Shown here in pieces: positions 1-64,000 of a stretch of DNA of 64,000 bases (positions are counted from its first letter, which is position 1; each line of letters starts with the position of its first letter). Source of the stretch: Phaeosaccion multiseriatum. Its lineage: Eukaryota > Protista > Ochrophyta, other classes. Below the pieces are notes generated by a model that saw only the letters and a list, made by a program, of their open reading frames with translations, was not told the origin of the DNA and did no database searches. The DNA lies in contig OZ218957.1 of NCBI GenBank assembly GCA_965112735.1, positions 3,410,001-3,474,000 of the forward strand, in the 5' to 3' direction. The position numbers were made by a program, and so were the translations under genes.

Positions 1-588
1 ATCCTTACATCCTTTTTGTGTGTGCGTGTGTGCGTGTGTGCGTGTGTGCGTGCGTGTCTCCCCCCTCCCCCCCCTCTACGAAGGTATCATTCATGAAGAG
101 CCCCCGAGGCACTTGTTCAGAGGAGAGGGCGGCGGAGGCCGAGCGATTCTTGGGGCTCCTTGACGAGATGAAGTCCAGACTGCCGCATTGGGATCGAGTG
201 CGTCGTCAGGCAGAGGCATATGGGGGGGAGGGAGGGATCGAGGGAGGGGGGCGCGGAAGGAAGGAAGGAAGGAAGGCAGTTTATCGCCATGTCGGGCGAA
301 CGCCAGGCGTGCTGGTGGTGGCAGGGGATGTATTTGCTGGGCAAGAGGAAAATTGGCTTCGCCTGTCTCTCCCTCTCTCTCTCTCTCTCGATATATGTCT
401 ATCGATCTGTCGGTCTGTCTGTCTCTATCTGTGGGCACCTTTGAACCCGCTTTTACCTCGTTAGCCCTGCGTGGCATCGCGCAGTTGCAGCAAATACTGT
501 TTCCCTCGCCCTCACATCTTTTCTCGTTGTGCTGCTCTTCCCCCCTCTTCTCACCTCCCGAACCCATTGTTACTCACACCCTTTGCAG

Positions 589-1178
589 TCGTGCTTTAAC
601 GCTGCGGTGGCGACGTGTAACCGCCACGGACTGTTTAGCAAAGCGATGGAGCTCCTCGATGGGATGGAGCAACAGGGCCTGCCCCACAACCTCTACCACT
701 ACCAGGGCCTCACGCACTCGCTGGTGGAGCTCTCCTCCACATCCTCGCTGACGGATCCGACAAGCCCGACAAGTGGCGGAAGTAGCAGTGGCGGTAGTAG
801 CAGTGGTGGTGGTGGTGGTGGGCACGGCGAGACTGCCGTGAATCTGCTTCGAACCATGCGTGAGCGAGGGGTGATGCCGGACTCCGCCTGCTTTGTCAAT
901 GTGATGAAGTGTTGCAGCAGAGACGGAGACGACGACACCATTCTCCAGCTGCAGGAGGAGGCAAGGAGAGAGGGGGTAGCGTTGAAGGAGGTCACAGTGG
1001 CGACGACCATATTGACGGCTTGTGGGTACGCCACGGACGGGCGGAAGCTGCTGAGACGGTGGTGCGAGTTGAGGGGGGAGGGGGGGGGGCTCAAGGGGGC
1101 CGTTGCTTCTTTCTGCGTCTACAGCGCGATGTTAGGCGCTCTGGGGAAGTGCCAAGAGAAGGCGAAGGGGGCGGCAGC

Positions 1179-1216
<38 letters not shown>

Positions 1217-1928
1217 CAGCACCAGTTGGTGATTCAGAGGAGCCGCCCCTGTCGCCAAGTGAGCTGCAAGACGCCATGGACAAAATTTACGCGGAGGGCG
1301 TGTCTCAAGGGGTCATTCTGCACTGGCTCGCTAACGAGGACAACGTGTAAGTGTCGGGTAGGAGTGGGCCGCAGAGTGTCTGAGTGGGCATGAGTGGGTG
1401 TGAGTGGGCATGAGTGGATCTGTCTAGCACTCGTGCATTGCTGCTGTTGTCCTACTGTTGTCCTAGTGGTGGGTAAAAGGCGGAGACCTCGTCGAAAACT
1501 GAAACTCTTGCCTCCTCTCTCCCTCCCCCCTCGCGTCCACCAGACTGGACTTCCATGAGTTTAACCTCCCGATGGTGAGGGCGGCACTCCGATACGTACT
1601 GAGCGGAGGGGGAAGAGGAGGAGGACTAGGAGTAGGAAGGGGCGATGGCCCCACCACAGATGACAGCATACAGCAGTTGGTGCTACAGCAACAAGGGGAG
1701 CAGGGGAAGCTGACCATTGTGACAGGCAAGGGGCGACGCAGCGACTCGGGAGAGAGCCTTCTGCAGCCCCAGACCCTTGTCTGTCTGCTCGAGATGGGCC
1801 TCGCTGACGTTCGGACGGTGAAGGACAATGCAGGTCGAGTGGTGGTGCGCGTGCCAAGGAGAGTGCTCCCGTGTGAAGCAGGCCCTCAGCAGCAGGAGCA
1901 GCAGCAGTTGGTAGTACAGAAGCAGTAG
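589..1928 (+). CDS. Pentatricopeptide repeat (PPR) protein with C-terminal Smr domain; 5' partial, spliced (exons ~589-1346, ~1544-1928)
   Basis: PPR-like helical repeats (SCFNAAVATCNRHGLFSKAMELLDGMEQQGLP; AVNLLRTMRERGVMPDSACFVNVMKCC; YSAMLGALGKC). After a GT..AG intron come Smr motifs LDFHEFNLPMVRAAL and LTIVTGKGRRS. Confidence 0.8.
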
Positions 1929-2194
1929 CAGACTAGCTAGGCACAAGGCGGTTTTCTATTGTTGTTTACATGCAAACGCTACTTCTGTGGGGGATGAGGA
2001 GCACATTGAGCATTGCAGGATGCCCGTATGCCTGTCTGCCTGTCTGCCTGTCTGCCTGTCCGCCTGCCTGCCTGCCTGCCTGCCTGCCTGCCCACCCATA
2101 TAGCCGCTGCTGTCCATGGGACTACTGCTGTTGCTGCCAGGGCTGTTTCTGCTGCTGCGATAAAGGCTGCTGCTGCTGCTGCTGCAGTGCCAAT

Positions 2195-4574
2195 TCAATC
2201 GCTCGGTGGCGCGACAGGAGGGCTCATAGCGAACGACACCGGGGAGGGGGGCGACCTTAGCGACGCACATGATGGCGGTGCTAATGACGACAGCGAGGAT
2301 TGCGCAGCGGACGGCGGGGCTGCTGCAAAGGGGGCAGCAGCAGCAGCACCACCACCACCAGCACCACCAGTTGGTGATTCCACCGCAGCGTGGTCGACGA
2401 TGAGCAGGGGAAGGGGCCTGCTGCTACCGTCTCCTCCCTGGCTGCTGCCCTGGCTACCACCACCTGCCGGGGTTCGCTCCCCTCCCCCTCCTCCTCCACC
2501 ATTGGCATCGGACTGTGACGAAGACGAAGACGATGACGAGGAGGATGAGTTCGGCGGCAGGGGTACTTTGAGCACCGAGACTGCCCCAGAGTGCTTCTCC
2601 AGGAACCTCTCGAGCGGCTCCAGCGCCTCCAGCGCCCTCGTCTGGGAGGAAGCACTCTTGTCCAACACGAGCTTGCGGAAACCCTTGGCGGGCATGCCCA
2701 CGATCCGCTCCGCTGCCTCGGGCTGCAGCAGAGTGCTGACTCGAGCAGTGGCGTCTTGAATCGTCACTGTGACCTTGTACTCTCTGCCCTTCCCCTTACC
2801 CTTACCCTTGCCCTTACCCCTGCCCTTGCCGCTGCCGCTGCCCCTGCCGCCTTCGCCGCTGCCGTCGCCCTTTTTCTGCGTGCTCGCTCTGCCCGTCTCC
2901 AATGCGCCCCTCACCAGGATGGTCTGTCCTTGGTACTTTTCAATGTCAGACAGGGGCACTACCTTGGCCTCGAGACCTTCCAGCCTCTGCTGTCGCTGCC
3001 TCAGCCCTCCATCCACTGCCATCCCTTCCTGTCCATCTCCTTTCCCCTGTCCCTGTCCCCGTCCCTGCCTCCGCTTCGGCGTCTCGAAGGCAGCGGTAGC
3101 GGTAGCAGTAGCAGCAGGAGTAACAACAGCAGCAGAGGGAGGAGGAGGGCGAGGAAGAGAAGGAGGAGAAGGAGTAGCCACGTCGATCATCTCTACCTCC
3201 TCCTCCCGCTGCTTCTGTATCACCGACTGTTGCGGGTCCTCCGCCTGCCGGAGGGAGGTGAGCGGCGGAGGCATTGGAAGTACAAGCCCGTCACCCCCCT
3301 CCACCTCCCCCTCGTCTTCGCTCGCCCGCTCGTACTCAGTATCGCCGCCTCCTCCTCCTCCTCTCGCTGCTGCTGCTGCTCCTCCTCCTCCTGGTGCTCC
3401 TCGTCCTCGTCCTCCTCCTCCTCCTCCTCCTCCTCCTCCTCCTCCTCCTCCTCCTCCTCCTCCTCCTCCTCCTCTACCTCCACTTCCTGTCCCCTCCATG
3501 TTGACATCGGCATCCTCCCCCCCATCATGTACACGCACCGTCTCCTCTGCGTCTGGCCCAGCAAAGTCGTCAGGCTCCTCATCGTAGTCAGGCTCTTCAT
3601 CATACTCGGGCGGATCGTACAGAAATCGGCTCGAGATGTCCCGATCAGAGGCATGACTTCCTCTCCCTCCACTGCCAGCACCAGCAGGGGCAGAAGCACC
3701 GGTAGCAGCCGCAGGGTGGTGTGGCGCTCTGGGAGCTGCCCCCCTGGAGGTGTATGTATTGATGGCGGCGGACGACTCCCGTGTGAAGAGCTTGCTGCTG
3801 TTGCTGCTGCTGCTGCTGGTGCCCATATGACTGGTGCTGTTGCTGCCGCGGTTGGTGTAGGGGTTGGCAGGGGGCACTGCTACAGCTCCTCTTCTTTCCC
3901 CCACTTGTGGCTGCTGCTGCGGCCGTGACTGAGAAGACAAACCTACTCCTCCTGCTGCTGCTGCTGTTACTACTCCTGATGATGATGATGATGTTGCCGC
4001 CCCCCCTGCGGGCTGTCGTGGGGAAGGGGTCACCACACCTCTCCGGCCCTTCTTGCGCATTCGGCTGAGCAGGCTGGCCGAGGCAGCCGCTGCAGCACTG
4101 CTGGTGGTGCCGTTGACCCGCGCTCCCCCACCTCCCGCTGCCGCTTGTCCTCCTTCTCCTTCTCCTCCTCCTACTTGTCCCGCCTGCTCTAATATCGCCC
4201 CTATCCCTGTCGCGCCCCCTGCTGTATCACCAGCTGCTGCTGCTGCGGCCTCATCCTCCCCCGCTGCCGCCACCGCCACCGCCGCTCCGCCCAAGAGCTT
4301 TGTGTTTCCGGCGTGTAAGAGTAGGATGCCCCTCCGAATCGGCACCTGCTCCCCTCCTATCAGAAGCTTTGTGCCAATCCGTAAGGGCACATGGAATCCC
4401 TCAATCTTCTTAAACTCCCACGCAGCGACTTGCTGCCTTCCGTCCGTGAGGCAGAGCTTGAGCTGTCGACTGCCCGACAGGCTCTCGCGAGTCTCCTCGG
4501 GCTCTCCGGCGTTGAGTACGCTTTGGACCTTATGGAGAGGGAGAGAGAAGGGGAAGACAGACAGAACAAAGCAA

Positions 4575-4613
<39 letters not shown>

Positions 4614-5383
4614 GCGTGATGGATGAGGAGGGAGGACGTCGCGGTTAAAGGTACACGGCGCTTGAGAGAAGGAGGGGAGAGAGAGAGGGAGAAGCAGCAT
4701 GCAGGCTTTAACAAGCTATTCATCGCTAGAGGGAAGGAAGGGTGGGAGAGATAGGGACAAGCGGCATGTACGCAATCACCCCCGCAGCGAAGCTTGAGAG
4801 AGAGATGCACCGTGACCCCTCCTAGGACATGGGGGGGATTCTGTCTACATAACTCTGTGCAGAGAAGGCCTAGGGTGGATGTTTCCCGATCTGAATATGC
4901 GGCCCTTGCAGCCTTGTCTCCAGCCCAGAGTCACTTGCCCTCACAGCCCCCAGAACGAGCTCGCCCCCTTAGGTCGGATTGAATAGATGTCAAGGAGATG
5001 GCCGGTGGGGCAGACATCCCCTCCATCATCGCTCGCTCCCCACCCCCCCCTCCTTCTGCCCCTCCCTCTCTCCCCTCTCTTCCCCAACTAGGCCCAACAT
5101 CTTGTCCGCTCCGTCCTTCGCTCACCTGCAGCATGTAAAGCGTGCCATCCAGAGATCCCACCCCTGTCGCTCCCGTTCTATTCGGTAGGGAGCCATTGGT
5201 GCTCTCTCTCAAGTTGCTGTGCAGCAAAGCCGAGTAGACTGCTGCCCAGATGTCCTCTCCATCCCGTTTGCCAGCGTCGCGGGCAGCCTGGATAGCAGCG
5301 GCCACCCAATCCTCACGGACAGCAGGGATGCCACACGTGTCAGCTAAGGCGCGCTTTACACTCTGCACAGTCGTAATCGGCAT
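2195..5383 (-). CDS. RMI1: RecQ-mediated genome instability protein 1 (RMI1); exons ~5383-5126 and 4528-2195
   Basis: N-terminal DUF1767-like helix (EDWVAAAI..VYSALLHSNLRES) is spliced in frame to an OB-fold (LQVQSVLNAGEP..RQLKLCLTDGRQQVAAWEFKKI..GTKLLI..IRRGILLL..NTKLLGG). A C-terminal RMI1_C-like segment follows (YKVTVTIQDAT..AERIVGMPA). Confidence 0.85.
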
Positions 5384-5717
5384 CGGCTTTCAACCCCTCC
5401 GCATCCTTGTCCAAGAAATTTGCTCCCGCCCTTTGGGCCACCAAGCGATAAGAGAGTTCAGTTCAGTTCAAGGGAGAGTAAAGAGAGAGAGAGAGAGCAG
5501 AGAGCGAGAGAGAGAGAGAACGTGCGCCAGAGCGCGAGAGCGAGAGCGAGAGTGAGTGAGAGAGAGAGAGAGAGAGAGGAGGGAGAGAGCCGAGATTTGA
5601 AGTGGATTTATTGACTTAGACACATCAGTGTATCACCAACGTGCTTACTCAAAGAGAGGACAATTTCCCCCTTTTTTTTTCCTCTCCTCCTTGTCTCCGC
5701 TGCCGGGGCTTTTGCCG

Positions 5718-5875
5718 TCGACCCTGGACAAGGTTACAGTGTGCGCCGGCCATAAATCAGTAATCAGGCCGGCTGGCGCCAATAATCAGTAATCAGGCCC
5801 GGCTGGCGCCATAATCAGTAATCAGGCGGGCTGCGCCGGCCGAATCAGTAATCAGATAACCTTGTCCAGGGTCGA
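5718..5875. mobile_element. 158-bp MITE with 19-bp TIRs (TCGACCCTGGACAAGGTTA) and 6-bp TSD TTGCCG
   Basis: Perfect inverted repeats at 5718-5736 and 5857-5875. TTGCCG directly flanks both ends (5712-5717, 5876-5881). The interior has 4 x AATCAGTAATCAG alternating with GCCGGCTGGCGCC-like motifs. Confidence 0.9.
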
Positions 5876-6289
5876 TTGCCGGGGCGGCGTGCAGGCTCTT
5901 ACCGTTAAGAGTGTTGAGTGTGGCCTTCTCTCTGTGCATACCCATACACCTCTCCTGCGTGGACTTGAATTGAAGCTCAACAGCAGCTTCTTCCTCTCCC
6001 ATACTTATTCTGCTTCTCAGCACTTGCAGGTACGGCAGGGCTTAGATGGCACTCGACGGTGCCCACCCACGAAGCTTCCTGTAATTCCAAAACACATGGC
6101 TGCCCCCCCTCTCTGCCGAAAGACCCTTCACCATCCATGAAAGAGGCCTCTTTGCCAAGGCTCCTTCCCGACGTAACGCGCTCACAGCGCCCTCCTTCGC
6201 CATCCGCTGCCATGTACAGAGAGTCCAAGGTCCTTCGTCATATACTGCCATCCACCCCGACGATTTGCTCTCCTCCTTCTCCGCCCATG

Positions 6290-9200
6290 GCTGTGGCTGG
6301 GCTGCATGCACATTATTCACAGTTGACATTCGTGCACGTGTTCTGTAGGACCAAGGCCGGCTTGAGGAGCGAGAAGGCCTTGCAGCACACCACCGCTGAC
6401 ACTCCGACAGCCACAGCTGAGGGGGTCAGGGGAGACGAGGAGAGTTGGAGTTTGAGGTTGAGCTTGAGCTTGAGCATCGCTCGAGTCGAACAGGCACTCC
6501 CTCTCATTGAAGGGGAGACTGTGAGACACACTTGCCTCTCTTCACACAGAGAGCAAGCAAGCCATCCCCTGGCAGTCCAACGGCACACACCTTTGAAGAG
6601 TCGAAGGAAGACTCGCTCCTCCTTCTCGGAGGCCGCCAGAATGGAGGAGTACTTAGTGTCAGGATTGGAAATGGATAGCAGGGCCGGCTGCGCACCCCAG
6701 GCAGGCATATGGGCAGGAAGGGAGGGAGGGAGAGGGCAAGGAACGAGAGAGAGAGAGACGAGGGGAGGGAGGGAGGGAGGGAGGGAGTAGAAATGCTTAG
6801 AACGTTCTTCTAGGGAGGGGAAGAACTAAAAAACCAATGAGCATGAACTCGCGCACACACCCATATACACACACATGCACACACACATACACATACACAT
6901 ACACGCACAGACGCAGGCACACACGCGCACGCACACACACAACCATACTCACAAGCACACACACACCATCACACACACATTTGGGCACACACACCTTCGG
7001 GAAGACCCATGGAGCTATCTTGTTGAGCAGCACCATTGAAATGATCCTCGTTAGGAAGGCCCACTTCGCCGACCGATTCCCACTGAGGAGAAGGGAAGAG
7101 GTGCGGTGGTGCGGTGGTGAGGCAGAGCAGAGTATCGGAGGGAGGGCACACAAGCCGCGATGGGGCACACGAGAGCGGGGGTGTTTTGATGTCGATGTGA
7201 TCGATACTGACCATCTCGAGGCCGACAATCTCAGTGGCACCACAACTTGCTTGTGGATTGAACCTATCCATAACCAAAACTGAGACTGACACCTCCCACC
7301 CCTCATCCGCTGACATACCTTCCTCCCATTCCCCTCTCCGACAGCAGAGTGGCGGCTCTTCCGTCGGGTCCCTGCTCGTCGCTGAAGGCCTGAAGCGCGG
7401 CTGGAAGCACATCAATCAGCCCAGAGGGGGCCCTTCCACCGCCGAATCTGTCCAGCGTGTCCACGAGTACTCGACTACCCTCCAATGCACAGTTCACACC
7501 CTGCCATGTTAGTACACGAGTGAGTGGAAACAATGGAGGCGGTGAGAGTGATCGGATTGAGCTTTTCCCCGTCTTCGTCTCTCTCCTTCACCCTCCCTCG
7601 TTCACATCAAGACCTTCCCTCCCCCCCTGGGTGCCCCGCACCCCCTTGGGATTGGTCCACCCCACACACCTGCCCCAAGCTTGCCCACATCGCGGAGGCG
7701 GCATCCCTGTTAGAGAGAACAGCGAGACGGCAGCCACAGCACGGGCCAGTGGCGGCATGGAATGAAAGTCGACTTAGCTCATCAATGAAAGGTGTACGTG
7801 TCGTCGCCAAATGGGGGCCGAATGAACACGACATACGACAGCCTCCTTACCCGACAAGGACAACGTTCCCCGCCGCCCATCGGTCGCAGTAGACACCGGT
7901 GAGCGTCATCGGTCGCTTCGCGTGCAACTCTCTGTGATGAGAGAGACAGACACACAGAGAGACAGACAGAGAGACAGACAGAGAGACAGACAGAGAGAAG
8001 ACATCAGACAACAGCACCAAGAACAAGCACAACCAAGGAAAACAAGAGCTGAAGGCGTTCCTTTGTGAGGCTCGCTGAGGCATTTCTATTCCTTGCTGGG
8101 GAAGTGTACAAAGAGGCAACGGAATATGCAGAGGCCAAAGCTGGTGTGTCCATGTCCATGTTCGCATGCACTCACGCACGCACGCACGCGCTCACGCAAG
8201 CATGCAGGCACGCACTCACGCACTCATGCACTCACGCACTTGATGAATTCCGGGGCAGGTCCGCCCGGGCCAAAGGCGGACGGGTAGTTGGTGTGCAGGA
8301 AGGTACGCAGATCCTCTTCCGTGGGCGTGAGGGTCTCGAAGCTGCTCACCACAGCACATCAAGGCCAACGACCAAGAGGGGTGGGTACTCGTGGAGTGAG
8401 TGAGCGGATGAGTAAGTACATGAGTGGGTGGGTGAGTGAGTAGGTGAGTGGATAAGTGAGTCAGCGAGTGAATAAGTGAGTGAGCGAGTGAGTGAGTGAG
8501 TGAGTGAATGAGTGAGTGAGTGAGTGAGTGAAAGAGTGAGTGAGTGAGTGAGTGAATAAATGGCGGAAGAGTTATTGACACCTGACCACAAACCTTCGAT
8601 CTCCTTCGCCGTTGAGTATGCACGTGGCCGAGAGAGTTCCGTCAGGCCGGGGAGGGCACAGCAAGTCACCATCGGCGCACTGCAGAGAGCGGCGCAGAGG
8701 CGAGAAAGACAACAAGAGAGGGGGAAGCATGGCACTGAGAGCCCGTTGGGACCATACAAACAGGGGTCATGACACCTCAGACTCGCCTGAAAGACGTTGA
8801 ACAATGCCTCGTCTCCTTCCTGCGCGTTGATCATATCCTTAACGGGAATGCTGCGGAATGTCTTGAAGGACTTGAAGTCGCGCACCTGCACACACATCCA
8901 TCAGCTTGACACGTTGCTTGACACGATACTTGATACTTTGCTTGACACGAAGGCAACACGGACTGACCTTTCGTGTCTTCACGAGGCCCTTCTCTTCCAG
9001 GCAGGTTCGAACGGCGCTGTTCACCCCGTCCGCCCCTATCAGCAGGTCATACGCCTCCACTCCCTCCTGCCCCTCTGCTGACTCGAACAGGGCCTTCCTG
9101 CCGCTCAGGTCTACGCCTTTGAGTTTGCGCCCGTAGTGAATTGTCACGGCATCCGAGTAGGCCTTGGCCTTTCGCAGTAGGGCTGCCGCAAGCGCGCCCC

Positions 9201-12200
9201 TGGACATGCTCACGCTGTCAGCGAAGGAGGCGGCCCCCACACGGCGAGTCACCTTACCTTTGCCGCTGATGGGTAGAAGACAAGTGGCGAGGAGGCAATC
9301 ATAGCGTTGTGCAGACGGAGGGAGGGGGAGAGGAGAGCGGAGGGGCAGGGGGAGGTCAGCGAAGGGCGGAGGAGGGAAGGGCCAAGAGAGCGCAACAGAA
9401 GAGAGCATATGGGGAGGAAAGACGACGAGCAGGCAATAAGCGAGGTATACTGGGGTGGACAGCGACCAACTGTACAGGTGAATTCCATGTTCCTTCCCGC
9501 ACGTCTCTTCTCACAGTTACAGACTCACTCACTGTCCTGACACTCCCTCACTCACTCAGTCACCGTCCGGCCACTTACTCTTGACGTCTGATGTTTCCCT
9601 CGATTCTCAACGCCGCGTTGGACTGTACAAATTCGTCAATGTCCACGTCTGCCGACGCCAAGGCCTGCGCAAAGCACGGACACACACACACGCACACACA
9701 CGCATACACACAAATAGGCATATGGGTCAGTCACTGTGCATGCACGGTGCGGTATGTGAGGCGGACTCATATTGAGCTTCATTGTCGGGGAGTGAGTGGG
9801 GTGGGTCCGTGACTGTATGACTGGGTGAGTGAGTGAGCGGTTGTTTTGATCACCCCAGACTTACCTTCGTTGCCCGGGGAAACAGAACGATGTTGTAGCT
9901 CCTCTCGGTCACGAGCCCCACCTCTTCCTCTGTCAACTTCTCGTACACGGAAACCGAGAAGTTGCGCTTCCCAATTGGACGGAGGCAGCAAAGATGATTC
10001 ATTCGAGTAGAGGTTCGAAAGATGCCATTGGGGCGCAGCAGGCATAGCGCAGCCGAGGAAGAATATTGTAGGGGATATTTTTCCGTGAGCGGCGGACGTG
10101 GAGGCGAAAGCATGGAGGCAGGAGAGGAGGAGAGAAAGGTTTGGGAAGAGCACGAATGAGAGCTTCCTCCTCGGTGGTGTCGAAGAGATGCTTTCTCACC
10201 TTGGCGAGGGCCAGAGCGAGGAGTCCACCAGCAGGGCCACCACCGGCGATGACCACCTGTATAGCATAATATGGCAGCTTTAGCTTTCTGAGTGCGAGGA
10301 AGGGATGCTACTGATCACAGATACACACACACACACACACACACAGTGAGAGAGAGACACGGGAGGAGAGACGAGAGAGAGAGAGACCGGGGGCGTCTTG
10401 AAAGAGGAGTCTACTGCAACCTAAACCTCTCCCTCACAGGCCAACACCTAAACTCCGCGGAAGACTCCACGACCACAGTTCACATACGCACCTTAATCCC
10501 TGTACCATCACAGGGCAATGCCCCAACAGGGGACGAAGATCCCTCCATAGTCTCCTCCGCCACCCTTGCCGCCGACCCCGCGCTGACGCCTCCTCTTGTT
10601 CTGCAGTACTTCCTCAACCGCAAATCAAGGCTCGGGGAGAGTCTCCTTTTGCCAATGTCTGGGTGCGTTTGTGACCGTCGGGAGGTCCCTGAGGGCAAGG
10701 CGTTGTTGAAGAAAGAAGAGCTTGTACGCTCAGCGGCGATAGAGCAGTATTGGACGCATTCAAGAGGAGGTTTTCCTCGGCACTTATATCACCACCGCAA
10801 GGCTTGGCCTGCTCTCTGACTGGCTGGTGGTGGTGGTGCGGAAGAGTGAGCAGAGATGCCGCGATTGGGCGTGGACAGTAAAGTACGCTGGGGTCCACGG
10901 AATGGTGACCGCTTTTTGGCTGCTGAGTGCACTTGTTCGCTGCTGGTGCCTGTACCGCCAATCATAAAGCACCTGCTGTTGCTTCTCCACTGCTGCTGCT
11001 GCTGCTGCTTCTCCTGCAACTCCTCCGTCTCGCATTCAATTCAATGGGGAGGCGTGCGTAAGGTTGAAGGAAAAAGAGAAATTTGTTGACTTAGTAGTCG
11101 GGAAGGAAATCACAGTTGTCGTGGTATCACCATACCCAAGGTGATTTCGTATTTCACATCGCTTTTGTGCCCCCTTCGGACACAGTCGTCAGCAGCTCCA
11201 ATCTCCACTCAGGGAGGTGCGAGGGAAGAGACGCCTGAAGAGCCGCCTTCCTTGTGAGTGGGTGAGTGAGTGAGTGAGTGAGTGAAGAGTCGCCTTCCTT
11301 CCCTCGCAAGATCGATGGATAGAGGCACGACTTGGATGCATGCCTCACCTCACAGCACGAGCAGCAGCAGCTGTGGAAGTTGGTTATACGAGACTGATGG
11401 CCCGACCTGCTCCAAGAGAAGGCGAGGCTCTCCTCTCTCTCCCCTCCTACCGCTCGTCCACCTAATGGCGGAAACATCGCACATAAAAAAAATAAAAAAT
11501 AGCAGTAACATTAAAAAAAAAAGGTTGAGGAGTTTGAAGGAAGGGGGGAGGCTGCCCATCAAGTGAGACATCGACACAGGCGGCCTCATTCTTACCCCGA
11601 TTGGCTCGCCTCCTTCTTCTCTACGCCAAGCTCCCGGCAGCGTGGGGGTTGCTTGAGGGGCTGTGTATCCACATTCTTCACAGTTGGCATGCGCGCACAT
11701 GCCCTACAGGGCCAAGGCAGGCCTGACAATCGCGAAGGCTTTCCAGCACAGCAGCGCTGATACTCCGGCGGCAAAGGCTGGTGGGAATGGAATGGGGGAA
11801 GGGAGACGAGGAGAGTTTTTGAGTTTGAGTTTGAGGACGGAGCAAGGGTCCGTGTGGAACGGACATTCCCTCTTTGTGAAAAGATTACTACAATTCCCTC
11901 TCATTGAAGGGGAGACTGTGAGACACACTTGCCTCTCTTCGCACAGAGAGCAAGCAAGCTGACCCCTGGCAGTCCAACGGTACACACCTTTGAAGAGTCG
12001 GAAGAAGACTCGCTCCTCCTTCTCGGAGGCCGCCAGAATGGAGGAGTATTTCATGTCAGCATCGTACAAGGACATCATGGCCGGCTGCGCACCCCAGGCA
12101 GGCATATGGGGAAGGGAGGGAGGGAGAGGGCAAGGAACGAGAGAGAGAGAGACGAAGGGAGGGAGGGAGGGAGGGAGTAGAAATGTTAAGAAGGTTCTTC

Positions 12201-12272
12201 TACGGAGGGGAAGTACTAAAAAGCAATGCCGAGACATGTATAGTCCAATAAGCATGAACACACAGTGTACAT

Positions 12273-12323
<51 letters not shown>

Positions 12324-15300
12324 CACACATACACATACAAACACCTTCGGGAAGATCCATGGCGCCGTCTTGTTGAGCAGCACCATTGAAATGATCCTCG
12401 TTAGGAAGGCCCACTTCGCCGACCGATTCCCACTGAGGAGAAGGGAAGAGGTGCGGTGGTGCGGTGGTGAGGCAGAGCAGAGTATCGGAGGGAGGGCACA
12501 CAAGCCGCGATGGGGCACACGAGAGCGGGGGTGTTTTGATGTCGATGTGATCGATATTGACCATCTCGAGGCCGACAATCTCAGTGGCACCACAAGTTGC
12601 TTGTAGATTGCCTATCCATAAGCCGAAACTGACATCTCCCGCCCCTCATCCGTTGACATACCTTCCTCCCATTCCCCTCTCCGACAGCAGAGTGGCGGCT
12701 CTTCCGTCGGGACCGTGCTCGTCGCTGAAGGCCTGAAGCGCGGTGGGGAGCACATCAAGCAGGCCGGAGGGGGCTCTTCCACCGCCGAATCTGTCCAGCG
12801 TGTCTACGAGTACTCGACTACCCTCCAAGGCACAGTTCACACCCTGCCATGTTAGCACACGAGTGAGTGGAAACAATGGAGGCGGTGAAAGTGATCGGAT
12901 TGAGCTTTTCCCCTTCTTCGTCTCTCTCCTTCACCCTCCCTCGTTCACATCAAGACCTTCCCTCCCCCCCTGGGTGCCCCGCACCCCCTTGGGATTGGTC
13001 CACCCCACACACCTGCCCCAAGCTTGCCCACATCGCGGAGGCGGCATCCCTGTTAGAGAGAAGAGCGAGACGGCAGCCACAGCACGGGCCAGTGGCGGCA
13101 TGGAATGAGAGTCGACTTAGCTCATCAATGAAAGGTGTACGTGTCGTCGCCAAATGTGGACCGAATGAACACGACATACGACAGCCTCCTTACCCGACAA
13201 GGACAACGTTCCCCGCCGCCCATCGGTCGCAGTAGACACTGGTGAGCGTCATCGGTCGCTTCGCGTGCAGCTCTCTGTGATGAGAGAGACAGACACACAG
13301 AGAGACAGACAGAGAGACAGACAGAGAGACAGACAGACAGAGAGAAGACATCAGACAACAGCACCAAGAACAAGCACAACCAAGGAAAACAAGCGTTCCT
13401 TCGTGAGGCTTGACTTGCTGAGGCATTTCTATTCCTTGCTGGGGAAGTGTACCAAGAGGAAAAGGTATGTGTAGAGGCCGCTGCTGGTGCTCCACCATCA
13501 CCCGTCGCACATGCACTCACACACGCACGCACTCATACACACACGCACGCACGCACGCTCGCATGCAGGCACGCACTCACGCACTTGATGAACTCCGGGG
13601 CAGGTCCGCCCGGGCCAAAGGCGGACGGGTAGTTGGTGTGCAGGAAGGTACGCAGGTCCTCTTCCGTGGGCGTGAGGGCCTCGAAGCTGTTCCCCATAGC
13701 ACATCAAGGCCAACGACCCAAGAGGGGCGGGTACTCGCGGAGTAAGTGAGTGGGTGAGTAAGTATGTGAGTGGGTAGGTGGGTGAGTGAGTAAGTGAGCG
13801 AGTAAGTGAGCGAGTGAGTGAGTGAGTGGGTGAGTAAATGGCGGAAGCGTGAGTGACACCTGACCACAAACCTTTGACCTCCTTCGCCGTTGAGTATGCA
13901 CGTGGCCGAGAGAGTTCCGTCAGGCCGGGGAGGGCACAGCAAGTCACCATCGGCGCACTGCAGAGAGTGGCGCAGAGGCGAGAAAGACAACAAGAGAGGG
14001 GGAAGCATGGCACTGAGAGCCCGTTGGGACCATACAAACAGGGGTCATGACACCTCAGACTCACCTGAAAGACGTTGAACAATGCCTCGTCTCCTTCCTG
14101 CGCGTTGATCATATCCTTAACGGGAATACTGCGGAACGTCTTGAAGGACTTGAAGTCGCGCACCTGCACACACACATCCATCAGCTTGACACGTTGCTTG
14201 ACACGAAGGCAACACGGACTGACCTTTCGTGTCTTCACGAGGCCCTCCTCCTCCAGGCAGGTCCGAACGGCGCTGTTCACCCCGTCCGCCCCTATCAGCA
14301 GGTCATACGCCTCCACTCCCTCCTGCCCCTCTGCTGACTCGAACAGGGCCTTCCTGCCGCTCAGGTCTACGCCTTTGAGTTTGCGCCCGTAGTGAACTAT
14401 CACTGCATCCGAGTAGGCCTTGGCCTTTTGCAGTAGGACTGCCGCAAGGGCGCCCCTGGACATGCTCACGCCGCCAGCTAAGGAGGAGGATCCCACACGG
14501 CGACTCACCTTACCTTTGCCGCTGATGGGCAGAAGACAAGTGGCGAGGAGGCAATCATAGCGTTGTGCAGACGGAGAGAGGGGGAGAGGAGAGCGGAGGG
14601 GCAGGGGGAGGTCAGCGAAGGGCAGAGGAGGGAAGGGCCAAGAGAGCGCAACAGAAGAGAGCATATGGGGAGGAAAGGACGACGAGCAGGGAATAAGCGA
14701 GGTATAGTATAGCGACCAAATGTGAAGGTGAATTCCATATTCCTTCTTGCACGTCTCTTCTCACAGTTACAGACTCACTCACCCACTCACTCACTGTCCT
14801 GACACTCCCTCACTCAGTCAGTCACTGTCCGGCCACTTACTCTTGACGTCTGATGTTTCCCTCGATTCTCAACGCCGCGTTGGACTGTACAAATTCGTCA
14901 ATGTCCACGTCTGCCGACGCCAAGGCCTGCGCAACGCACGGACACACACACACAGACACACGCGCACGCACACACGCGCACGCACACAACGCGTACGCAT
15001 ACACGCACCCACCCACACGCACCCCCCCCCCCCCCCCACACACACACACGCACGCACACACACCCACACATACACGCACACACACCCACACACCCACACA
15101 TACACGCACACCCACCCACCCACACATACAGGCACACACACGCACACACACAAAATGCACATGGGCACACACACACACAAAAGGCATATGGTGTTAGTCC
15201 CTGTGCATCACGGTGCGGTATGTGAGGCGGACTCATATTGAGCTTCATTGTTGGGGAGTGAGTGGGGTGGGTCCGTGACTGCATGACTGGGTGAGTGAGT

Positions 15301-16170
15301 GAGCGGTTGTTTTGATCTCCTCAGACTTGCCTTCTCTGCCCTAGTAGTCAGAACGATGTTGTAGCTCCTCTCGGTCACGAGCCCCACCTCTTCGTCTGTC
15401 AACGTCTCGTACACGGAAACCGAGAAGTTGCGCTTCCCAATTGGACGGAGGCAGCAGAGATGATTCATTCGAGTAGAGGTTCGAAAGATGCCATTGGGGC
15501 GCAGCAGGCATAGCGCAGCCGAGGAAGAATATTGTAGGGGAGTAATTTTTCCGTGAGCGGCGGACGTGGAGGCGAAAGCATGGAGGCAGGAGAGGAGGAG
15601 AGAAAGGTTTGGGAAGAGCACGAGTGAGAGCTTCCTCCTCGGTGGTGCCGAAGAGATGCTTTCTCACCTTGGCGAGGGCCAGAGCGAGGAGTCCACCAGC
15701 AGGGCCACCACCGGCGATGACCACCTGTATAGCATAATATGGCAGCTTTAGCTTTCTGAGTGCGAGGAAGGGATGCTGCTGACCAGAGAGAGAGAGAGAG
15801 AGAAGAAGAAGACGACGACGACGACAGAGGGACAAGAAGAGAGAAAGCGCAGCCTACTACCGAGAGAGGGAGACGAGAGAGAAGGAGATAGAGAGAGGAA
15901 GAAAGACAAGAGGGGGGGAACGAGTCCCCAAACCGCCGTACCTTAATCCCTGTACCATCGCAAGGCAATACCCCAGTGGACGTAGAGCCTTCTGCTGCCT
16001 GATTCCCTGCCCTTCCCGCAGTCAGCGCGCTAACGCCACCTCTACCTCCTCCGCAGCACCTCTTCAAGCGCGAAATGGGTGCAAACGTCATTTTGGGGCA
16101 GAGTCGTGTTGTCGGGGCGTGTTTGGCACCGGGTGGTCCATGAGGACAAGGCGTTGAAAGCAGAGCTTGA
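6290..16170. repeat. Tandem segmental duplication, period ~5.3-5.5 kb (~6290-10720 vs ~11680-16170)
   Basis: Near-identical exon and intron sequence at offsets 5343 (7524 vs 12867) to 5468 (10098 vs 15566). Differences are mostly in microsatellite lengths and the first exon. Confidence 0.95.
6313..10760 (-). CDS. FAD-dependent monooxygenase (kynurenine 3-monooxygenase-like), tandem copy A; multi-exon, 5' end uncertain or possibly disrupted
   Basis: Exons read VVIAGGGPAGGLLALALAK (GxGxxG), SVYEK..ERSYNIVL, MSRGAL, YDLLIGADGVNSAVR (DG motif), VVLVG|DAASAMWASLGQ|GVNCALEG (GD motif), and a hydrophobic C-terminus. Confidence 0.8.
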
Positions 16171-16223
16171 ACACACAGCAGCGGGAACAGGAGTTGTACG
16201 AGCAGCCGTAGGAGCACACTCAT
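11704..16223 (-). CDS. FAD-dependent monooxygenase (kynurenine 3-monooxygenase-like), tandem copy B, with N-terminal signal-peptide-like leader
   Basis: Same exon set and motifs as copy A. Begins MSVLLRLLVQLLFPLLCVQALLST and ends GVSALLCWKAFAIVRPALAL*. Confidence 0.82.
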
Positions 16224-16396
16224 CTTCAACCAAACGAGAGTGGAGATAAGCAGGTGAAAGAGGAAGCAAACGTGTTAGTCGTCCAATTTGGCGACGACGA
16301 AGGACCTTCTTGCTTCCTTGCGAGCTCACAATAGCACTATTAGGTAGCAAGGAGCATCGCTCCCTGCTCCTCAAGGTGAGAAAGGCGCTGGTAGCG

Positions 16397-17302
16397 ATGA
16401 GTTTGGAAGACAGAAAGAAGAAGGCCCTCAAACGGGCAGCTGAGCAGGGCCAGAAGGGACTGGAGGCTTCGGCGCAGGGCCTTGTCGGGGGTGCCGCATT
16501 CGTGCTCTGTGTGTCACTCTCTCAAGCCGTGCAGGGCGGTCTATTCCGCGTGTGTGCATCCACACCACTGGGTATACCCTCTGCGTTGGGTCTGGTGACG
16601 GTCTCGGGAGCTTCGCTGGTGGCATTGCGAACATCTGAGGCGGCGGCTGCAGCCATACGCGATACAAAAAGAGGGAGGAGACGCGAAAGATGGAATACGG
16701 GGTGGGGGGACAGTGCTGGAACAGCATGGTCCTCCTTCGCCACAGAGGCTCTGGCTCACGGCGGGAGGAGAGTGGGTTGGGGAGAGGCCCAAGGGATGGC
16801 GGTCGGGGCAGGCATCTTTCGCTTTCTCTTGGGGGGGACTTTTTCCGGTTTGGCCCCCAGCAACCTTGCAGATTTGGGAGCCTTCAATAAGAAGGCCTTT
16901 AGCCTTCCCGCTACTCTAGACTACGCCACCCAGACCGAGCGGTCTGCCATCAATCAGCTCGGCGAAGTGTTCGGCTGTCATAGCTGCGGTAAGCACAAGG
17001 GGCCCTTCATCTCGGACCACATGCCCCCAGTCAAGGTGGTGAAGGAGGCCAATGCTCGACTGTGGCGCAGGCTCACAAAGTGGACGGTCGCCCAAAGGTT
17101 CTACCCGCAGTGCCGGGGCTGCTCGGACTTGCAGTCTGTGGCCGTCCGCCTCGAGAAATATACTCTCAAATACCACTTTAGCAGTTTGAGAGCGCACCAC
17201 GCCACGGGCCTGGTGCTGGTGCTGGGGGTAGCGAGCTTACGTCAGTACTACCGAGAGCTGGAGGGCAGGGATGAGGAGAGGGAATGGGGGTGGAGGAGGT
17301 GA
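16397..17302 (+). CDS. Intronless hypothetical membrane protein with C-terminal HNH-like/Zn-binding motif
   Basis: About 301 aa from ATG 16397. Several hydrophobic segments, then GCHSCG..FISDHMPP..QRFYPQCRGCSDLQ. Confidence 0.7.
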   Translation: MSLEDRKKKALKRAAEQGQKGLEASAQGLVGGAAFVLCVSLSQAVQGGLFRVCASTPLGIPSALGLVTVSGASLVALRTSEAAAAAIRDTKRGRRRERWNTGWGDSAGTAWSSFATEALAHGGRRVGWGEAQGMAVGAGIFRFLLGGTFSGLAPSNLADLGAFNKKAFSLPATLDYATQTERSAINQLGEVFGCHSCGKHKGPFISDHMPPVKVVKEANARLWRRLTKWTVAQRFYPQCRGCSDLQSVAVRLEKYTLKYHFSSLRAHHATGLVLVLGVASLRQYYRELEGRDEEREWGWRR

Positions 17303-19507
17303 AGGTGCCGATGAAGGTGGTACCAAGACAAAGTAGGCCATCGATTCCTGCGATGGCCTGTGTCATCGCCTGTCTGGGCGGAAGTACCAACCACCCCTGA
17401 TCGATCACCGGACAGGCGAGATAGATGAGGCTTAGCGTGCCTCGGGGCCTCGCGTTGTCATACGACAGGCTGCTCACGCGTGCCTCTCCCTGTGCCCTGT
17501 GCGAGGAACCACGCTCGCACCTCCAATGTGGCCCTAGATGGTTGTGCACGAGAGAAGGCCCTTCAGGCCTCCTCCTCTCGCCCTGGCAAGAAGAGTCAGG
17601 GTGGGGGGGGGGCTGTGCAGAGCAAGCATTGCCAAGCACTGCCTGCCCCACAAGGAAGGAGCGAAGCACGGTCGGGGTCTCATTGCCTTACCTTGTGCGG
17701 GCAGGCCTCGTCGGGTTGGTTCGTTGGTTCCTCCTTCTTCTCGACAAGCATGTTCAATATTGGCAGGCAGCGCTCTATGGCGGTAGCTCACCCGTGAAGG
17801 CACCCAAGGCGTCGGTGCACAGAAGTACATTCCTAATATTACATGAGAATATACATCGTACCGTAGATACACTAAATACAACCAGGTGTTTCGCGCTCAA
17901 CCGTCTGCAGTGCTTGCGCTAAGCACTGCCCCGACGGCCGTTCATTTTCGGAGAGAAGCGAGCGGAATCCAGGTCTGTGCGCTGAAGTCCCCCATGGGGG
18001 CGGGCATGGCCCTTCGCTCTGAGAGCATTCCCGCCACTCCTCTTCACCACCCTCTTGGGGGTGTTGGCAGGGCCATTTGCTCTGGCCATTGTATAGTTGC
18101 TCTGGGGTTGTCCCTCCTCCTGCCCCTCCTCCTGATCCTCCTCCTGAACGGCAAAGCCCTCCACGGCAATGGAGGCCATGGATCTTGAGCGCCTTCGCCG
18201 TGCCGAGAAGTAGAGAGTGCTGAGGGAGAGGAGGACAGGAGCAGATACCCTCCTCCTCCTGGGCTCGCCTGCTGCTCTTGTGTCTTCCGCTCCAAGGTTA
18301 CGTCTCTTCTCGGCGGTCGAAAAAGACATCTTGGGACGTTCGCTCCATCTCCACTTTAGGCCCCGCGGCCCATGTTTTCTCCCCTTCTTTCCTTGCGGGA
18401 GTACACTTGTTGTCCCAGACCTGTCACTGTTGCAGCTGTAAAGAAGAAAAGTATCTGCCGTCTTGTCCTCGTTGCTTTCCGCTGTGCTCTCTAAGTAGGT
18501 CTCTCGCTCCTCTTGCTCCTGTTGCTGTCGTGGCTGTAACGCGTATCGTCGTGGCACCATGGGCACAATCTGTTGCTCATCCCAACCGCCGTCTACTCGG
18601 CCTTTAAGGTCGTCGGTAGTGTCTTGAAGCTTGATAAAGCAGTCTGGGGACTTCTGGTTCTCATTCGGTCCCCCCTCCTCCCTTGTTAGTATTCCCGACG
18701 TCCTCAGCAGGCCCATTAGAATTATGCCCAGAGCCTCACCAGACGAGCTTCGGCTCAACGGCGCCGGGGATTCTGCTGGGATAATCGCGGCAATATGGGC
18801 TACAGGGATTGTGGCTTGTTGTTGTCGCGTGAAGTCTTCTGCTTCTTCTTCTTGAGCCCCAATTTATTATCAGGGTCGTGCGGTGTCTTTTTTGCGCCCT
18901 TGTGGGGCTCGAAAACATGACAAAGAGCGGCAAAAAAAGCCCCGTACGTGTGGGGCTCGACACTAAACCTCCTCAGGGCAAGTATGGCGAGGGAAGGGGA
19001 ACTCAAGTTTCTTTTTTTCAAACAAATAACAAATAAATGTAACTGATAAGTGAAACTTCCTCGCGCGTTGGTGCTCCAGGCTATTGGCAACTACATCCAT
19101 TTTTCCATTTTCCTTCTTCCTCTTCTCTTCAATTATATCTTCCTCCGTCCTCCAGTTTCTTAGGTGATTCCTCTCTTTTCCTCCGGAACAAATCAACTTC
19201 TCCTCCTCCTCTTGCATCCTATCCTCTCATGGTGACGTTTTTTATCCTCTCTCGCAGCTGAAAGCTTTCATGAGGAGTGGCGTCGGGATCTTGGCGCTGC
19301 TCGCGTAAGTGGAAGGCAGCAGCTACGTCTTTTTTCTCCTCCAATTTTCTCTCTCTTCTTTTTTGCCTGCGCAGGAGCCGTGTCTGTTGCTGCCGAGCGT
19401 TCGTCCTGAAATCTGCGTCAACGCACGGAAGCGTTCGAGTCAGCGACAGTAGCACGGCCAGCAGCCGCAGTCATAGCAGAGCAAAGGGTCTGCTAAACAC
19501 AAAGTCA

Positions 19508-21780
19508 ATGGCAGCTGCTCACGCTGTGATCGACGGAGTGGAGGAGCTCCTCGAGCGTTACGATGGCTTCATTTTGGATCAGTTTGGGTGAGTCAGAGAG
19601 GAGGAGAGTAAGAGAGGAGGAGAGGAGGGACGCGGTATGATTGTGGTATGATATGATTGCGGTATGATTGTGCAGTGGGGGGGTGTAAGGGTGTTGGGGA
19701 GGGGAGGAGGGCGGGAGAGTCGAAGAAGGAGCAAGTTGTGATGGAGGGAGACTAGGCCTTTTTGGTGATAGTCAGGCCTTTTTTTCTGGGGGAGTGGAAA
19801 GCAAGGGCAGATGGAAGGGAGGATTTCCTTTCCTACCACCGTGGGGTACTCTGGGGGGGAGAGAGCGATCGTCCGAAACGAGAGAGAAGGAAAGCAGCGG
19901 GCGCCACCCCCCCGCGCTCCCCACACTAGATACTACGACAATGCCTGCTCTCTCGTGCAGGGTTCTCCACGACGGTGTGTCAGCGTTGCCGGGTGCCGTG
20001 AACTGTCTCCAACAGCTGCACCAACGCGGCAAGAGGCTCGTGGTGCTGAGCAACACCTCCAAGCGAGCGTCCTTCAGCCTCAAGCGCCTGCCCAGCATGG
20101 GCTTTGTGCTGCCTGTGGCCTCAGACGCCTCAGGAGGGGCCTCCTTCCCCGAGAAGGGAGGGGAAGGGAGTCAAGAAGGGGTGCCGCTCAGACAGCAGGA
20201 GAAGGAAGGACAGGAAGGTTCAAGCTTATTCACGGGGGCGGTGACGAGCGGGGAGGAGGGCCTGCAACACATGCTTTCGAGCGGCTTCCACGGCAAGAAG
20301 GCCGTCATGCTGACGTGGAACGCCGCGGACAGCGACGGTTTCTTGGCTGCGCTTCAGCTCACCGGAGCTCCGCCGGAGGAGGCTGGTAAGTTTGAGTTTG
20401 AGTTTGTTGTCTCTCTTCGGAGAGTGTGTCGAGCGAAGTACGGCAAGGTACTCTAGCACTGCTGCTGCACTGCTGTTGCGCTGCGGTTGCACTTCATGTC
20501 CACAGAGGGATGAAAGCGTTCTCGAGCGGTTGCTGAAAGTCAGGCCTGGTGCCATCGTGCTTCCCTTCTCTTCCCACCACGCCACACCGCGACACCCGCA
20601 CACAACACAAACAAATGCACACATATACGCACACTAACGCACACACACACACACACGCACAAACGCGCACACGCACTATGGGGGGGGCGCAGACTTTGTT
20701 CTCTGCCAGGGGCCGGACAAGATCGTAGACAGCCCCGGGGGGGAAGGCAGAGGTCTGGGCACCTTCACCAACGCCCGCACCACGGGTAATCTAGAGGCAT
20801 ACGAGGAGGTCTTTAAGGCCTGTATCGCTCGCGACCTTGATATGATTAACGTGAATCCGGACCTGCGTGTCAACATTCCCAAGCCCGCCGGTGAAAGTAG
20901 TAGCAGTAGTAGTGCCAGTGGGAGTGGGAGTGGGAGTGGCGCGGAGGTGGGGGCGGGTCAGTGGTACATGCCGGGCTACATCTCTGCCCGCTACGAGGCC
21001 CTCGGGGGGAGAGTCAAGTACTTCGGGAAGCCCCACGCTGCGCACTTTGATGCCGCGGTGCAGCTGCTGGGGATGCCCAGGGATAGGGCCTGCCACGTGG
21101 GGGACAGTCTCAGCCACGATATATTGGGTGAGTGTGCGTGTGCGTGTGCACGTGCGTGTGCGCGCGTGTGTATATATGTGTGTGGGTGTTTATGTGTGTG
21201 CGTGTGTATGTGCGTTTGCGCGTGTGTGTATGTATGTGTGTGGATGTGTGTGTACGTGTGCGTGTCACAGCCACGAGTGTGTGTTTGTGCCTGTGTGTTG
21301 CCTGGATGTGTGTGCTTGAGCGTGTGTATGTATTTGTCTCTGTTTGTGTGTCTGTGCGCGTGTGTGTATGTGTCTCTGTTTGTGTGTCTGTGCGCGTGTG
21401 TGTATATATGTGTTTGCATGCGTCTGTTTCAGGACATTGTCTTCGCCCCGCAATCGAGGGCCCTGCAGGCTGTGTCAAGAGGCACACCAACTCCGCGGAA
21501 AGCCCATCCCTAATGTTGTTAATGTGCTGTCGTTAATGTGTTGTTGTTGGTGTTGTTGTTGTTGTTGTTGTTCCAAGGAGCCAATGCTGCCGGTGTGGAC
21601 AGCTTATTTGTGGCAGCGGGCATCCACGGAGAAGCTCTCGGCGTGGACGCTACCACCACCACCACCAGCACCAACAGCACCAGCAGTAGCAGTGCGCTGG
21701 ACGAGGGGCGGCTCCTGACGCTGTTCAAGGAGCACGGAGCCACTCCGACGCACTCCATTGAGCTCTTCAGATGGCAGTAG
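19508..21780 (+). CDS. HAD-superfamily hydrolase, subfamily IIA; exons ~19508-19587, 19961-20384, 20693-21127, 21579-21780
   Basis: Motif I YDGFILDQFG|VLHDG, LSNTSKR, VTSGE, NPD, FGKPHAAHF and HVGDSLSHDILG|ANAAGVDSLFV. Confidence 0.9.
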
Positions 21781-23127
21781 ATGGGCAGGAGGCTTGAGCT
21801 CTTTCTTTGGCACCAGATGGAGAAGAGAGCCTTTTAGGGCTCTTTGGATGCCACAACATGTGGGTGATAAATGCCCGCCTTCTGCCGGGCGATGAAGTGT
21901 GTCGAATCAACGCAGAGGTATGCTTCCATTTGGTCTCTTCTCGACCAATCTACTACAAGTACGTATACAATAAATTCATTAGTACTGACGAGAAATGCCC
22001 AAGGGATTTCCTATGAGCTTATGAGGTACTCAACTCCACGACGAGCAAGCAAGGAAGCAAGGGCACGCCCTGTATGAGATCATCCTGCCATCCACTGCCA
22101 TCTTGCCATCGTGCTACCATACGGGTTCAGACAATAAAGGCTGTGCGACACGAGCCTTGTACCTCCCGAGTGGTCGGGCGGGCGATGGCTGTAACCCTCT
22201 TTGTCGTGGGTCACCCAGTCCAGCCGTTCACACAGGCAGCGCTAACCTTCTTCCCTTCCACAAGGGGTTTCCATCGAGGCACTCCGCGACAGTCTGCCAT
22301 ACTTGCTTTACTGCCTTCCTTTCGTGAGGCGCCTCGACAAGCTGGCCGTTCTCGATGGATAAGCTTGGTTGATTGACTGATGAGCTGATGCTGTTGACAT
22401 ACCACTCCGCTTTCTGTTCACTACCAATCTGGCCCACGGGCACGAGAGTCCCGTCCAAGACGGCGCGGGGGTGGGGGAAAGTCCCTTGTGCGTGCAAACT
22501 TGCTGCTGGTGTTGGTGCTGCAGAACGTGGTTGGCGACCACCCCTGGCATGGCGAGACGGGCGTCTCTGTTCTGACTGGCCCTCACAAGAGGCGCCTCAA
22601 TGCCTTCGTTGCGTGCACTCCTCGTCGAGGCAATACACACACACCACACGCCACGCCACGCCAATCGACGCGATGAGTCTCCTTCCTTTCCAGCGCAGCC
22701 GCGGGTCCAGTCTCGGGAGGTAAGGGATGGTGTGTGTGGGTGTGTGTGGTTGTGTGTGGGTGTGGGTGGGTTCTCTGCCTTGTGGTGTGTGCCTTTACTT
22801 CTTCTCGGATTTGCTCTCGAATTTGAATGTGGGGTTATCTGCATCCTTCTCTTCAAGGCCCCTCCTACGGAAGGGCAAGAAGGGAAAAAGAAAGAGAGAG
22901 AGGGAGAGAGCGAGTGAGGGAGGTAAGGAGGGAGCGAAGGAGGGAGTTGAGCCGGAAGACACACCGTGAGATCTCAATCACAAAAAAGAGAGAGAGAGAG
23001 AGAGAGAAGACGGACAGACACACACACACACAAAACACAGAGACAAACAGAGGAGACGCCGCGGCAGGCAGTAAGGCCCACCTTTGACCCTTTCGCCTCT
23101 CTCTCTCCCTCCCTCTCGCACCACTAC

Positions 23128-23848
23128 TCACCTCGGAGACAGGCCGACTTTCGGGTTCTCTCCCTCTAGAGAGGAAATGATGCTGTAGAAGGGAATGCGG
23201 CGGTGAGTGCGGAAGATGGTCTCAGCGAGGAGAGGGGCCAGGGAAAGCTCGCGGATCTTGCCGTCCATAGGGCGCCGCACAAGCTCCTGGTTGGGTATTG
23301 GGTATGGTTGGGTATAGGGTACGGTTGGGTAGAAAGTAGAGGGTACGGGGTGTAACGCATAGGGAGTGGGTTGAACAGGGTAGGAGCGTGTGAAATACAG
23401 GGCACAGAGTGTAAGGACAGAGGTCAAGGGGTGAAAGGGTGTAGGGACCTACTCAGTACTCACTCACTCACTCACTCACTCACTCACCCCTGACACCTCG
23501 TCCCTATGCGCCAGCGTGTTGAAGATGAGGAGAAAGTCGAGCCCCTCGATTCCTTCCACCCGGCTTTCGCCCCCCACCGAGAAGCGCCCGTGTGTGGCAA
23601 AGGCCGCCACCTCCTTGGCCCCCCCGTGCTTGAGCGTGTCACAGGCGAAGGAGAGGGTACTACCCGTGTCTACAATGTCATCCACAAGGATGCAGAAGGC
23701 GCCGTCCACGTCCCCCACCAGCACACGAGAGAACTGGGCGGCTTGGGCAGAGGCCTCAGCGGCGTCAGAGGCAGCCGTTGGTGGTACAGCAGCACCACTG
23801 CTCCTATTGCTATTGCTACTGCTACTGCTACTGCTGCTACTACTACTA

Positions 23849-23886
<38 letters not shown>

Positions 23887-25307
23887 ACCGCCCATACCGC
23901 TCCCTCTCGCTGCCTCTTCCGAATGGCTTGGCGCCGCCGCTCTGCTCACACACGCAATCGTCACAGGAATGGTTGGGTCCTTGAGATGCCCAACCAGATG
24001 CTTGGCGAACTGCTGCGCCCTGGGAGCCTGCGCCTCCTGTGAAGCAACAACGACAACCTTGAGACCGGGCTGCTTCTCTTGCTTCTCTCGTATCACCTCG
24101 GCGAAATAGGCCGCCCCCACCCCCGACGGGAGGATGTGATCCACAGGCGTGTTGGGCGAGAAGAAGCCTTGCACCTGGGTGTGGGGGGTGTGTGGGTGTG
24201 GGTGGGTGAGGATGAGTAGGTGGGTGCAGATTTACGATCTTGATCCTTTTTCCCTCACGCGCCCAGACGCCTCTAACCACTCCCAATATGCCTGTTAACA
24301 CCTCCCCATACCCCTCCCTTACCTGCCCCGATGTAGATCTATGGTCATATCATATGGTCATGACTCTATGCACCCCAATGGCCTGCAACCTCTATCCATA
24401 CGCCTCAAAGCTCTCCCCATATGCCTCTACCCTCTCTCTATATGCCTCTCTCATGCCTCACCTGCCCTGCGTGCAGATCCACGGTCATGACTCTGTCCAC
24501 ACCCATGCTTTCCAGCATGATGGCCACATCCGCCGCTGCGATGGGCTGTCGGGCAGTGCGTCGGTCCTGTCGACAGTACCTGCTCACGCACACACACACG
24601 CAGAGGACACACGCACACAGGACAGGAGGGGCCCGGGGGGGCAGTGCGTTGTGTGTGAGTGCCAGTGAAGTGGGCTGGGCCAGAACGCTCTATAACATAG
24701 CATCGAGCCAAAACGCTGTAAGTACAGCCCCACACCCTCCCACACCCACACCCACACCCACCCGTAGAAGGGTATGACGGCCGTGATGCGTTCAGCAGAG
24801 GCTCTCTTGGCCGCAGAAGAGAAGAGAAGAAGCTCAATCAGGGCAGAGTTGGAGTTCGTCGGCGACACAATGAACACATCCTGGGGAGGGAGAGAGAGAG
24901 AGAGAGAGAGAGCGAATGGTCGCAATGGGGAGCGGAAGGGTGAGGGAGAGGGCATGGGAACAAGGAGGACAGAAGGACGATGGAGGGAAGTGCCCTTGGC
25001 GAGCTCCACGTTATACTACTACGATAGTATGCAGAAGAACAAGGGACGTCCCTCTCTCCCCGCGCCTCAAAATCATGCCCCTCCCAATTGGTCAATTGGG
25101 CCCCATCTGTCAACCCAAGCTGATCACCAGAGAATACCAGAGCCAAAGCTCGGTCGCAACCACCAGCCCCCCCCCCCCCTGAGTATATGTACCGGGTGTC
25201 TGTTCTGTGCCTACCCCGTCGTACCTTGCCCATGAGCGTCTCGCCGATTTTGATGTTGACCTCTCCATCCGAGAAGGAGCCCAGCTCCACCTGAGAGAGA
25301 GCCAAGA

Positions 25308-25343
<36 letters not shown>

Positions 25344-26025
25344 AGAGGGAGAGCACAGAAATACAGAAGCACATACCACAGTTAAGGGGATAAGAAAAAA
25401 AAAAACCCCTTCCACACTGCTTCATAACAGGTGGACGGGCTTACTCACCTTGCCCGGCTGGATGCCCAGGTACCCACAAATGTCTTGGGACAGCTCCGGG
25501 TAGATGGATCCCCCAAACACGAGCAAGTTGTTCAGCTTGTCCACGCCTCGCGTGGGCTGAGTGAGTGGAAGTGGAGGCACGCACACAACCAATGAGAACA
25601 TTTTGACAGGGACATAGAGAGAGAGAGAGAGAGGCATGATGATGCAGATAGTTGAGGACCCACTCACCATGCCCTGGTAGTAGTGCCTTGGAGTCGGAAG
25701 GAGAGACGAGGGAGAACAACAGGGGAGAGAGGTACAAACTTTAGAATCAACATGTTTCATTCTCGGTGCCTATAGGTGAGACGTACCACTTCTTTGTCGT
25801 CTGCGCGTGCGGCGGAGAGTGAGCATGCACAACATTCCCTCGGTTCCTGATGCCAAAACTGCTACTGCTATTGTTGCTGCTGCTGCTGGCCCCCCCTTCC
25901 TCCTCGCCCCTTCCTCGCCGCGCGTCGCTCCATTCCCCCGCCAGCACTGCCGCGGCGATGCCCACAAGCACAGAGCTTCTTCCTGGGGCCTGTCCCCGAG
26001 TTATTCCAAAGAGGCTCGCCATCAT
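23128..26025 (-). CDS. PRS: Ribose-phosphate pyrophosphokinase (PRPP synthetase); multi-exon, last exon uncertain
   Basis: Exons read [55 protein letters not shown]|[17 protein letters not shown]|[26 protein letters not shown], and [11 protein letters not shown]. Confidence 0.93.
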
Positions 26026-26414
26026 CGAATCCGCAGGGCTCTTTAAAAGAGGGGAGAGAGAAGGAGAAAGGGGGTTTGGAGAGCAAGATTACGTAAGCTT
26101 ACCTGAATTTGAATTTCAGTAGTCGACCCCAATTTCTCGTTGATTTCAAAATCCTGTGTTGTGTGTCCCTCTTCTCTGCGTCTTCTCTCGTCTCTTCCCT
26201 GCCTCTACTTCGTTCCCCCCCCCCTCCTCTCTACACCTCTCTCGCCCCCACTCCCCTCCCTCTCTCAACTCTCTCCATCCCTCACTTTCTCTCTGCTCTG
26301 TTCTCTCTCTCTTTTCCCTCGTCCGCGTGCGTCGCGTGAACGTGGAGGGAAGAGAGATTGGCGCAAGGACAGACGCCCACTCTCTCTCTCCGGAAGCAGA
26401 GCGGGCGTGCACCA

Positions 26415-29400
26415 ATGGCAAGAAGGAAGGGCCCGGGTAGACGTGGCTTTTTGAGAAGGCCTCGCCCACCAACTGACAAGGCGGGAGTTTTCAAAATTTT
26501 GCCTCTGCTTGTGCTCCTGGGAGCGGCGACGGCACCCCCCAGGGCTGCCGCTGCTGCTGCTGGATATCACTATGCCGCCTTCGCTGGTCCGCAGCCTGTG
26601 CTCGGCCGGTTCGTTGCGGCCAAGGAGGACACCGAAGGATGGAAGTCCCCTTTCAAATGCGGAACGTGCAAACCTGATGCACGAGGGACCTTCCGCACCG
26701 ATACGCGGCGAAGGGTGACCGGGAGAGGCCTTGGACACCCAGGAAGGGAGACAGGCAACGGCCCGTCCCTGCTGCCGCCAGGCAAAAGCAACGGCAGGAG
26801 CAACAGCACGCTAAAGGCAGGGCTATTCGGAGGACTGATTCCGCAACGAACTGCCACTTTGCCCCGCGGCGCTGAGCCCTTCACTCTTGACTGTCCCTTG
26901 TTCGAGCTGCCCACGCCCTTCAACTCCGACGGAAGTATCGACTGGATGAGCCTAGCAGGGCTGCTGGAGTTCTGGAGCGAGGCGGGCGTGAAGGCGGTGC
27001 TGTGCAATGGCTTTGGCGTTGGAGAAGGACAGACCCTGACGGCCGAGGAGCGAACCAAGCTCTATCTCTTTGTGCGCAAGAAGTTCCAAGGCACTGTGGT
27101 GAGTGGCAAAAGATAGAGAGATGGGGGGGAGAGGATAGAGGAAGTGAGAGGAGGGAGGAGGGAGAGAGGAAGGGAGGGGCGTGAGAGAGGGGGAGGGAGG
27201 AGAGAGAGTGGCGAGAGAGAAAAGGAGAGCGCTGAGAAGCGACCACCTATTGCACTCAATCTGTGACCAGAAGGCCTTCATGGCAAGAATTTGTCATTTT
27301 CAAATATTTTGTTCTCCAGTGTCCGCCTGTGCACGCGTGGCACACGCACACACACCGCCCTTGACCCCAACCTCCCTTCCTCCTCCTGCGCCCCCTCCTA
27401 CCACCACTGCGCAGATCAACAACGTGAGTGCGTGCTCGGAGGGAGAGGTGGCCAAGTCCGCGGCCTTCAGTGCGGCAAACGTCGGAGGCCGTAGTGTTGA
27501 CGCATTGCTGCTGCTGCCACCCCTCCTCTTCCCCCTGCCCGACGACGGCTTGGAGGTGTGGTTCTCCAGGCTGCTCTCCCTCTGGCGCGAACCCACGCTC
27601 CTGTAAGTCAGCAACAATAACAACAACAAGGGAGAGGGGAGAGGAGAGAGGAGAGAGGAGAGGAGTTCTATCGTATGTGTGTGTGGGCCCACAGGAATGA
27701 ACACATGCCTGGGTTTGATCCTCTTTCATTTCTCTCCCGCCTCCTCTCTCTCCCTCTCTCCCTCTCTCCCTATCTCTCTCCCTGTCTGCCTGCCTATCTG
27801 CCTATCTGCCCGTCTGCCTGCCTATCGGCCTGCCTGACTCCGTGCCCTCTTGTCTTCCTCCCTCCCTGGTCCTCCCTGGCTGCCCTTTCATCTCCACTCC
27901 CCAGATACAACCTGCCCCTGACGGGCAACAGCATCTCCCCTGCCCTCTACGAGCGCCTTGCGAAGCGCTTTCCTCACGTGCGCGGAGTAGTGACGGCACC
28001 CAAGAGCAACGGCAGATACAGCACCATGAGCAGCATCAGGAGCAGCTACAGTGGGGTGGTGCAAGGAGGTGCGTCCAACAGACAGAAGTTTCCTTTCCTT
28101 CTTCCTTCCTTCCATCCTTCCTTCCTTCTTTCCTTCCTTCCTTCCTTCCTTCCTTCCTTCCTTCCTTCCTTCCTTCCTTCCTTCCTTCCTTCCTTCCTTC
28201 CTTCCTTCCTTCCTTCCTTCCTTCCTTCCTTCTTTCCTTCCTTCCTTCCTTCCTTCCTTCCTTCCTTCCTTCCTTCTTTCCTTCCTTCCTTCCTTCCTTC
28301 CTTCTTTCCTTCTTTCCTTCCTTCCTTCCTTCCTTCCCTCAATAGAGTCGACATGCCATATCGAGTCACAGCTGCCCTCCCCCCCATCACCAACCCCCCA
28401 ACCCCCATCCTCCTCTCACCCCCCGCTCGTCCCTCACCACCAAGGAGGAGCAGGAGGAGGAGAAGGGAAAGAGAGTGGCATGTTCGCCGATGCTCTCGCT
28501 CTGCAAGCGACAGACCCCTCCCTGCCCGTGCTCCTGGCGGGTGACGGTCTGTTCACCCCCCCCAAGGGCCTCGGGGCTGTGGTGGGGGTCGGAGGGAGCT
28601 GTCCAGAACTCGTGCTCCGTGCCGCCGCTGCCGGATCGGCGGCCGCAGCCGATTCAGCCGATTCAGCAGCTGCCGCCGCCCAAGGAAGCTCTGTGGGCTC
28701 TGTGTCTGGGGCGAAGCAGCAGGCCTTGGAGGACAGCGGTAAGAGGGGCTTGCTTTGCTCGCATTTCTTTAGTGTGCAGTTTCAGTTTGTGTTGGCAGGG
28801 TGGGGGCCTTGTCTTGCTTCTCACCTTCGCATCTCTCTCTCTCGGTCTCTGCCCTTGTTGTGCTTCTCACCCTCTATCGATCTCTCTATCCCTCTCTCTG
28901 TGTGTGTCTCTCTGTCGTGCTGGCCTCCGGTCCCTCTCTATCCCTCTCTGTCTCTTCGACCCCTATTTTTTGGCTTTGCTCAAATTGTTCGGTCTATCTC
29001 TGCGCTTTGCTGTTGGCACCTCGTGGCCGTTCCTCCCTCCCTCCCTCCCTCCCTCCCTCCCTCCCTCCCTCCCTCCCTCCCTCCCTCCCTCCCTCCCTCC
29101 CTCCCTCCCTCCCTCCCTCCCTCCCTCCCTCCCTCCCTCCCTCCCTCCCTCCCTCCCTCCCTCCCTCCCTCCCTCCCTCCCTCCCTCCCTCCCTCCCTCC
29201 CTCCCTCCCTCCCTCCCTCCCTCCCTCCCTCCCTCCCTCCCTCCCTCCCTCCCTCCCTCCCTCCCTCCCTCCCTCCCTCCCTCCCTCCCTCCCTCCCTCC
29301 CTCCCTCCCTCCCTCCCTCCCTCCCTCCCTCCCTCCCTCCCTCCCTCCCTCCCTGGCCTATTCTCATACACTCCCTCTTGTGCGCACCTCGCATCCGCCC

Positions 29401-32400
29401 CTCTGTTGCCTCTGCCCCCCTCGCCGTGCTGCCCTACGCCTCAGCCTACGCCTATCAGCTCGATGTCACAAGCGGGGGAGGACTGCCCTCCCTCAAGACT
29501 GCAATCAGCAAGCGAGTGCCTGGCTTCGGCCCTTACACTCGCCTCATTGAGTGTCCAGAGCCGCCCCGCATGGCAGGGACCGTCATGGAGGAACGCCAAG
29601 AGGAGGAGCCTCCGCTGATGGGAGAGGCATTCGGCCCGGAGGAGGCCTCTCCCACCGAAACGCTCGAAACGCCGATGCGCGAGGGAGGCGCCGGGGGGAG
29701 GAGTGAGAAGAGGTCCAGACGAGCAGCAGCAGCAGCAGAAGAAGAAGAAGAAGTGGAATCACCACTATTCGTACCCACGGAGGTAGTGACTCCGACGGAG
29801 GCTGCTGCTGGTTCTGGTGGTGCTGCTGGCACCGCTGCTACTGCTGGTGGTGGTACTGGTGCTGCTGCCCCTCCTCCTGCGGCCCATACCCACACGCCTC
29901 ACCGGCCGAAGGGATACGTGGTCGAATCCGTCGTCGACTCCCGTGATCCCCGACCTCCCTCAGACCCTGCCCAACAGGCCAATGTGAATGTGGTGTGGGG
30001 GGACAGGAACGGACAGACGGTATTCAACGGCAGCGGCAGGGGTAGCGGCAGGGGCAGCGGCGTCGCCAGGGACACTAACAGTGGCGGCAACATGTATCGA
30101 CCGTCGGGGTACGGGGTGGATGCGAAGGTCGAGGCGCAGGCCGAGGCGATACGAGAGAGGGAAGCACGCCTGGCGGAGCAAGCCGAGCAGGAGCGGCAGT
30201 GGAAGAAGGAGCTCGAGGAGCAGCGGAAGGAGGAGGAAGAGCGGCGGAAGATGGTGGGGCGTGCGCAGAGACAGCAGGCAGAGGCCTGGAAGAAGCAGCT
30301 CAAGGAGCAACGGGACGCGGAGCAGGCGCGGCAGAAAGAGCTCTGGGAGCAGCAGCAGAAGGCGATTCAGGAGCAGCAGCTGCAGTTGGCGTTTCAGGAG
30401 GAGAAGCAGCGGCAGCAGCAGTTGAAGATTCGAGAGCAGCAGCAGCAGTTGGTGAAGGAGGAGGAGCAGCGGCAGCAGAAGTTATTCCAGCAAGAGAAGC
30501 AGCTGCAGAAGGAGTTGGCCGAACAGCTGAAGCAGCAAAAAATGGCGAAAGAGAAGCAGCAGCAACACTTGGCGATACAGGAGGAGAAGCAGCGGCTGCA
30601 GCAGTTGGTGATCAAGAAGAAGGAGGAGCAATTGACCAAGAAGGAACAGGAACGGCAGCAACAGTTGGCGAAGGAGGCGGAGAAACAGCAGGAGCAGTTG
30701 GCGAAACTGGAGGAGAAGCAGCAGGAGCAGCTGGCGAAACTGGAGGAGAAGCAGCGGCAGCAGCAGAGGGCCATCGAGGAGGAGAAGAAGCGGGTGAAGG
30801 AGCTGGCAAGGCAGGAGGAGGAGCGCCTGCAGCAGTTGGCCAAGCAGGAGAAGCAGCGCCAGAAGGAGTTGACCAAACTGGAGGAGAAGCAGAAGCAGCA
30901 GGAGTTGGCCATACAGAAGCAGCAGCAGCAGCTGGCCAAGCAGGAGGAGTTGCGGCAGCAGCAAGCAGCGAAGGATTTGGCGAGACTGGAGGAGAAGCAG
31001 CGGCAGCAGCAGTTGGAGATACAAAAGCAGCAGGACCAGCTGGCGAAGCAAGAGGAGGAGCGACTGCAAGTTTTGGCGAAGCTGGAGGAGGAGCAGCGCC
31101 GGCAGAAGCAGCTGGTGATGGAGGAAAAGCAACGGGTGAAGGAGTTGGCCAAACAGGAGGAGGAGCTGCAGAAACAGAAGCAACAGCAGCTGTTGGCGAT
31201 TCAGGAGCAGCAGCAGCAGTTGGCGAAACAGGAGCAGCAGCGGCAGATGGAGCTGGCGAGAAAGGAGCAGTTGGTCATACAGGGGGAGCAGCAGCAGCGG
31301 CAGAAGCAGTTAGCCATCGAAGCGCAGAAGCAGAAGCAGCAGCAGCTGGCCATTGAGGAGGAGAAGCAGCGACTGCAGACGCTGATGGAAGAGGAGGAGC
31401 AGCAGCGGAAGCAGCAGCAGCTGGCCATCGAGGAGGAGAAGCAGCGGCTGCAGAAACTGATGGAAGAGGAGGAGCAGCAGCGGCAGGAGAAGAAGTTGGC
31501 CCTGGAGGAGCAGGAGCGGCGGCAAACGTTGGCGAAAAAGGAGCAGCTGGCGATACAGGGGGGGTTGAAGGAGCGCCAGCAGCAATTGGCCATACAGGAG
31601 GAGGAGCAGAAGCAGCGGCAGCGCGCGATAGAGGAACAGCAGCAGCTGCTGGCGAAGCAGGAGGAGCAACGACAGCAGCAGTTGGCCGTACAGGAGGAGC
31701 AGCGACAGCAAGAATTGGCCATCGAGGAGGAGAAGAAGCGGGTAAAGGAGTTGCTCATTGCGGAGGAGAAGCAGCGAATCGCGGAAGAGAAAAAGCAACA
31801 GGAGCAGTTGGCGATTCAGGAGGAGGAGCAGCGGCAGCACCAGCTGAGGATACTACAGGAGGCGCAGCAACGGCGACAAGAGATGGCCAAAGAGGAGGAG
31901 CAGCAGCGCAGGAGGAATTCAGAGTCCGCCTTGGAGGGTCTGATGAAGGAGCAACGCCTCAAGGAGAAGCAAAGCAAGGCGGCGAGACAACCCACACACT
32001 ACCCCAGACCCCGCTACGGAAGGTACACCCCGGGCGAGGAAGCCGACGCCGCAGCAGCTGCCACCGCCACCGACCGCACGAGACGACCCGCCACAGAGCG
32101 CAGGGGCCGAGGCCGGAGTGCGGATTTCCCGGCAGGTACGTTCGTACGTTTCAGTTCTGGTTATGACCATAGTAGCTGGTTGGGTAGGTTTACACTGCGT
32201 TTCTGTGCCCTCTGCCCGTTGCCCCGGCCTTTGGCTTTGCCCCTTTGTTGTGTGTGTCGCCACAGCGCCCTGCCCTCACCAACTGCTTCTATCTGTTCAC
32301 CTGTATCACCAACCGCTGTATGTGTATCACGTCCAACAGCTCCCCGAACGGCCACTGCCACCGCCACCGCCAGGAGGGGCTCAGCGGTCGGCTCCGAGGA

Positions 32401-32626
32401 TGGCAGCAACACGTACCGCGAGAAAGAGCTCGAGATCTTCTTCAGTTCCAAGGGTATTGAAGGGCAGGACGCGGACTCCTTCGATTGGATATCGCTCCGC
32501 AAGTCCAGTAATGTGTACGAAGAGTATCAGCAGCGCATGGGGAGGGAGAGGAGGGGCAAGAGGAGTGCGTCCAAGGCGACCAGCAGCAGCAGCGGCAGCC
32601 GTAGCAATAGCTACAGGGGTTGGTGA
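26415..32626 (+). CDS. DapA/DHDPS-like TIM-barrel protein (catalytic residues absent) fused to a ~600-aa Q/E/K/R coiled coil
   Basis: LPTPFNSDGSIDW..GVKAVLCNG..GEGQTLTAEER, DALLLLPP, LL|YNLPLTGNSISP..LAKRFPHVRGV, LLAGDG and LKTAISKR. The open frame continues into the 30130-31980 coiled-coil repeat. Confidence 0.75.
29032..29354. repeat. (CCCT)n microsatellite in intron; similar arrays at ~46550-46895, ~50030-50245, ~58793-58925, ~62617-62748
   Basis: Direct reading of uninterrupted CCCT units. Confidence 0.98.
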
Positions 32627-34067
32627 TACAGTGTAAAGAAAGAAAGAAAGGAAGGAAGCAGAGTTAAGTAGTTAGTAGGTACTGCCGCTGCCGTTATCGT
32701 TAAGGTTAGCAGCAGCGCAGTTGTAGCAGTTAAAGGGGGGTGGCGCCCCCTCGGGTCTGGATCCAGGGGTTGAACCCCACTGGCAGGGCACATCTCGTTA
32801 TCTGTTGTCATCTGTCGTCATCGCTTTCGCAGGCTGTTATTTTCAAGGCGTCTCTAACATTCGCGCCCCACCATAATGTAATGGTGTTAAATTTAATTAT
32901 ATTTTTTATTTCCCTTTCCTCACCACACCACTGTTAGATCCGAGCCAGACAAATAGAGGGTCCCGCAGCGTCCTTGTCTGCTGCTCCTGCTGCTGCCCCT
33001 CCCTCTCTCCTCTCTCCCCTCTCCTGCTGCTCCCCCTCCCTCTGTCCCCTCTCCTCTCTCCTGCTGCTGTGCCGAACCGGCGGGCTCACATATTCTATGT
33101 CATGCATCATGCCAGTCAACTCTTTGCTTCTCAGGTTGATTCCAATAAGTCAATAAATAGCCGTGCCGCTCCCATCCAGTCTGAGATGGTGTGCCTCGAC
33201 TCAAGAAAGTCAGTTGCTCAACAGTGTGTGTGATCCAGACCCCTTCACTGCCACCCCCCTCCCCATCCACTGCCATCCTTCTCCTCGCCCTCGCTGCTGA
33301 CCGCGAAGGTGGAAAAGTCCCAGAAAGTCCCGGGCCCGTCTGTTGCCATCCCCTCTGGCCTCCGCCTGGAGCACTCGTAGGTCCAGTCGCCGCCAACGGC
33401 TGCCAAAAGGCCAAAGAAAGCCGCCCCTCTGACCTGGCTGATGCCCCTGACGCGACTGCTCCTCTACCGCAGCATCGCCAGCTGTGAAGCCCTCGACTCC
33501 GGCCCTATCCGAAGCGGCGTGGGCGCTGGCCTGCGGGCCAATTGCGCTGAAACTGAAAACTCCTCTGCCTCATACAAGAAGTGTCGTCTGCCATTGAGTC
33601 TATCGGGCTGAGAAGGAGGCCCCCTCTCTCTGAGTGAAGCAAAGAAGTGCCACACGGCCAACTGCGCGTTTGCCTCCTTCTTCCGCTCCCATCCGAGAGA
33701 GAGAGAAAGAGAGGGGGCTTTCTCGCTTCGTACGCCCCTCTCGCTTGCGTTGCAAGCCCCACTCGCTTGCCCAGGAAGTCCCACTCTGCCCCCCCCCCCC
33801 CTCACGCCCGCCCGCCCACCCACAGGAGCCCGCGTCCGCGCCTCCCTCTGGCCTGCTTGTCCGCCTCCCTCTGGCCTGCTTGTCCCAAGCAGACGGTGAT
33901 GCAACACCACGTGCCGCTTCCTCCGTTCTCCGGCGCTCATTGACTCATTGACTGATTGACTGAGCATCGGACTGGACTGGACTGGACTGGGCTGAGGAGA
34001 GAGGAGAGCTCTAATCAAGCAATCCATGAATCAACCACAGCGGAGTGCGGGGCGGAGCTTCTTGGCT

Positions 34068-35932
34068 TCATTCGGCATCGTCGAATTGACCGTCCTCCTG
34101 CGGTACTTCTGCTGATGAACGCACACACAAGCCACGGAAAGGAGGTGGGAGATGACACATACACAGAGAGAGAGGGAAGAGCAGGAAGAGAGAGAGCAGC
34201 GAGAGACAGAAGAGAGACAAAGCCAGAGAGAGAGAGCAGGGAGAGACAAGGACAGCAGAGTGGTGCTGAGAAGGGGCCTGAATTGAGTCACAATCCTTCC
34301 CCTCACTCACTCGCTTCAGTCACCCACACTCGTTCCACTCACTCACCCACTCACTCACTCACTCACCGGAGCCTGCTGCACCTGTTGCCCCACCGTCGTC
34401 GCCCTCTGTGAATACCAGGACTCGATCAAGATGGTCCAAGACGGCCTGCTGCTCTATGCCCAGTCCCTCCCTGCCCCCCTCCATGAGACTGTGCATGTGT
34501 TGCATCATACCCTCTTCGTCGAAGATGAGCTCGTCGCCCTCCTCCACGCCCTCCTGCCACAGGTAGGGCAGTTGGTGATACAGCAGAAAATGGTGATACG
34601 ACAGCCGCAAGTGGTGATGCACGAGCCATTGTTGGTGATGCAGCATAAACGTGAAATGCAAGGAGGTTAAACAAACTGAAACTCCCTCACCTGCAGGTCC
34701 GGGTTGAGCTCTGCGGCGCGTGAGAAAGCGTCAAACATGTCGGGAAGCAGCGCCTCATCGGAGGGGGCGAAGAATGCCTCCTGGAGAGTCTCGCCTGCGT
34801 CCAGCTGGGGACGAGGAGGGAGGAGGGAGGAGTCAGAAAAGGAGGAGGACAGAAGACAAGTCTCTCTACGAAAGCCCTTCTCCTTCTCCAGCGGATTCCA
34901 TCAAATTGAATCCGCGTCCCGTTCGCACAGCTGTAACATGATTTCGCCTTGGTTTCGCTTTGATTTCGCTTTGGCGTGAGAAAGCGGAGGCGAGGTCGGG
35001 CAGCCCATTAATTGCCACTCACTCACCACTCACTCACTCACTCACTGACTCACTCACCCACTCACTCACTCACTCACTCACTCAGTCACTCACTCACGCA
35101 CTCACTCACCTGGCAGTAAATGCAGGGCAAGGGGTAGGTGGATGGGTCTCTGGAGACGGCGTGCAGACAGATGTATGGCACGTCAAAGTCCAGTGCGTCG
35201 GGGCTCTCCTCCCTGCCTGTACTCTCCTCCCTGATCCAGCCTGTGCTATCCTCCCTGCCGTCCTGTGCATCACCGCCGTCGCCAGCTGAGTGCGCCTCTC
35301 CCAGCCACACCACGCGCCGTGAGGTGATAACGAGCTTTCCCATTGAGGACTGCAGCACAGAGTACCCCTGCTCGGGCGGTGAGCTATGGCTATCACTGTT
35401 ACTATCACTATGACCCTCACTATCACTGGAGCTGTGGGTGTGACCGTTCGCGTTCCCATTGAGTTGGGCATCGTCTAGAGGAGGAGGCGGAGGCATCACT
35501 GCTGCTCCTGGTGAGTCTGCTGCTGCTGCTACTGCTGCTGATGATGAGGTGATGATGGCGACGCCTCCCGCACCGTCGTCGGGGAGGGTGCCTTCGGACT
35601 TGATGCAGCAAGTAACTCCCTCGCACGTGTATAGGATCTCTTCACCCTAACACGGGACAAGGAATGACGAGAGGAAAGGAGAAGGGGAGGGAGAGAAGAG
35701 GTAGCGGTGGTTTGGGGATTGCAAATAGGGATGCTTGTTTTTGTGCATTCAGCCAGCACTCATAGAGGGTCAATCCTCCAGCACCCAAAGAAGGAGAGAA
35801 AAAACACCCCCCCTCCGTATTTCTGTGTGGTGGTTCTTCTGCACTCACCTCATCTTCGTCCAGGGCGGGCAGGGTGCCTGTCTCGTCTCTCTCGCAAGTA
35901 AACCTCAGTGTCGGCTCTGGAGGTCCGAACAT
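34068..35932 (-). CDS. CLNS1A: Methylosome subunit pICln / chloride conductance regulatory protein ICln (Voldacs domain); 5 exons
   Basis: GKLVITSRRVVWL, FDVPYICLHAVSRDPSTYPLPCIYCQ|L, FAPSDEALLPDMFDAFSRAAELNPD, and C-terminal GQFDDAE*, all typical of pICln. Confidence 0.9.
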
Positions 35933-37324
35933 CGCGTTGCAAACACCGCTGCGCTGCTACTTCTTTGGCTTCTTCTGCTTCTCTTTGTGGGGGACGCAAA
36001 AAGTGGGGGAGGGGTAGCAGTCGCCAACCTGTTAGAAATAGCACCAACTGGTCAACTAGCTTTCCCTTACATTCTGGAAGAGGGGCAGCAGTCATTCGGA
36101 AAAAGCCTCGTACGTGATCCTCGCACGCCCACGACGCAGGGTGGAAGCCGGGCGGGCAATGGGCGGCGCAGGGGCCACATGTTGCGCCGTCTACATCGCA
36201 CCTCTCCGGGGCGGTCGACCCGTCCGCAGGGCCGAGTCTTCTTTTGTCCTGGTTGATGATGGAGCAGTGAATGGACTCATGAGCGTGATCGAAGTGGAGG
36301 TGGTAGCCTACTGCGCAGAAGGCCGCCGCTGCCCCCGCCCCGAGCCTCTCAATGGCCTCTGTGGCGGACACAGCAGCAGCAGCAGCAGTTGGTGGCGCGG
36401 TGGCACGCACGGCAGCCGTAGGAGGGGTAGTCCCGGCGCCTCTCTTACTGGGGTGAGGGAAGGAGGAGGAAGCTTCTTCCATATGCGCAGCGGCAGAGTC
36501 AGCCTCCTCGGTTGCGTGGGCGGAGGAGGGGATGGGAGAGGACAGGCTGCGCTCCTCAAGCGCTTCTGCTAGTGCTCAGCCCTGTTGGGTTCCTGGTGCT
36601 GCTGCTCCCCGTCACGGTCATCCTCCTGGTCTTCGGCTTCGCAGCTTCCGTCGGTTCTGAAATCGACTAGCTACGAGACCGGGGAAGTGGCAATGATACC
36701 TTAAGCTGACTAAGCAGGGGTCCCACGATTGCTGCTCTTGCTCTTGTCCGCTCTCTGCATCCGTGGGGGCGTGCACCAGACGGCTAGCTAGGCTAAGGGA
36801 GACTGAAGGGGCGCCGCGTGAGTCTCCTTGGTGTCACCGTCTCCTCACCTCCGGATGTCGATGGGAAACGTGCAATCGACGTCCAAGATGACGCACTCGT
36901 TGGACTAGGTGCAAGACGTGGGGTGGAGCGGAGCGGGGCAGAAGGCACTTGGAGGCGTGGATCCATCCCAGACCGAATCAGCCACTGGCCCGCACTGCCC
37001 CCCTCTTCCCCCTACCCCGCCACCAAATGCAGCTCGCGTTTGATGTGAGGTGGCACAAGGCCATCCGCCTGCCTGGATAGCATTGGGACTGACTGGCTGG
37101 CACCACCTCCATGATTGGCGACGCCCTCTCCGCTTGTTGTCGCCTTGATGGCGAGAGCGCCAGGACGCACCGAAGCCCAAGAGCCTCTCGTTTCTTCCTC
37201 TGGTGGCTGGGGAGCGAGGAAGCTTTTCCGCTTCGAAGTGTAGCTAGCTACTACCTCCCTCTTTGTCAAGAAGCTCTCCTACTGAAGTCTTGGGAGGGAA
37301 GAACACCTATTATACGACACACCA

Positions 37325-37399
37325 TCGACCCTGGACAAGATTACGGTGTGCGCCGAGTAGTCAGGCCGGCTGGCGCCGGTCATAATCAATCAGTTATCA
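37325..37399. mobile_element. Truncated left end of the TCGACCCTGGACAAG MITE family, interrupted by the 8.36-kb transposon
   Basis: TCGACCCTGGACAAGATTACGGTGTGCGCC matches 5718-5747 with 2 mismatches. It is followed by GGCCGGCTGGCGCC and AATCAGTTATCA, and continues as TTATCAGGCC after 45755. Confidence 0.8.
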
Positions 37400-37430
37400 T
37401 CGACCCCTGACGTGCTATTATGCTATCTGC

Positions 37431-37560
37431 GATAGCATGCTATTGGGCGCCCCGGCGCCCAATAGCATGCTATTTGCACTCGGCGAATAGCAGATAGCAC
37501 GCCGGCTGGCGCCGGCGAATAGCAGATAGCACGCCCCGTCGCGCCGGCGATAGCAGACGC
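37431..37560. repeat. Left subterminal repeats of the transposon (ATAGCAGATAGCAC / GCCGGCTGGCGCCGGC) including a 20-bp-stem palindrome
   Basis: ATAGCATGCTATTGGGCGCC-CC-GGCGCCCAATAGCATGCTAT at 37432-37473, followed by ~31-bp repeat units. Confidence 0.9.
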
Positions 37561-37729
37561 CCTGCGACAGCCTTTCCACTCCTAGCTGCCTGCCTAATCA
37601 GCATACGTCGAGCGCAGAGAGTATGCGAGCCTTCAGTCTTATATTACCAATACAATGGTGGCTGGGCGAACCTTGGCGTTCCCCTCTCCCCCCATCTCCC
37701 TCTCTCGCGAGGCAGCCATCTCTCCTTCA

Positions 37730-40542
37730 CTAACCCAGGACGCACTTATGCAAGGCCGAGTTGTAAACGTCGGGCAAGGAACCGTTGCGCATCCCGGAGC
37801 TCAGGTACGCCCGAAAGAGGCGAGTTCTCTCTGCCTCATACTCTTCGCAGGTCAGACACGGCAGCCCACACGCGGCCAAGAAGCGGTCCACGGTCTCCTT
37901 CTTTGCCCCCGCCGCACTAGACAAAATCGCTACACCGTCGTCCCTTTCCCAGCTGTTGTCTTGCTCAACACCATAGAGCACTTTGCGCATGGGGCTGGTG
38001 TCTGCCACAGCCAATTTCGACATGAATAGAGCTGTTGCCGGACCGCAAGAATTCGAGCCGGCCTTCTGCTGTGGCACACCAACAAAGACCTGCCGGAATC
38101 GGAGGGCTGCCGTCCCAGGGGCTCTTTCGTCCTCCATGACCTTCTCCACATACACCTGCGTCGCTTGGAGCACTCGCTTCGAAGGGTGGTGACCGAGGCG
38201 CCCATTTCGGACCGTATCAAAGTGCAGAATGTACGCCATAGCACCCTCCCCGTCGTCACTAGCTGCAGAGGTAGGTAGAAGGACAGCGACAGTCGAGAAA
38301 TGGCCGCTGAAACTCGCAGGGAGGACGAGGAGCTCACACTTCGTCATTGTAAGACCAGACTCCCTGTAACCTTTCGGCAGGAACCCTTTCGGAGCCGTCG
38401 CCAACACGTTGGGCATGGGGGAGTTCTCCACAGCTGGGTTGAAAATGTGACCAAGAGACGCGCACGGGAGTAGTGCCCTGTTTCCGTTCACGGATACAGT
38501 GGTCATCATCGCGTCCAAAAAGAAGGAGGTGTACTCCCCCTTTTCCTTGTGCATGTCCTGCTCAGCGCCGAGGACAAGCAGCCTCGCCTTCATGTCCCCT
38601 GTCAGCTGCTCAGCTTCGGCCACTGATTGTGCCGCAGGCATGGCCCTGCTTTTCTTCTGGTGGGAAGAAGGGCTGCTGCCCCCCTCCTGCTCCTCCTCCT
38701 CCTCCTCCTCCTGCTCCTCCTCCTCCCCCCCCTCCTGCTCCTCCTCCTCCTCCTCCTCCTCCTCCTCCTCCTCCTCCTCATCATCATCACCACCACCATC
38801 ATCCTCCTCCTCCTCCTCCTCCTCCTGCTCCTCCTCCTCCTGCTTCCCCAACGCCGTCTTCAGTAGGAAGTGAGAGAGTGCAGCTTGCATGCTTTTCTGA
38901 CCGCTCGATGAGTGGGAGTCTCTGTGGCGCTTAACGCCAGACAAATGAGTCCACTGAGGCTTGTACTTGCCCTTCCCGGCGCTCTGACAAGCAGGCCTGG
39001 TGCACACAACAGATACCAGCATATCCAATGATGTTCTGGCGTGTCTGATGGAGAAGTTCGCTTTGGCCTCAAGCTGAATCAAAGCTGGCGTATGGATCTT
39101 CACGAAGCTTGCTGCATCACCGACCTTGCTTCCGCTGAGAGTTTGCATCTCCACATCAGGCATTTCCCGCAAAAGATAAAAGAACTTGGTTCCTTGCGCG
39201 TGGAGCCAGCTCTTCGCCTTCTTCGTCAGTGCCCCCTCTTGCCCCGCCTTCCCGCCTTTCGTCCCGCCGGCACTCTCTCCCTCACTATCACTGGTGGTCT
39301 CACTGACACGGGCAGCACCACCTCGATGACCTGCCTTCTTGGGTGGGGTATGGGTCGAAAAATCTGTGGCGCTGTCCAGAGATTGGGTAGGGAAAGACAG
39401 GCAAATTTGCACGTTCTCCTGCTGTCTCGCCCCTGATTTCGGGCGTAGCTCGCAGTACAGATCCAGTCTCCACCGTTTGTCGGGATCGATACGGCCCGGA
39501 GGGAAAGTGTAGAACGAGCGCACCTGTATTGGGTGTGTGTTGGAGAAAGAGACAGAGAGGGGCGGGGGGGGGGCGGGTTTAAGAAAGGGTTGCTGCCGTA
39601 GCAGACAATGCACAAACATCGAGAGGCAGTTGTACCCGACACGTACCACGCGGCGCAGGGAGACGTCGTCGCGGATTGTATCCAACCCTCTGCCACGTCT
39701 GAATGCCGTGGAGGCTCTGATCGTGATGTCGTTCTTCTTTTGTTCCGTCTGAAAGAGCAATTCGCTGGTCAAATGTCCACGGAAGGCCTTGAAGCTGGAG
39801 AATCGCTTGTCTTCATTAGCCAGCTGGAACGTGTAGGGCAAGGTCTCGAAGAGCTCGGTCGTGTTGCAGGACACCGATGTGCCGAGACTGAAATCAGCCT
39901 CGACGGGGTTGAGGCATCCTCTTGGAAATGTCCCCACATGCGCGAACATGAGAGGGGTAGGTTTTGCCTGTCCCATCCCTGCACTCAGGGGCAAGGCATA
40001 ATCGAAGTCTTGTGCCTCAGAAGACGATGCCAAGGTTGCCGTACTCTGGAGATAGGTGTCCTCAAGCCGCCCCCCCTCCTCCCACCCCAGCTCGTGAGAA
40101 GCGTGTTGTGAATGGCTGCTTCGGCGTACTTCCCTGTCGCTGGGACTTTGGTTCCGACGCATTTTCCTCGCGCCTGCTGGGAATCCTCTTTCGCTGGGAC
40201 TGCGGCCCCGTCTCCCTTTGCTTCGACCCTTTTCTCCTTCCCTCCTCCCTCCTCCTCCTCCGGATCTGGGTCGGCTCCGACTCCTGCTGGTACTTCTCCC
40301 TGCCCTCCTCCTCTCGGTGTCCTTCCCCCTACTCCGACTCCTGCTGGCATTTCTCCCTCGCTTCCTCCTCTCACTGTGCTTCTCCCTGCTCCAACTCCTG
40401 CTGGCACTCCTCCCTCTCCTCGCCCTCTCAGGGGCCTTCTCCCGGCTCCGACTCCTGCTGCCAACTGGACTTGGCGTGCCTCTCCTGCTGTTGTAGTAGT
40501 CGCCCCCCCCCCCCAACTCCTCCCTCCATCGCGGCCAGACAT
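37730..40542 (-). CDS. Transposon-borne Ulp1/SENP-like (C48) cysteine protease with RS-rich N-terminus, putative Zn finger and acidic tract
   Basis: LLVLPASFSGHFS (His), YILHFDT (Asp) and VPQQKAGSNSCG (Gln/Cys). Also CTRPAC..HRDSH and 4 x 19-aa RS repeats. Probable in-frame 123-bp intron at 39524-39646. The ATG at 40542 needs a 1-nt shift in the C12 run at 40503-40514. Confidence 0.8.
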
Positions 40543-40638
40543 GAAGGACTTTTGAACCAGTGGGGCCCAGCCATGGGCCCAGCCAGCTATAAGCCAATAA
40601 AGATTCTGCCGTTTCACATTTGGCCACAAACAAAGGCG

Positions 40639-43600
40639 ATGGGCGCCGCGGGCTCGTCCGCGACAGAAGAAGACCATGGGCGGGTGGCTGTGACGGAAGA
40701 CGCGGACAGCGGGCGTGTAGAGCTTACCCGGGACGTAAACGATGTCGACATTGTTCCCTTTGCGATCCAATTCCATCTTGATCGAGGGCACTTTACTCGG
40801 AGTCACTTCATGTATCAAACGGTGCATCGTTGGGTCATGAACAGCGGCCTTTGGTCCAGGCGTCAGACTGTGGCCGCGAGCAAGCAGCTCAATGGCTACG
40901 AGACGCTGCGACAGTTTAATGAGACCCAGCAGAACGTATTTGGTTCAGCATGCTCCATGCTCTCCTATGGGGCACCCCGCAGAAAGAAGGTTCGTGGCCC
41001 CAACGTCTCCAGGGACCAGGCCATGAAGGACTACTTCCGCAGGGCGAACACAGGCGGCTTTCATCCGAGAGCACTCATTAGGCGCAGGCCTGGCCTAATC
41101 AAGAGGTACGGTCTGCAAGTCGAAGACATTATCAACGTCGTCAATGTCTTCGCCCGCTTCTGTGCCGACCAAGCCTACACTCTTGGCGACAAAGGCAACG
41201 AGAAGATTGTGGTTCCCGTGACTGTCCAAATGGATGGCTTCGTCATTGCCAAGGGCCATCATACTGATACAACCAGCCAAACCAATTGGGGCAATGCACA
41301 TCAGTTTGGAAATACAACACTGGAGCAGGCGAAGGCAATACTGGAAAAGTCTGATGCTCAGGTGCGTGGCGTCCCCTCCTTCCCACTGATCTTTCGGGGC
41401 AGAATCACTGTTGATCCATCGTCAATCTTAATCACGCCTCCTCGCTCGCTCGCTCACGCTGCAGCCCCGCCTTTGCTTCGCCTCCTGTCAACCCTCCCTT
41501 ATCGCTACTCGTTCTGTTCCAGCTGCGAGACGAGGACGCACCTAAGCTGGGTTCCGAGATGATGGAAGTTATGATGATGGATCTGAAAGGGGCATACACG
41601 GGCTCCATCGGTTTTCAGCTTCACACCGCAGGGGGTGACTACAAAAGTGTTGCCGCGAGCGTGACCGAAATCATGAAGGCGCTGCGTGTTTGCATCCCTT
41701 GTCTCGAGCTTTTCTGGCAGCGGATTCTGACGGGGGAGAACCCCTCGTGGGTGGAGATGGGCGAGGCGTGTGATTGCCACCAAGCTTGTCCCACCGGAGG
41801 GGAGGGTCCTTGCGGTGAAAGTGAGTGCGTTTGCGCGACTCAGTTCTCCAGCAGAGTCTGCTCGAGGTGCAAGAGGAAAGGGCTCGTGTGCAAGAGTCTC
41901 CGACCATTGTGCATCTCAACAGACTGTAATGGCGCACAGCTTGCCTTCATTCGGAAAATGGCGGCAAGAACCCTCGGAGAGGACGACCCCCTGGGGTGGT
42001 ATGAGGCACTGCCTGACGGGGCTCACCTTGTAAAGTGTGTTCGTGCTACGACATTCAATTGGTGGGTCGTCTGCCAGGGCTGGCTAGTCGGACTGCGAAC
42101 TCTTCGCGCCAGATTCCACGATCTGGACCCGGCTCGAAGTGAAGCAGTACAAGCCAATGTTGGCCTTGACGCCATTGAAAACAAGGATCCTTTCTCAGTG
42201 GAGAGCGCAATCGCTGTTACGACGGCGTCTCTGCAGTTGGCTCTACTCTCAGAGGAGGAGCGGGAGAAGCGCCGTGCTCTCGTGGGGGTGACCGTGTGCC
42301 CGGAGCCGTGGGGTTTCTGGCATCAGAACATGGCCTCGCAGACTCAGAAGCCGACTGGTATGGGCTACCATCATGGCTCTGGCATGATCTTCAACGCCGA
42401 TCGTTCAGGCAGGCATCTGCGCATGCTCAAGGCCCATCATGTGCCTTGTACCACAGAGGTTGTTCTGCGAGACGACTGCTTCCAGAGTCTTGGGTCTCTC
42501 GTCGTGGTTGGCGACTACGTGTACATGTGTGACAGTGGAGCGAATCAGATTTGGGTGGTGCATGTGCTGGCCGCTCTTCCAGGAAACAGGGGACCCCGCG
42601 CGGCGGCGGAGGAGGGCGACGATGATGATGACGACGACCAGCAACCGGACGGGCATGTAGCAGCGCGTGGTCGGGGGAGACAGACTCAGCAACGGCATTT
42701 GAATTTGAAGGCAGTGCCCTTGGTCCGTCGGATCCAGGAGCGTTGCACTTCTGAGGAGAATGTCCTCGAGGAGAGAGAAGAGGAGGGCATCCGTTGCCCC
42801 GTTGCCATTGCGCTTGCCGTGTCCTCTGAGCGCGCGTTCGACCTCTTTGTCACCCAAGAGGAACCTGGCGGGGGGGGAGCACTACACCGGCTCTCATTTG
42901 ACGCTGGCAACCCTTTTGCACCTGTGAGCGAGAAGCTGTGTGACCTACCCAAGGGACCTGCGGGCCTCACAGCACTCTCGCATGACTGCGTTGCCTGCAT
43001 CGCCGACAGCTCGCTTTTTGTCTGGGAGGGCAATGTGGAACGTGCCGGAGGACCAGAGGGTGGCAGTGGCAATGACGGAGATACACTCATGGCTCTGACT
43101 GATGACGAGGAAGATGGTACTGTTGAGAAGCCAAGGCGCGCACACCTCACGTGCGTGAAGTCTCACGTGGGGACTCAGCCTTGTGGACTCACGTTGGCCC
43201 CACCCGGTGCATACGATGATGAAGATATGATCGTCATCCTCATGCTAGATGAAGGTTTGCATGCGCTTGTCAAGGTTCTCCTTCGTCGTGACAGTGGGGT
43301 GCTAAGCTGGAAGGGATCATCCGTGCTGATGGGCGGACAGGGAAACACAGAACCCGGAGAGAGCACTGCCAGCGGTACGGCATCGAAAGTACCTTTGTTC
43401 AGACCTACGTTCGGCTGCTTCGTGTACAACGCTTTCTTCTTGTCCGACACTGGAAACCAGTGCATTCGAATGATCTCGGACTGCTACGTCTACGCCCAGC
43501 ACCTCATCCCACTACAACGGATGTTGAGTGAGGCGTATCAGCTCCAGGGCGAAGACTTGGATGAGAATGGCAAAGACATGCAAAACAACGCACGCACGAT

Positions 43601-45376
43601 GGAGGAGAGCATTGCCAAGCTTCATGTGGTCGACTTGGCTCTCAGTCACATGGGGAAAGCGATATCAGCTGCCACAGGCAAATCCCTGGTCTCTCTCCAG
43701 GGCCCTGAAGGAATGCCATCACGCGAAGTTCGAGGTGCTATCAAGGCGAGCCTGCAGGCACTACCTCGGATGCTACATCGGATGCTTGCAGAGGTGAGAA
43801 GGGGTGTGCGTGTGTGTGCGTGAGTGCGTGAGTAAAAACGTCCGTGTCCGTGGGCGCGTGCGTTTGGAAATCAGCCTTGCCCTTTCGTCTCACGGCTTCG
43901 CTGTTCGCTCCTTGCTTGATGCTTCCTCGCTCATTTCCGTCAGCAGGGAGTGCCTCGCGGCATCGTGGAGAAGATGCAGATGAGGAGCGTTTTGACCCTC
44001 AATGTTGAGACTTTCTTCACGAAGCAAAGGGAAGGCCGCCAGGATGTTCCAGACGCTCTTGAGTATGCCCGAAGAAGGGGCCTTGTGATGCTTCAGGCTG
44101 CGAAGAAGGCCAACCCCAGCATGGGCTTTGCCTACTGCACAAGCAGCGTCAACAGCAGCGGTCGAAAGCTCAGGGCGGGATACCAGCTGGAGCAAAACGA
44201 GAGCAGATTGGTGGCTTCACCCGTGTTGAAGCGACCAAGGGTAGCGGAGAAGCTTGACGAAGGGCAACGCAAGCAGCGCAAGAAGGACACGCAGACGCTT
44301 CGCAATGCGGCGGCTCGTCTTAGGAAGGTTCCGCAGCAGCGTGTAACCAACAAGAGGAAGTACAATGTTGGAGCGGCCCCGCGTTCGGTGGCGTTTGCTC
44401 CCAACTCTGCGCAAAGCAACGACCCGAGTGGATACCTGTCGCGCTTGCATGAGAGCTCGGGAGCGAGGAAGCGCGGACAGAAAGGACGGAAGACCGGTGA
44501 ATCCGTCCGAACTCGCATTCTCTACAGGGCAAATGACGTTGTGATAGTCAGGGCAGACAAGGGGTCGGAGGAGAGCTTTTTCTTGCACAGCTTCGCGTCG
44601 ATCTTCGGAAGGAGGTGATCGTCTCGAAGAAGGGACGAGGCTCCAAGCAGAAGGTGGTTCCGGCAAAGCCTGGTGTTTCATACTTTCACGTCGCTGAACA
44701 GGACTCTACCGACGAGTCCCAGGACGGGGATGGGGCTGCAGCAGTCGTCTACGAAGTCGACGGCGGGAAAGAGGCTTCTGTGTCTTGTGCTGCCATTTAT
44801 GGCGCATTGCCCCGCTACCACGAAGCCATGTACATCGAAGGCTCACATGCAGCTTCAGGAGGGGTGTGCGCGCAGAGAAGGCTTCGGAGGTTTGCCATCA
44901 CGGAGGAGCAGCACGAGGAGTGCAAGCAGATTGTCAACAGAGAGGCGGAGGGCCAAGAGGTGGCCAAGGCGATGGGATACGCCCCCCCCGACCCAAGCGT
45001 GCACATGGGAGAGGACATGTCTGAGGACGATAGCAGTGACGGCGAGCAGGAGGCGCTGAACCTGAGAACACTGCGCAAGAACATCATCGGAAAGGTGGTG
45101 GGGGCGATGTCCTCACGTGGGCGCACGGTAAACAAGCCCGAGAGTTATGGGGCTTTGTCTCGTGGCACGGCAAAAGCAGCAGACTCTAGCTCCAGCGAAG
45201 CCACTGCATGTCTAGTCTGTCAGAAAGATGTTGACCACGACAAAATGTTGCTATGTGACGGCTGCGATGAGGAGTTTCACACGTACTGCCTGACCCCTCC
45301 CCTCTCTACGCTTCCTGAAGGGGACTGGTATTGTGACGGAGTGAATGCTGCCTGCCCTAGTGGTAAAAGTGACTGA
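40639..45376 (+). CDS. Putative DDE transposase (DxxH type) with Cys-rich insert, NHL-like beta-propeller insertion and C-terminal PHD finger; exons 40639-41361, 41523-43793, ~43947-45376 with a 1-nt frameshift near 44577-44581
   Basis: Candidate catalytic residues: VTVQMDGF (~41233), CISTDC (~41922), LPDGAHLVKCVR (~42015) and LTLNVETFFTKQR (~44007). NHL-like blades: PTGMGY..IFNAD, VYMCDSGANQIWVV, FFLSDTGNQCIRMI. PHD: CLVC..MLLCDGCDEEFHTYCLTPPL..GDWYC. Both introns are phase 0 GT..AG. Confidence 0.78.
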
Positions 45377-45624
45377 TTGGCGAGCACAATGTCGATCGGG
45401 CCGTCCGCCGGCTGAGCTAGCGGAGAGCCAGTCAATCACAGGGCGGAGAGGTAGGGGTGCACGGGCAGCAGGTCAGCCAGGCCAGGCAGAGGGTGGACCT
45501 TGATATACTCCCTTAGGCATACTATACAAGAACTGACGCGAATTAATGGCAATGAAACACGTGTGAGTTGCTTCCTCCGCTCCTAGCCCCCCGCACGCGC
45601 ACCCTCCCACCCCCGACCCCGGGG

Positions 45625-45724
45625 GGGCGAATAGCACAAAACGCCGGCTGGCGCCGGCGATAGCACATAGCACGCCGGCTGGCGCCGGCAATAGCAGATA
45701 GCACGCCGGCTGGCGCCGGCGATA
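45625..45724. repeat. Right subterminal repeats of the transposon, 3 x ~31-bp unit
   Basis: Three copies of CGCCGGCTGGCGCCGGC separated by (G/A)ATAGCA(G/C)ATAGCA. Confidence 0.9.
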
Positions 45725-46109
45725 GCAGATAGCATAATAGCACGTCAGGGGTCGATTATCAGGCCTCCCCCCCCCTTGGAGAAACCTATTCCCCCTTCGC
45801 GGTCCGGCGGCAGAAAAAACAGAAAAAAATATGAAACCCCTTTTCCTTTTTCCTCCCTCCCCTTCGGATGAAGTAAAAACTAGCAAAGGTGAAAAAAACT
45901 GAGTCCGCATGCCGGAAGGCGAGGGGACGCGTTCCAACAGTAGCACCAAGGGGGTGGGGAGTAGAGCAAGGGAGGCGTGTGAAAAGGAGGGAGAGGAGCG
46001 AGAAAGAGCATAGGGAAGATTGCACGTGGAAGATTGGGTGGAGAAGGCGGGGGAGGGACACAAAACAACCGACGACTGCGGGGTGAAGGAGAGCGACACG
46101 GGTGGAGAT

Positions 46110-49100
46110 ATGCATAACTCAATGGCGCCCCTTTGCAATGTGGACCGGGAGACTCTCTCTGGCGCCATATTTATTTACTGTGACATTGTCATCGCCTTCA
46201 GCTACTACGTCATCCCTCTCATCCTGGGTGAGGGACTAGTGCCGTCATGGCAGATGCTTCCACGCGTCCATAATGCGATGTTCTGATCATTCATGCCGAA
46301 CCCCCCCCCCCCACTCCTCCCTCCTGCGATGGGCTCTAAGACTTGCCTCACCCCCTCCGATTCCTAAGGACTGTGCATCGTCTCGCCTCGTCCCCACTGT
46401 CCGCAGCTCTACTGGTCAGGTTTAGCGAGGTGGATTTGAGCCTGCTCACGTCCACGTCCTCCTCTGTGGACGGCACAAACAGGATGCTTGTGCGCATCTA
46501 CGTGCTCGTGGTGCTCATTCTCCTCTTCATCGGTGAGTCTCACTCACTTTCCCTCCCTCCCTCCCTCCCTTCCTCACCCCATCAATCTATCGGACCAGCC
46601 GAATGTACATCCCTCCCCCGCTCACTCTCTCTCCCTCCCTCCCTCCCTCCCTCCCTCCTCCCTCCCTCCCTCCCTCCCTCCCTCCCTCCCTCCTCCCCCC
46701 TCCCTCCCTCCCTCCCTCCCTCCCTCCCTCCCTCCCTCCCTCCCTCCCTCCCTCCCTCCCTCCCTCCCTCCCTCCCTCCCTCCCTCCCTCCCTCCCTCCC
46801 TCCCTCCCTCCCTCCCTCCCTCCCTCCCTCCCTCCCTCCCTCCCTCCCTCCCTCCCTCCCTCCCTCCCTCCCTCCCTCCCTCCCTCCCTCCCTCCCCTCT
46901 GTATATGATAAGGCATGTGTGGCACTACCCACCTCTGTCACGGGCTGGCTGGCTACGCGAACGTGTCTGTGGGCCTTATGATCTTCATGGAGGTGTGCAC
47001 CGCTCTGGTCAGCCTCACCACCGCCGTCTACCTGGCTTGGTTCTTCCCTCAGATTCTGCCTTTCATCCGCTCCAAACAGCTGGGCAAGCTTCTGCAGTGG
47101 CAAGATGACCTTTACAAAGGAAGCATTCATCTCATCAGCACGCACAGCTTCGACGCCGATGCTCCGGTCTTCCTCACCGTCAATCCTTGCGCACCCAAGT
47201 TCGGTTTCTCCGAGAAAAAGCGTCTAATGGTACGTGAATTGGTGATACGGTACGTGTACTACTTGCCTTGGCATGGGCAGGTAAAGACACATGTGGGCAC
47301 TGATAGCAGTGACTTCAGCAGCAGCAGCAATGCTCCTGACACGGCACTGGCGAAAGAGCTTCTCACTACGCTTGGCAATGGATGGACCACCAGCGGCCCC
47401 TGTCACCTCTACCCGCCCCCCCCCCTAACCTCACCTCACACACACATACGTAAGTCTTAGGTTGATTCCTGTACGTCCCAAACCCCCTACCCTCCTCTAT
47501 CAACACCTGTATCACCAACAGGGCGAGAGCTTTTTGGACTTTGTCCATCCCGAAGATGTGAGGCTGGTACACTCGGAGCTAAAAAGAATCAAAGCCAGCT
47601 CGATAGGTAAGGTTCTAGCACAGTGCTTAAGGTTAAGTAAGGGTGTAAGGAGAAGGGAAGCACCACTTGTCTATTCTTCTCACTCTCGAGCACACACACA
47701 CACACTCGCCCCCCCGCAGCTCAATCCCGCGACAGCCGAGCGAGTCGTTTGAAGGGACAGAAACCTCTAAAGGTGCAAGACATTGACACGCTGAACCCCG
47801 ACCAGCACTCGGTGGAGAGCATCGAGTTCCGATTGCAGCCCCAACCGACGTGTACTGTTCCAGTGGAGAGCATTATAAGCTGCAGGGAAGAGATGGACTC
47901 GAGCTGGACTTTCCTCATCATCACACGCGACATCTCGCTAAGGAAGGCCAAGTGCGTAAGGCTCTGTGTACGGCCTTGGGGTGCTGGGGGTCGTTGCTCT
48001 TCTGAGTGCTTGCGGCAGGGATTGATGATGGCATTTAACGGTGTCGACTTGCTTTGCTCCTCACAATCGTACACGTAAAATGTAAAATGGTATTGTGCCA
48101 ACTGCTCAGGGAGACCCTGGAGGAGGAGCGGCGAGAGAGCGACATGCGCACGCGCCTCAAATACATCTCCTCCATCGCTCACGACCTCAAGACGGTGAGG
48201 CCCACAAGCTTGCTTATCTTACGTAATGCCCGTATTTACTTACGTAAGCCTTGGCCTTGGGCCGAGCCGGAGGGTGGGTGAAGCTGCTATACACGTGCCC
48301 CATCCATGTAATCACAGCTGGCATATTCTTCTGACCCTTCCCTTTACATGCCTTGCTCTGTGCAGCCCTTGGCAGTGTTCCAAATGAGCCTGGAGCTCGT
48401 CAGCAAGAAGAACAGCACCGACTCTGAGGACTTCAGCATCCTTAGGGATGCACAGGTCAGAGGGCAGAGCCACTGGAGGGAGGGAGGGATGGAGGGAGGG
48501 TGTATTTTATTTACGTAATATGGAGGGAAGGAGGGAGGGACGGGACGGGGAGAAATTGTATTGTACACGCCCGTCAGAGAGAGAGATTGTGTATGTGTAT
48601 TTTTGTGTGTGTGTGTTTTTGTGCATGTGTGAGTATGTGTCCTTCTTATGTGTATGTGAGTGCCTGTGTGTGTGCATGTATGTGTATAGTCACGTCCTCT
48701 CCTCCATATTCCCTCTTCCTCAAACTCCCCCCACCGCCCCCTACCCGTGTTGATTGTCTGTGATCGTCGCCAACCAATCCAAGCTCTCCCTGGAGCTGAT
48801 GAAGGTCACTGTCCATCAGGCAGTGGACATCGGCCGCTCCACCTCTCAGGGCATCGTCATCAAGCCCCAGGTCCTGACACCCACCCTCTGTCCTGACACC
48901 CATCCACCCTCTGTCCTGACACCCACCCACTGTCCTGACATCCACCCTCTGTCCTGACACCCACTCTCTGTCCTGACACCCAACCATCCCCCCCTGTCCT
49001 GATACCCCCCAGTACGATTCCGTGTCCGTTTCAAGTACCCTCCTAAAGTGCCAGCATGTCATCAGGGGATACAGCAAATCCGTTCCCGTCAGGTACGCTG

Positions 49101-50415
49101 CGTAGTGAAGGAAGCAACGGGCCCAAGCTCGGCTTCTCACACCCACCCACTCGGAACTTTTCTCTCTTCTCTCCCTCTTAGTCTAGTCTCTCTCTTTTCT
49201 CACTCACTCTCTTTACTTCTTTCTCTCTCTCTCTCTCTCTCTCCCTCTCATCCTTCTCCCTCTCTTCCAGCGCGGGGCCTGATAGCCACCACAATGGGAA
49301 TCCCCTCCACTCCGCCACGCCCTATTCACTTCACTCGCTGTCTGGAAGTGACTTCCCTGACTCACCCCATCCACTGCCATCCCATCCCACCACACCCCTC
49401 CTCCTCCTCCTCCCCTCCTCTCACAGATTCGTGCTCCAAAAGGGCCTGGCCGGCTGCCGGCTCATCACAGATGGCGAGTGGCTGTGGCAGATGATGATTA
49501 ACTTGTGCACCAACGCCTGCAAGTACACCTCCAAAGGGTACATCTCCCTCGAAATGGCCATGGTCGAGAAGGTCGGCAAGGATGATGGCAGTCAGACGAG
49601 CCACGGCGGCGGCAGCGGCGACAGGGGGGCCGGGGACAGGGACAGGGACAGGGGGGCAAGAGGCGATGGGAGAGGCGATGGGAGAGGCGATGGGGGGAGG
49701 GGCAAGGCGGAGAAGCACTTGATGGTGCTCGTAGCGGACACAGGGATCGGAGTGCCGGAGGGGCAAAGACACAAGCTATTCAGGCCCTTCTCACAGTTGC
49801 AGGAGTATCAGAACCAGGGCACGGGGCTGGGGCTTTATGGCATCAAGGAGAAGGTGTCCGTGCTTGGGGGTCAGTGCGGAGTGGAACCCAATTGGCCCAG
49901 GGTAAGGTCAAATCAATTTAGTTGGCGGGAAAAAGCTTTCATATGCGATGTGCTATGCGCGTTGCTCTGTCGACCGCCTCAAACTCTCCTCCCCCTTCCT
50001 CCTCCCTCCCTCCCTCCGTTCCTCCCTCCTTCCCTCCCTCCCTCCCTCCCTCCCTCCCTCCCTCCCTCCCTCCCTCCCTCCCTCCCTCCCTCCCTCCCTC
50101 CCTCCCTCCCTCCCTCCCTCCCTCCCTCCCTCCCTCCCTCCCTCCCTCCCTCCCTCCCTCCCTCCCTCCCTCCCTCCCTCCCTCCCTCCCTCCCTCCCTC
50201 CCTCCCTCCCTCCCTCCCTCCCTCCCTCCCTCCCTCCCTCCCTCCCCAGGGCTCAATCTTCTTCTTTACACTGCCCTATGTGGGGGACAATACAGGCATG
50301 TCAGAGGCGGTAGATGTGCAGGAGCCCTCGCCGTCTGCGGTGGAGGAGCTTCCCCTCCAGGACCTCCATTTGTCAAGGCTGCTGGACTTGCAGAGCGAAC
50401 GTTGCGCGAGAAATC

Positions 50416-50480
<65 letters not shown>

Positions 50481-50697
50481 CGAGCAGAGGAGGCAGCAGC
50501 CGAGGCAGTAGGGGACAACAGCAGGTCAAGGAGAACGAGCACCGGCGGGAGGGACAGCGCTGGAGACATTTCAAGCCATCGCACTGCCATTGCCAAGAAG
50601 GGGAGGGACAGCGCTGGAGACATTGCAAGCCATCGCACTGCCATTGCCGGGCTCGTCAGCGGCACTCCTCCGTTGGCAGACCATCAGGAAGGGGACG

Positions 50698-50739
<42 letters not shown>

Positions 50740-53219
50740 AGAAGGGCCGAGGCGGGGGGGCGGGCAGGGTCCGCACCGCTAGTGTAGGGTGCCGGCGGGC
50801 GGTGGAGGGCCACAACATTGACTCGTCGGGTAGCTCCACCGCGGCCTCAATCGCTAAGAGCTTGGGAGATGTGGGGCCGACGTTTCGAGCGCGTGCTGCG
50901 TCCACCTTTCGAAGGAACAGAGCTTCCGTGGTACCGGTCCCCACGGAAGAGTCGCCACTGCGGACTACCGCTACAGCAACTCCTGCTACCACTGCTGCTT
51001 CTGGGACTGCACACAACAACAGCATCAACAAGAACAGCAAGAACAACAACAGCAACAACCACAACAACAACAAGAAGAACACCAGTGTGGACTACAGCGG
51101 CGAGTGCTGCGACACGTTCATCTCCTTTGCCGCTACTTCCCTCCCAAGTGGGGCTGCGTGTGCCACCTCCACCCGCACTCTCATTCCCATGCCGCCGTCG
51201 GGGAGTATCGACCCAGACATAGTCGAGGCGGGACTGGCGACGGACCCTCCTCCTGTATCACCACCACGCAAGGGAAGCGTTCTCATCATTGATGACACCA
51301 TGTGCGTTCGTGTGTATTTATTTTGTGTTTGTGTGTACTCAAGCTCAGCGAAAGGTCACCCCCTTACATGACCCTCCTCTCTGCACCCACCCATTGACAT
51401 ACTACACCCCCCGCCTGTAACGTGCCTGCGTGGTGTCAGGACTGTGCGAACCCTTTTCAGTCGAGCGGCGATGAAGGAAGAGTACGAGGTCTGCAGTGCA
51501 AACAACGGTGAGTGTGTGCGTGCGTGTGTGAGTGAGTGAGTGAGTGAGTGAGTGAGTGATTGAATGTGCGTGCATACGTGCGTGCGTGCGTGAGTGAGTG
51601 AGTGCGTGAGTGAGTGAGTGAGTGAGTGATTGAATGTGCGTGCATACGTGCGTGCGTGCGGTGATGTTGCGAGTACACGTCCAATCGTGACTCGGCCACC
51701 CCTGTGTATGTCCTGACACCCCCCACCCCCGCGTATGTCCTGACACCCCCCACCCTCCTGTATGTCCTGACACCCCCCACCCGCCTGTGTGTCCTGACCC
51801 CGCCCACCCCTGATCACTCACTACAGGCGACGAGGGCTTGCAGCTGATGAAGGAGCGCGTGTTCTCTTTGGTCATGTGCGACCTCCAAATGCCCATCATG
51901 GACGGGGCCGAGTGCACATCCCGCCTCAGAGACTTCGAGAGGACGAGCGGGAGGAAGGAGAGGCAGATCATTCTCTCCATGTCCACCTCTTGCGATACCA
52001 TGGCTATGAATGCTTGTGTACGCTGCGGAAGTGAGTGAGCTGGTGCACTAGAGATTGGAGCTTGCGTGTTTGTTCCATCAGCCGAGCTGCTTCTCTTCTT
52101 GCTTGATTGCTTTGTTGCTTGGTTGCTTGGTTGCTTGGTTGCTTGCATGTGCTCACCCTCTCCCTCACTTGTCCCTTTTTGTGCCCCTTCCGTGCTTGTC
52201 CTCTTTTGCTTCTTTCGCTCGTCCTTACGGCAGTGGACGGCTTTGCGCCTAAACCACTCAAGTTTCAAGTTTTCGCGAAGGTGAGGCAGGCGAGGACCAC
52301 AACTGAAACTGGTAACGGCCCTCAGGTCGTGCTTACCCATGTGACTATCACCGTATGTTTAACCGTGTGCCTAACCGTATGTTTAACCGTGTGCCTAACC
52401 GTGTGTTTAACCGTGTGCCTAACCGTGTGCCTACAACCATGTGCAACGTGTATTCAAGCGTGTGCCTAACCGTGTGCCTAACCGTGTACTACCTGGCCGT
52501 GTGTCTAACCGTGTTTTTAATCGTATGCCTAACCGTGTGTTTAACCGTGTGCCTAACCGTGTGTTTAATCGTGTGCCTAACCGTACGTTCAATCGTGTGC
52601 CTAACCGTGTGTTTAACCGTGTGCTTAACCGTGTGTTTAACCGTGTGCTTAACCGTGTGTTTAACCGTGTGCCTAGCCGTGTGTTTAACCATGTGCCTAA
52701 CCGTGTGCTTAACCGTGTGTTTAACCGTGTGCTTAACCGTGTGTTTAAACGTGTGCCTAACCGTTTGTTTAACCATGTGCCTAACCGTGTGCTTATCCGT
52801 GTGTTTCTCCTTCTGGGTGCTGTGTCGTTTCATCTCCTCATCTCTCTCCGTAGCTGCTGGATGCGTACTCACAACGCGCGGAGGACGACGCCATTTGCAA
52901 CCACTCAGTTTCAGAGGCAAAAGAAAGTAGCCCTCAGCAGCAGTTGGTGATACAGCAGCACCAGCAGCAGTTGGTGATACAGCAGCAGCAGCAGCAGCAG
53001 GAGAAGGAGGAGACAGGGGCTGCGGCTGCTCCCTCTCCGCGCTCCGTCCGCTGGGTCGAAGTCAACACAATGAGCATGCAGCACGATGAAAGCAACGGTG
53101 AGGCGGCCGCACTGCAGGCAGAGGGGGAGCAGGCTGGGGATCATTGGCACCATCTTAGGTTCGGAGAGGTGAATGCGCGGGCACTGGCGGACGGGAGCAC
53201 TTTTGTCGTATGGAAGTGA
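46110..53219 (+). CDS. Ethylene-receptor-like hybrid sensor histidine kinase (ETR1-type TM domain, PAS-like, HisKA, HATPase_c, receiver); many exons
   Basis: TM domain: CDIVIAFSYYVIPLIL, LLFIG|MCGTTHL, CTALVSLTTAVYL..FPQIL. PAS-like: FLDFVHPED. HisKA: SIAHDLKT|PL. HATPase: INLCTNACKYT..VADTGIGV..LFRPFSQ..GTGLGL. Receiver: VLIIDD, VMCDLQMPIMDG, DGFAPKP. Confidence 0.9.
48871..49012 (+). repeat. ~20-bp minisatellite (GTCCTGACACCCACCCTCT-like) filling an entire intron; related array at ~51705-51800
   Basis: Seven GTCCTGA(C/T)A units lie between the exon end (IKPQ) and the next exon (YDSVSV). Confidence 0.85.
52350..52805. repeat. 12-bp tandem repeat (AACCGTGTGCCT / AACCGTGTGTTT), ~35-38 units, intronic
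   Basis: Direct reading. It gives the LTVC/NRVP periodic translations in the ORF track. Confidence 0.95.
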
Positions 53220-53804
53220 TGGAGGAGGGGAGACTTCATTGACTTAGTTGTTTTGTTTTGACTTGGTTAGAAAGGGAGTCAACCGAAGATCACTTATGTG
53301 GTGAGGAAAGGGAGGGGATAGAGGAGGGGGGTGATGGGGACGAGACTCTATAGGAGAGTCTAGATAAACTAAAGACTAGAGCCTTCGAGGGAATAGGAGA
53401 GGAAAGGAGGCCTCAAGAGCAAGTCAGCAGCAGCAGCAGTTGGTGATACGGCAGCAAAGCCGATACAGGAGCCTCAGCAGCAGTTGGTGATGCAGCAGGA
53501 GATGACACTTCCATCTCTTCCCCGCCGGACAGACACGAGACTAGACAAACAATATAGAGTTGTGTGCAGCGCTGTGTAGAGTGTGTTTATATGTGGAGAG
53601 GATGCCCAACAATGCCCAAGAGCAACACTCCAGCACACACACACACACACACACACACATGGGCACACAGGAGGTACAACTTCTTTTTGTTTTTCTTCAA
53701 CATATCATTGTAGTGTATTGTTAATTACCAAATGGAAGAACAACAAGCAGTCAATCGATCCAATCAATCAACCACCCACCCACCCACCCAAAGGCTTCCC
53801 TCAA

Positions 53805-56800
53805 TTAGAAGCCAATGGACAAGATGGGCGAGTTACGAGTCCGCTTCTCGAGCTTCATATTCTTCCTCTCCAGGAAGGTATCTTGCAGGCGCTGCAGTCC
53901 CGCTGCCACTTCATGCCCCAGCGCCACTCCGGGCCTTCGCTCTGCGCATTGCTTCAGCGTGTGAGTGATGTGCACTCCTTGTCGCAGCAGCCTTGGAGGG
54001 GGGGGAAGGGGAGGGGAGGGGAGGGGAAGGGGTTCATAGAGGTTGATGGGGATGAGGGAATGAGGGGGTCAGGGGTTAAAGGAGGGAACAGAAATTGACG
54101 CTTGTATCTAGTTTGTACTAGCGGGAGGGAGGGAGGGACGGAGAGTGACAGGGAGGGAATGACAATGACAATGACAATGACAGGAAGTAATGAAGTAATG
54201 ATGCCGTGCCATGTAACGCTCGTTCTCTTTGCAGGCTAACCCTAACCCGTATACCTGTATGCCTGTATACCTGTAACTGTACCTGTATGCGGCGAGCACT
54301 GCAACGCTGCTGCTGCGTCCATCATCGCACTGAATCAGCACCTTGTGGCCCTTACGCATGGCAGGATGCAAAACCTGTTGGTGATACAGGGAGGGGGGAG
54401 GGAGGGAGGGAGGGAGTGGGTGAGTGAGGGAGAGTTAAGTAGGTGAGCGAATGAGAGAGAGTGGGTGGGTGGGTGAGTGAGTGAGTGAGTGAGGAAGGTG
54501 GTTTGAAGAATCGATCGAAGAATGGAGACGAAGACGAAGACGAAGACGAATGCAGAGGAGGTGAAGTGAACGCATGCGTGCGTGCGTGCGTGCGTGCGTG
54601 CATGATATGTCCTCCCTCTCCTTACGTACGTCCATGATCGCCCTGAGATGCTCCGAGATGACATCCCAGGCATCTCTCTTGAGCTTAGCGGCGGCTCTCT
54701 GCTCGGCAAGGGCCTTCTTCTGCGCCCGGCGGCGGCTGCCAGCACCGACAGTCGCATTCGGACTTGCGCTGGGGGATGGCACTGGATGGGACTCTGCTTG
54801 GGCAGCAGCAGAGGGAATCACTACGTCTGAGGAGGAGGAGGAGGAGGAGGAGGAGGAGGAGGAGGACGAGGAGGACGAGGAGGAGGACGAGGAGGAGAAG
54901 GGTTAGAGATGGGGACGGAGGCATAGAAGAAGGAGGGCCAAGGGGGGGGGGGGGGGGAGGGAGACGGCGCTCAGGTCCATGAGAAGGAGGGAAGCGTACC
55001 CCTGCTTGTGCTCCTCCTTGTACAAAGAACACAGCAAAGCTCGTGAAGAGCCAAGAGAGATAGAGAGAGGGAGCACAATAGCGGAAGGAGGGCAGATGGG
55101 CAGATGGGGGGGGGCACAGAGAGAGAGCGCAGAGCGAGAGAGGAGAGAGAGAAAGAGGGGGAGGCAAAGGGAGGGGAGAGAGGAGGAGAGAGGAGAGAGA
55201 GGAAGAGGGGGAGGCAGAGGGAGGGGAGAGAGGAGGAGAGAGGAGAGAGAGGAAGAGGGGGAGGCAGAGGGAGGGGAGAGAGAAGGAGAGGAGAGAAAGA
55301 GCGGAGACGGAGACGGAGAGGTAGAGAGAGAGAATAGAGAGAGCCGAGAGGAGCGAGAGAGAGTAGAGAGAGAGCAGAGAGAGGAGCTAGAGAGGAGCGA
55401 GAGCCGAGAGGAGCGAGCGATGCCGTCCGATAGACAGGGAGACACAGAGACAGCGACGCCTCTCCTGCTCTCCGCTCCCCTCCCCTCATTCACGCACCTT
55501 CTACTCTATAGTGCTTCACGTCTTCATCATCCAGCAGCCAACTGAGACTCCGGGGCATGGGCCCTTCCTCCAGCTTGAGAGTAATGACGGTGTCGAATGC
55601 CTGGGCTGTGGCCCACTGGGGGAAGCCGGCCTGCGCACAGAGCATCGATAAAGCATCGACAGTGTATCGACAATGCAAAGGACAGTAACCGAAGCAAGCG
55701 AGTAGGAGGGAGGCAGGGCAGGGGCAGAAACCAAGTGGGTGAGGTGCTGCATACACCTGACGGGCGGCAGCAAAAGGTAGGCAGGCAGGCCCTCTCCACA
55801 CAGCCGCAGCCCACAGAGCCTACACCAACTGAAACTGGCCAACTGACCTTGAGATTGCCGATCCAAACCTCCTCAAGCACGTTGCTTCTCGCGTCCTCAC
55901 CGAAAGCAAAATCCATACCAAAGCCCCTCCTCCCTCCTCCTCCGGCGAGTGGAGCTCTCCCCCCCCCCTTCTCCTCCACCTCCTCCTCTTCCTTCAGCTC
56001 GAAGATGACTCTGTGTGCGGGCTCCTCGAGAAGCTTTTCCTCGAGCAGCTCAACACAGCCCACGTGACGGCAGGCACGGGCCACGTCCAAAGGTGTTTGA
56101 CCCGTATGGCTGAGAGGGAGGAGAGGGGACAAGAGGGGAGGGGGGCGAGAGAGAGAGAGAGAAAGGGAGAAAGAGAGAGAGAGAGACAGAGAGAGACAGA
56201 GAGAGAGGAGATAGAGAGAAACGGATAGAGAGAGAGGAGAGAGAGAGAATGAGAGAGAGACGGATACAGAGAGAGAGAAACGGATAGAGAGAGAGGAGAG
56301 AGAGAGAAAGGAAGGAAGGGGCAGAGAGCAGGCACCCTTGAGCGGTGAGGGGTGAGGGGTGTGCACCTTCTCCCCCTCTCCCTGTCTCCCTCCCTCTGTC
56401 GTCCCCCTCCCTCCGTCCCATCTCTCACCTAAGGCTGTACAGCGAAGCCCCTTTGTCCAAGAGCACCTTGGCAACATCTCTGAGTCCTGCGTGAGTGGCG
56501 CAGTGTAGCGCCGTCCAGCCCCACTGCTGCTCCTCACCACGGAGGTTGGGGCTGTAGAGCAGTAGCAGGGAGCACATGTCCACCTGGCGCACCACACACA
56601 CACACACACATACACACATATACACATACACACGCACACACACACGCACACACACACGCACACACACACACGCACACGCACGCACGCACGCACGCACGCA
56701 CATGCACACACACACGCACACAAGCGTGCAGGAGAGCAGCGAGAGTCAAATGTGCTTGAGTATGGTGTAAGGTGTCAGGTATGGCGTGTAAGGGGTGTCA

Positions 56801-59800
56801 GAGGAGTGAGAGGTGTCAGGACCCCACCTGCTTCCTGAGGATGGCCTGCACCAACGCCGGCCTCTTCATGCGGTCCATAGCATTGAGTTTGGCGCCGCAC
56901 TCCAACAAATGGCGAACACTGGACGTGTTACCTCTCTGCACGGCCCACATGAGGGGCGTCTGGGGAGGAAGGGGAGTGAGGGTGGAAGAAAGCAAGGAGG
57001 AAGGAAGGGAGGGAGGGAGGGAGGGAGAGGGGGAGAAGGACGGGAGGGAGGGAGAAAGGACGGAAGGAAGGAAGGAAGGAAGGGAGGGGGGGAGGAAGGA
57101 AGAGAGGGAGGGAGGGAGGAAGGAAGGAAGGAAGGAAGGGAGGAAGTGCTTTGTTTCTATCCGTTCTGTTCGCGAAATGGACCCCCCCCCCCCCACCCTC
57201 CCTCTCCCCCCCTCCCTCCCTCCTCTCTCCCTCTCACCCTCCCTTCCCTCCCTCCTCACCTCCATATTCCCATTCCGGGCCTCGAGGTCCGCCCTCTCGC
57301 TGAGCAGCAGAGCAATGACCTGCGTGTCGCCCCTGGCTGCCGCATGATGGAGCCCTGTGCACCCCTGCCCGTCTCTGCAGTTTACGTCCTCGCCCCTCTC
57401 GAGCTTACGCATGATGTCGTCCACATGTCCCTCCACGCACGCCTTTCGTGATGTGTTGTGGTAAGTCAGTGCATGCGTCGTGTTAGCAAGTCAGTGAATG
57501 ATATAGATGGTAACGGCAGAGAGAGAGAGAGAGCGTTGGCGAAATAATACGCTGCTGTAACCGCAGAGTAGAGTAGACGTATTTATCAACTCACAAGATT
57601 GCATACGGATCGAAGACTGACTAAAGATCGATACCTTGCTTGCTTCGGTTCAGCTCAGTTCAGCTCTCTCAGTTCAGCTCAATGTGTGAAGCACCAACTC
57701 ACCTGGATGAACCACTCCCGCTCGAAGCGCGGGTCGGGCACGTACTGTCCCCTCCAGCGCAGCTCCTCAAGCGTCTGCCACGCCCCTGTCATCTCGTTCA
57801 ATCTGTCACGTGTGTGAGTGTGCGTGTGCGTATGTGTGTGTGTGCGTGTTTGTGCGTGTTTGTGCGTGTGTGCGTGTGTGTGCGTGTGTGTGTTCGTGTG
57901 GGTGTTTGTGTGTGTGCGTGTGCATGTGTGTATGTACGCGTGTGTGCATGTGTGCGTGCATGTGCAGGTGTGTGCGTTTGTATGTATGTGCGTGTGCGTG
58001 TGTTGTGCAGGTAGGAGGGGTGGGTGGGGTGGGGTGACAGTCAGTCACTGAGTCAGTCAGTCAGTCAGTCACACTCACTCACTCACTCACTCACACACTC
58101 ACTCACACACTCACTCACACACTCACTCACTCACTCACTCACTCACTCACTCACTCACTCACTCACTGACTGACTGACTGACTGACTGGCACCAAGCACT
58201 GACTGACACTAAGAACTGACCGAAACTGACACCAGGTACCCTACCTGAGGTCATAACGCAGGAACTCGACATGCATGGGTCTGGGGGCTTCAGCAAGCTC
58301 CTTCAGCACCTCCAAGAAGGGGAGCTTCTCGAGCTTGCGCCCCCCCGGGAGAAGTCTTGACACGATGTAACCGCGGAATATGGACGGGAAGGAGTCGCCG
58401 ATGGGGATGTTCAGCTCACAGGCCCTGATGTGGTCCTGTTGGTGATACATTGTGGGAGCAGAGACGGACAGACGGAGGGAGGGAGGGAGGGAGGGAGAGG
58501 AGGAAATCTTCGTCAGCCTTCAGCCGCAGCTTCTCCTCCGCGCAGACAAGCATGCAGGCTCCGCCCGTCCTTCCTGCTCCTCTTCTACCCACCCCTACCC
58601 TCCCCTTCTACCCACCCCCACCCTCGAAAAGGAAGGAGGGAGGCATGAACGGAGTCTCCTCTGCCCCCCGCTCCCCTCTGCGGTCCCTGTCTGCTCCCGC
58701 CCCCTGCTACCCCGCCCTGCTGCACCCTTCCTCTCCTTGCCCTTGACCCCACATCCTACACCTACCCCTTCCTTCCTACCTCTTCCTCACCTCCTCCCTC
58801 CCTCCCTCCCTCCCTCCCTCCCTCCCTCCCTCCCTCCCTCCCTCCCTCCCTCCCTCCCTCCCTCCCTCCCTCCCTCCCTCCCTCCCTCCCTCCCTCCCTC
58901 CCTCCCTCCCTCCCTCCCTCCCTCCCCCCCCCGTACCTCTGTGATCTTCTCTGCTCCCTCCCTCTCTTTGTCCCTGAGCTTGACCACGGTGTTCTCATGC
59001 ACGAGAAGGAGGCGGTGTGCGGTGTCCTTCTCGTCCGTGATGTTGTGCAGCTCGTCTCGTGCCTCAATCACCTTCTCGAACTTCTTGGCTGCATATCAGT
59101 TGGTGATACAGCATGACATAGTAGTTGGACCGTCATCAGGGACTGGTAGTACGATAGTGGCCAGGAAAGATAAGAGGGGGTAGAAGCAGAGCACCTGACT
59201 GCGCCAACTGTGACCGCGTGAAGATGAAGCACGCACCCTCTCTCTCACAGAAACCTTCCTCTCCTCTCCTCTCCTCAGTGCCTTCCCTCAAAACAGCACG
59301 CCCCGCCCCGCCCCGCCCGTTACAACAGCCGCACAAGCGTACACCCAACAAGGCCACTTCTCTCACCAAGTCTGCAGAAGCGCTCCCACTGCTCCTCGAG
59401 ATCGATTTTCTCCGCGGGGTTGACGGCTCTCTTGTACTTTTGCTCGTAGTTCTTCATCAGGAATTTCAGTTCCAGGTAGTCCTCCAGTTCCTGCGGATTC
59501 TCGTTGAGGAACCCCCACACCATCTAAGGCAACGAAAAGGTTTCGAGACCACACACGCGCACACACATATACACACACGCACGCACGCACGCACGCACGC
59601 ACGCACACGAGGAACGAGGGGGGAGGGTTGTTGGTGTTGGTTGTTGCGGAGACGTAGGGTTATCTTCCCCTTGTCCACCCCAAGTTGACAGTAAGCTCAA
59701 GTACTAAGTCAGCAAGGCAATGAGAAGTTCATTCGTCAGTGCACCACCAATGGGCCACTCCCTCACACCTTCACACCTGCCAATTTCGGAGTGTCCTGGC

Positions 59801-60908
59801 GGCCTGCTTGTACTTCTTGACCAGTCTATAGTGCAGTGCCGAAGAGAGAGGGTGTGCGGGGTGTCAGGACAGGAGAATGAGGGGCGTCAGGACAGCCAAT
59901 CATGTGAGGCAGAGTGGCAAGGATAAAATATTATTGACTTATGGGAATCAACCTAAGAATTACGTAATCTTGTGTGTGTATGGCAAGGAGAGAAGGGCGG
60001 TAAGGATGAGATGCAGCAGACCGCAGCGACTCCAAAGCACAACTCGCTCCCATATTCCCTGCCCCTTCCCCCCTTATTGCTATTCCTGTTTACACATTGG
60101 TCTGTCTCTCGCTGTCTCTCCTCTCTCGCCCCCCCCCCCCCCCCTCTCTCTCTCCTCTTCTCTCTGCCTCACTCTCCCCCTCCCTCTCTGCTTCTCTCTG
60201 TGTATCTTTCTCCTCTCTCAGCCTCTCTCTCCCCCACTCCCTCTCCATGTACCTCTGCCTCCTCTCTCTCCCCTTCTCTCTCCTCTCCCCCCCACCCCCC
60301 TCTCTCTCTACCTCTGCCGGCCTTTCTCCATCCTGCATGCCTCTCCCAACGCATGCACCGTCCAACGGGTTCCCTATCCAATCACTCGCCCCCTTATCCA
60401 CCTGTCCCTCGCTCTAAAAGCACACTTACGTTCTCTGCTCCATCATTGCCTCTTCCAGCTGCACCACGATGGCGTCATGGTTCGCAATCGCATCAGTCCA
60501 ACGCGACACTACCGCCCCCTTGTCTCCCACCCCGGGAATCAGCTCCATGGCCAAGAGCACGTCCTCAAAGACAGCAGAGAAAGGTGTTCGGGGCTGCAAC
60601 TCGTAGCGACAGTCTTGCGGTGTCTTGGCCGCCAACACTTTGGCGGCAATCTCTGCTCTGATGCGTTGCTTCTTCTCTGCTTTCTCTCTCTCCACCGCCT
60701 CATCGAACTTCTCCTTTCCGTAAACCCACTCCTCGTTGTAGACCTTTTGAGTTGAGTCCACGGATGCCTCGTCCTCGTCATGACCACCCTCGCCATCCTC
60801 TTCCTCGTCGCTCTCTTCCTCATCCTCGCTCTCTTCGTCCTCCTCGTCCGAGCTTCCAGGGCTTGGATCACCCTCGGCCTTACCTCCTGTCGGCTTGTGC
60901 AGAACCAT
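53805..60908 (-). CDS. Ankyrin-repeat protein with C-terminal dual-specificity-phosphatase-like domain; many exons
   Basis: Ankyrin repeats: [55 protein letters not shown]-like: [36 protein letters not shown]|RL..RRPGV. Joining the upstream exons (57705-60908) to this gene is inferred. Confidence 0.75.
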
Positions 60909-61028
60909 AGCTATCGTACCAGAGAGCTCAAACAATGAAGGTAATGAAGAGGAAGGAAGAAGAAATCTCAGTAAGTCAGTAAGTCAAAGTGTAACGTCGA
61001 GATTTTGCTCCCCACAATCCATACCAGC

Positions 61029-64000
61029 ATGCCTGGGCCTCCGAGCCGGTGGAAGGGCAAGAAGAGAAGGCTGGGAGATGGTAGCGGAAGCAGTGGAGAC
61101 ACTCTGCAGCAGATCGATGACGGCTGGGACGGGGAGCGGGTCACACGACACGTCGCTCGCAGCCGGCAGCTGCACGTCTTTTCTCCAGAGGCGGGCATCC
61201 CTCGGGACTGGCAATGGGTGCTGCAGGCTCTGAGCAAACGGAGGAGTGCCCGGGGCACAGGCTGTCCCGTAGACTTGCTTGGCACGGTCACCTACAACGT
61301 GGATGGGGTGGCCGAGGCCCTCTATCAGACGTCTGACAAGACCGGCGGGATTAGCCGCCATGTCATTGCAGACGCACCGGCGCCCTCAGCGGCAGCAGCA
61401 AGGGCAGCAGCAGAAACGAAAATAAAGCAGAGTGCGGGGGATTCGGGTCTGACGACTGCAGGAGGGAGCTTGGTTGTCGGAGGGGGCGGCGAGGGGGAGG
61501 ATGCACGAGGAGGAGGAGGAGGAGGAGGAGGAGGAGGAGGAGGAAGAACGATGGCTCTTATGGGGGCCCTCAAGCACCTTATCCCCCCAAGGCAGTACCT
61601 TCCGGCGCTGGAGGCGCAGGCACACATGACAGCTCCAGTCGGCCAGCAGCAGCAGCAGCAGCAGGGACAGGGACAGGGCAGTGGAGCTGGAGGAGGAGGA
61701 GGAGGAGGAGGAGGAGGAGGAGGAGGAGGAGGAGGAGGAGGAGGAGGAGGGGCAGCAGCGGTGGCGTTTTGTGGGGGGGATAGCTTCCGAATCCTCGATC
61801 AGACAGACCTGAAGGCCATGGGCACCGGCCAGAAGACCGCCCCGGCCGGCGTGCGAGAGCTGGTGAGCCTGGTGCCTGGCAAGTACGAGGGGAGTACCGT
61901 ACGGCCTCTGCTCTCTTTACAGCACGACTACCTGCTCGAAGCAGTGACCGGCAAGGCGCTGCAAAGCACCTTCAAGTTGAGCGGAGGAGGAGGGGGAGAG
62001 GGGCAGCAGCAGGCACGGCACTTGGTGATACAGTGCAAGTCAGCGGTGATCTGCAAGCAGGTGGGCGGGGCGGCGCGGACCATGGTGGAGTGGATCGAGG
62101 CCGCAGTGGGGAGCCGCGTACTTGCTCTGTCGCTGGAGCTGGTGCAGGACTGTTTCGGAAAGGTTTGGGTTGTGCACACGACTAAGTGCGTCATGCAGCC
62201 CAAGGGGGTCATGCCGGGCGACACCACTCTCTATAGCCGCAGGGGTCTCCTGCAAGGAGGAGGAGGAGAAGGCGTTGGTGATACAAGGGGGCAGGAGGGG
62301 AGACCGGCCTCCCCGCAGCAGATGAGGTTTCTGCGGTCGGCAGGGGCGGTACGTTCAGCAACGCCCTATTCCTTTCTCTGTCCTACTCCTCCTCATTTTC
62401 CTCTCTCCTGGTCTCTCTCGCTTTCTCTCTTCTCTCTCCCTCTCTCCCTCCCATTTCCTCTTTCTCTCTCCCTCCCTCCCTTCCCCTCTCCCTCCCTCTT
62501 CCTCTATCTCCCTCTCTTTTTTATCCTTCCCCCTTCCCTCTCCCTCTCCCTCTCTCCCCCTATTTCTCTCCCTCTCCCTCTGTCTCTGTTTTTCAACCTT
62601 CCCTTACCTATTTCTTCCCTCCCTCCTTCCCTCCCTCCCTCCCTCCCTCCCTCCCTCCCTCCCTCCCTCCCTCCCTCCCTCCCTCCCTCCCTCCCTCCCT
62701 CCCTCCCTCCCTCCCTCCCTCCCTCCCTCCCTCCCTCCCTCCCTCCCTCTCTCTCTCTAACTCCCTGCAGGTGACCCTCCCCAGCGACCTCAACGTCGCT
62801 CGCTTCGGTCACAGTCTGGGCGAGAGCTCCGGGGCACACAAGAACAGGCGCGGACCTGTCCGTGAGGCCTATGCCGACCCCATGGAGGTGTGTGCAGTGT
62901 GTGTGTGTGTGTGTGTGTGCTTTGCGGGGAGAGGACCCCTTTATCCCCCTCTTTCTTGTTCTACTTCTCCTCCTCCTCTTTCTCTTCCGCCTCTTCCTCC
63001 TCCTCCCCCCCCTCCCCCCCACTCCCTCCTTCCTCCCTTCCTCCTTCCCCTCCTCCTCCTCCTCCTCCTCCTCCTCCTCCTCCTCCTCCTCCTCCTCCTC
63101 CTCCTCCTCCTCCTCCTCCTCCTCCTCCTCCTCCTCCTCCTCCTCCTCCTCCTCCTCCTCCTCCTCCTCCTCCTCCTCCTCCTCCTCCTCCTCCTCCTCC
63201 TCCTCCTCCTCTCCTCCTCCTCCTCCTTCTCCTCCTCCTCCTCCTCCTCCTCCTCCTCCTCCTCCTCCTCCTCTTGACCTATCCTTCCTTCCTTCTTACA
63301 ACTCCAGGGAAACACACCCTAGCCCACTCCCATCTCCAACGAATGGCGACTAACCCAAACATACCACCAACAGGTGCCCGAGTTCCGAGCCGTGCGTACT
63401 GCCACCGCTGGAAGGACATTGGGTAGTAGCCAATTGGGGGCGGGGAGGGGAGCCTGCCGGGGTGACTTTTGCCATCATGGGGTGACGGACAGCTTGCATC
63501 AGCAGAGCCTCTTCGACGCGATGGAGGGTGGCACCAGGGGGGGCAGTCTCCAAGCCAGTTGTGACGACACTACCCGACACGGCAGTTGTGACAGTTACAA
63601 CACCAAGGGCGGCGAGCAGCAGCAGGGGCAGCCAGGGAAGAGAAAGGGGGAGGAGAAGGACGAGGGGATGGGAAAGGTGGGACGGGGGGACCTCATGGAG
63701 CAGCAGAGGGCGCGGACGAGGACGCAGAGGGGAATGCTCGAGGAAGAGGGGCTGATGGCACTTGATGGCCATGGCCATGGGCAAGGGGAAGGCGGAGTAT
63801 CACCAACTGCTGCGGCGGAGGACCGGCAGCGCCTTTCGGAGCTTTCGCAGGCGCTGGGGAGGGAAGGGGCGGGGGGAGAGGTGGCGGCGGCGAGAGCCGC
63901 TGTGGTAGAGAGAGAGAGGGAGGCGAGGGGAAGGCTTGTTGAGGCCGGGGGGGGGTGGGGGGGCGGCGCGGGACAGTTTAGGAAGAAGGACCGCAAGAAG
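61029..64000 (+). CDS. Hypothetical protein, 3' partial; exons ~61029-62348, 62771-62887, from ~63309
   Basis: Long open frame with non-repetitive, globular-looking segments (RQLHVFSPEAGIPRDWQWV; FCGGDSF; VLALSLELVQDCFGKVWVVHT) and GT..AG introns. No family recognised. Confidence 0.6.
63052..63272. repeat. (CCT)n microsatellite, intronic
   Basis: About 70 CCT units with few interruptions. Confidence 0.97.

Follow-up and report, generated by a model that had tools for sequence, protein, structure and literature searches.

There are few superfamilies of eukaryotic DDE transposons, each of which has informed the study of transposase mechanism and of domesticated genes, such as RAG, which derives from Transib, and THAP9, which derives from P. 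Kolobok elements duplicate TTAA at their target, and some plant MULE and CACTA elements contain genes for Ulp1-type peptidases. The P element combines perfect 31-bp terminal inverted repeats (TIRs) with subterminal repeats and a multi-exon transposase gene (PMC7776569). Dada elements generate target site duplications (TSDs) of 6-7 bp and encode large, intron-bearing transposases with a DxxH-type DDE domain (PMC3706591). In hAT, whose transposases carry a C/DxxH-type DDE domain with an insertion domain, the hAT6 group produces 6-bp TSDs, and of the KDZ elements, Kyakuja produces TSDs of 7 bp and Zisupton of 8 bp (PMC12730594). KDZ elements are also present in green algae, Tcr1 being a member of Kyakuja (bioRxiv 10.1101/2022.06.16.496473).

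Here we analyze an element located at positions 37400-45755 of a 64,000-nt stretch of Phaeosaccion multiseriatum DNA, hereafter the window. With a length of 8,356 bp (8.36 kb), it is probably a complete cut-and-paste class II transposon whose lineage is distinct from, but related to, that of the P element, and it is best called P-like. Its features are collected in Table 1. Re-reading of both arms bore out the original prediction of perfect 31-bp TIRs, which are complementary over their entire length, and of an exact 6-bp TSD, with identical 6-mers flanking the element on both sides. According to our own arithmetic, rather than to the output of any tool, approximately 1e-10 perfect inverted repeats of 31 bp are expected by chance in 64 kb, and the chance of each 6-bp flank match is 1/4096.

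Table 1. Coordinates of the P-like element, its coding and repeat features and the related elements in the window.
Feature	Position	Strand	Evidence or remark
MITE with TSDs TTGCCG	5712..5881	.	MITE body 5718-5875, 158 bp
Older MITE-family element, left end TCGACCCTGGACAAG...	37325..37399	+	third such end in window
Left TSD TTATCA	37394..37399	.	direct sequence read
Left 31-bp TIR, starting TCGACCCCTGAC	37400..37430	+	repeat comparison
Left subterminal region	37432..37557	.	TRF / repeat analysis
Second gene, 810-codon open frame counted from first ATG	37730..40162	-	ORF analysis
Second gene, conserved C-terminal domain	37991..38335	-	His...Asp...Gln-x6-Cys order
57-bp tandem repeat x3.3	40274..40460	.	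divergent region separating the two start codons (TRF)
Transposase gene, ~1,470 codons	40639..45376	+	relatives' ORFs, tblastn
First catalytic Asp (D1), family motif DGxxxKxG	41233..41235	+	43/43 aligned relatives
Intron 1, 161 nt, GT..AG, in frame	41362..41522	+	block boundary common to L001
Nine-cysteine cluster, presumed zinc-binding, between D1 and D2	41691..41891	+	alignment
Second catalytic Asp (D2), family motif DCxGxQ	41922..41924	+	51/51 relatives
DxxHxxK motif, 31 residues past D2	42015..42035	+	H 53/53, K 52/53
Six-bladed NHL beta-propeller in insertion domain between DxxH and catalytic Glu	42279..43481	+	profile and model
Intron 2, 150 nt, GT..AG, in frame	43794..43943	+	block boundary common to L001
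Catalytic Glu, family motif TLxVExFF	44007..44009	+	32/38 relatives
C-terminal PHD finger, Pfam PF00628, E 4e-12	45209..45337	+	Pfam
Right subterminal 31-bp repeats x3.5	45626..45734	.	strand orientation as in left array
Right 31-bp TIR	45725..45755	-	repeat comparison
Right TSD TTATCA	45756..45761	.	direct sequence read

Related termini elsewhere in the window and in metagenomic data bear on how these ends are to be read. The separate MITE that had been noted for its TCGACCC ends and its different 6-bp TSD was recovered as described, with TTGCCG on both sides, 19-bp TIRs starting TCGACCCTGGAC and internal 29-bp repeats (x3.6). A third end lies at 37325 and belongs to an older related element, into which the 8.36-kb element has inserted 69 bp from that end, its target being the subterminal repeat of this other transposon; no right end of the older element was found within the 64-kb window. 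The MITE and the broken end at 37325 represent a sister family with different subterminal motifs, and presumably this family has its own autonomous partner. Taken alone, the 8.36-kb element would allow an extension by one base, yielding a 32-bp TIR and a 4-bp TSD (TATC), a reading that was dropped as incompatible with the MITE and the other ends. TCGA termini with a 6-bp TSD constitute the consistent reading, since the MITE, the end at 37325 and L001, a complete metagenomic relative with the same gene order, all start with TCG. Both complete elements in the window have 6-bp TSDs (TTATCA and TTGCCG), a length supported by these two instances only, one full copy and one MITE. The 6-mers flanking L001 are unequal (CTTCAC versus TCATCT) and the TSD is thus unsupported there, which may be due to chimeric metagenome assembly.

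The subterminal architecture is likewise shared. On the left side of the 8.36-kb element, a 20+20-bp palindrome (37432-37473) is followed by 32-bp repeats (x2.4; 37481-37557) containing a GCTAT-type doublet and the spacer GCCGGCTGGCGCC. This spacer occurs seven times in the window, always within these elements, against an expectation of 0.14. L001 has a perfect 23-bp TIR starting TCGGCCCCGGAC and 33-bp subterminal repeats (x5.2 and x6.6), and another relative (L003) also ends in 31-bp repeats. In agreement with the original prediction, TRF detected no (CCCT)n or (CA)n arrays in the interior, reporting just a coding (CCT)53 tract and the 57-bp repeat; the G+C content of the window is 52-63%. 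The element is real and young. The suggestion that it was recently active is favored by the perfect TIRs and TSD and by the location inside an older element, but it has to be weighed against the presence of one copy and of one apparent frame change in the transposase gene, as a result of which this copy may not encode a full-length transposase.

The transposase gene is organized in four coding blocks, as it is in L001, and has an alternative in-frame ATG at 40573. Relatives have N-terminal ORFs that match its first exon (40639-41361, plus strand) at E 3e-15 and 1e-13 (tblastn 2e-7), placing the start near 40639 and not, as first proposed, at 41559. The two genes are divergently oriented, as the original map had it, but its plus-gene boundary and its spacing of ~96 bp between head-to-head genes do not hold: with first ATGs at 40162 (minus gene) and at 40573 or 40639 (plus gene), the start codons are about 410-480 bp apart. 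A long minus-strand ORF (39988-40944) was dismissed, the opposite strand being conserved there with relatives. Conservation of both aspartates, the DxxH histidine and the glutamate among relatives (Table 1) upholds the proposed DxxH-type DDE domain, in which D1 and D2 are separated by ~176 aa and D2 and the glutamate by ~645 aa. Every cysteine of the nine-cysteine cluster is kept in at least 46 of 48 relatives. The resulting domain set, combining a zinc-type cysteine cluster, a six-bladed NHL propeller and a PHD finger, matches, together with the 6-bp TSD, no family in the tools or literature searched.

HMMER searches identified 104 unnamed relatives of the transposase, distributed across environmental metagenomes and the animal Priapulus, the best of which matched at 1e-90 over the full length. 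Exact scans of metagenome contigs for either TIR, that of L001 or that of the window element, returned no copies, protein word-index searches came back blank for the transposase ORF, the C-terminus of the second gene and one host ORF, and an exact-product look-up with the window ORF yielded no match. A transposase with this architecture was found neither in Pfam nor in the literature searched. Within these two sources the P-like DDE lineage is described nowhere, and it may be undescribed. Since public data contain no fewer than 104 unnamed members and Pfam lacks a model for the family, its description would improve the annotation of genes now labeled 'hypothetical' in algae, protists and some animals.

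At the sequence level the relationship to P is weak; the significant matches are structural. In the AF2 model of a full-length relative (P0016, pLDDT 82.8), strand beta1 carries D114, strand beta4 ends at D275 and a helix carries E839, and the propeller occupies residues 381-726; a profile search against PDB matched NHL propellers at 3e-17. Because propeller matches swamped the list obtained by running Foldseek on the full-length model, the search was repeated on a propeller-free relative, P0018, which represents the N-terminal half (AF2 model, pLDDT 84.3). Just two matches were obtained at E<=0.001, both of them to the Drosophila P element transposase (6p5a and 6pe2; E 1e-5, ~434 aligned columns), with low TM-scores of 0.30-0.36. 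The outcome of this Foldseek check, which had been put forward with the original prediction, shows the assertion that the element fits no superfamily to be too strong, the P element being the only significant structural match and P-type RNase H signals recurring weakly in relatives. The only transposase family recurring among Pfam results is PF21787 (TNP-like RNase H N-terminal domain), which appears below its cut-off of 24.6 bits in 7 of 60 relatives, scoring at best 22.2 bits across the D1 region. No transposase family exceeded the threshold in the 60 relatives, the window's own protein showed no Pfam transposase match, PF21787 included, and PDB sequence searches with single ORFs and profiles found no transposase.

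These results would also fit an element that belongs to the P/THAP9 superfamily proper as a divergent member, nested in that clade, in which accessory domains were swapped and the target stagger was shortened. Such a member would account for P element transposase providing the best, and only significant, structural matches, for the sub-threshold PF21787 hits and for several shared features: a split RNase H-like DDE domain with DxxH ~30 residues past the second Asp, a large insertion domain in the equivalent position between strand beta5 and helix alpha4, perfect 31-bp TIRs, end-asymmetric subterminal repeats and a multi-exon transposase gene, the last three as in P (PMC7776569). We nevertheless regard nesting within P/THAP9 as unlikely. 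Pfam returned no THAP match in exon 1 or in the relatives, and no match to the P-type GTP-binding or P C-terminal families in the window protein or the 60 relatives, so that the P families are sub-threshold or absent and no member reaches the Pfam cut-off for them. The TSD is 6 bp long instead of the 8 bp (7-8 bp) of P, and the termini are TCGA-type. An NHL propeller stands where P has its GTP-binding domain, the D1-D2 interval of ~176 aa contains a cysteine cluster and the D2-E interval extends to ~645 aa, and the C-terminal PHD finger and second gene set the element further apart from P/THAP9.

Beyond a distinct P-related lineage, we propose tentatively, and with somewhat less than even confidence, that the element belongs to an unnamed lineage of superfamily rank among eukaryotic cut-and-paste transposons, one that is sister to P/THAP9 and lies outside it. 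Such a lineage would be defined by termini of the TCGR type, TSDs of 6 bp, arrays of ~31-bp subterminal repeats, a zinc-cysteine cluster within the RNase H domain and an insertion domain that houses an NHL beta-propeller, and its range would extend from green-alga-like genomes to animals (Priapulus). If a P-related lineage has a beta-propeller where P has its GTP-binding insertion domain, the insertion slot would be exchangeable, raising the concrete question of what the insertion domain does.

A Dada lineage that retained or acquired TIRs and is no longer specific for small-RNA genes is an improbable source of the element. The 6-bp TSD is within the 6-7 bp of Dada, with which the element also shares the DxxH-type DDE domain and a multi-exon gene, Dada transposases measuring ~1,400 aa (PMC3706591). 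By its published description, however, Dada lacks TIRs and targets snRNA and tRNA genes, whereas perfect 31-bp TIRs are present here and neither Rfam nor tRNA genes were detected in the 64-kb window. The catalytic residues of Dada transposases are spaced as D-68-D-176-E, and their zinc fingers precede D1 and also occur at the C-terminus, in contrast to the cysteine cluster between D1 and D2 and the propeller preceding the glutamate, and NHL or PHD domains go unmentioned in the Dada papers. Assignment to hAT is less probable still, and we consider it highly doubtful. Within hAT, 6-bp TSDs are known from the described group hAT6 (PMC12730594), and hAT transposases share the C/DxxH motif and an insertion domain, but neither the hAT dimerisation nor the hAT RNase H family of Pfam matched the window protein or the 60 relatives, Hermes is missing from the best 50 Foldseek matches, in which P ranks first, and termini and domain set differ.

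KDZ elements resemble the P-like element in having large transposases with cysteine clusters, but their TSDs measure 7-8 bp and not 6 bp. The Pfam matches listed for the window protein and its relatives include no KDZ or CxC family, and we infer that these models do not match, since the only transposase domain in those listings is of the P type and itself sub-threshold. Kolobok is set apart by its target duplication only, the TSDs here (TTATCA and TTGCCG) differing from TTAA. That the element lacks some of the testable features of each of Dada, hAT6, Kolobok and KDZ is supported, with Dada and Kolobok compared by description. Finally, there is next to no chance that the locus is a host gene pair flanked by a fortuitous inverted repeat, as its single copy in the window and the lack of others in the collections scanned might suggest, given that a perfect TIR of 31 bp flanked by an exact 6-bp duplication far exceeds chance, that the element is nested within another TIR element, that its terminus type and subterminal architecture recur in the MITE and L001, and that its protein has a DDE RNase H fold.

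For a P-like transposon, the P element offers an analogy from which the mechanism of transposition may be outlined. The N-terminal helical region would bind the TIR and the doublet motifs of the subterminal repeats, and the split RNase H domain would cut both ends and join them to a target cut with a 6-bp stagger. The NHL propeller, which would replace the GTP-binding domain of the P element in the insertion between strand beta5 and helix alpha4, is a probable point of contact with target DNA, chromatin or partner subunits. For the C-terminal beta-rich domain and the PHD finger, the probable role is recognition of histone marks, biasing the choice of target. As chromatin-reader modules, these last two hint at chromatin-guided targeting; the roles assigned to propeller, PHD finger and second gene are inferential.

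Three loci show the second gene linked with the transposase, and its C-terminal domain is the only part kept in relatives (L001, E 9e-10; L004, E 0.002). Neither this gene nor its relatives have a Pfam match, Peptidase_C48 included (E<=1), and PDB sequence searches with the C-terminal domain returned no match. Going by motif order only, the domain may be a CE-clan (Ulp1-type) cysteine peptidase-like module, and it is probably an accessory factor. An accessory gene with the CE-clan His...Asp...Gln...Cys order recalls the Ulp1-type genes of plant MULE and CACTA elements, from which the element differs in the absence of a Peptidase_C48 match, in a transposase that is of neither MULE nor CACTA type and in its 6-bp TSD. 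The order of the His, Asp, Gln and Cys residues is kept in all three loci, and in the window copy the middle of the protein is an acidic low-complexity region encoded by the (CCT)53 tract.

The 8.36-kb element at 37400-45755 is a genuine transposon of P-like lineage, complete in structure and probably young. The perfect 31-bp terminal inverted repeats (TIRs) and exact 6-bp target site duplication (TSD) claimed in the original prediction were both re-found in the sequence: the element spans 8,356 bp, its arms (37400-37430 and 45725-45755) pair without mismatch across all 31 bp, and the 6-mer TTATCA lies on either side. The claim of a separate MITE with TCGACCC ends and its own 6-bp TSD also held, with 19-bp TIRs starting TCGACCCTGGAC at 5718-5875 and identical TTGCCG flanks. 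By our own arithmetic, made without any tool, chance falls far short of explaining both a 31-bp inverted repeat free of mismatches and two 6-bp flank matches that are exact. Taken alone, the 8.36-kb element also admits a one-base longer repeat, leaving a 4-bp TSD; this reading was set aside because the MITE, an end at 37325 and one metagenomic relative all begin with TCG, making TCGA-type ends with a 6-bp TSD the consistent reading.

The end at 37325, directly left of the 8.36-kb element, is a further TCGACCCTGGACAAG terminus followed by one MITE-type repeat unit, which shows that the 8.36-kb element inserted into an older, related one, 69 bp in from that end. The interval 37325-37399 is a lone left end from a MITE-family element that the 8.36-kb element interrupts. 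Since a right end to match was not found in the window, the older element is either truncated or much larger. Both ends of the 8.36-kb element carry 31-32-bp repeats, the unit combining a GCTAT-type doublet with the GC-rich spacer GCCGGCTGGCGCC, a 13-mer that occurs 7 times in the window (0.14 expected), always within 8.36-kb or MITE-type elements. The arrays have identical strand orientation at left and right, and the two ends are therefore not equivalent. MITE units are 29 bp long and bear a different, AATCAG-type doublet, which led us to reject the MITE as a deletion derivative of the 8.36-kb element and places it instead in a sister family.

The gene map of the original prediction, including a gap of ~96 bp between head-to-head genes, proved wrong: given the first ATG of the minus-strand gene, the divergent start codons lie ~410-480 bp apart. 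The first transposase block is similar to N-terminal ORFs in two relatives (E 3e-15 and 1e-13) and, by tblastn, to the relative P0008, and the four-block layout is common to the window transposase and the metagenomic relative L001. Further downstream, a single apparent frame change was counted; a short intron that went unrecognised, an error in the assembly or a frameshift could each explain it. At its 3′ end the gene encodes a PHD finger (Pfam E 4e-12). The 57-bp tandem repeat, read on the minus strand, would encode Arg/Ser-rich sequence 5′ of the first ATG; it may be promoter, 5′ UTR or coding sequence.

Coding features of the 8.36-kb element (window coordinates)
Feature	Position	Strand	Remarks
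Transposase coding block 1	40639 (or in-frame ATG 40573) to 41361	+	matches relatives' N-terminal ORFs
D1 codon	41233	+
Intron 1	41362-41522	+	GT..AG; joins block 1 in frame to long ORF 41523-43793
D2 codon	41922	+
DxxHxxK codons	42015-42035	+
Intron 2	43794-43943	+	GT..AG; in frame into block bearing catalytic Glu
Catalytic Glu codon	44007	+
Gene 2	first ATG 40162	-	open for 810 codons
57-bp tandem repeat, x3.3	40274-40460		between divergent start codons

Conservation of gene 2 is restricted to ~115 residues near the C-terminus, where His, Asp, Gln and Cys appear in the order usually seen in CE-clan peptidases. Searches of Pfam and of PDB sequences did not confirm this identity, and we regard the product as a putative CE-clan-type peptidase.

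A word-index protein search with the transposase ORF returned no match. HMMER, run in full against 1.84 billion representatives, identified 104 relatives, the best aligning over the full length at 33% identity (E 1e-90); named matches are all "hypothetical" or unnamed, and the relatives derive from metagenomes except for a single one, which is from Priapulus caudatus. The first catalytic acidic residue (D1) lies in the motif DGxxxKxG (43/43 aligned relatives) and the second (D2) in DCxGxQ (51/51), followed 31 residues later by DxxHxxK, its His kept in 53/53, while the catalytic Glu (E) occupies TLxVExFF in 32 of 38; nine nearly invariant cysteines lie between D1 and D2. All family motifs are intact in the window copy, with spacings, introns removed, of ~176 aa (D1-D2) and ~645 aa (D2-E). 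A six-bladed NHL propeller sits between DxxH and E (3e-17 for the profile searched against PDB), and Pfam detects NHL in 11/60 relatives. Accessory domains differ from member to member; in the alignment of 60 relatives, a SAP DNA-binding domain occurs in five (best E 6e-8) and a PB1 domain in one.

The full-length fold was read from a confident AlphaFold model of the relative P0016 (pLDDT 82.8), in which the three acidic residues fall on strand beta1, the end of strand beta4 and a helix, a predicted placement that matches RNase H-type transposases. Helical segments lie on both sides of the propeller (residues 381-726), and the C-terminal domain is beta-rich. Foldseek with this model returned propellers only. 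A second model, of P0018, a relative ending before the propeller (pLDDT 84.3), gave exactly two matches at E<=0.001, both to the strand-transfer complex of the Drosophila P element transposase (6p5a and 6pe2; E 1e-5, ~434 aligned columns); TnsB, RAG1 and Transib came next at E>=0.06, and Hermes was missing from the top 50. The sole transposase family recurring among relatives is the Pfam TNP-like RNase H N-terminal domain, which spans the D1 region and always scores under the Pfam cut-off.

In the P element, TIRs are 31 bp and TSDs 8 bp long, and the transposase contains a THAP domain together with a GTP-binding insertion domain that falls between beta5 and alpha4 (PMC7776569). By analogy, the core of the 8.36-kb element would work like that of the P element, but three features of membership are missing from the 8.36-kb element: it has no THAP or GTP-binding domain, and its TSD is not 8 bp long. 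Dada, by description, shares TSD length and DxxH, but has no TIRs, targets small-RNA genes and differs in spacing and zinc fingers (PMC3706591); no RNA genes were found anywhere in the 64-kb window. With hAT6 the 6-bp TSD is the sole common feature, and TSDs are 7 bp in Kyakuja and 8 bp in Zisupton (PMC12730594). The literature searched makes no mention of a DDE transposase with an NHL domain, and the domain architecture of this transposase appears novel.

The 10,965-bp JGI metagenome contig L001 reproduces the gene order of the 8.36-kb element, with a perfect 23-bp TIR starting TCGGCCCCGGAC, subterminal arrays of directly oriented 33-bp repeats (x5.2 and x6.6), and a second gene whose C-terminal domain is conserved. 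Its flanking 6-mers differ from each other and therefore lend no support to the TSD; the assembly may be chimeric. Contig L003 ends within a 31-bp repeat array, and in L004 the second gene is still linked to the transposase gene but on its downstream rather than upstream side. The distant relative P0128 (1,271 aa) occurs in three ENA metagenome scaffolds of 17-20 kb (L005, L006 and L007), which show no obvious TIRs; the same dense, Pfam-blank gene neighbourhood surrounds it in three separate samples, and it may have been domesticated or may belong to the genome of a compact protist or a large virus. Near the animal homologue P0045, Priapulus caudatus KQ715819.1 (L008) contains long imperfect inverted repeats at 433-1100 and 15676-16058, in several blocks with arms up to 120 bp, that do not bracket the annotated gene (10001-23170).

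Elsewhere in the window, adjacent 2-kb bins of 28000-32600 are strongly skewed in opposite senses, GC skew going from -0.34 to +0.34 and AT skew from -0.36 to +0.56; a 1,383-codon ORF there has no Pfam match, and the region is probably low-complexity repeat sequence. Directly right of the 8.36-kb element, a host gene (46100-51371) has a likely first exon from near 46111, and its ORF 49431-51371 encodes an ATPase domain of histidine-kinase type (Pfam HATPase_c, E 5e-12). A minus-strand host ORF (2195-4810), ~900 bp from the MITE at 5718, encodes an RMI1 N-terminal OB-fold domain (Pfam E 6e-17).

Follow-up and report, generated by a model that had tools for sequence, protein, structure and literature searches.

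A probable P-element-like DNA transposon from a protist, with an NHL propeller predicted within the transposase core and a PHD finger at its C-terminus

Background

The RAG1-RAG2 recombinase combines a DDE enzyme with a six-bladed β-propeller and a C-terminal PHD finger; the PHD finger of RAG2 is a reader of H3K4me3, and the target-site duplication of Transib/RAG is 5 bp, against 6 bp in the element described here. Kolobok elements, as classified in Repbase, duplicate TTAA. In the P element and THAP9 the D(2)H motif lies directly after β-5 and an insertion separates it from the catalytic E (PMC8230255). Dada elements, described by Kojima and Jurka in 2013, have a DxxH-containing DDE core, a 6-7-bp duplication, a length of 4.7-11 kb, introns and zinc-finger motifs (PMC3706591). 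We found no published description of a P-like transposase with a built-in NHL propeller and PHD finger. Such a combination is encoded in a 64,000-nucleotide stretch of contig OZ218957.1 of Phaeosaccion multiseriatum, the whole of which is here called the window. The source organism is a GC-rich protist.

Results

A complete element encloses the transposase gene

The first-pass annotation of this DNA had described only the transposase gene (40639-45376, plus strand) and had overlooked the inverted repeats, the target-site duplication and a second gene. The transposase gene is enclosed by a complete 8.4-kb cut-and-paste DNA transposon at 37400-45755, with the following parts besides the transposase exons:

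37394-37399, no strand: left copy of the target-site duplication, TTATCA (6 bp); the identical hexamer stands directly after the right end
37400-37430, plus strand: left terminal inverted repeat, TCGACCCCTGACGTGCTATTATGCTATCTGC; 32 bp including the ambiguous A at 37399
37432-37557, no strand: left subterminal region; 37432-37473 is a 42-bp palindrome, and 37481-37557 a tandem array of 32-bp units (2.4 copies) containing GCCGGCTGGCGCCGGC
37730-40633, minus strand: second gene, ORF2, up to 967 aa, on the opposite strand to the transposase (divergent)
45626-45734, no strand: right subterminal tandem array, 31-bp unit in 3.5 copies, with GCCGGCTGGCGCCGGC three times in the same orientation as in the left array
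45725-45755, minus strand: right terminal inverted repeat, extending to 45756 (32 bp) with the ambiguous base included
45756-45761, no strand: right copy of the target-site duplication, TTATCA (6 bp)

The inverted-repeat arms are 100% identical over 31/32 bp (blastn E 2.9e-12), and their sequence has two matches in the window against zero expected, that is, none beyond the element's own ends. The 16-mer GCCGGCTGGCGCCGGC has five matches, with zero expected, and is confined to the element ends. A single full copy of the element, carrying a frameshift, occurs in the 64-kb window, together with two MITE-like relatives:

5712-5881, no strand: non-autonomous MITE-like element, 158 bp at 5718-5875, flanked on either side by the 6-bp duplication TTGCCG
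37325-37393, plus strand: half of a second MITE copy, 75.6% identical over 82 nt to 5715-5796 (E 1.7e-12), terminus present

The former has 19-bp perfect inverted repeats, TCGACCCTGGACAAGGTTA, and an internal 29-bp array with GGCCGGCTGGCGCC. It is into the latter that the 8.4-kb element was inserted: with the element removed, the rejoined site AATCAG-TTATCA-GGCC matches a repeat unit of the MITE family. Duplications of 6 bp are thereby seen at two independent insertions, TTATCA for the 8.4-kb element and TTGCCG for the MITE, and neither insertion lies in an RNA gene; searches of the window found no tRNA and no gene of an Rfam family. We propose, with a probability of roughly 0.8, that the segment 37400-45755 is an autonomous cut-and-paste DNA transposon, young and nearly intact, whose transposase joins a P-element-like core to added modules.

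Gene structure of the transposase

The transposase gene comprises four pieces, with two GT-AG introns and a 1-nt frameshift at 44589-44590:

40639-41361, plus strand: exon 1, 241 aa; N-terminal region and first RNase H strands, with D1; donor CAG/GTGCGT
41362-41522, plus strand: intron 1, 161 nt, GTGCGT...CAG; its position in the metagenomic relative L001 is within one codon
41523-43793, plus strand: exon 2, 757 aa; acceptor cag/, donor GAG/GTGAGA; matched by 104 relatives
43794-43943, plus strand: intron 2, GTGAGA...tcagCAG; NAGNAG acceptor at 43943/43946
43944-44588, plus strand: exon 3 as far as the frame change, 215 aa; contains the catalytic E, the last helices of the core and the first part of the conserved C-terminal domain (ILYRANDVVIVRADKGSEESFFL)
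44589-44590, plus strand: frameshift site, one base, frame 3 to frame 2, within the conserved C-terminal domain
44591-45376, plus strand: frame-2 remainder, 261 aa and stop (45374-45376); rest of the C-terminal domain, acidic linker and PHD finger

Exon 2 contains, in order, a Cys cluster, D2, the DxxHxxK motif, insertion-domain helices, the NHL propeller and further long helices. The position of intron 2 is identical in L001, just before 'GV...', and the points at which the ORFs of P0005, P0007 and P0013 end imply the same position. The protein has ~1,222 aa up to the in-frame stop, which frame 3 meets beyond the shift at 44616-44618, and ~1,474 aa if read through the frameshift, in agreement with the ~1,220 and ~1,470 aa estimated at first pass; likewise, every motif then listed (D, Cys cluster, D, DxxHxxK, blades, E and PHD) is present and falls on conserved columns of the family. 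Where the window splits 'ESFFL' and 'QLRVDLRKE' between two frames, L001 has the contiguous 'ELFWLGQLKQSVLRE'. Judged from this alignment, the frameshift is real relative to the homologues, though a sequencing error might conceivably account for it; translation of the window copy as assembled would stop early, giving an enzyme with core and propeller still in place.

A catalytic core of the P-element/THAP9 kind

The first acidic residue, D1, lies in VQMDG (41233-41235; D199 of exon 1), D2 is D134 of exon 2 (41922-41924), the D(2)H motif is D165xxH168xxK171 of the same exon (42015-42035) and the catalytic E, invariant in 28 aligned sequences, is at 44007-44009 in LNVETFFTKQR (E22 of exon 3). 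Across about 100 relatives in the family these columns are conserved at 95% (D1), 96% (D2), 88%/94% (D(2)H), 96% (K) and 97% (E). Exon 1 matched the family core with 97.4% probability (hhalign, E 1.5e-11) and is homologous to exon 1 of L001 (E 2e-16). Between helix α-1 and strand β-4 sits a zinc-type cluster of nine near-invariant Cys and one His (exon-2 residues 57-123; 41691-41891).

The first-pass annotation had suggested that an AlphaFold model be inspected for an RNase H fold and a propeller and compared with known structures by Foldseek. In an AlphaFold2 model of a relative, P0006:120-1100, which is 33% identical to the window over exon 2, both the RNase H-type core and the propeller are present (mean pLDDT 87.9, pTM 0.89). 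D1 is placed in strand 97-110, D2 at the end of strand 281-291, the DxxH directly after strand 308-311 (β-5) and the E in helix 841-854. With the propeller left out, the core significantly matched the P element transposase in Foldseek searches of the PDB (6p5a_A, E 1.5e-5; 6pe2_A, 4.1e-5), these being its only matches at E ≤ 0.001; the global TM to 6p5a is low (0.33; rmsd 11 Å over 405 columns). The only recurrent Pfam family is PF21787 (TNP-like_RNaseH_N), found in 7/35 cores with a best E of 3.5e-5. A search of PDB sequences with the core profile found no transposase, no THAP domain was detected in the window or in 45 relatives, and the GTP-binding insertion domain of P has no match in the transposase. 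On the strength of the model, the assignment to the DDE enzymes of the P-element/THAP9 kind is supported, and the signatures of that group recognized at first pass are borne out by the P structures and PF21787 as the sole significant or recurrent matches.

An NHL propeller within the insertion domain

The NHL blades occupy exon-2 residues ~254-653 (nt ~42282-43481, ~400 aa) and are interspersed with acidic low-complexity loops. The family profile matched the PDB entries for Pizza7H (4.8e-30), SOQ1 (1.8e-22), NHLRC2 (1.3e-20) and TRIM71 (5e-14), and Foldseek matched the propeller to Pizza6 (E 6e-12, target TM 0.83-0.84) and TRIM71 (0.78). In the P0006 model it is six-bladed, with 25 strands over residues 404-729, and is packed rigidly on the core (pTM 0.89); exon 2 of the window aligns to every blade and to all of its strands. 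Profiles, Foldseek and the model thus agree with the NHL-like propeller originally placed between DxxH and E, and support its prediction as a six-bladed NHL propeller nested in the helical insertion domain. NHL propellers of TRIM71/LIN-41, Brat, TRIM2/3, NHLRC2, SOQ1, PknD and Pizza are likewise six-bladed and four-stranded with NHL signatures, whereas that of the transposase is nested in a catalytic domain and has long acidic low-complexity inserts in its loops.

The C-terminal domain and the PHD finger

A PHD finger is recognized at 45209-45337 (Pfam PF00628, E 4.1e-12; bit score 46.4, cut-off 24). It is homologous to the PHD exon of L001 (E 6e-12), aligns with P0002 and P0003, and is limited to the subclade of the window element, in which it is preceded by a conserved β-rich C-terminal domain. 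The finger itself was correctly called at first pass, but it is not fully canonical, its last Cys pair being spaced WYC-x6-C instead of WYC-x2-C. The closest solved PHD fingers are those of CHD4, KDM5A/B, BAZ2A/B, ATXR5, PHF21A, UHRF1 and AIRE; the finger resembles readers of unmodified H3K4 (CHD4, KDM5, BAZ2, AIRE) and not the H3K4me3 reader of the RAG2 type. The stretch first described as BAH/Tudor-like does belong to the conserved C-terminal domain of the family, but the named fold did not hold, as that domain gave no profile or PDB match to any named fold.

Relatives and the second gene

An exhaustive search recovered 104 unnamed relatives, 35 of them at E ≤ 1e-10. P0002, P0003, P0006, P0018 and P0035 each cover the parts in a single uninterrupted ORF, the intron-less relatives being 1,064-1,475 aa long; P0002 and P0003 hold DxxH, propeller, E and PHD in one ORF, so that the pieces in the window are not separate genes and the claim of all parts in one chain stands. 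L001, an element from a metagenome, has a 23-bp perfect inverted repeat, 33-bp subterminal arrays, introns at the positions of the window element and a homologous second gene, with a transposase only ~30% identical; no clean target-site duplication was seen. The terminus TCGRCCCCKGAC is common to the 8.4-kb element, L001 and the MITE. Decayed copies of the family occur in the same metagenome samples, and frameshifts are present in L006 and L007-L009, one of them reproduced in three assemblies. The metagenome scan returned no close copy of the window element.

In ORF2 an RS-rich N-terminus is followed by a poly-E/D middle, and its conserved C-terminal domain shows H..D..Q..C, ordered as in C48/Ulp1 peptidases. 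The C-terminal domain has a homologue in the minus-strand ORF L001:1399-2130 (tblastn 3.8e-8, blastp 1e-10); ORF2 had no match in Pfam, PDB or word-index searches.

Discussion

Alternative readings of the locus

A reading of the four pieces as independent genes, with the single chain an artefact of ORF joining, is scarcely credible: prokaryote-style gene callers do cut the L001 locus into four genes, but splicing at the GT-AG junctions brings back the reading frame at just the points where homology resumes, intron-less relatives have the same part order in single ORFs, and an RNase H fold requires D1, D2 and E from exons 1, 2 and 3, respectively. It is also very improbable that the gene is an immobile host gene domesticated from a transposase, as THAP9 is. 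A single copy in 64 kb, conserved catalytic residues, intron positions common to a relative only ~30% identical and a metagenome scan without a close copy would all fit such a history; however, the gene is flanked by perfect 32-bp inverted repeats, a 6-bp duplication and subterminal arrays, a MITE in the window has the same terminus and repeat motif, the terminal architecture of L001 is alike in a different context, relatives include frameshifted copies, and introns, which the P element also has, are usual in eukaryotic DNA transposons. The prospect that this copy is dead, a real frameshift blocking its autonomous movement so that the architecture matters at the family level only, falls somewhat short of an even chance. 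The frame changes from 44588 to 44591 inside a conserved domain, L006 and L007-L009 are also frameshifted (one shift in three assemblies) and the last Cys pair of the PHD finger is atypical. Yet the remaining exons are open, no catalytic or zinc-ligand residue has been lost, conserved residues are read in both frames at the break, and even the truncated product has core and propeller; as the inverted repeats are 100% identical, any damage would be very recent, or an assembly error.

We regard it as unlikely, if far from negligible, that the element belongs to a separate superfamily, either undescribed or Dada/Kolobok-like with [C/D]xxH, and merely resembles the P branch as its sole solved relative. 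The 6-bp duplication lies inside the 6-7-bp range of Dada (PMC3706591) and outside the 7-8 bp of P (PMC4168063), the THAP domain is absent, the global TM to 6p5a is 0.33, the core profile search of the PDB was blank, no Dada or Kolobok structure was available as a Foldseek competitor, and Dada elements are likewise intron-bearing, 4.7-11 kb long and found in protists (PMC3706591). Against this, the RNase H model built in Pfam from P/THAP9 is the only recurring family (7/35 cores), the duplications TTATCA and TTGCCG are unlike the TTAA of Kolobok, and published Dada elements are without inverted repeats and target tRNA/snRNA genes, of which the window has none (nor any other Rfam gene), with a D-D-E spacing of 68/176 aa against ~185/552 aa here (PMC3706591). 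We accordingly favor placement of the transposase with the P element and THAP9.

A possible mode of action

In the proposed scheme, three modules were added to a P-type core: the 9-Cys cluster, the NHL propeller and the C-terminal tail. The transposase would bind the ~31-bp subterminal repeats and the TCGRCCCCKGAC termini, and its DDE site would cut and rejoin DNA, with cuts in the target staggered by 6 bp. The propeller might serve as a platform for binding DNA, nucleosomes or a partner, while the PHD finger and the C-terminal domain could tether the complex to histone H3 tails, perhaps biasing the integration site or the timing of action. We infer that the transposase may read chromatin.

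Comparison with known systems

Like the P element and THAP9, the window element encodes an RNase H-fold DDE core with D(2)H after β-5, a large insertion before E, and the E in an 'ExxF...R' helix; with the P element it also shares ~31-bp inverted repeats, subterminal repeats and an intron-split gene. It differs from the P element in lacking the THAP DNA-binding domain, in the NHL propeller nested in the insertion domain where P binds GTP, and in a D1-D2 spacing of ~185 aa against 73, which results from the insertion of the 9-Cys cluster between the two residues. Further differences are the conserved C-terminal domain followed, in its own subclade, by the PHD finger, the 6-bp rather than 7-8-bp duplication (PMC4168063), and the second gene.

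Dada, known from protists and animals, resembles the window element in its DxxH DDE core, large size, introns and zinc-finger motifs. Unlike the latter, it lacks terminal inverted repeats and targets tRNA/snRNA genes; its stretch of 176 aa between D2 and E is too short for a ~320-aa propeller, and its zinc fingers are located elsewhere. A C-terminal reader-type module on a DDE enzyme, as seen here, recurs in the chromodomains of chromovirus integrases and in the PHD-like cysteine-rich domain of piggyBac, the C-terminal domain of which is reported to bind transposon-end DNA rather than histones (PMC5861402).

No homology to RAG was detected, the core matching RAG1, BbRAGL and HzTransib at E 0.7-1.2 in Foldseek. 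The propeller is of the NHL and not the Kelch type, it is built into the catalytic chain rather than into a partner subunit as in RAG, and the PHD finger, unlike that of RAG2, resembles readers of unmodified H3K4. Nevertheless, both systems have the same parts list, and the second gene is on the opposite strand in both the RAG1-RAG2 unit and the window element; we infer that the transposase may be an analog of RAG1 and RAG2 combined.

Gene structure of the transposase

The transposase is encoded on the forward strand between 40639 and 45376 in four collinear open pieces with canonical junctions, the start of exon 2 lying in the frame in which homology continues:

Pieces of the transposase gene
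Exon 1, + strand: ends in ...KSDAQ at 41361, then GTGCGT
Exon 2, + strand: starts at 41523 after a pyrimidine tract and CAG, ends in ...RMLAE at 43793, then GTGAGA
Exon 3, + strand: starts at 43944, preceded by tcagCAG

These exons code for 241, 757 and 215 amino acids, giving about 1,222 amino acids up to the in-frame stop, or 1,474 when read through a frameshift, in agreement with the lengths proposed in the first-pass annotation. The one-base slip of the reading frame occurs at 44588/44591, within a conserved stretch. The best-scoring relative, P0001, is encoded on a 10,965-bp metagenome contig (L001), where the transposase is split into the same pieces as in the window. The position of intron 2 coincides exactly, to the codon boundary, and that of intron 1 to within one codon, and the PHD exon is present. 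As the L001 residues equivalent to the slip (ELFWLGQLKQSVLRE) are contiguous and the intron of L001 itself lies 15 codons farther on, we interpret the break as a frameshift or a sequencing error, and not as an intron. A micro-intron spanning it was rejected, because the sole candidate would remove residues conserved in L001 and the two frames meet within 2 nt of each other.

The exons were searched and folded as separate pieces rather than as one joined chain. That they belong to one chain, as originally read, is independent of the splice model, because several relatives (P0002, P0003 and others) are uninterrupted ORFs of 1,064-1,475 aa with the same order of motifs, P0002 and P0003 with a PHD finger at the end. 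The window as a whole does not resemble human DNA: its GC content is 58%, its introns measure ~150 nt, and its coding regions contain low-complexity repeats in protist style (poly-E, poly-D, SLPP). Its neighboring features include the following:

Features outside the element
2195-4810, - strand: RMI1-like ORF (PF08585, E 5.9e-17)
46580-46930: long (CCTCCCTC)n-like repeat, open in several frames (SLPP/GREG)
49431-51371, + strand: ORF encoding a GHKL ATPase domain (PF02518, E 4.9e-12)

The protein family and its catalytic residues

An exhaustive phmmer search with exon 2 recovered 104 relatives, 35 of them at E <= 1e-10 and the best, P0001, at E 1.2e-89 across the whole exon; none of these proteins has a name, and they derive from metagenomes along with a few assemblies. 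Pfam searches with each exon, even at E <= 10, returned nothing apart from the PHD finger, while exon 2 drew a blank in a word-index protein search and in a phmmer search of the PDB, and retrieved no relatives from metagenome contigs. A word-index search with the relative P0035 recovered one unnamed relative only.

In the family alignments the catalytic acidic residues D1, D2 and E are conserved in 95%, 96% and 97% of sequences, the DxxH motif between D2 and E, hereafter D(2)H, in 88/94% and its Lys in 96%, and nine cysteines located between D1 and D2 vary little or not at all. The window protein retains all of these residues, which bears out the D/D/DxxH/E and Cys-cluster motifs noticed at the outset: D1 lies in VQMDG, with exon 1 aligning to the family core at 97.4% probability and E 1.5e-11 (hhalign), D2 is D134 of exon 2, D(2)H is D165xxH168xxK171 (PDGAH), and E lies in LNVETFF, ~610 aa beyond D165xxH168. 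The nine-Cys cluster is of the zinc type, and the core profile searched against the PDB gave only a weak Zn2Cys6-like match, to Pho7 (E 0.17), on this cluster.

Among the relatives (P0011, P0045 and others, in alignments A1 and A2) two carry a SAP module and one a PB1 module, and P0011 has a weak Tudor/Agenet-like insert within the Cys cluster (E about 0.1); recruitment of DNA- or chromatin-binding modules thus seems to recur in this transposase family. P0035 is an animal-like, AT-rich (38% GC), intron-less relative of 1,475 aa with a C2HC-type zinc-finger-like motif at its N-terminus. Two NCBI assemblies and one ENA metagenome carry it in identical form on contigs (L003, L004, L005) that represent the same locus, and no inverted repeats were found around it on these three contigs.

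A predicted RNase H-type core with a nested NHL propeller

In DDE transposases an RNase H-like fold carries the three acidic residues, the first on beta-1, the second on beta-4 or after it, and the third on alpha-4. We examined an AlphaFold2 model of residues 120-1100 of P0006, the closest full-length relative, which was built from a 102-row alignment and represents this relative rather than the window's own protein (mean pLDDT 87.9, pTM 0.89). In this model D1 lies in a long strand, and the Cys cluster folds as a module of helices ahead of a strand with D2 at its end. D2 is followed by a helix and then by a short strand (308-311) leading directly into DxxH, after which come ~85 helical residues (313-398), 25 strands (404-729), ~110 residues of long helices (730-838) and finally the E-bearing helix. 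This topology fits, and with all three acidic residues kept we predict the window protein to be a DDE/RNase H-fold cut-and-paste transposase, with a propeller that in the model is nested in the insertion domain between DxxH and E. The modeling proposed in the first-pass annotation, carried out on the relative P0006, therefore yields both an RNase H-type topology and a six-bladed propeller between DxxH and E.

The assignment of the blades to the NHL type, likewise suggested earlier, was upheld by several lines of evidence. The family profile matched NHL structures in the PDB down to E 4.8e-30, the Pfam NHL model matched 6 of 45 relatives (best 9.6e-10), and a Foldseek search with the whole P0006 model retrieved the six-bladed Pizza6 (target TM 0.83-0.84) as well as TRIM71, TRIM2/3, LIN-41, PknD and Thin. 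Exon 2 of the window aligns with every blade strand, with two acidic low-complexity loops inserted. As propellers were the only matches of the whole model, the core was modeled alone (N-terminal core-only model, pLDDT 77.7).

The C-terminal tail and PHD finger

In most full-length relatives the core is followed by a beta-rich domain with the pattern 'YRaGDvVvVK...FFLAQL...VRWF...I.G...F.I', for which no PDB or Pfam match was found, including to the BAH or Tudor domains suggested at first reading. The PHD finger at the end of the window protein matches PF00628 with 46.4 bits against a curated cut-off of 24 (E 4.1e-12), and is confined to the subclade formed by the window, L001, P0002 and P0003. 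Its earlier description as canonical holds for this match and for seven ligands of the C4-H-C3 pattern in canonical spacing, but not for the eighth cysteine, which comes after x6 and not x2: at 45320-45376 the finger ends in WYC-x6-C followed by a stop, the usual ending being WYC-x2-C. No downstream exon supplying the canonical last CxxC was found.

The nearest solved relatives of this finger are CHD4 PHD2, KDM5A/B/Lid PHD1, BAZ2A/B, ATXR5 and PHF12, and further KAT6A, DPF, PHF21A, UHRF1 and AIRE. For the most part, these neighbors are readers of unmodified H3K4 or of the N-terminus of H3, and unmodified H3K4 is the ligand that they predict for the window finger. PHD fingers that read H3K4me3 use a Trp located two residues ahead of their zinc-binding His, and the window finger has no Trp at this position (DEEFH).

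A complete transposon with structured ends and a second gene

The transposase gene lies in a complete transposon of 8,356 bp. The first-pass annotation had missed this element. Low-complexity repeats obscured the terminal repeats in a general scan, and the true repeats were exposed by a flank-versus-flank blastn-short comparison. The features of the element and of a related short non-autonomous element (MITE) are as follows:

Features of the transposon and the MITE
37399-37430 and 45725-45756: perfect 32-bp inverted repeat (E 2.9e-12), unique within the window
37432-37473: 42-bp near-perfect palindrome (AATAGCATGCTATT GGGCGCC CCGGCGCCC AATAGCATGCTATT) just inside the left inverted repeat
37481-37557 and 45626-45734: subterminal tandem arrays of a ~31-bp unit, just inside each end
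37730-40633, - strand: ORF2, up to 967 aa, divergent from the transposase
40274-40460: 57-bp (28-bp sub-period) proline/serine-rich tandem repeat between the divergent genes, in a region open in both strands
5718-5875: MITE-like element of 158 bp
37325-37393: second MITE copy, of which one half is present, adjoining the left end of the large element

We took the inverted repeat as 31/32 bp and set the termini at TCGA (37400 and 45755), with which placement a TTATCA duplication is present on both sides of the element. Inverted repeats and a target-site duplication flanking the gene are the expected setting of a cut-and-paste transposase. The 42-bp palindrome has no counterpart at the right end of the element. 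The subterminal arrays bear a near-palindromic 16-mer, GCCGGCTGGCGCCGGC, with 5 matches in the window against 0 expected; outside the arrays it occurs in the window only beside the left end.

The relative on L001 is bounded by a perfect 23-bp inverted repeat (87-109 and 10791-10813), whose terminus, TCGGCCCCGGAC, agrees with the TCGACCCCTGAC of the window at 10/12 positions, and both of its ends carry subterminal 33-bp arrays containing a palindromic core; no clean duplication was found around it. In the window element and on L001 (117-287 and 10568-10784) the arrays at the two ends are direct rather than inverted, and each unit has a GC-rich palindromic core.

ORF2 begins with an RS-rich N-terminus, and (CCT)53 at 38683-38841 encodes the poly-E/D stretch in its middle. 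The C-terminal domain of ORF2 is homologous to L001:1399-2130 (- strand, E 1e-10), with GH[FY]S, LH.D[TS] and VP.Q....SCGPA kept between the two, and had no Pfam, PDB or word-index match. An adjacent 712-aa ORF of L001 was considered as the counterpart of this upstream gene and rejected, since it is not conserved and the homology falls in the next ORF. In C48/Ulp1 peptidases, which have a papain-like CE-clan fold, His comes first, then Asp, Gln and Cys, and the order of H, D, Q and C in the ORF2 domain, judged from sequence, recalls these enzymes.

The MITE-like element has 19-bp perfect inverted repeats, TCGACCCTGGACAAGGTTA, which start with TCGACCC as in the large element, and an internal 29-bp tandem array that carries GGCCGGCTGGCGCC, the same GC-rich motif as in the large element. 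It is flanked on both sides by a 6-bp duplication, TTGCCG (5712-5881). With regard to the half copy at 37325-37393, the rejoined target AATCAG-TTATCA-GGCC matches a MITE repeat unit; hence the large element appears to have inserted into a MITE, within one of its repeat units. Metagenome contigs scanned for the MITE terminus yielded three matches, all of them chance occurrences in unrelated coding DNA.

The copies on L006-L009 (loci from JGI samples 3300045993 and 3300045747 and from Logan runs, with a GC of 0.55-0.57 close to that of the window) are decayed. L006 has one frameshift, and L007, L008 and L009 represent a single gene present in three assemblies, with at least three frameshifts in L008, one of which, near residue 630, recurs in all three. 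The presence of such frameshifted, decayed relatives in the samples of L001 argues for a transposon family rather than a single conserved host gene.

Placement among the DDE superfamilies

The first-pass annotation had recognized P-element/THAP9-like signatures, and several observations lend this modest support. In Foldseek searches with the core-only model, the only significant matches were to the P element transposase of Drosophila (6p5a_A, E 1.5e-5; 6pe2_A, 4.1e-5), with a global TM of 0.33, and other DDE enzymes (TnsB, Transib, ISCth4, BbRAGL, RAG1, Hermes) remained at E >= 0.6. The only recurrent Pfam family was TNP-like_RNaseH_N (PF21787), in 7 of 35 cores (best 3.5e-5); the window's own pieces had no Pfam match to the P/THAP9 core, and the N-terminal core profile detected no transposase in a profile-to-sequence search of the PDB. 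Membership of the hAT superfamily, which is characterized by an 8-bp duplication, a C-terminal hAT dimerization domain and similarity to Hermes, was not supported, given the 6-bp duplication, the lack of a hAT Pfam match and the E of 1.9 for Hermes 2bw3 (Foldseek). In the P superfamily a [C/D](2)H motif right after beta-5 marks where an insertion domain begins, which extends to a point just ahead of the catalytic E (PMC8230255), and the DxxH of the window follows the strand equivalent to 308-311 of the model, as this definition requires.

A separate superfamily, whether undescribed or one such as Dada or Kolobok, stays a live though less probable rival to a branch of P. In its favor, two P-superfamily features are absent or different. 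The P superfamily has an N-terminal THAP zinc finger as its DNA-binding domain (PMC4168063), whereas Pfam detected no THAP domain in exon 1 of the window or in any of 45 long relatives. P and Galileo generate target-site duplications of 7-8 bp (PMC4168063), as against 6 bp at the two insertions in the window. As to the alpha-helical GTP-binding insertion domain of the P element, in the P0006 model helices (313-398, 730-838) flank a propeller at that position, and no P insertion-domain model in Pfam matched the window, the relatives or the cores. Dada shares a 6-7-bp duplication and the DxxH motif with the window element (PMC3706591). Dada is nonetheless set apart by its description: it lacks inverted repeats, which the window element has, it targets tRNA and snRNA genes, and its D-D-E spacing of 68/176 aa in Dada-U6_DR, against about 185/552 aa in the window family, leaves no room for a propeller between D2 and E (PMC3706591). 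Neither tRNA nor Rfam genes were found anywhere in the 64-kb window. We accordingly retain a P/THAP9-like core as the favored placement.

Proposed mechanism

We propose that the transposase would bind the repeated subterminal sites and the termini and pair the ends, and that the DDE site would cut and rejoin DNA with a stagger of 6 bp. The pTM of 0.89 suggests that in the predicted structure the propeller is fixed against the core, where it might act as a platform for binding DNA, nucleosomes or partner proteins at the position of the GTP-using site of the P element. The tail, in turn, may tether the complex to H3 tails.

Significance and comparison with RAG1/RAG2

The initial observation is thus confirmed and its structural interpretation supported. 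We found no description of a transposase with an NHL propeller in the open-access literature on transposase domain architecture, and the element is a P-like cut-and-paste transposon of a domain architecture without precedent there. The insertion domains of DDE enzymes such as Tn5, Hermes, RAG1 and the P element are small and mostly helical, and shape DNA hairpins, target capture or cofactor binding. A complete six-bladed propeller at this position, apparently packed rigidly on the core, would represent a new solution and raises the question of the role of such a platform during transposition. The family is widespread yet unnamed (about 100 cluster representatives). Its ends, duplication length and MITEs are defined, which allows its annotation in genomes and its trial as a tool for chromatin-guided transposition.

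RAG2 combines a Kelch propeller with an H3K4me3-type PHD finger, and the window chain unites the same parts as RAG1 and RAG2 together, namely a DDE enzyme, a six-bladed propeller and a PHD finger. This parallel is one of parts only, and the earlier statement that no homology to RAG is claimed proved apt: HzTransib, BbRAGL and RAG1 matched the core model at E 0.7-1.2 (Foldseek), the propeller is NHL rather than Kelch, and the nearest neighbors of the PHD finger are readers of the H3K4me0 type rather than the H3K4me3 type. RAG1/RAG2 or Transib membership was rejected on these three grounds. More broadly, we put at roughly one in four the probability that the family constitutes a previously undescribed superfamily-level lineage, sister to P/THAP9 and extending from protists to animal-like sequences, in which a propeller and a histone-tail reader built into the DDE enzyme would couple DNA cleavage or integration to chromatin state, as a one-chain counterpart of the role of RAG2 for RAG1. 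On this reading the RAG-type architecture would have arisen here independently, by convergence. With propeller and PHD finger in one chain, the transposase offers a natural single-chain counterpart to the RAG1 and RAG2 pair, and therefore a system for testing whether propeller-plus-reader modules are recurrent ties of DNA breakage to chromatin.
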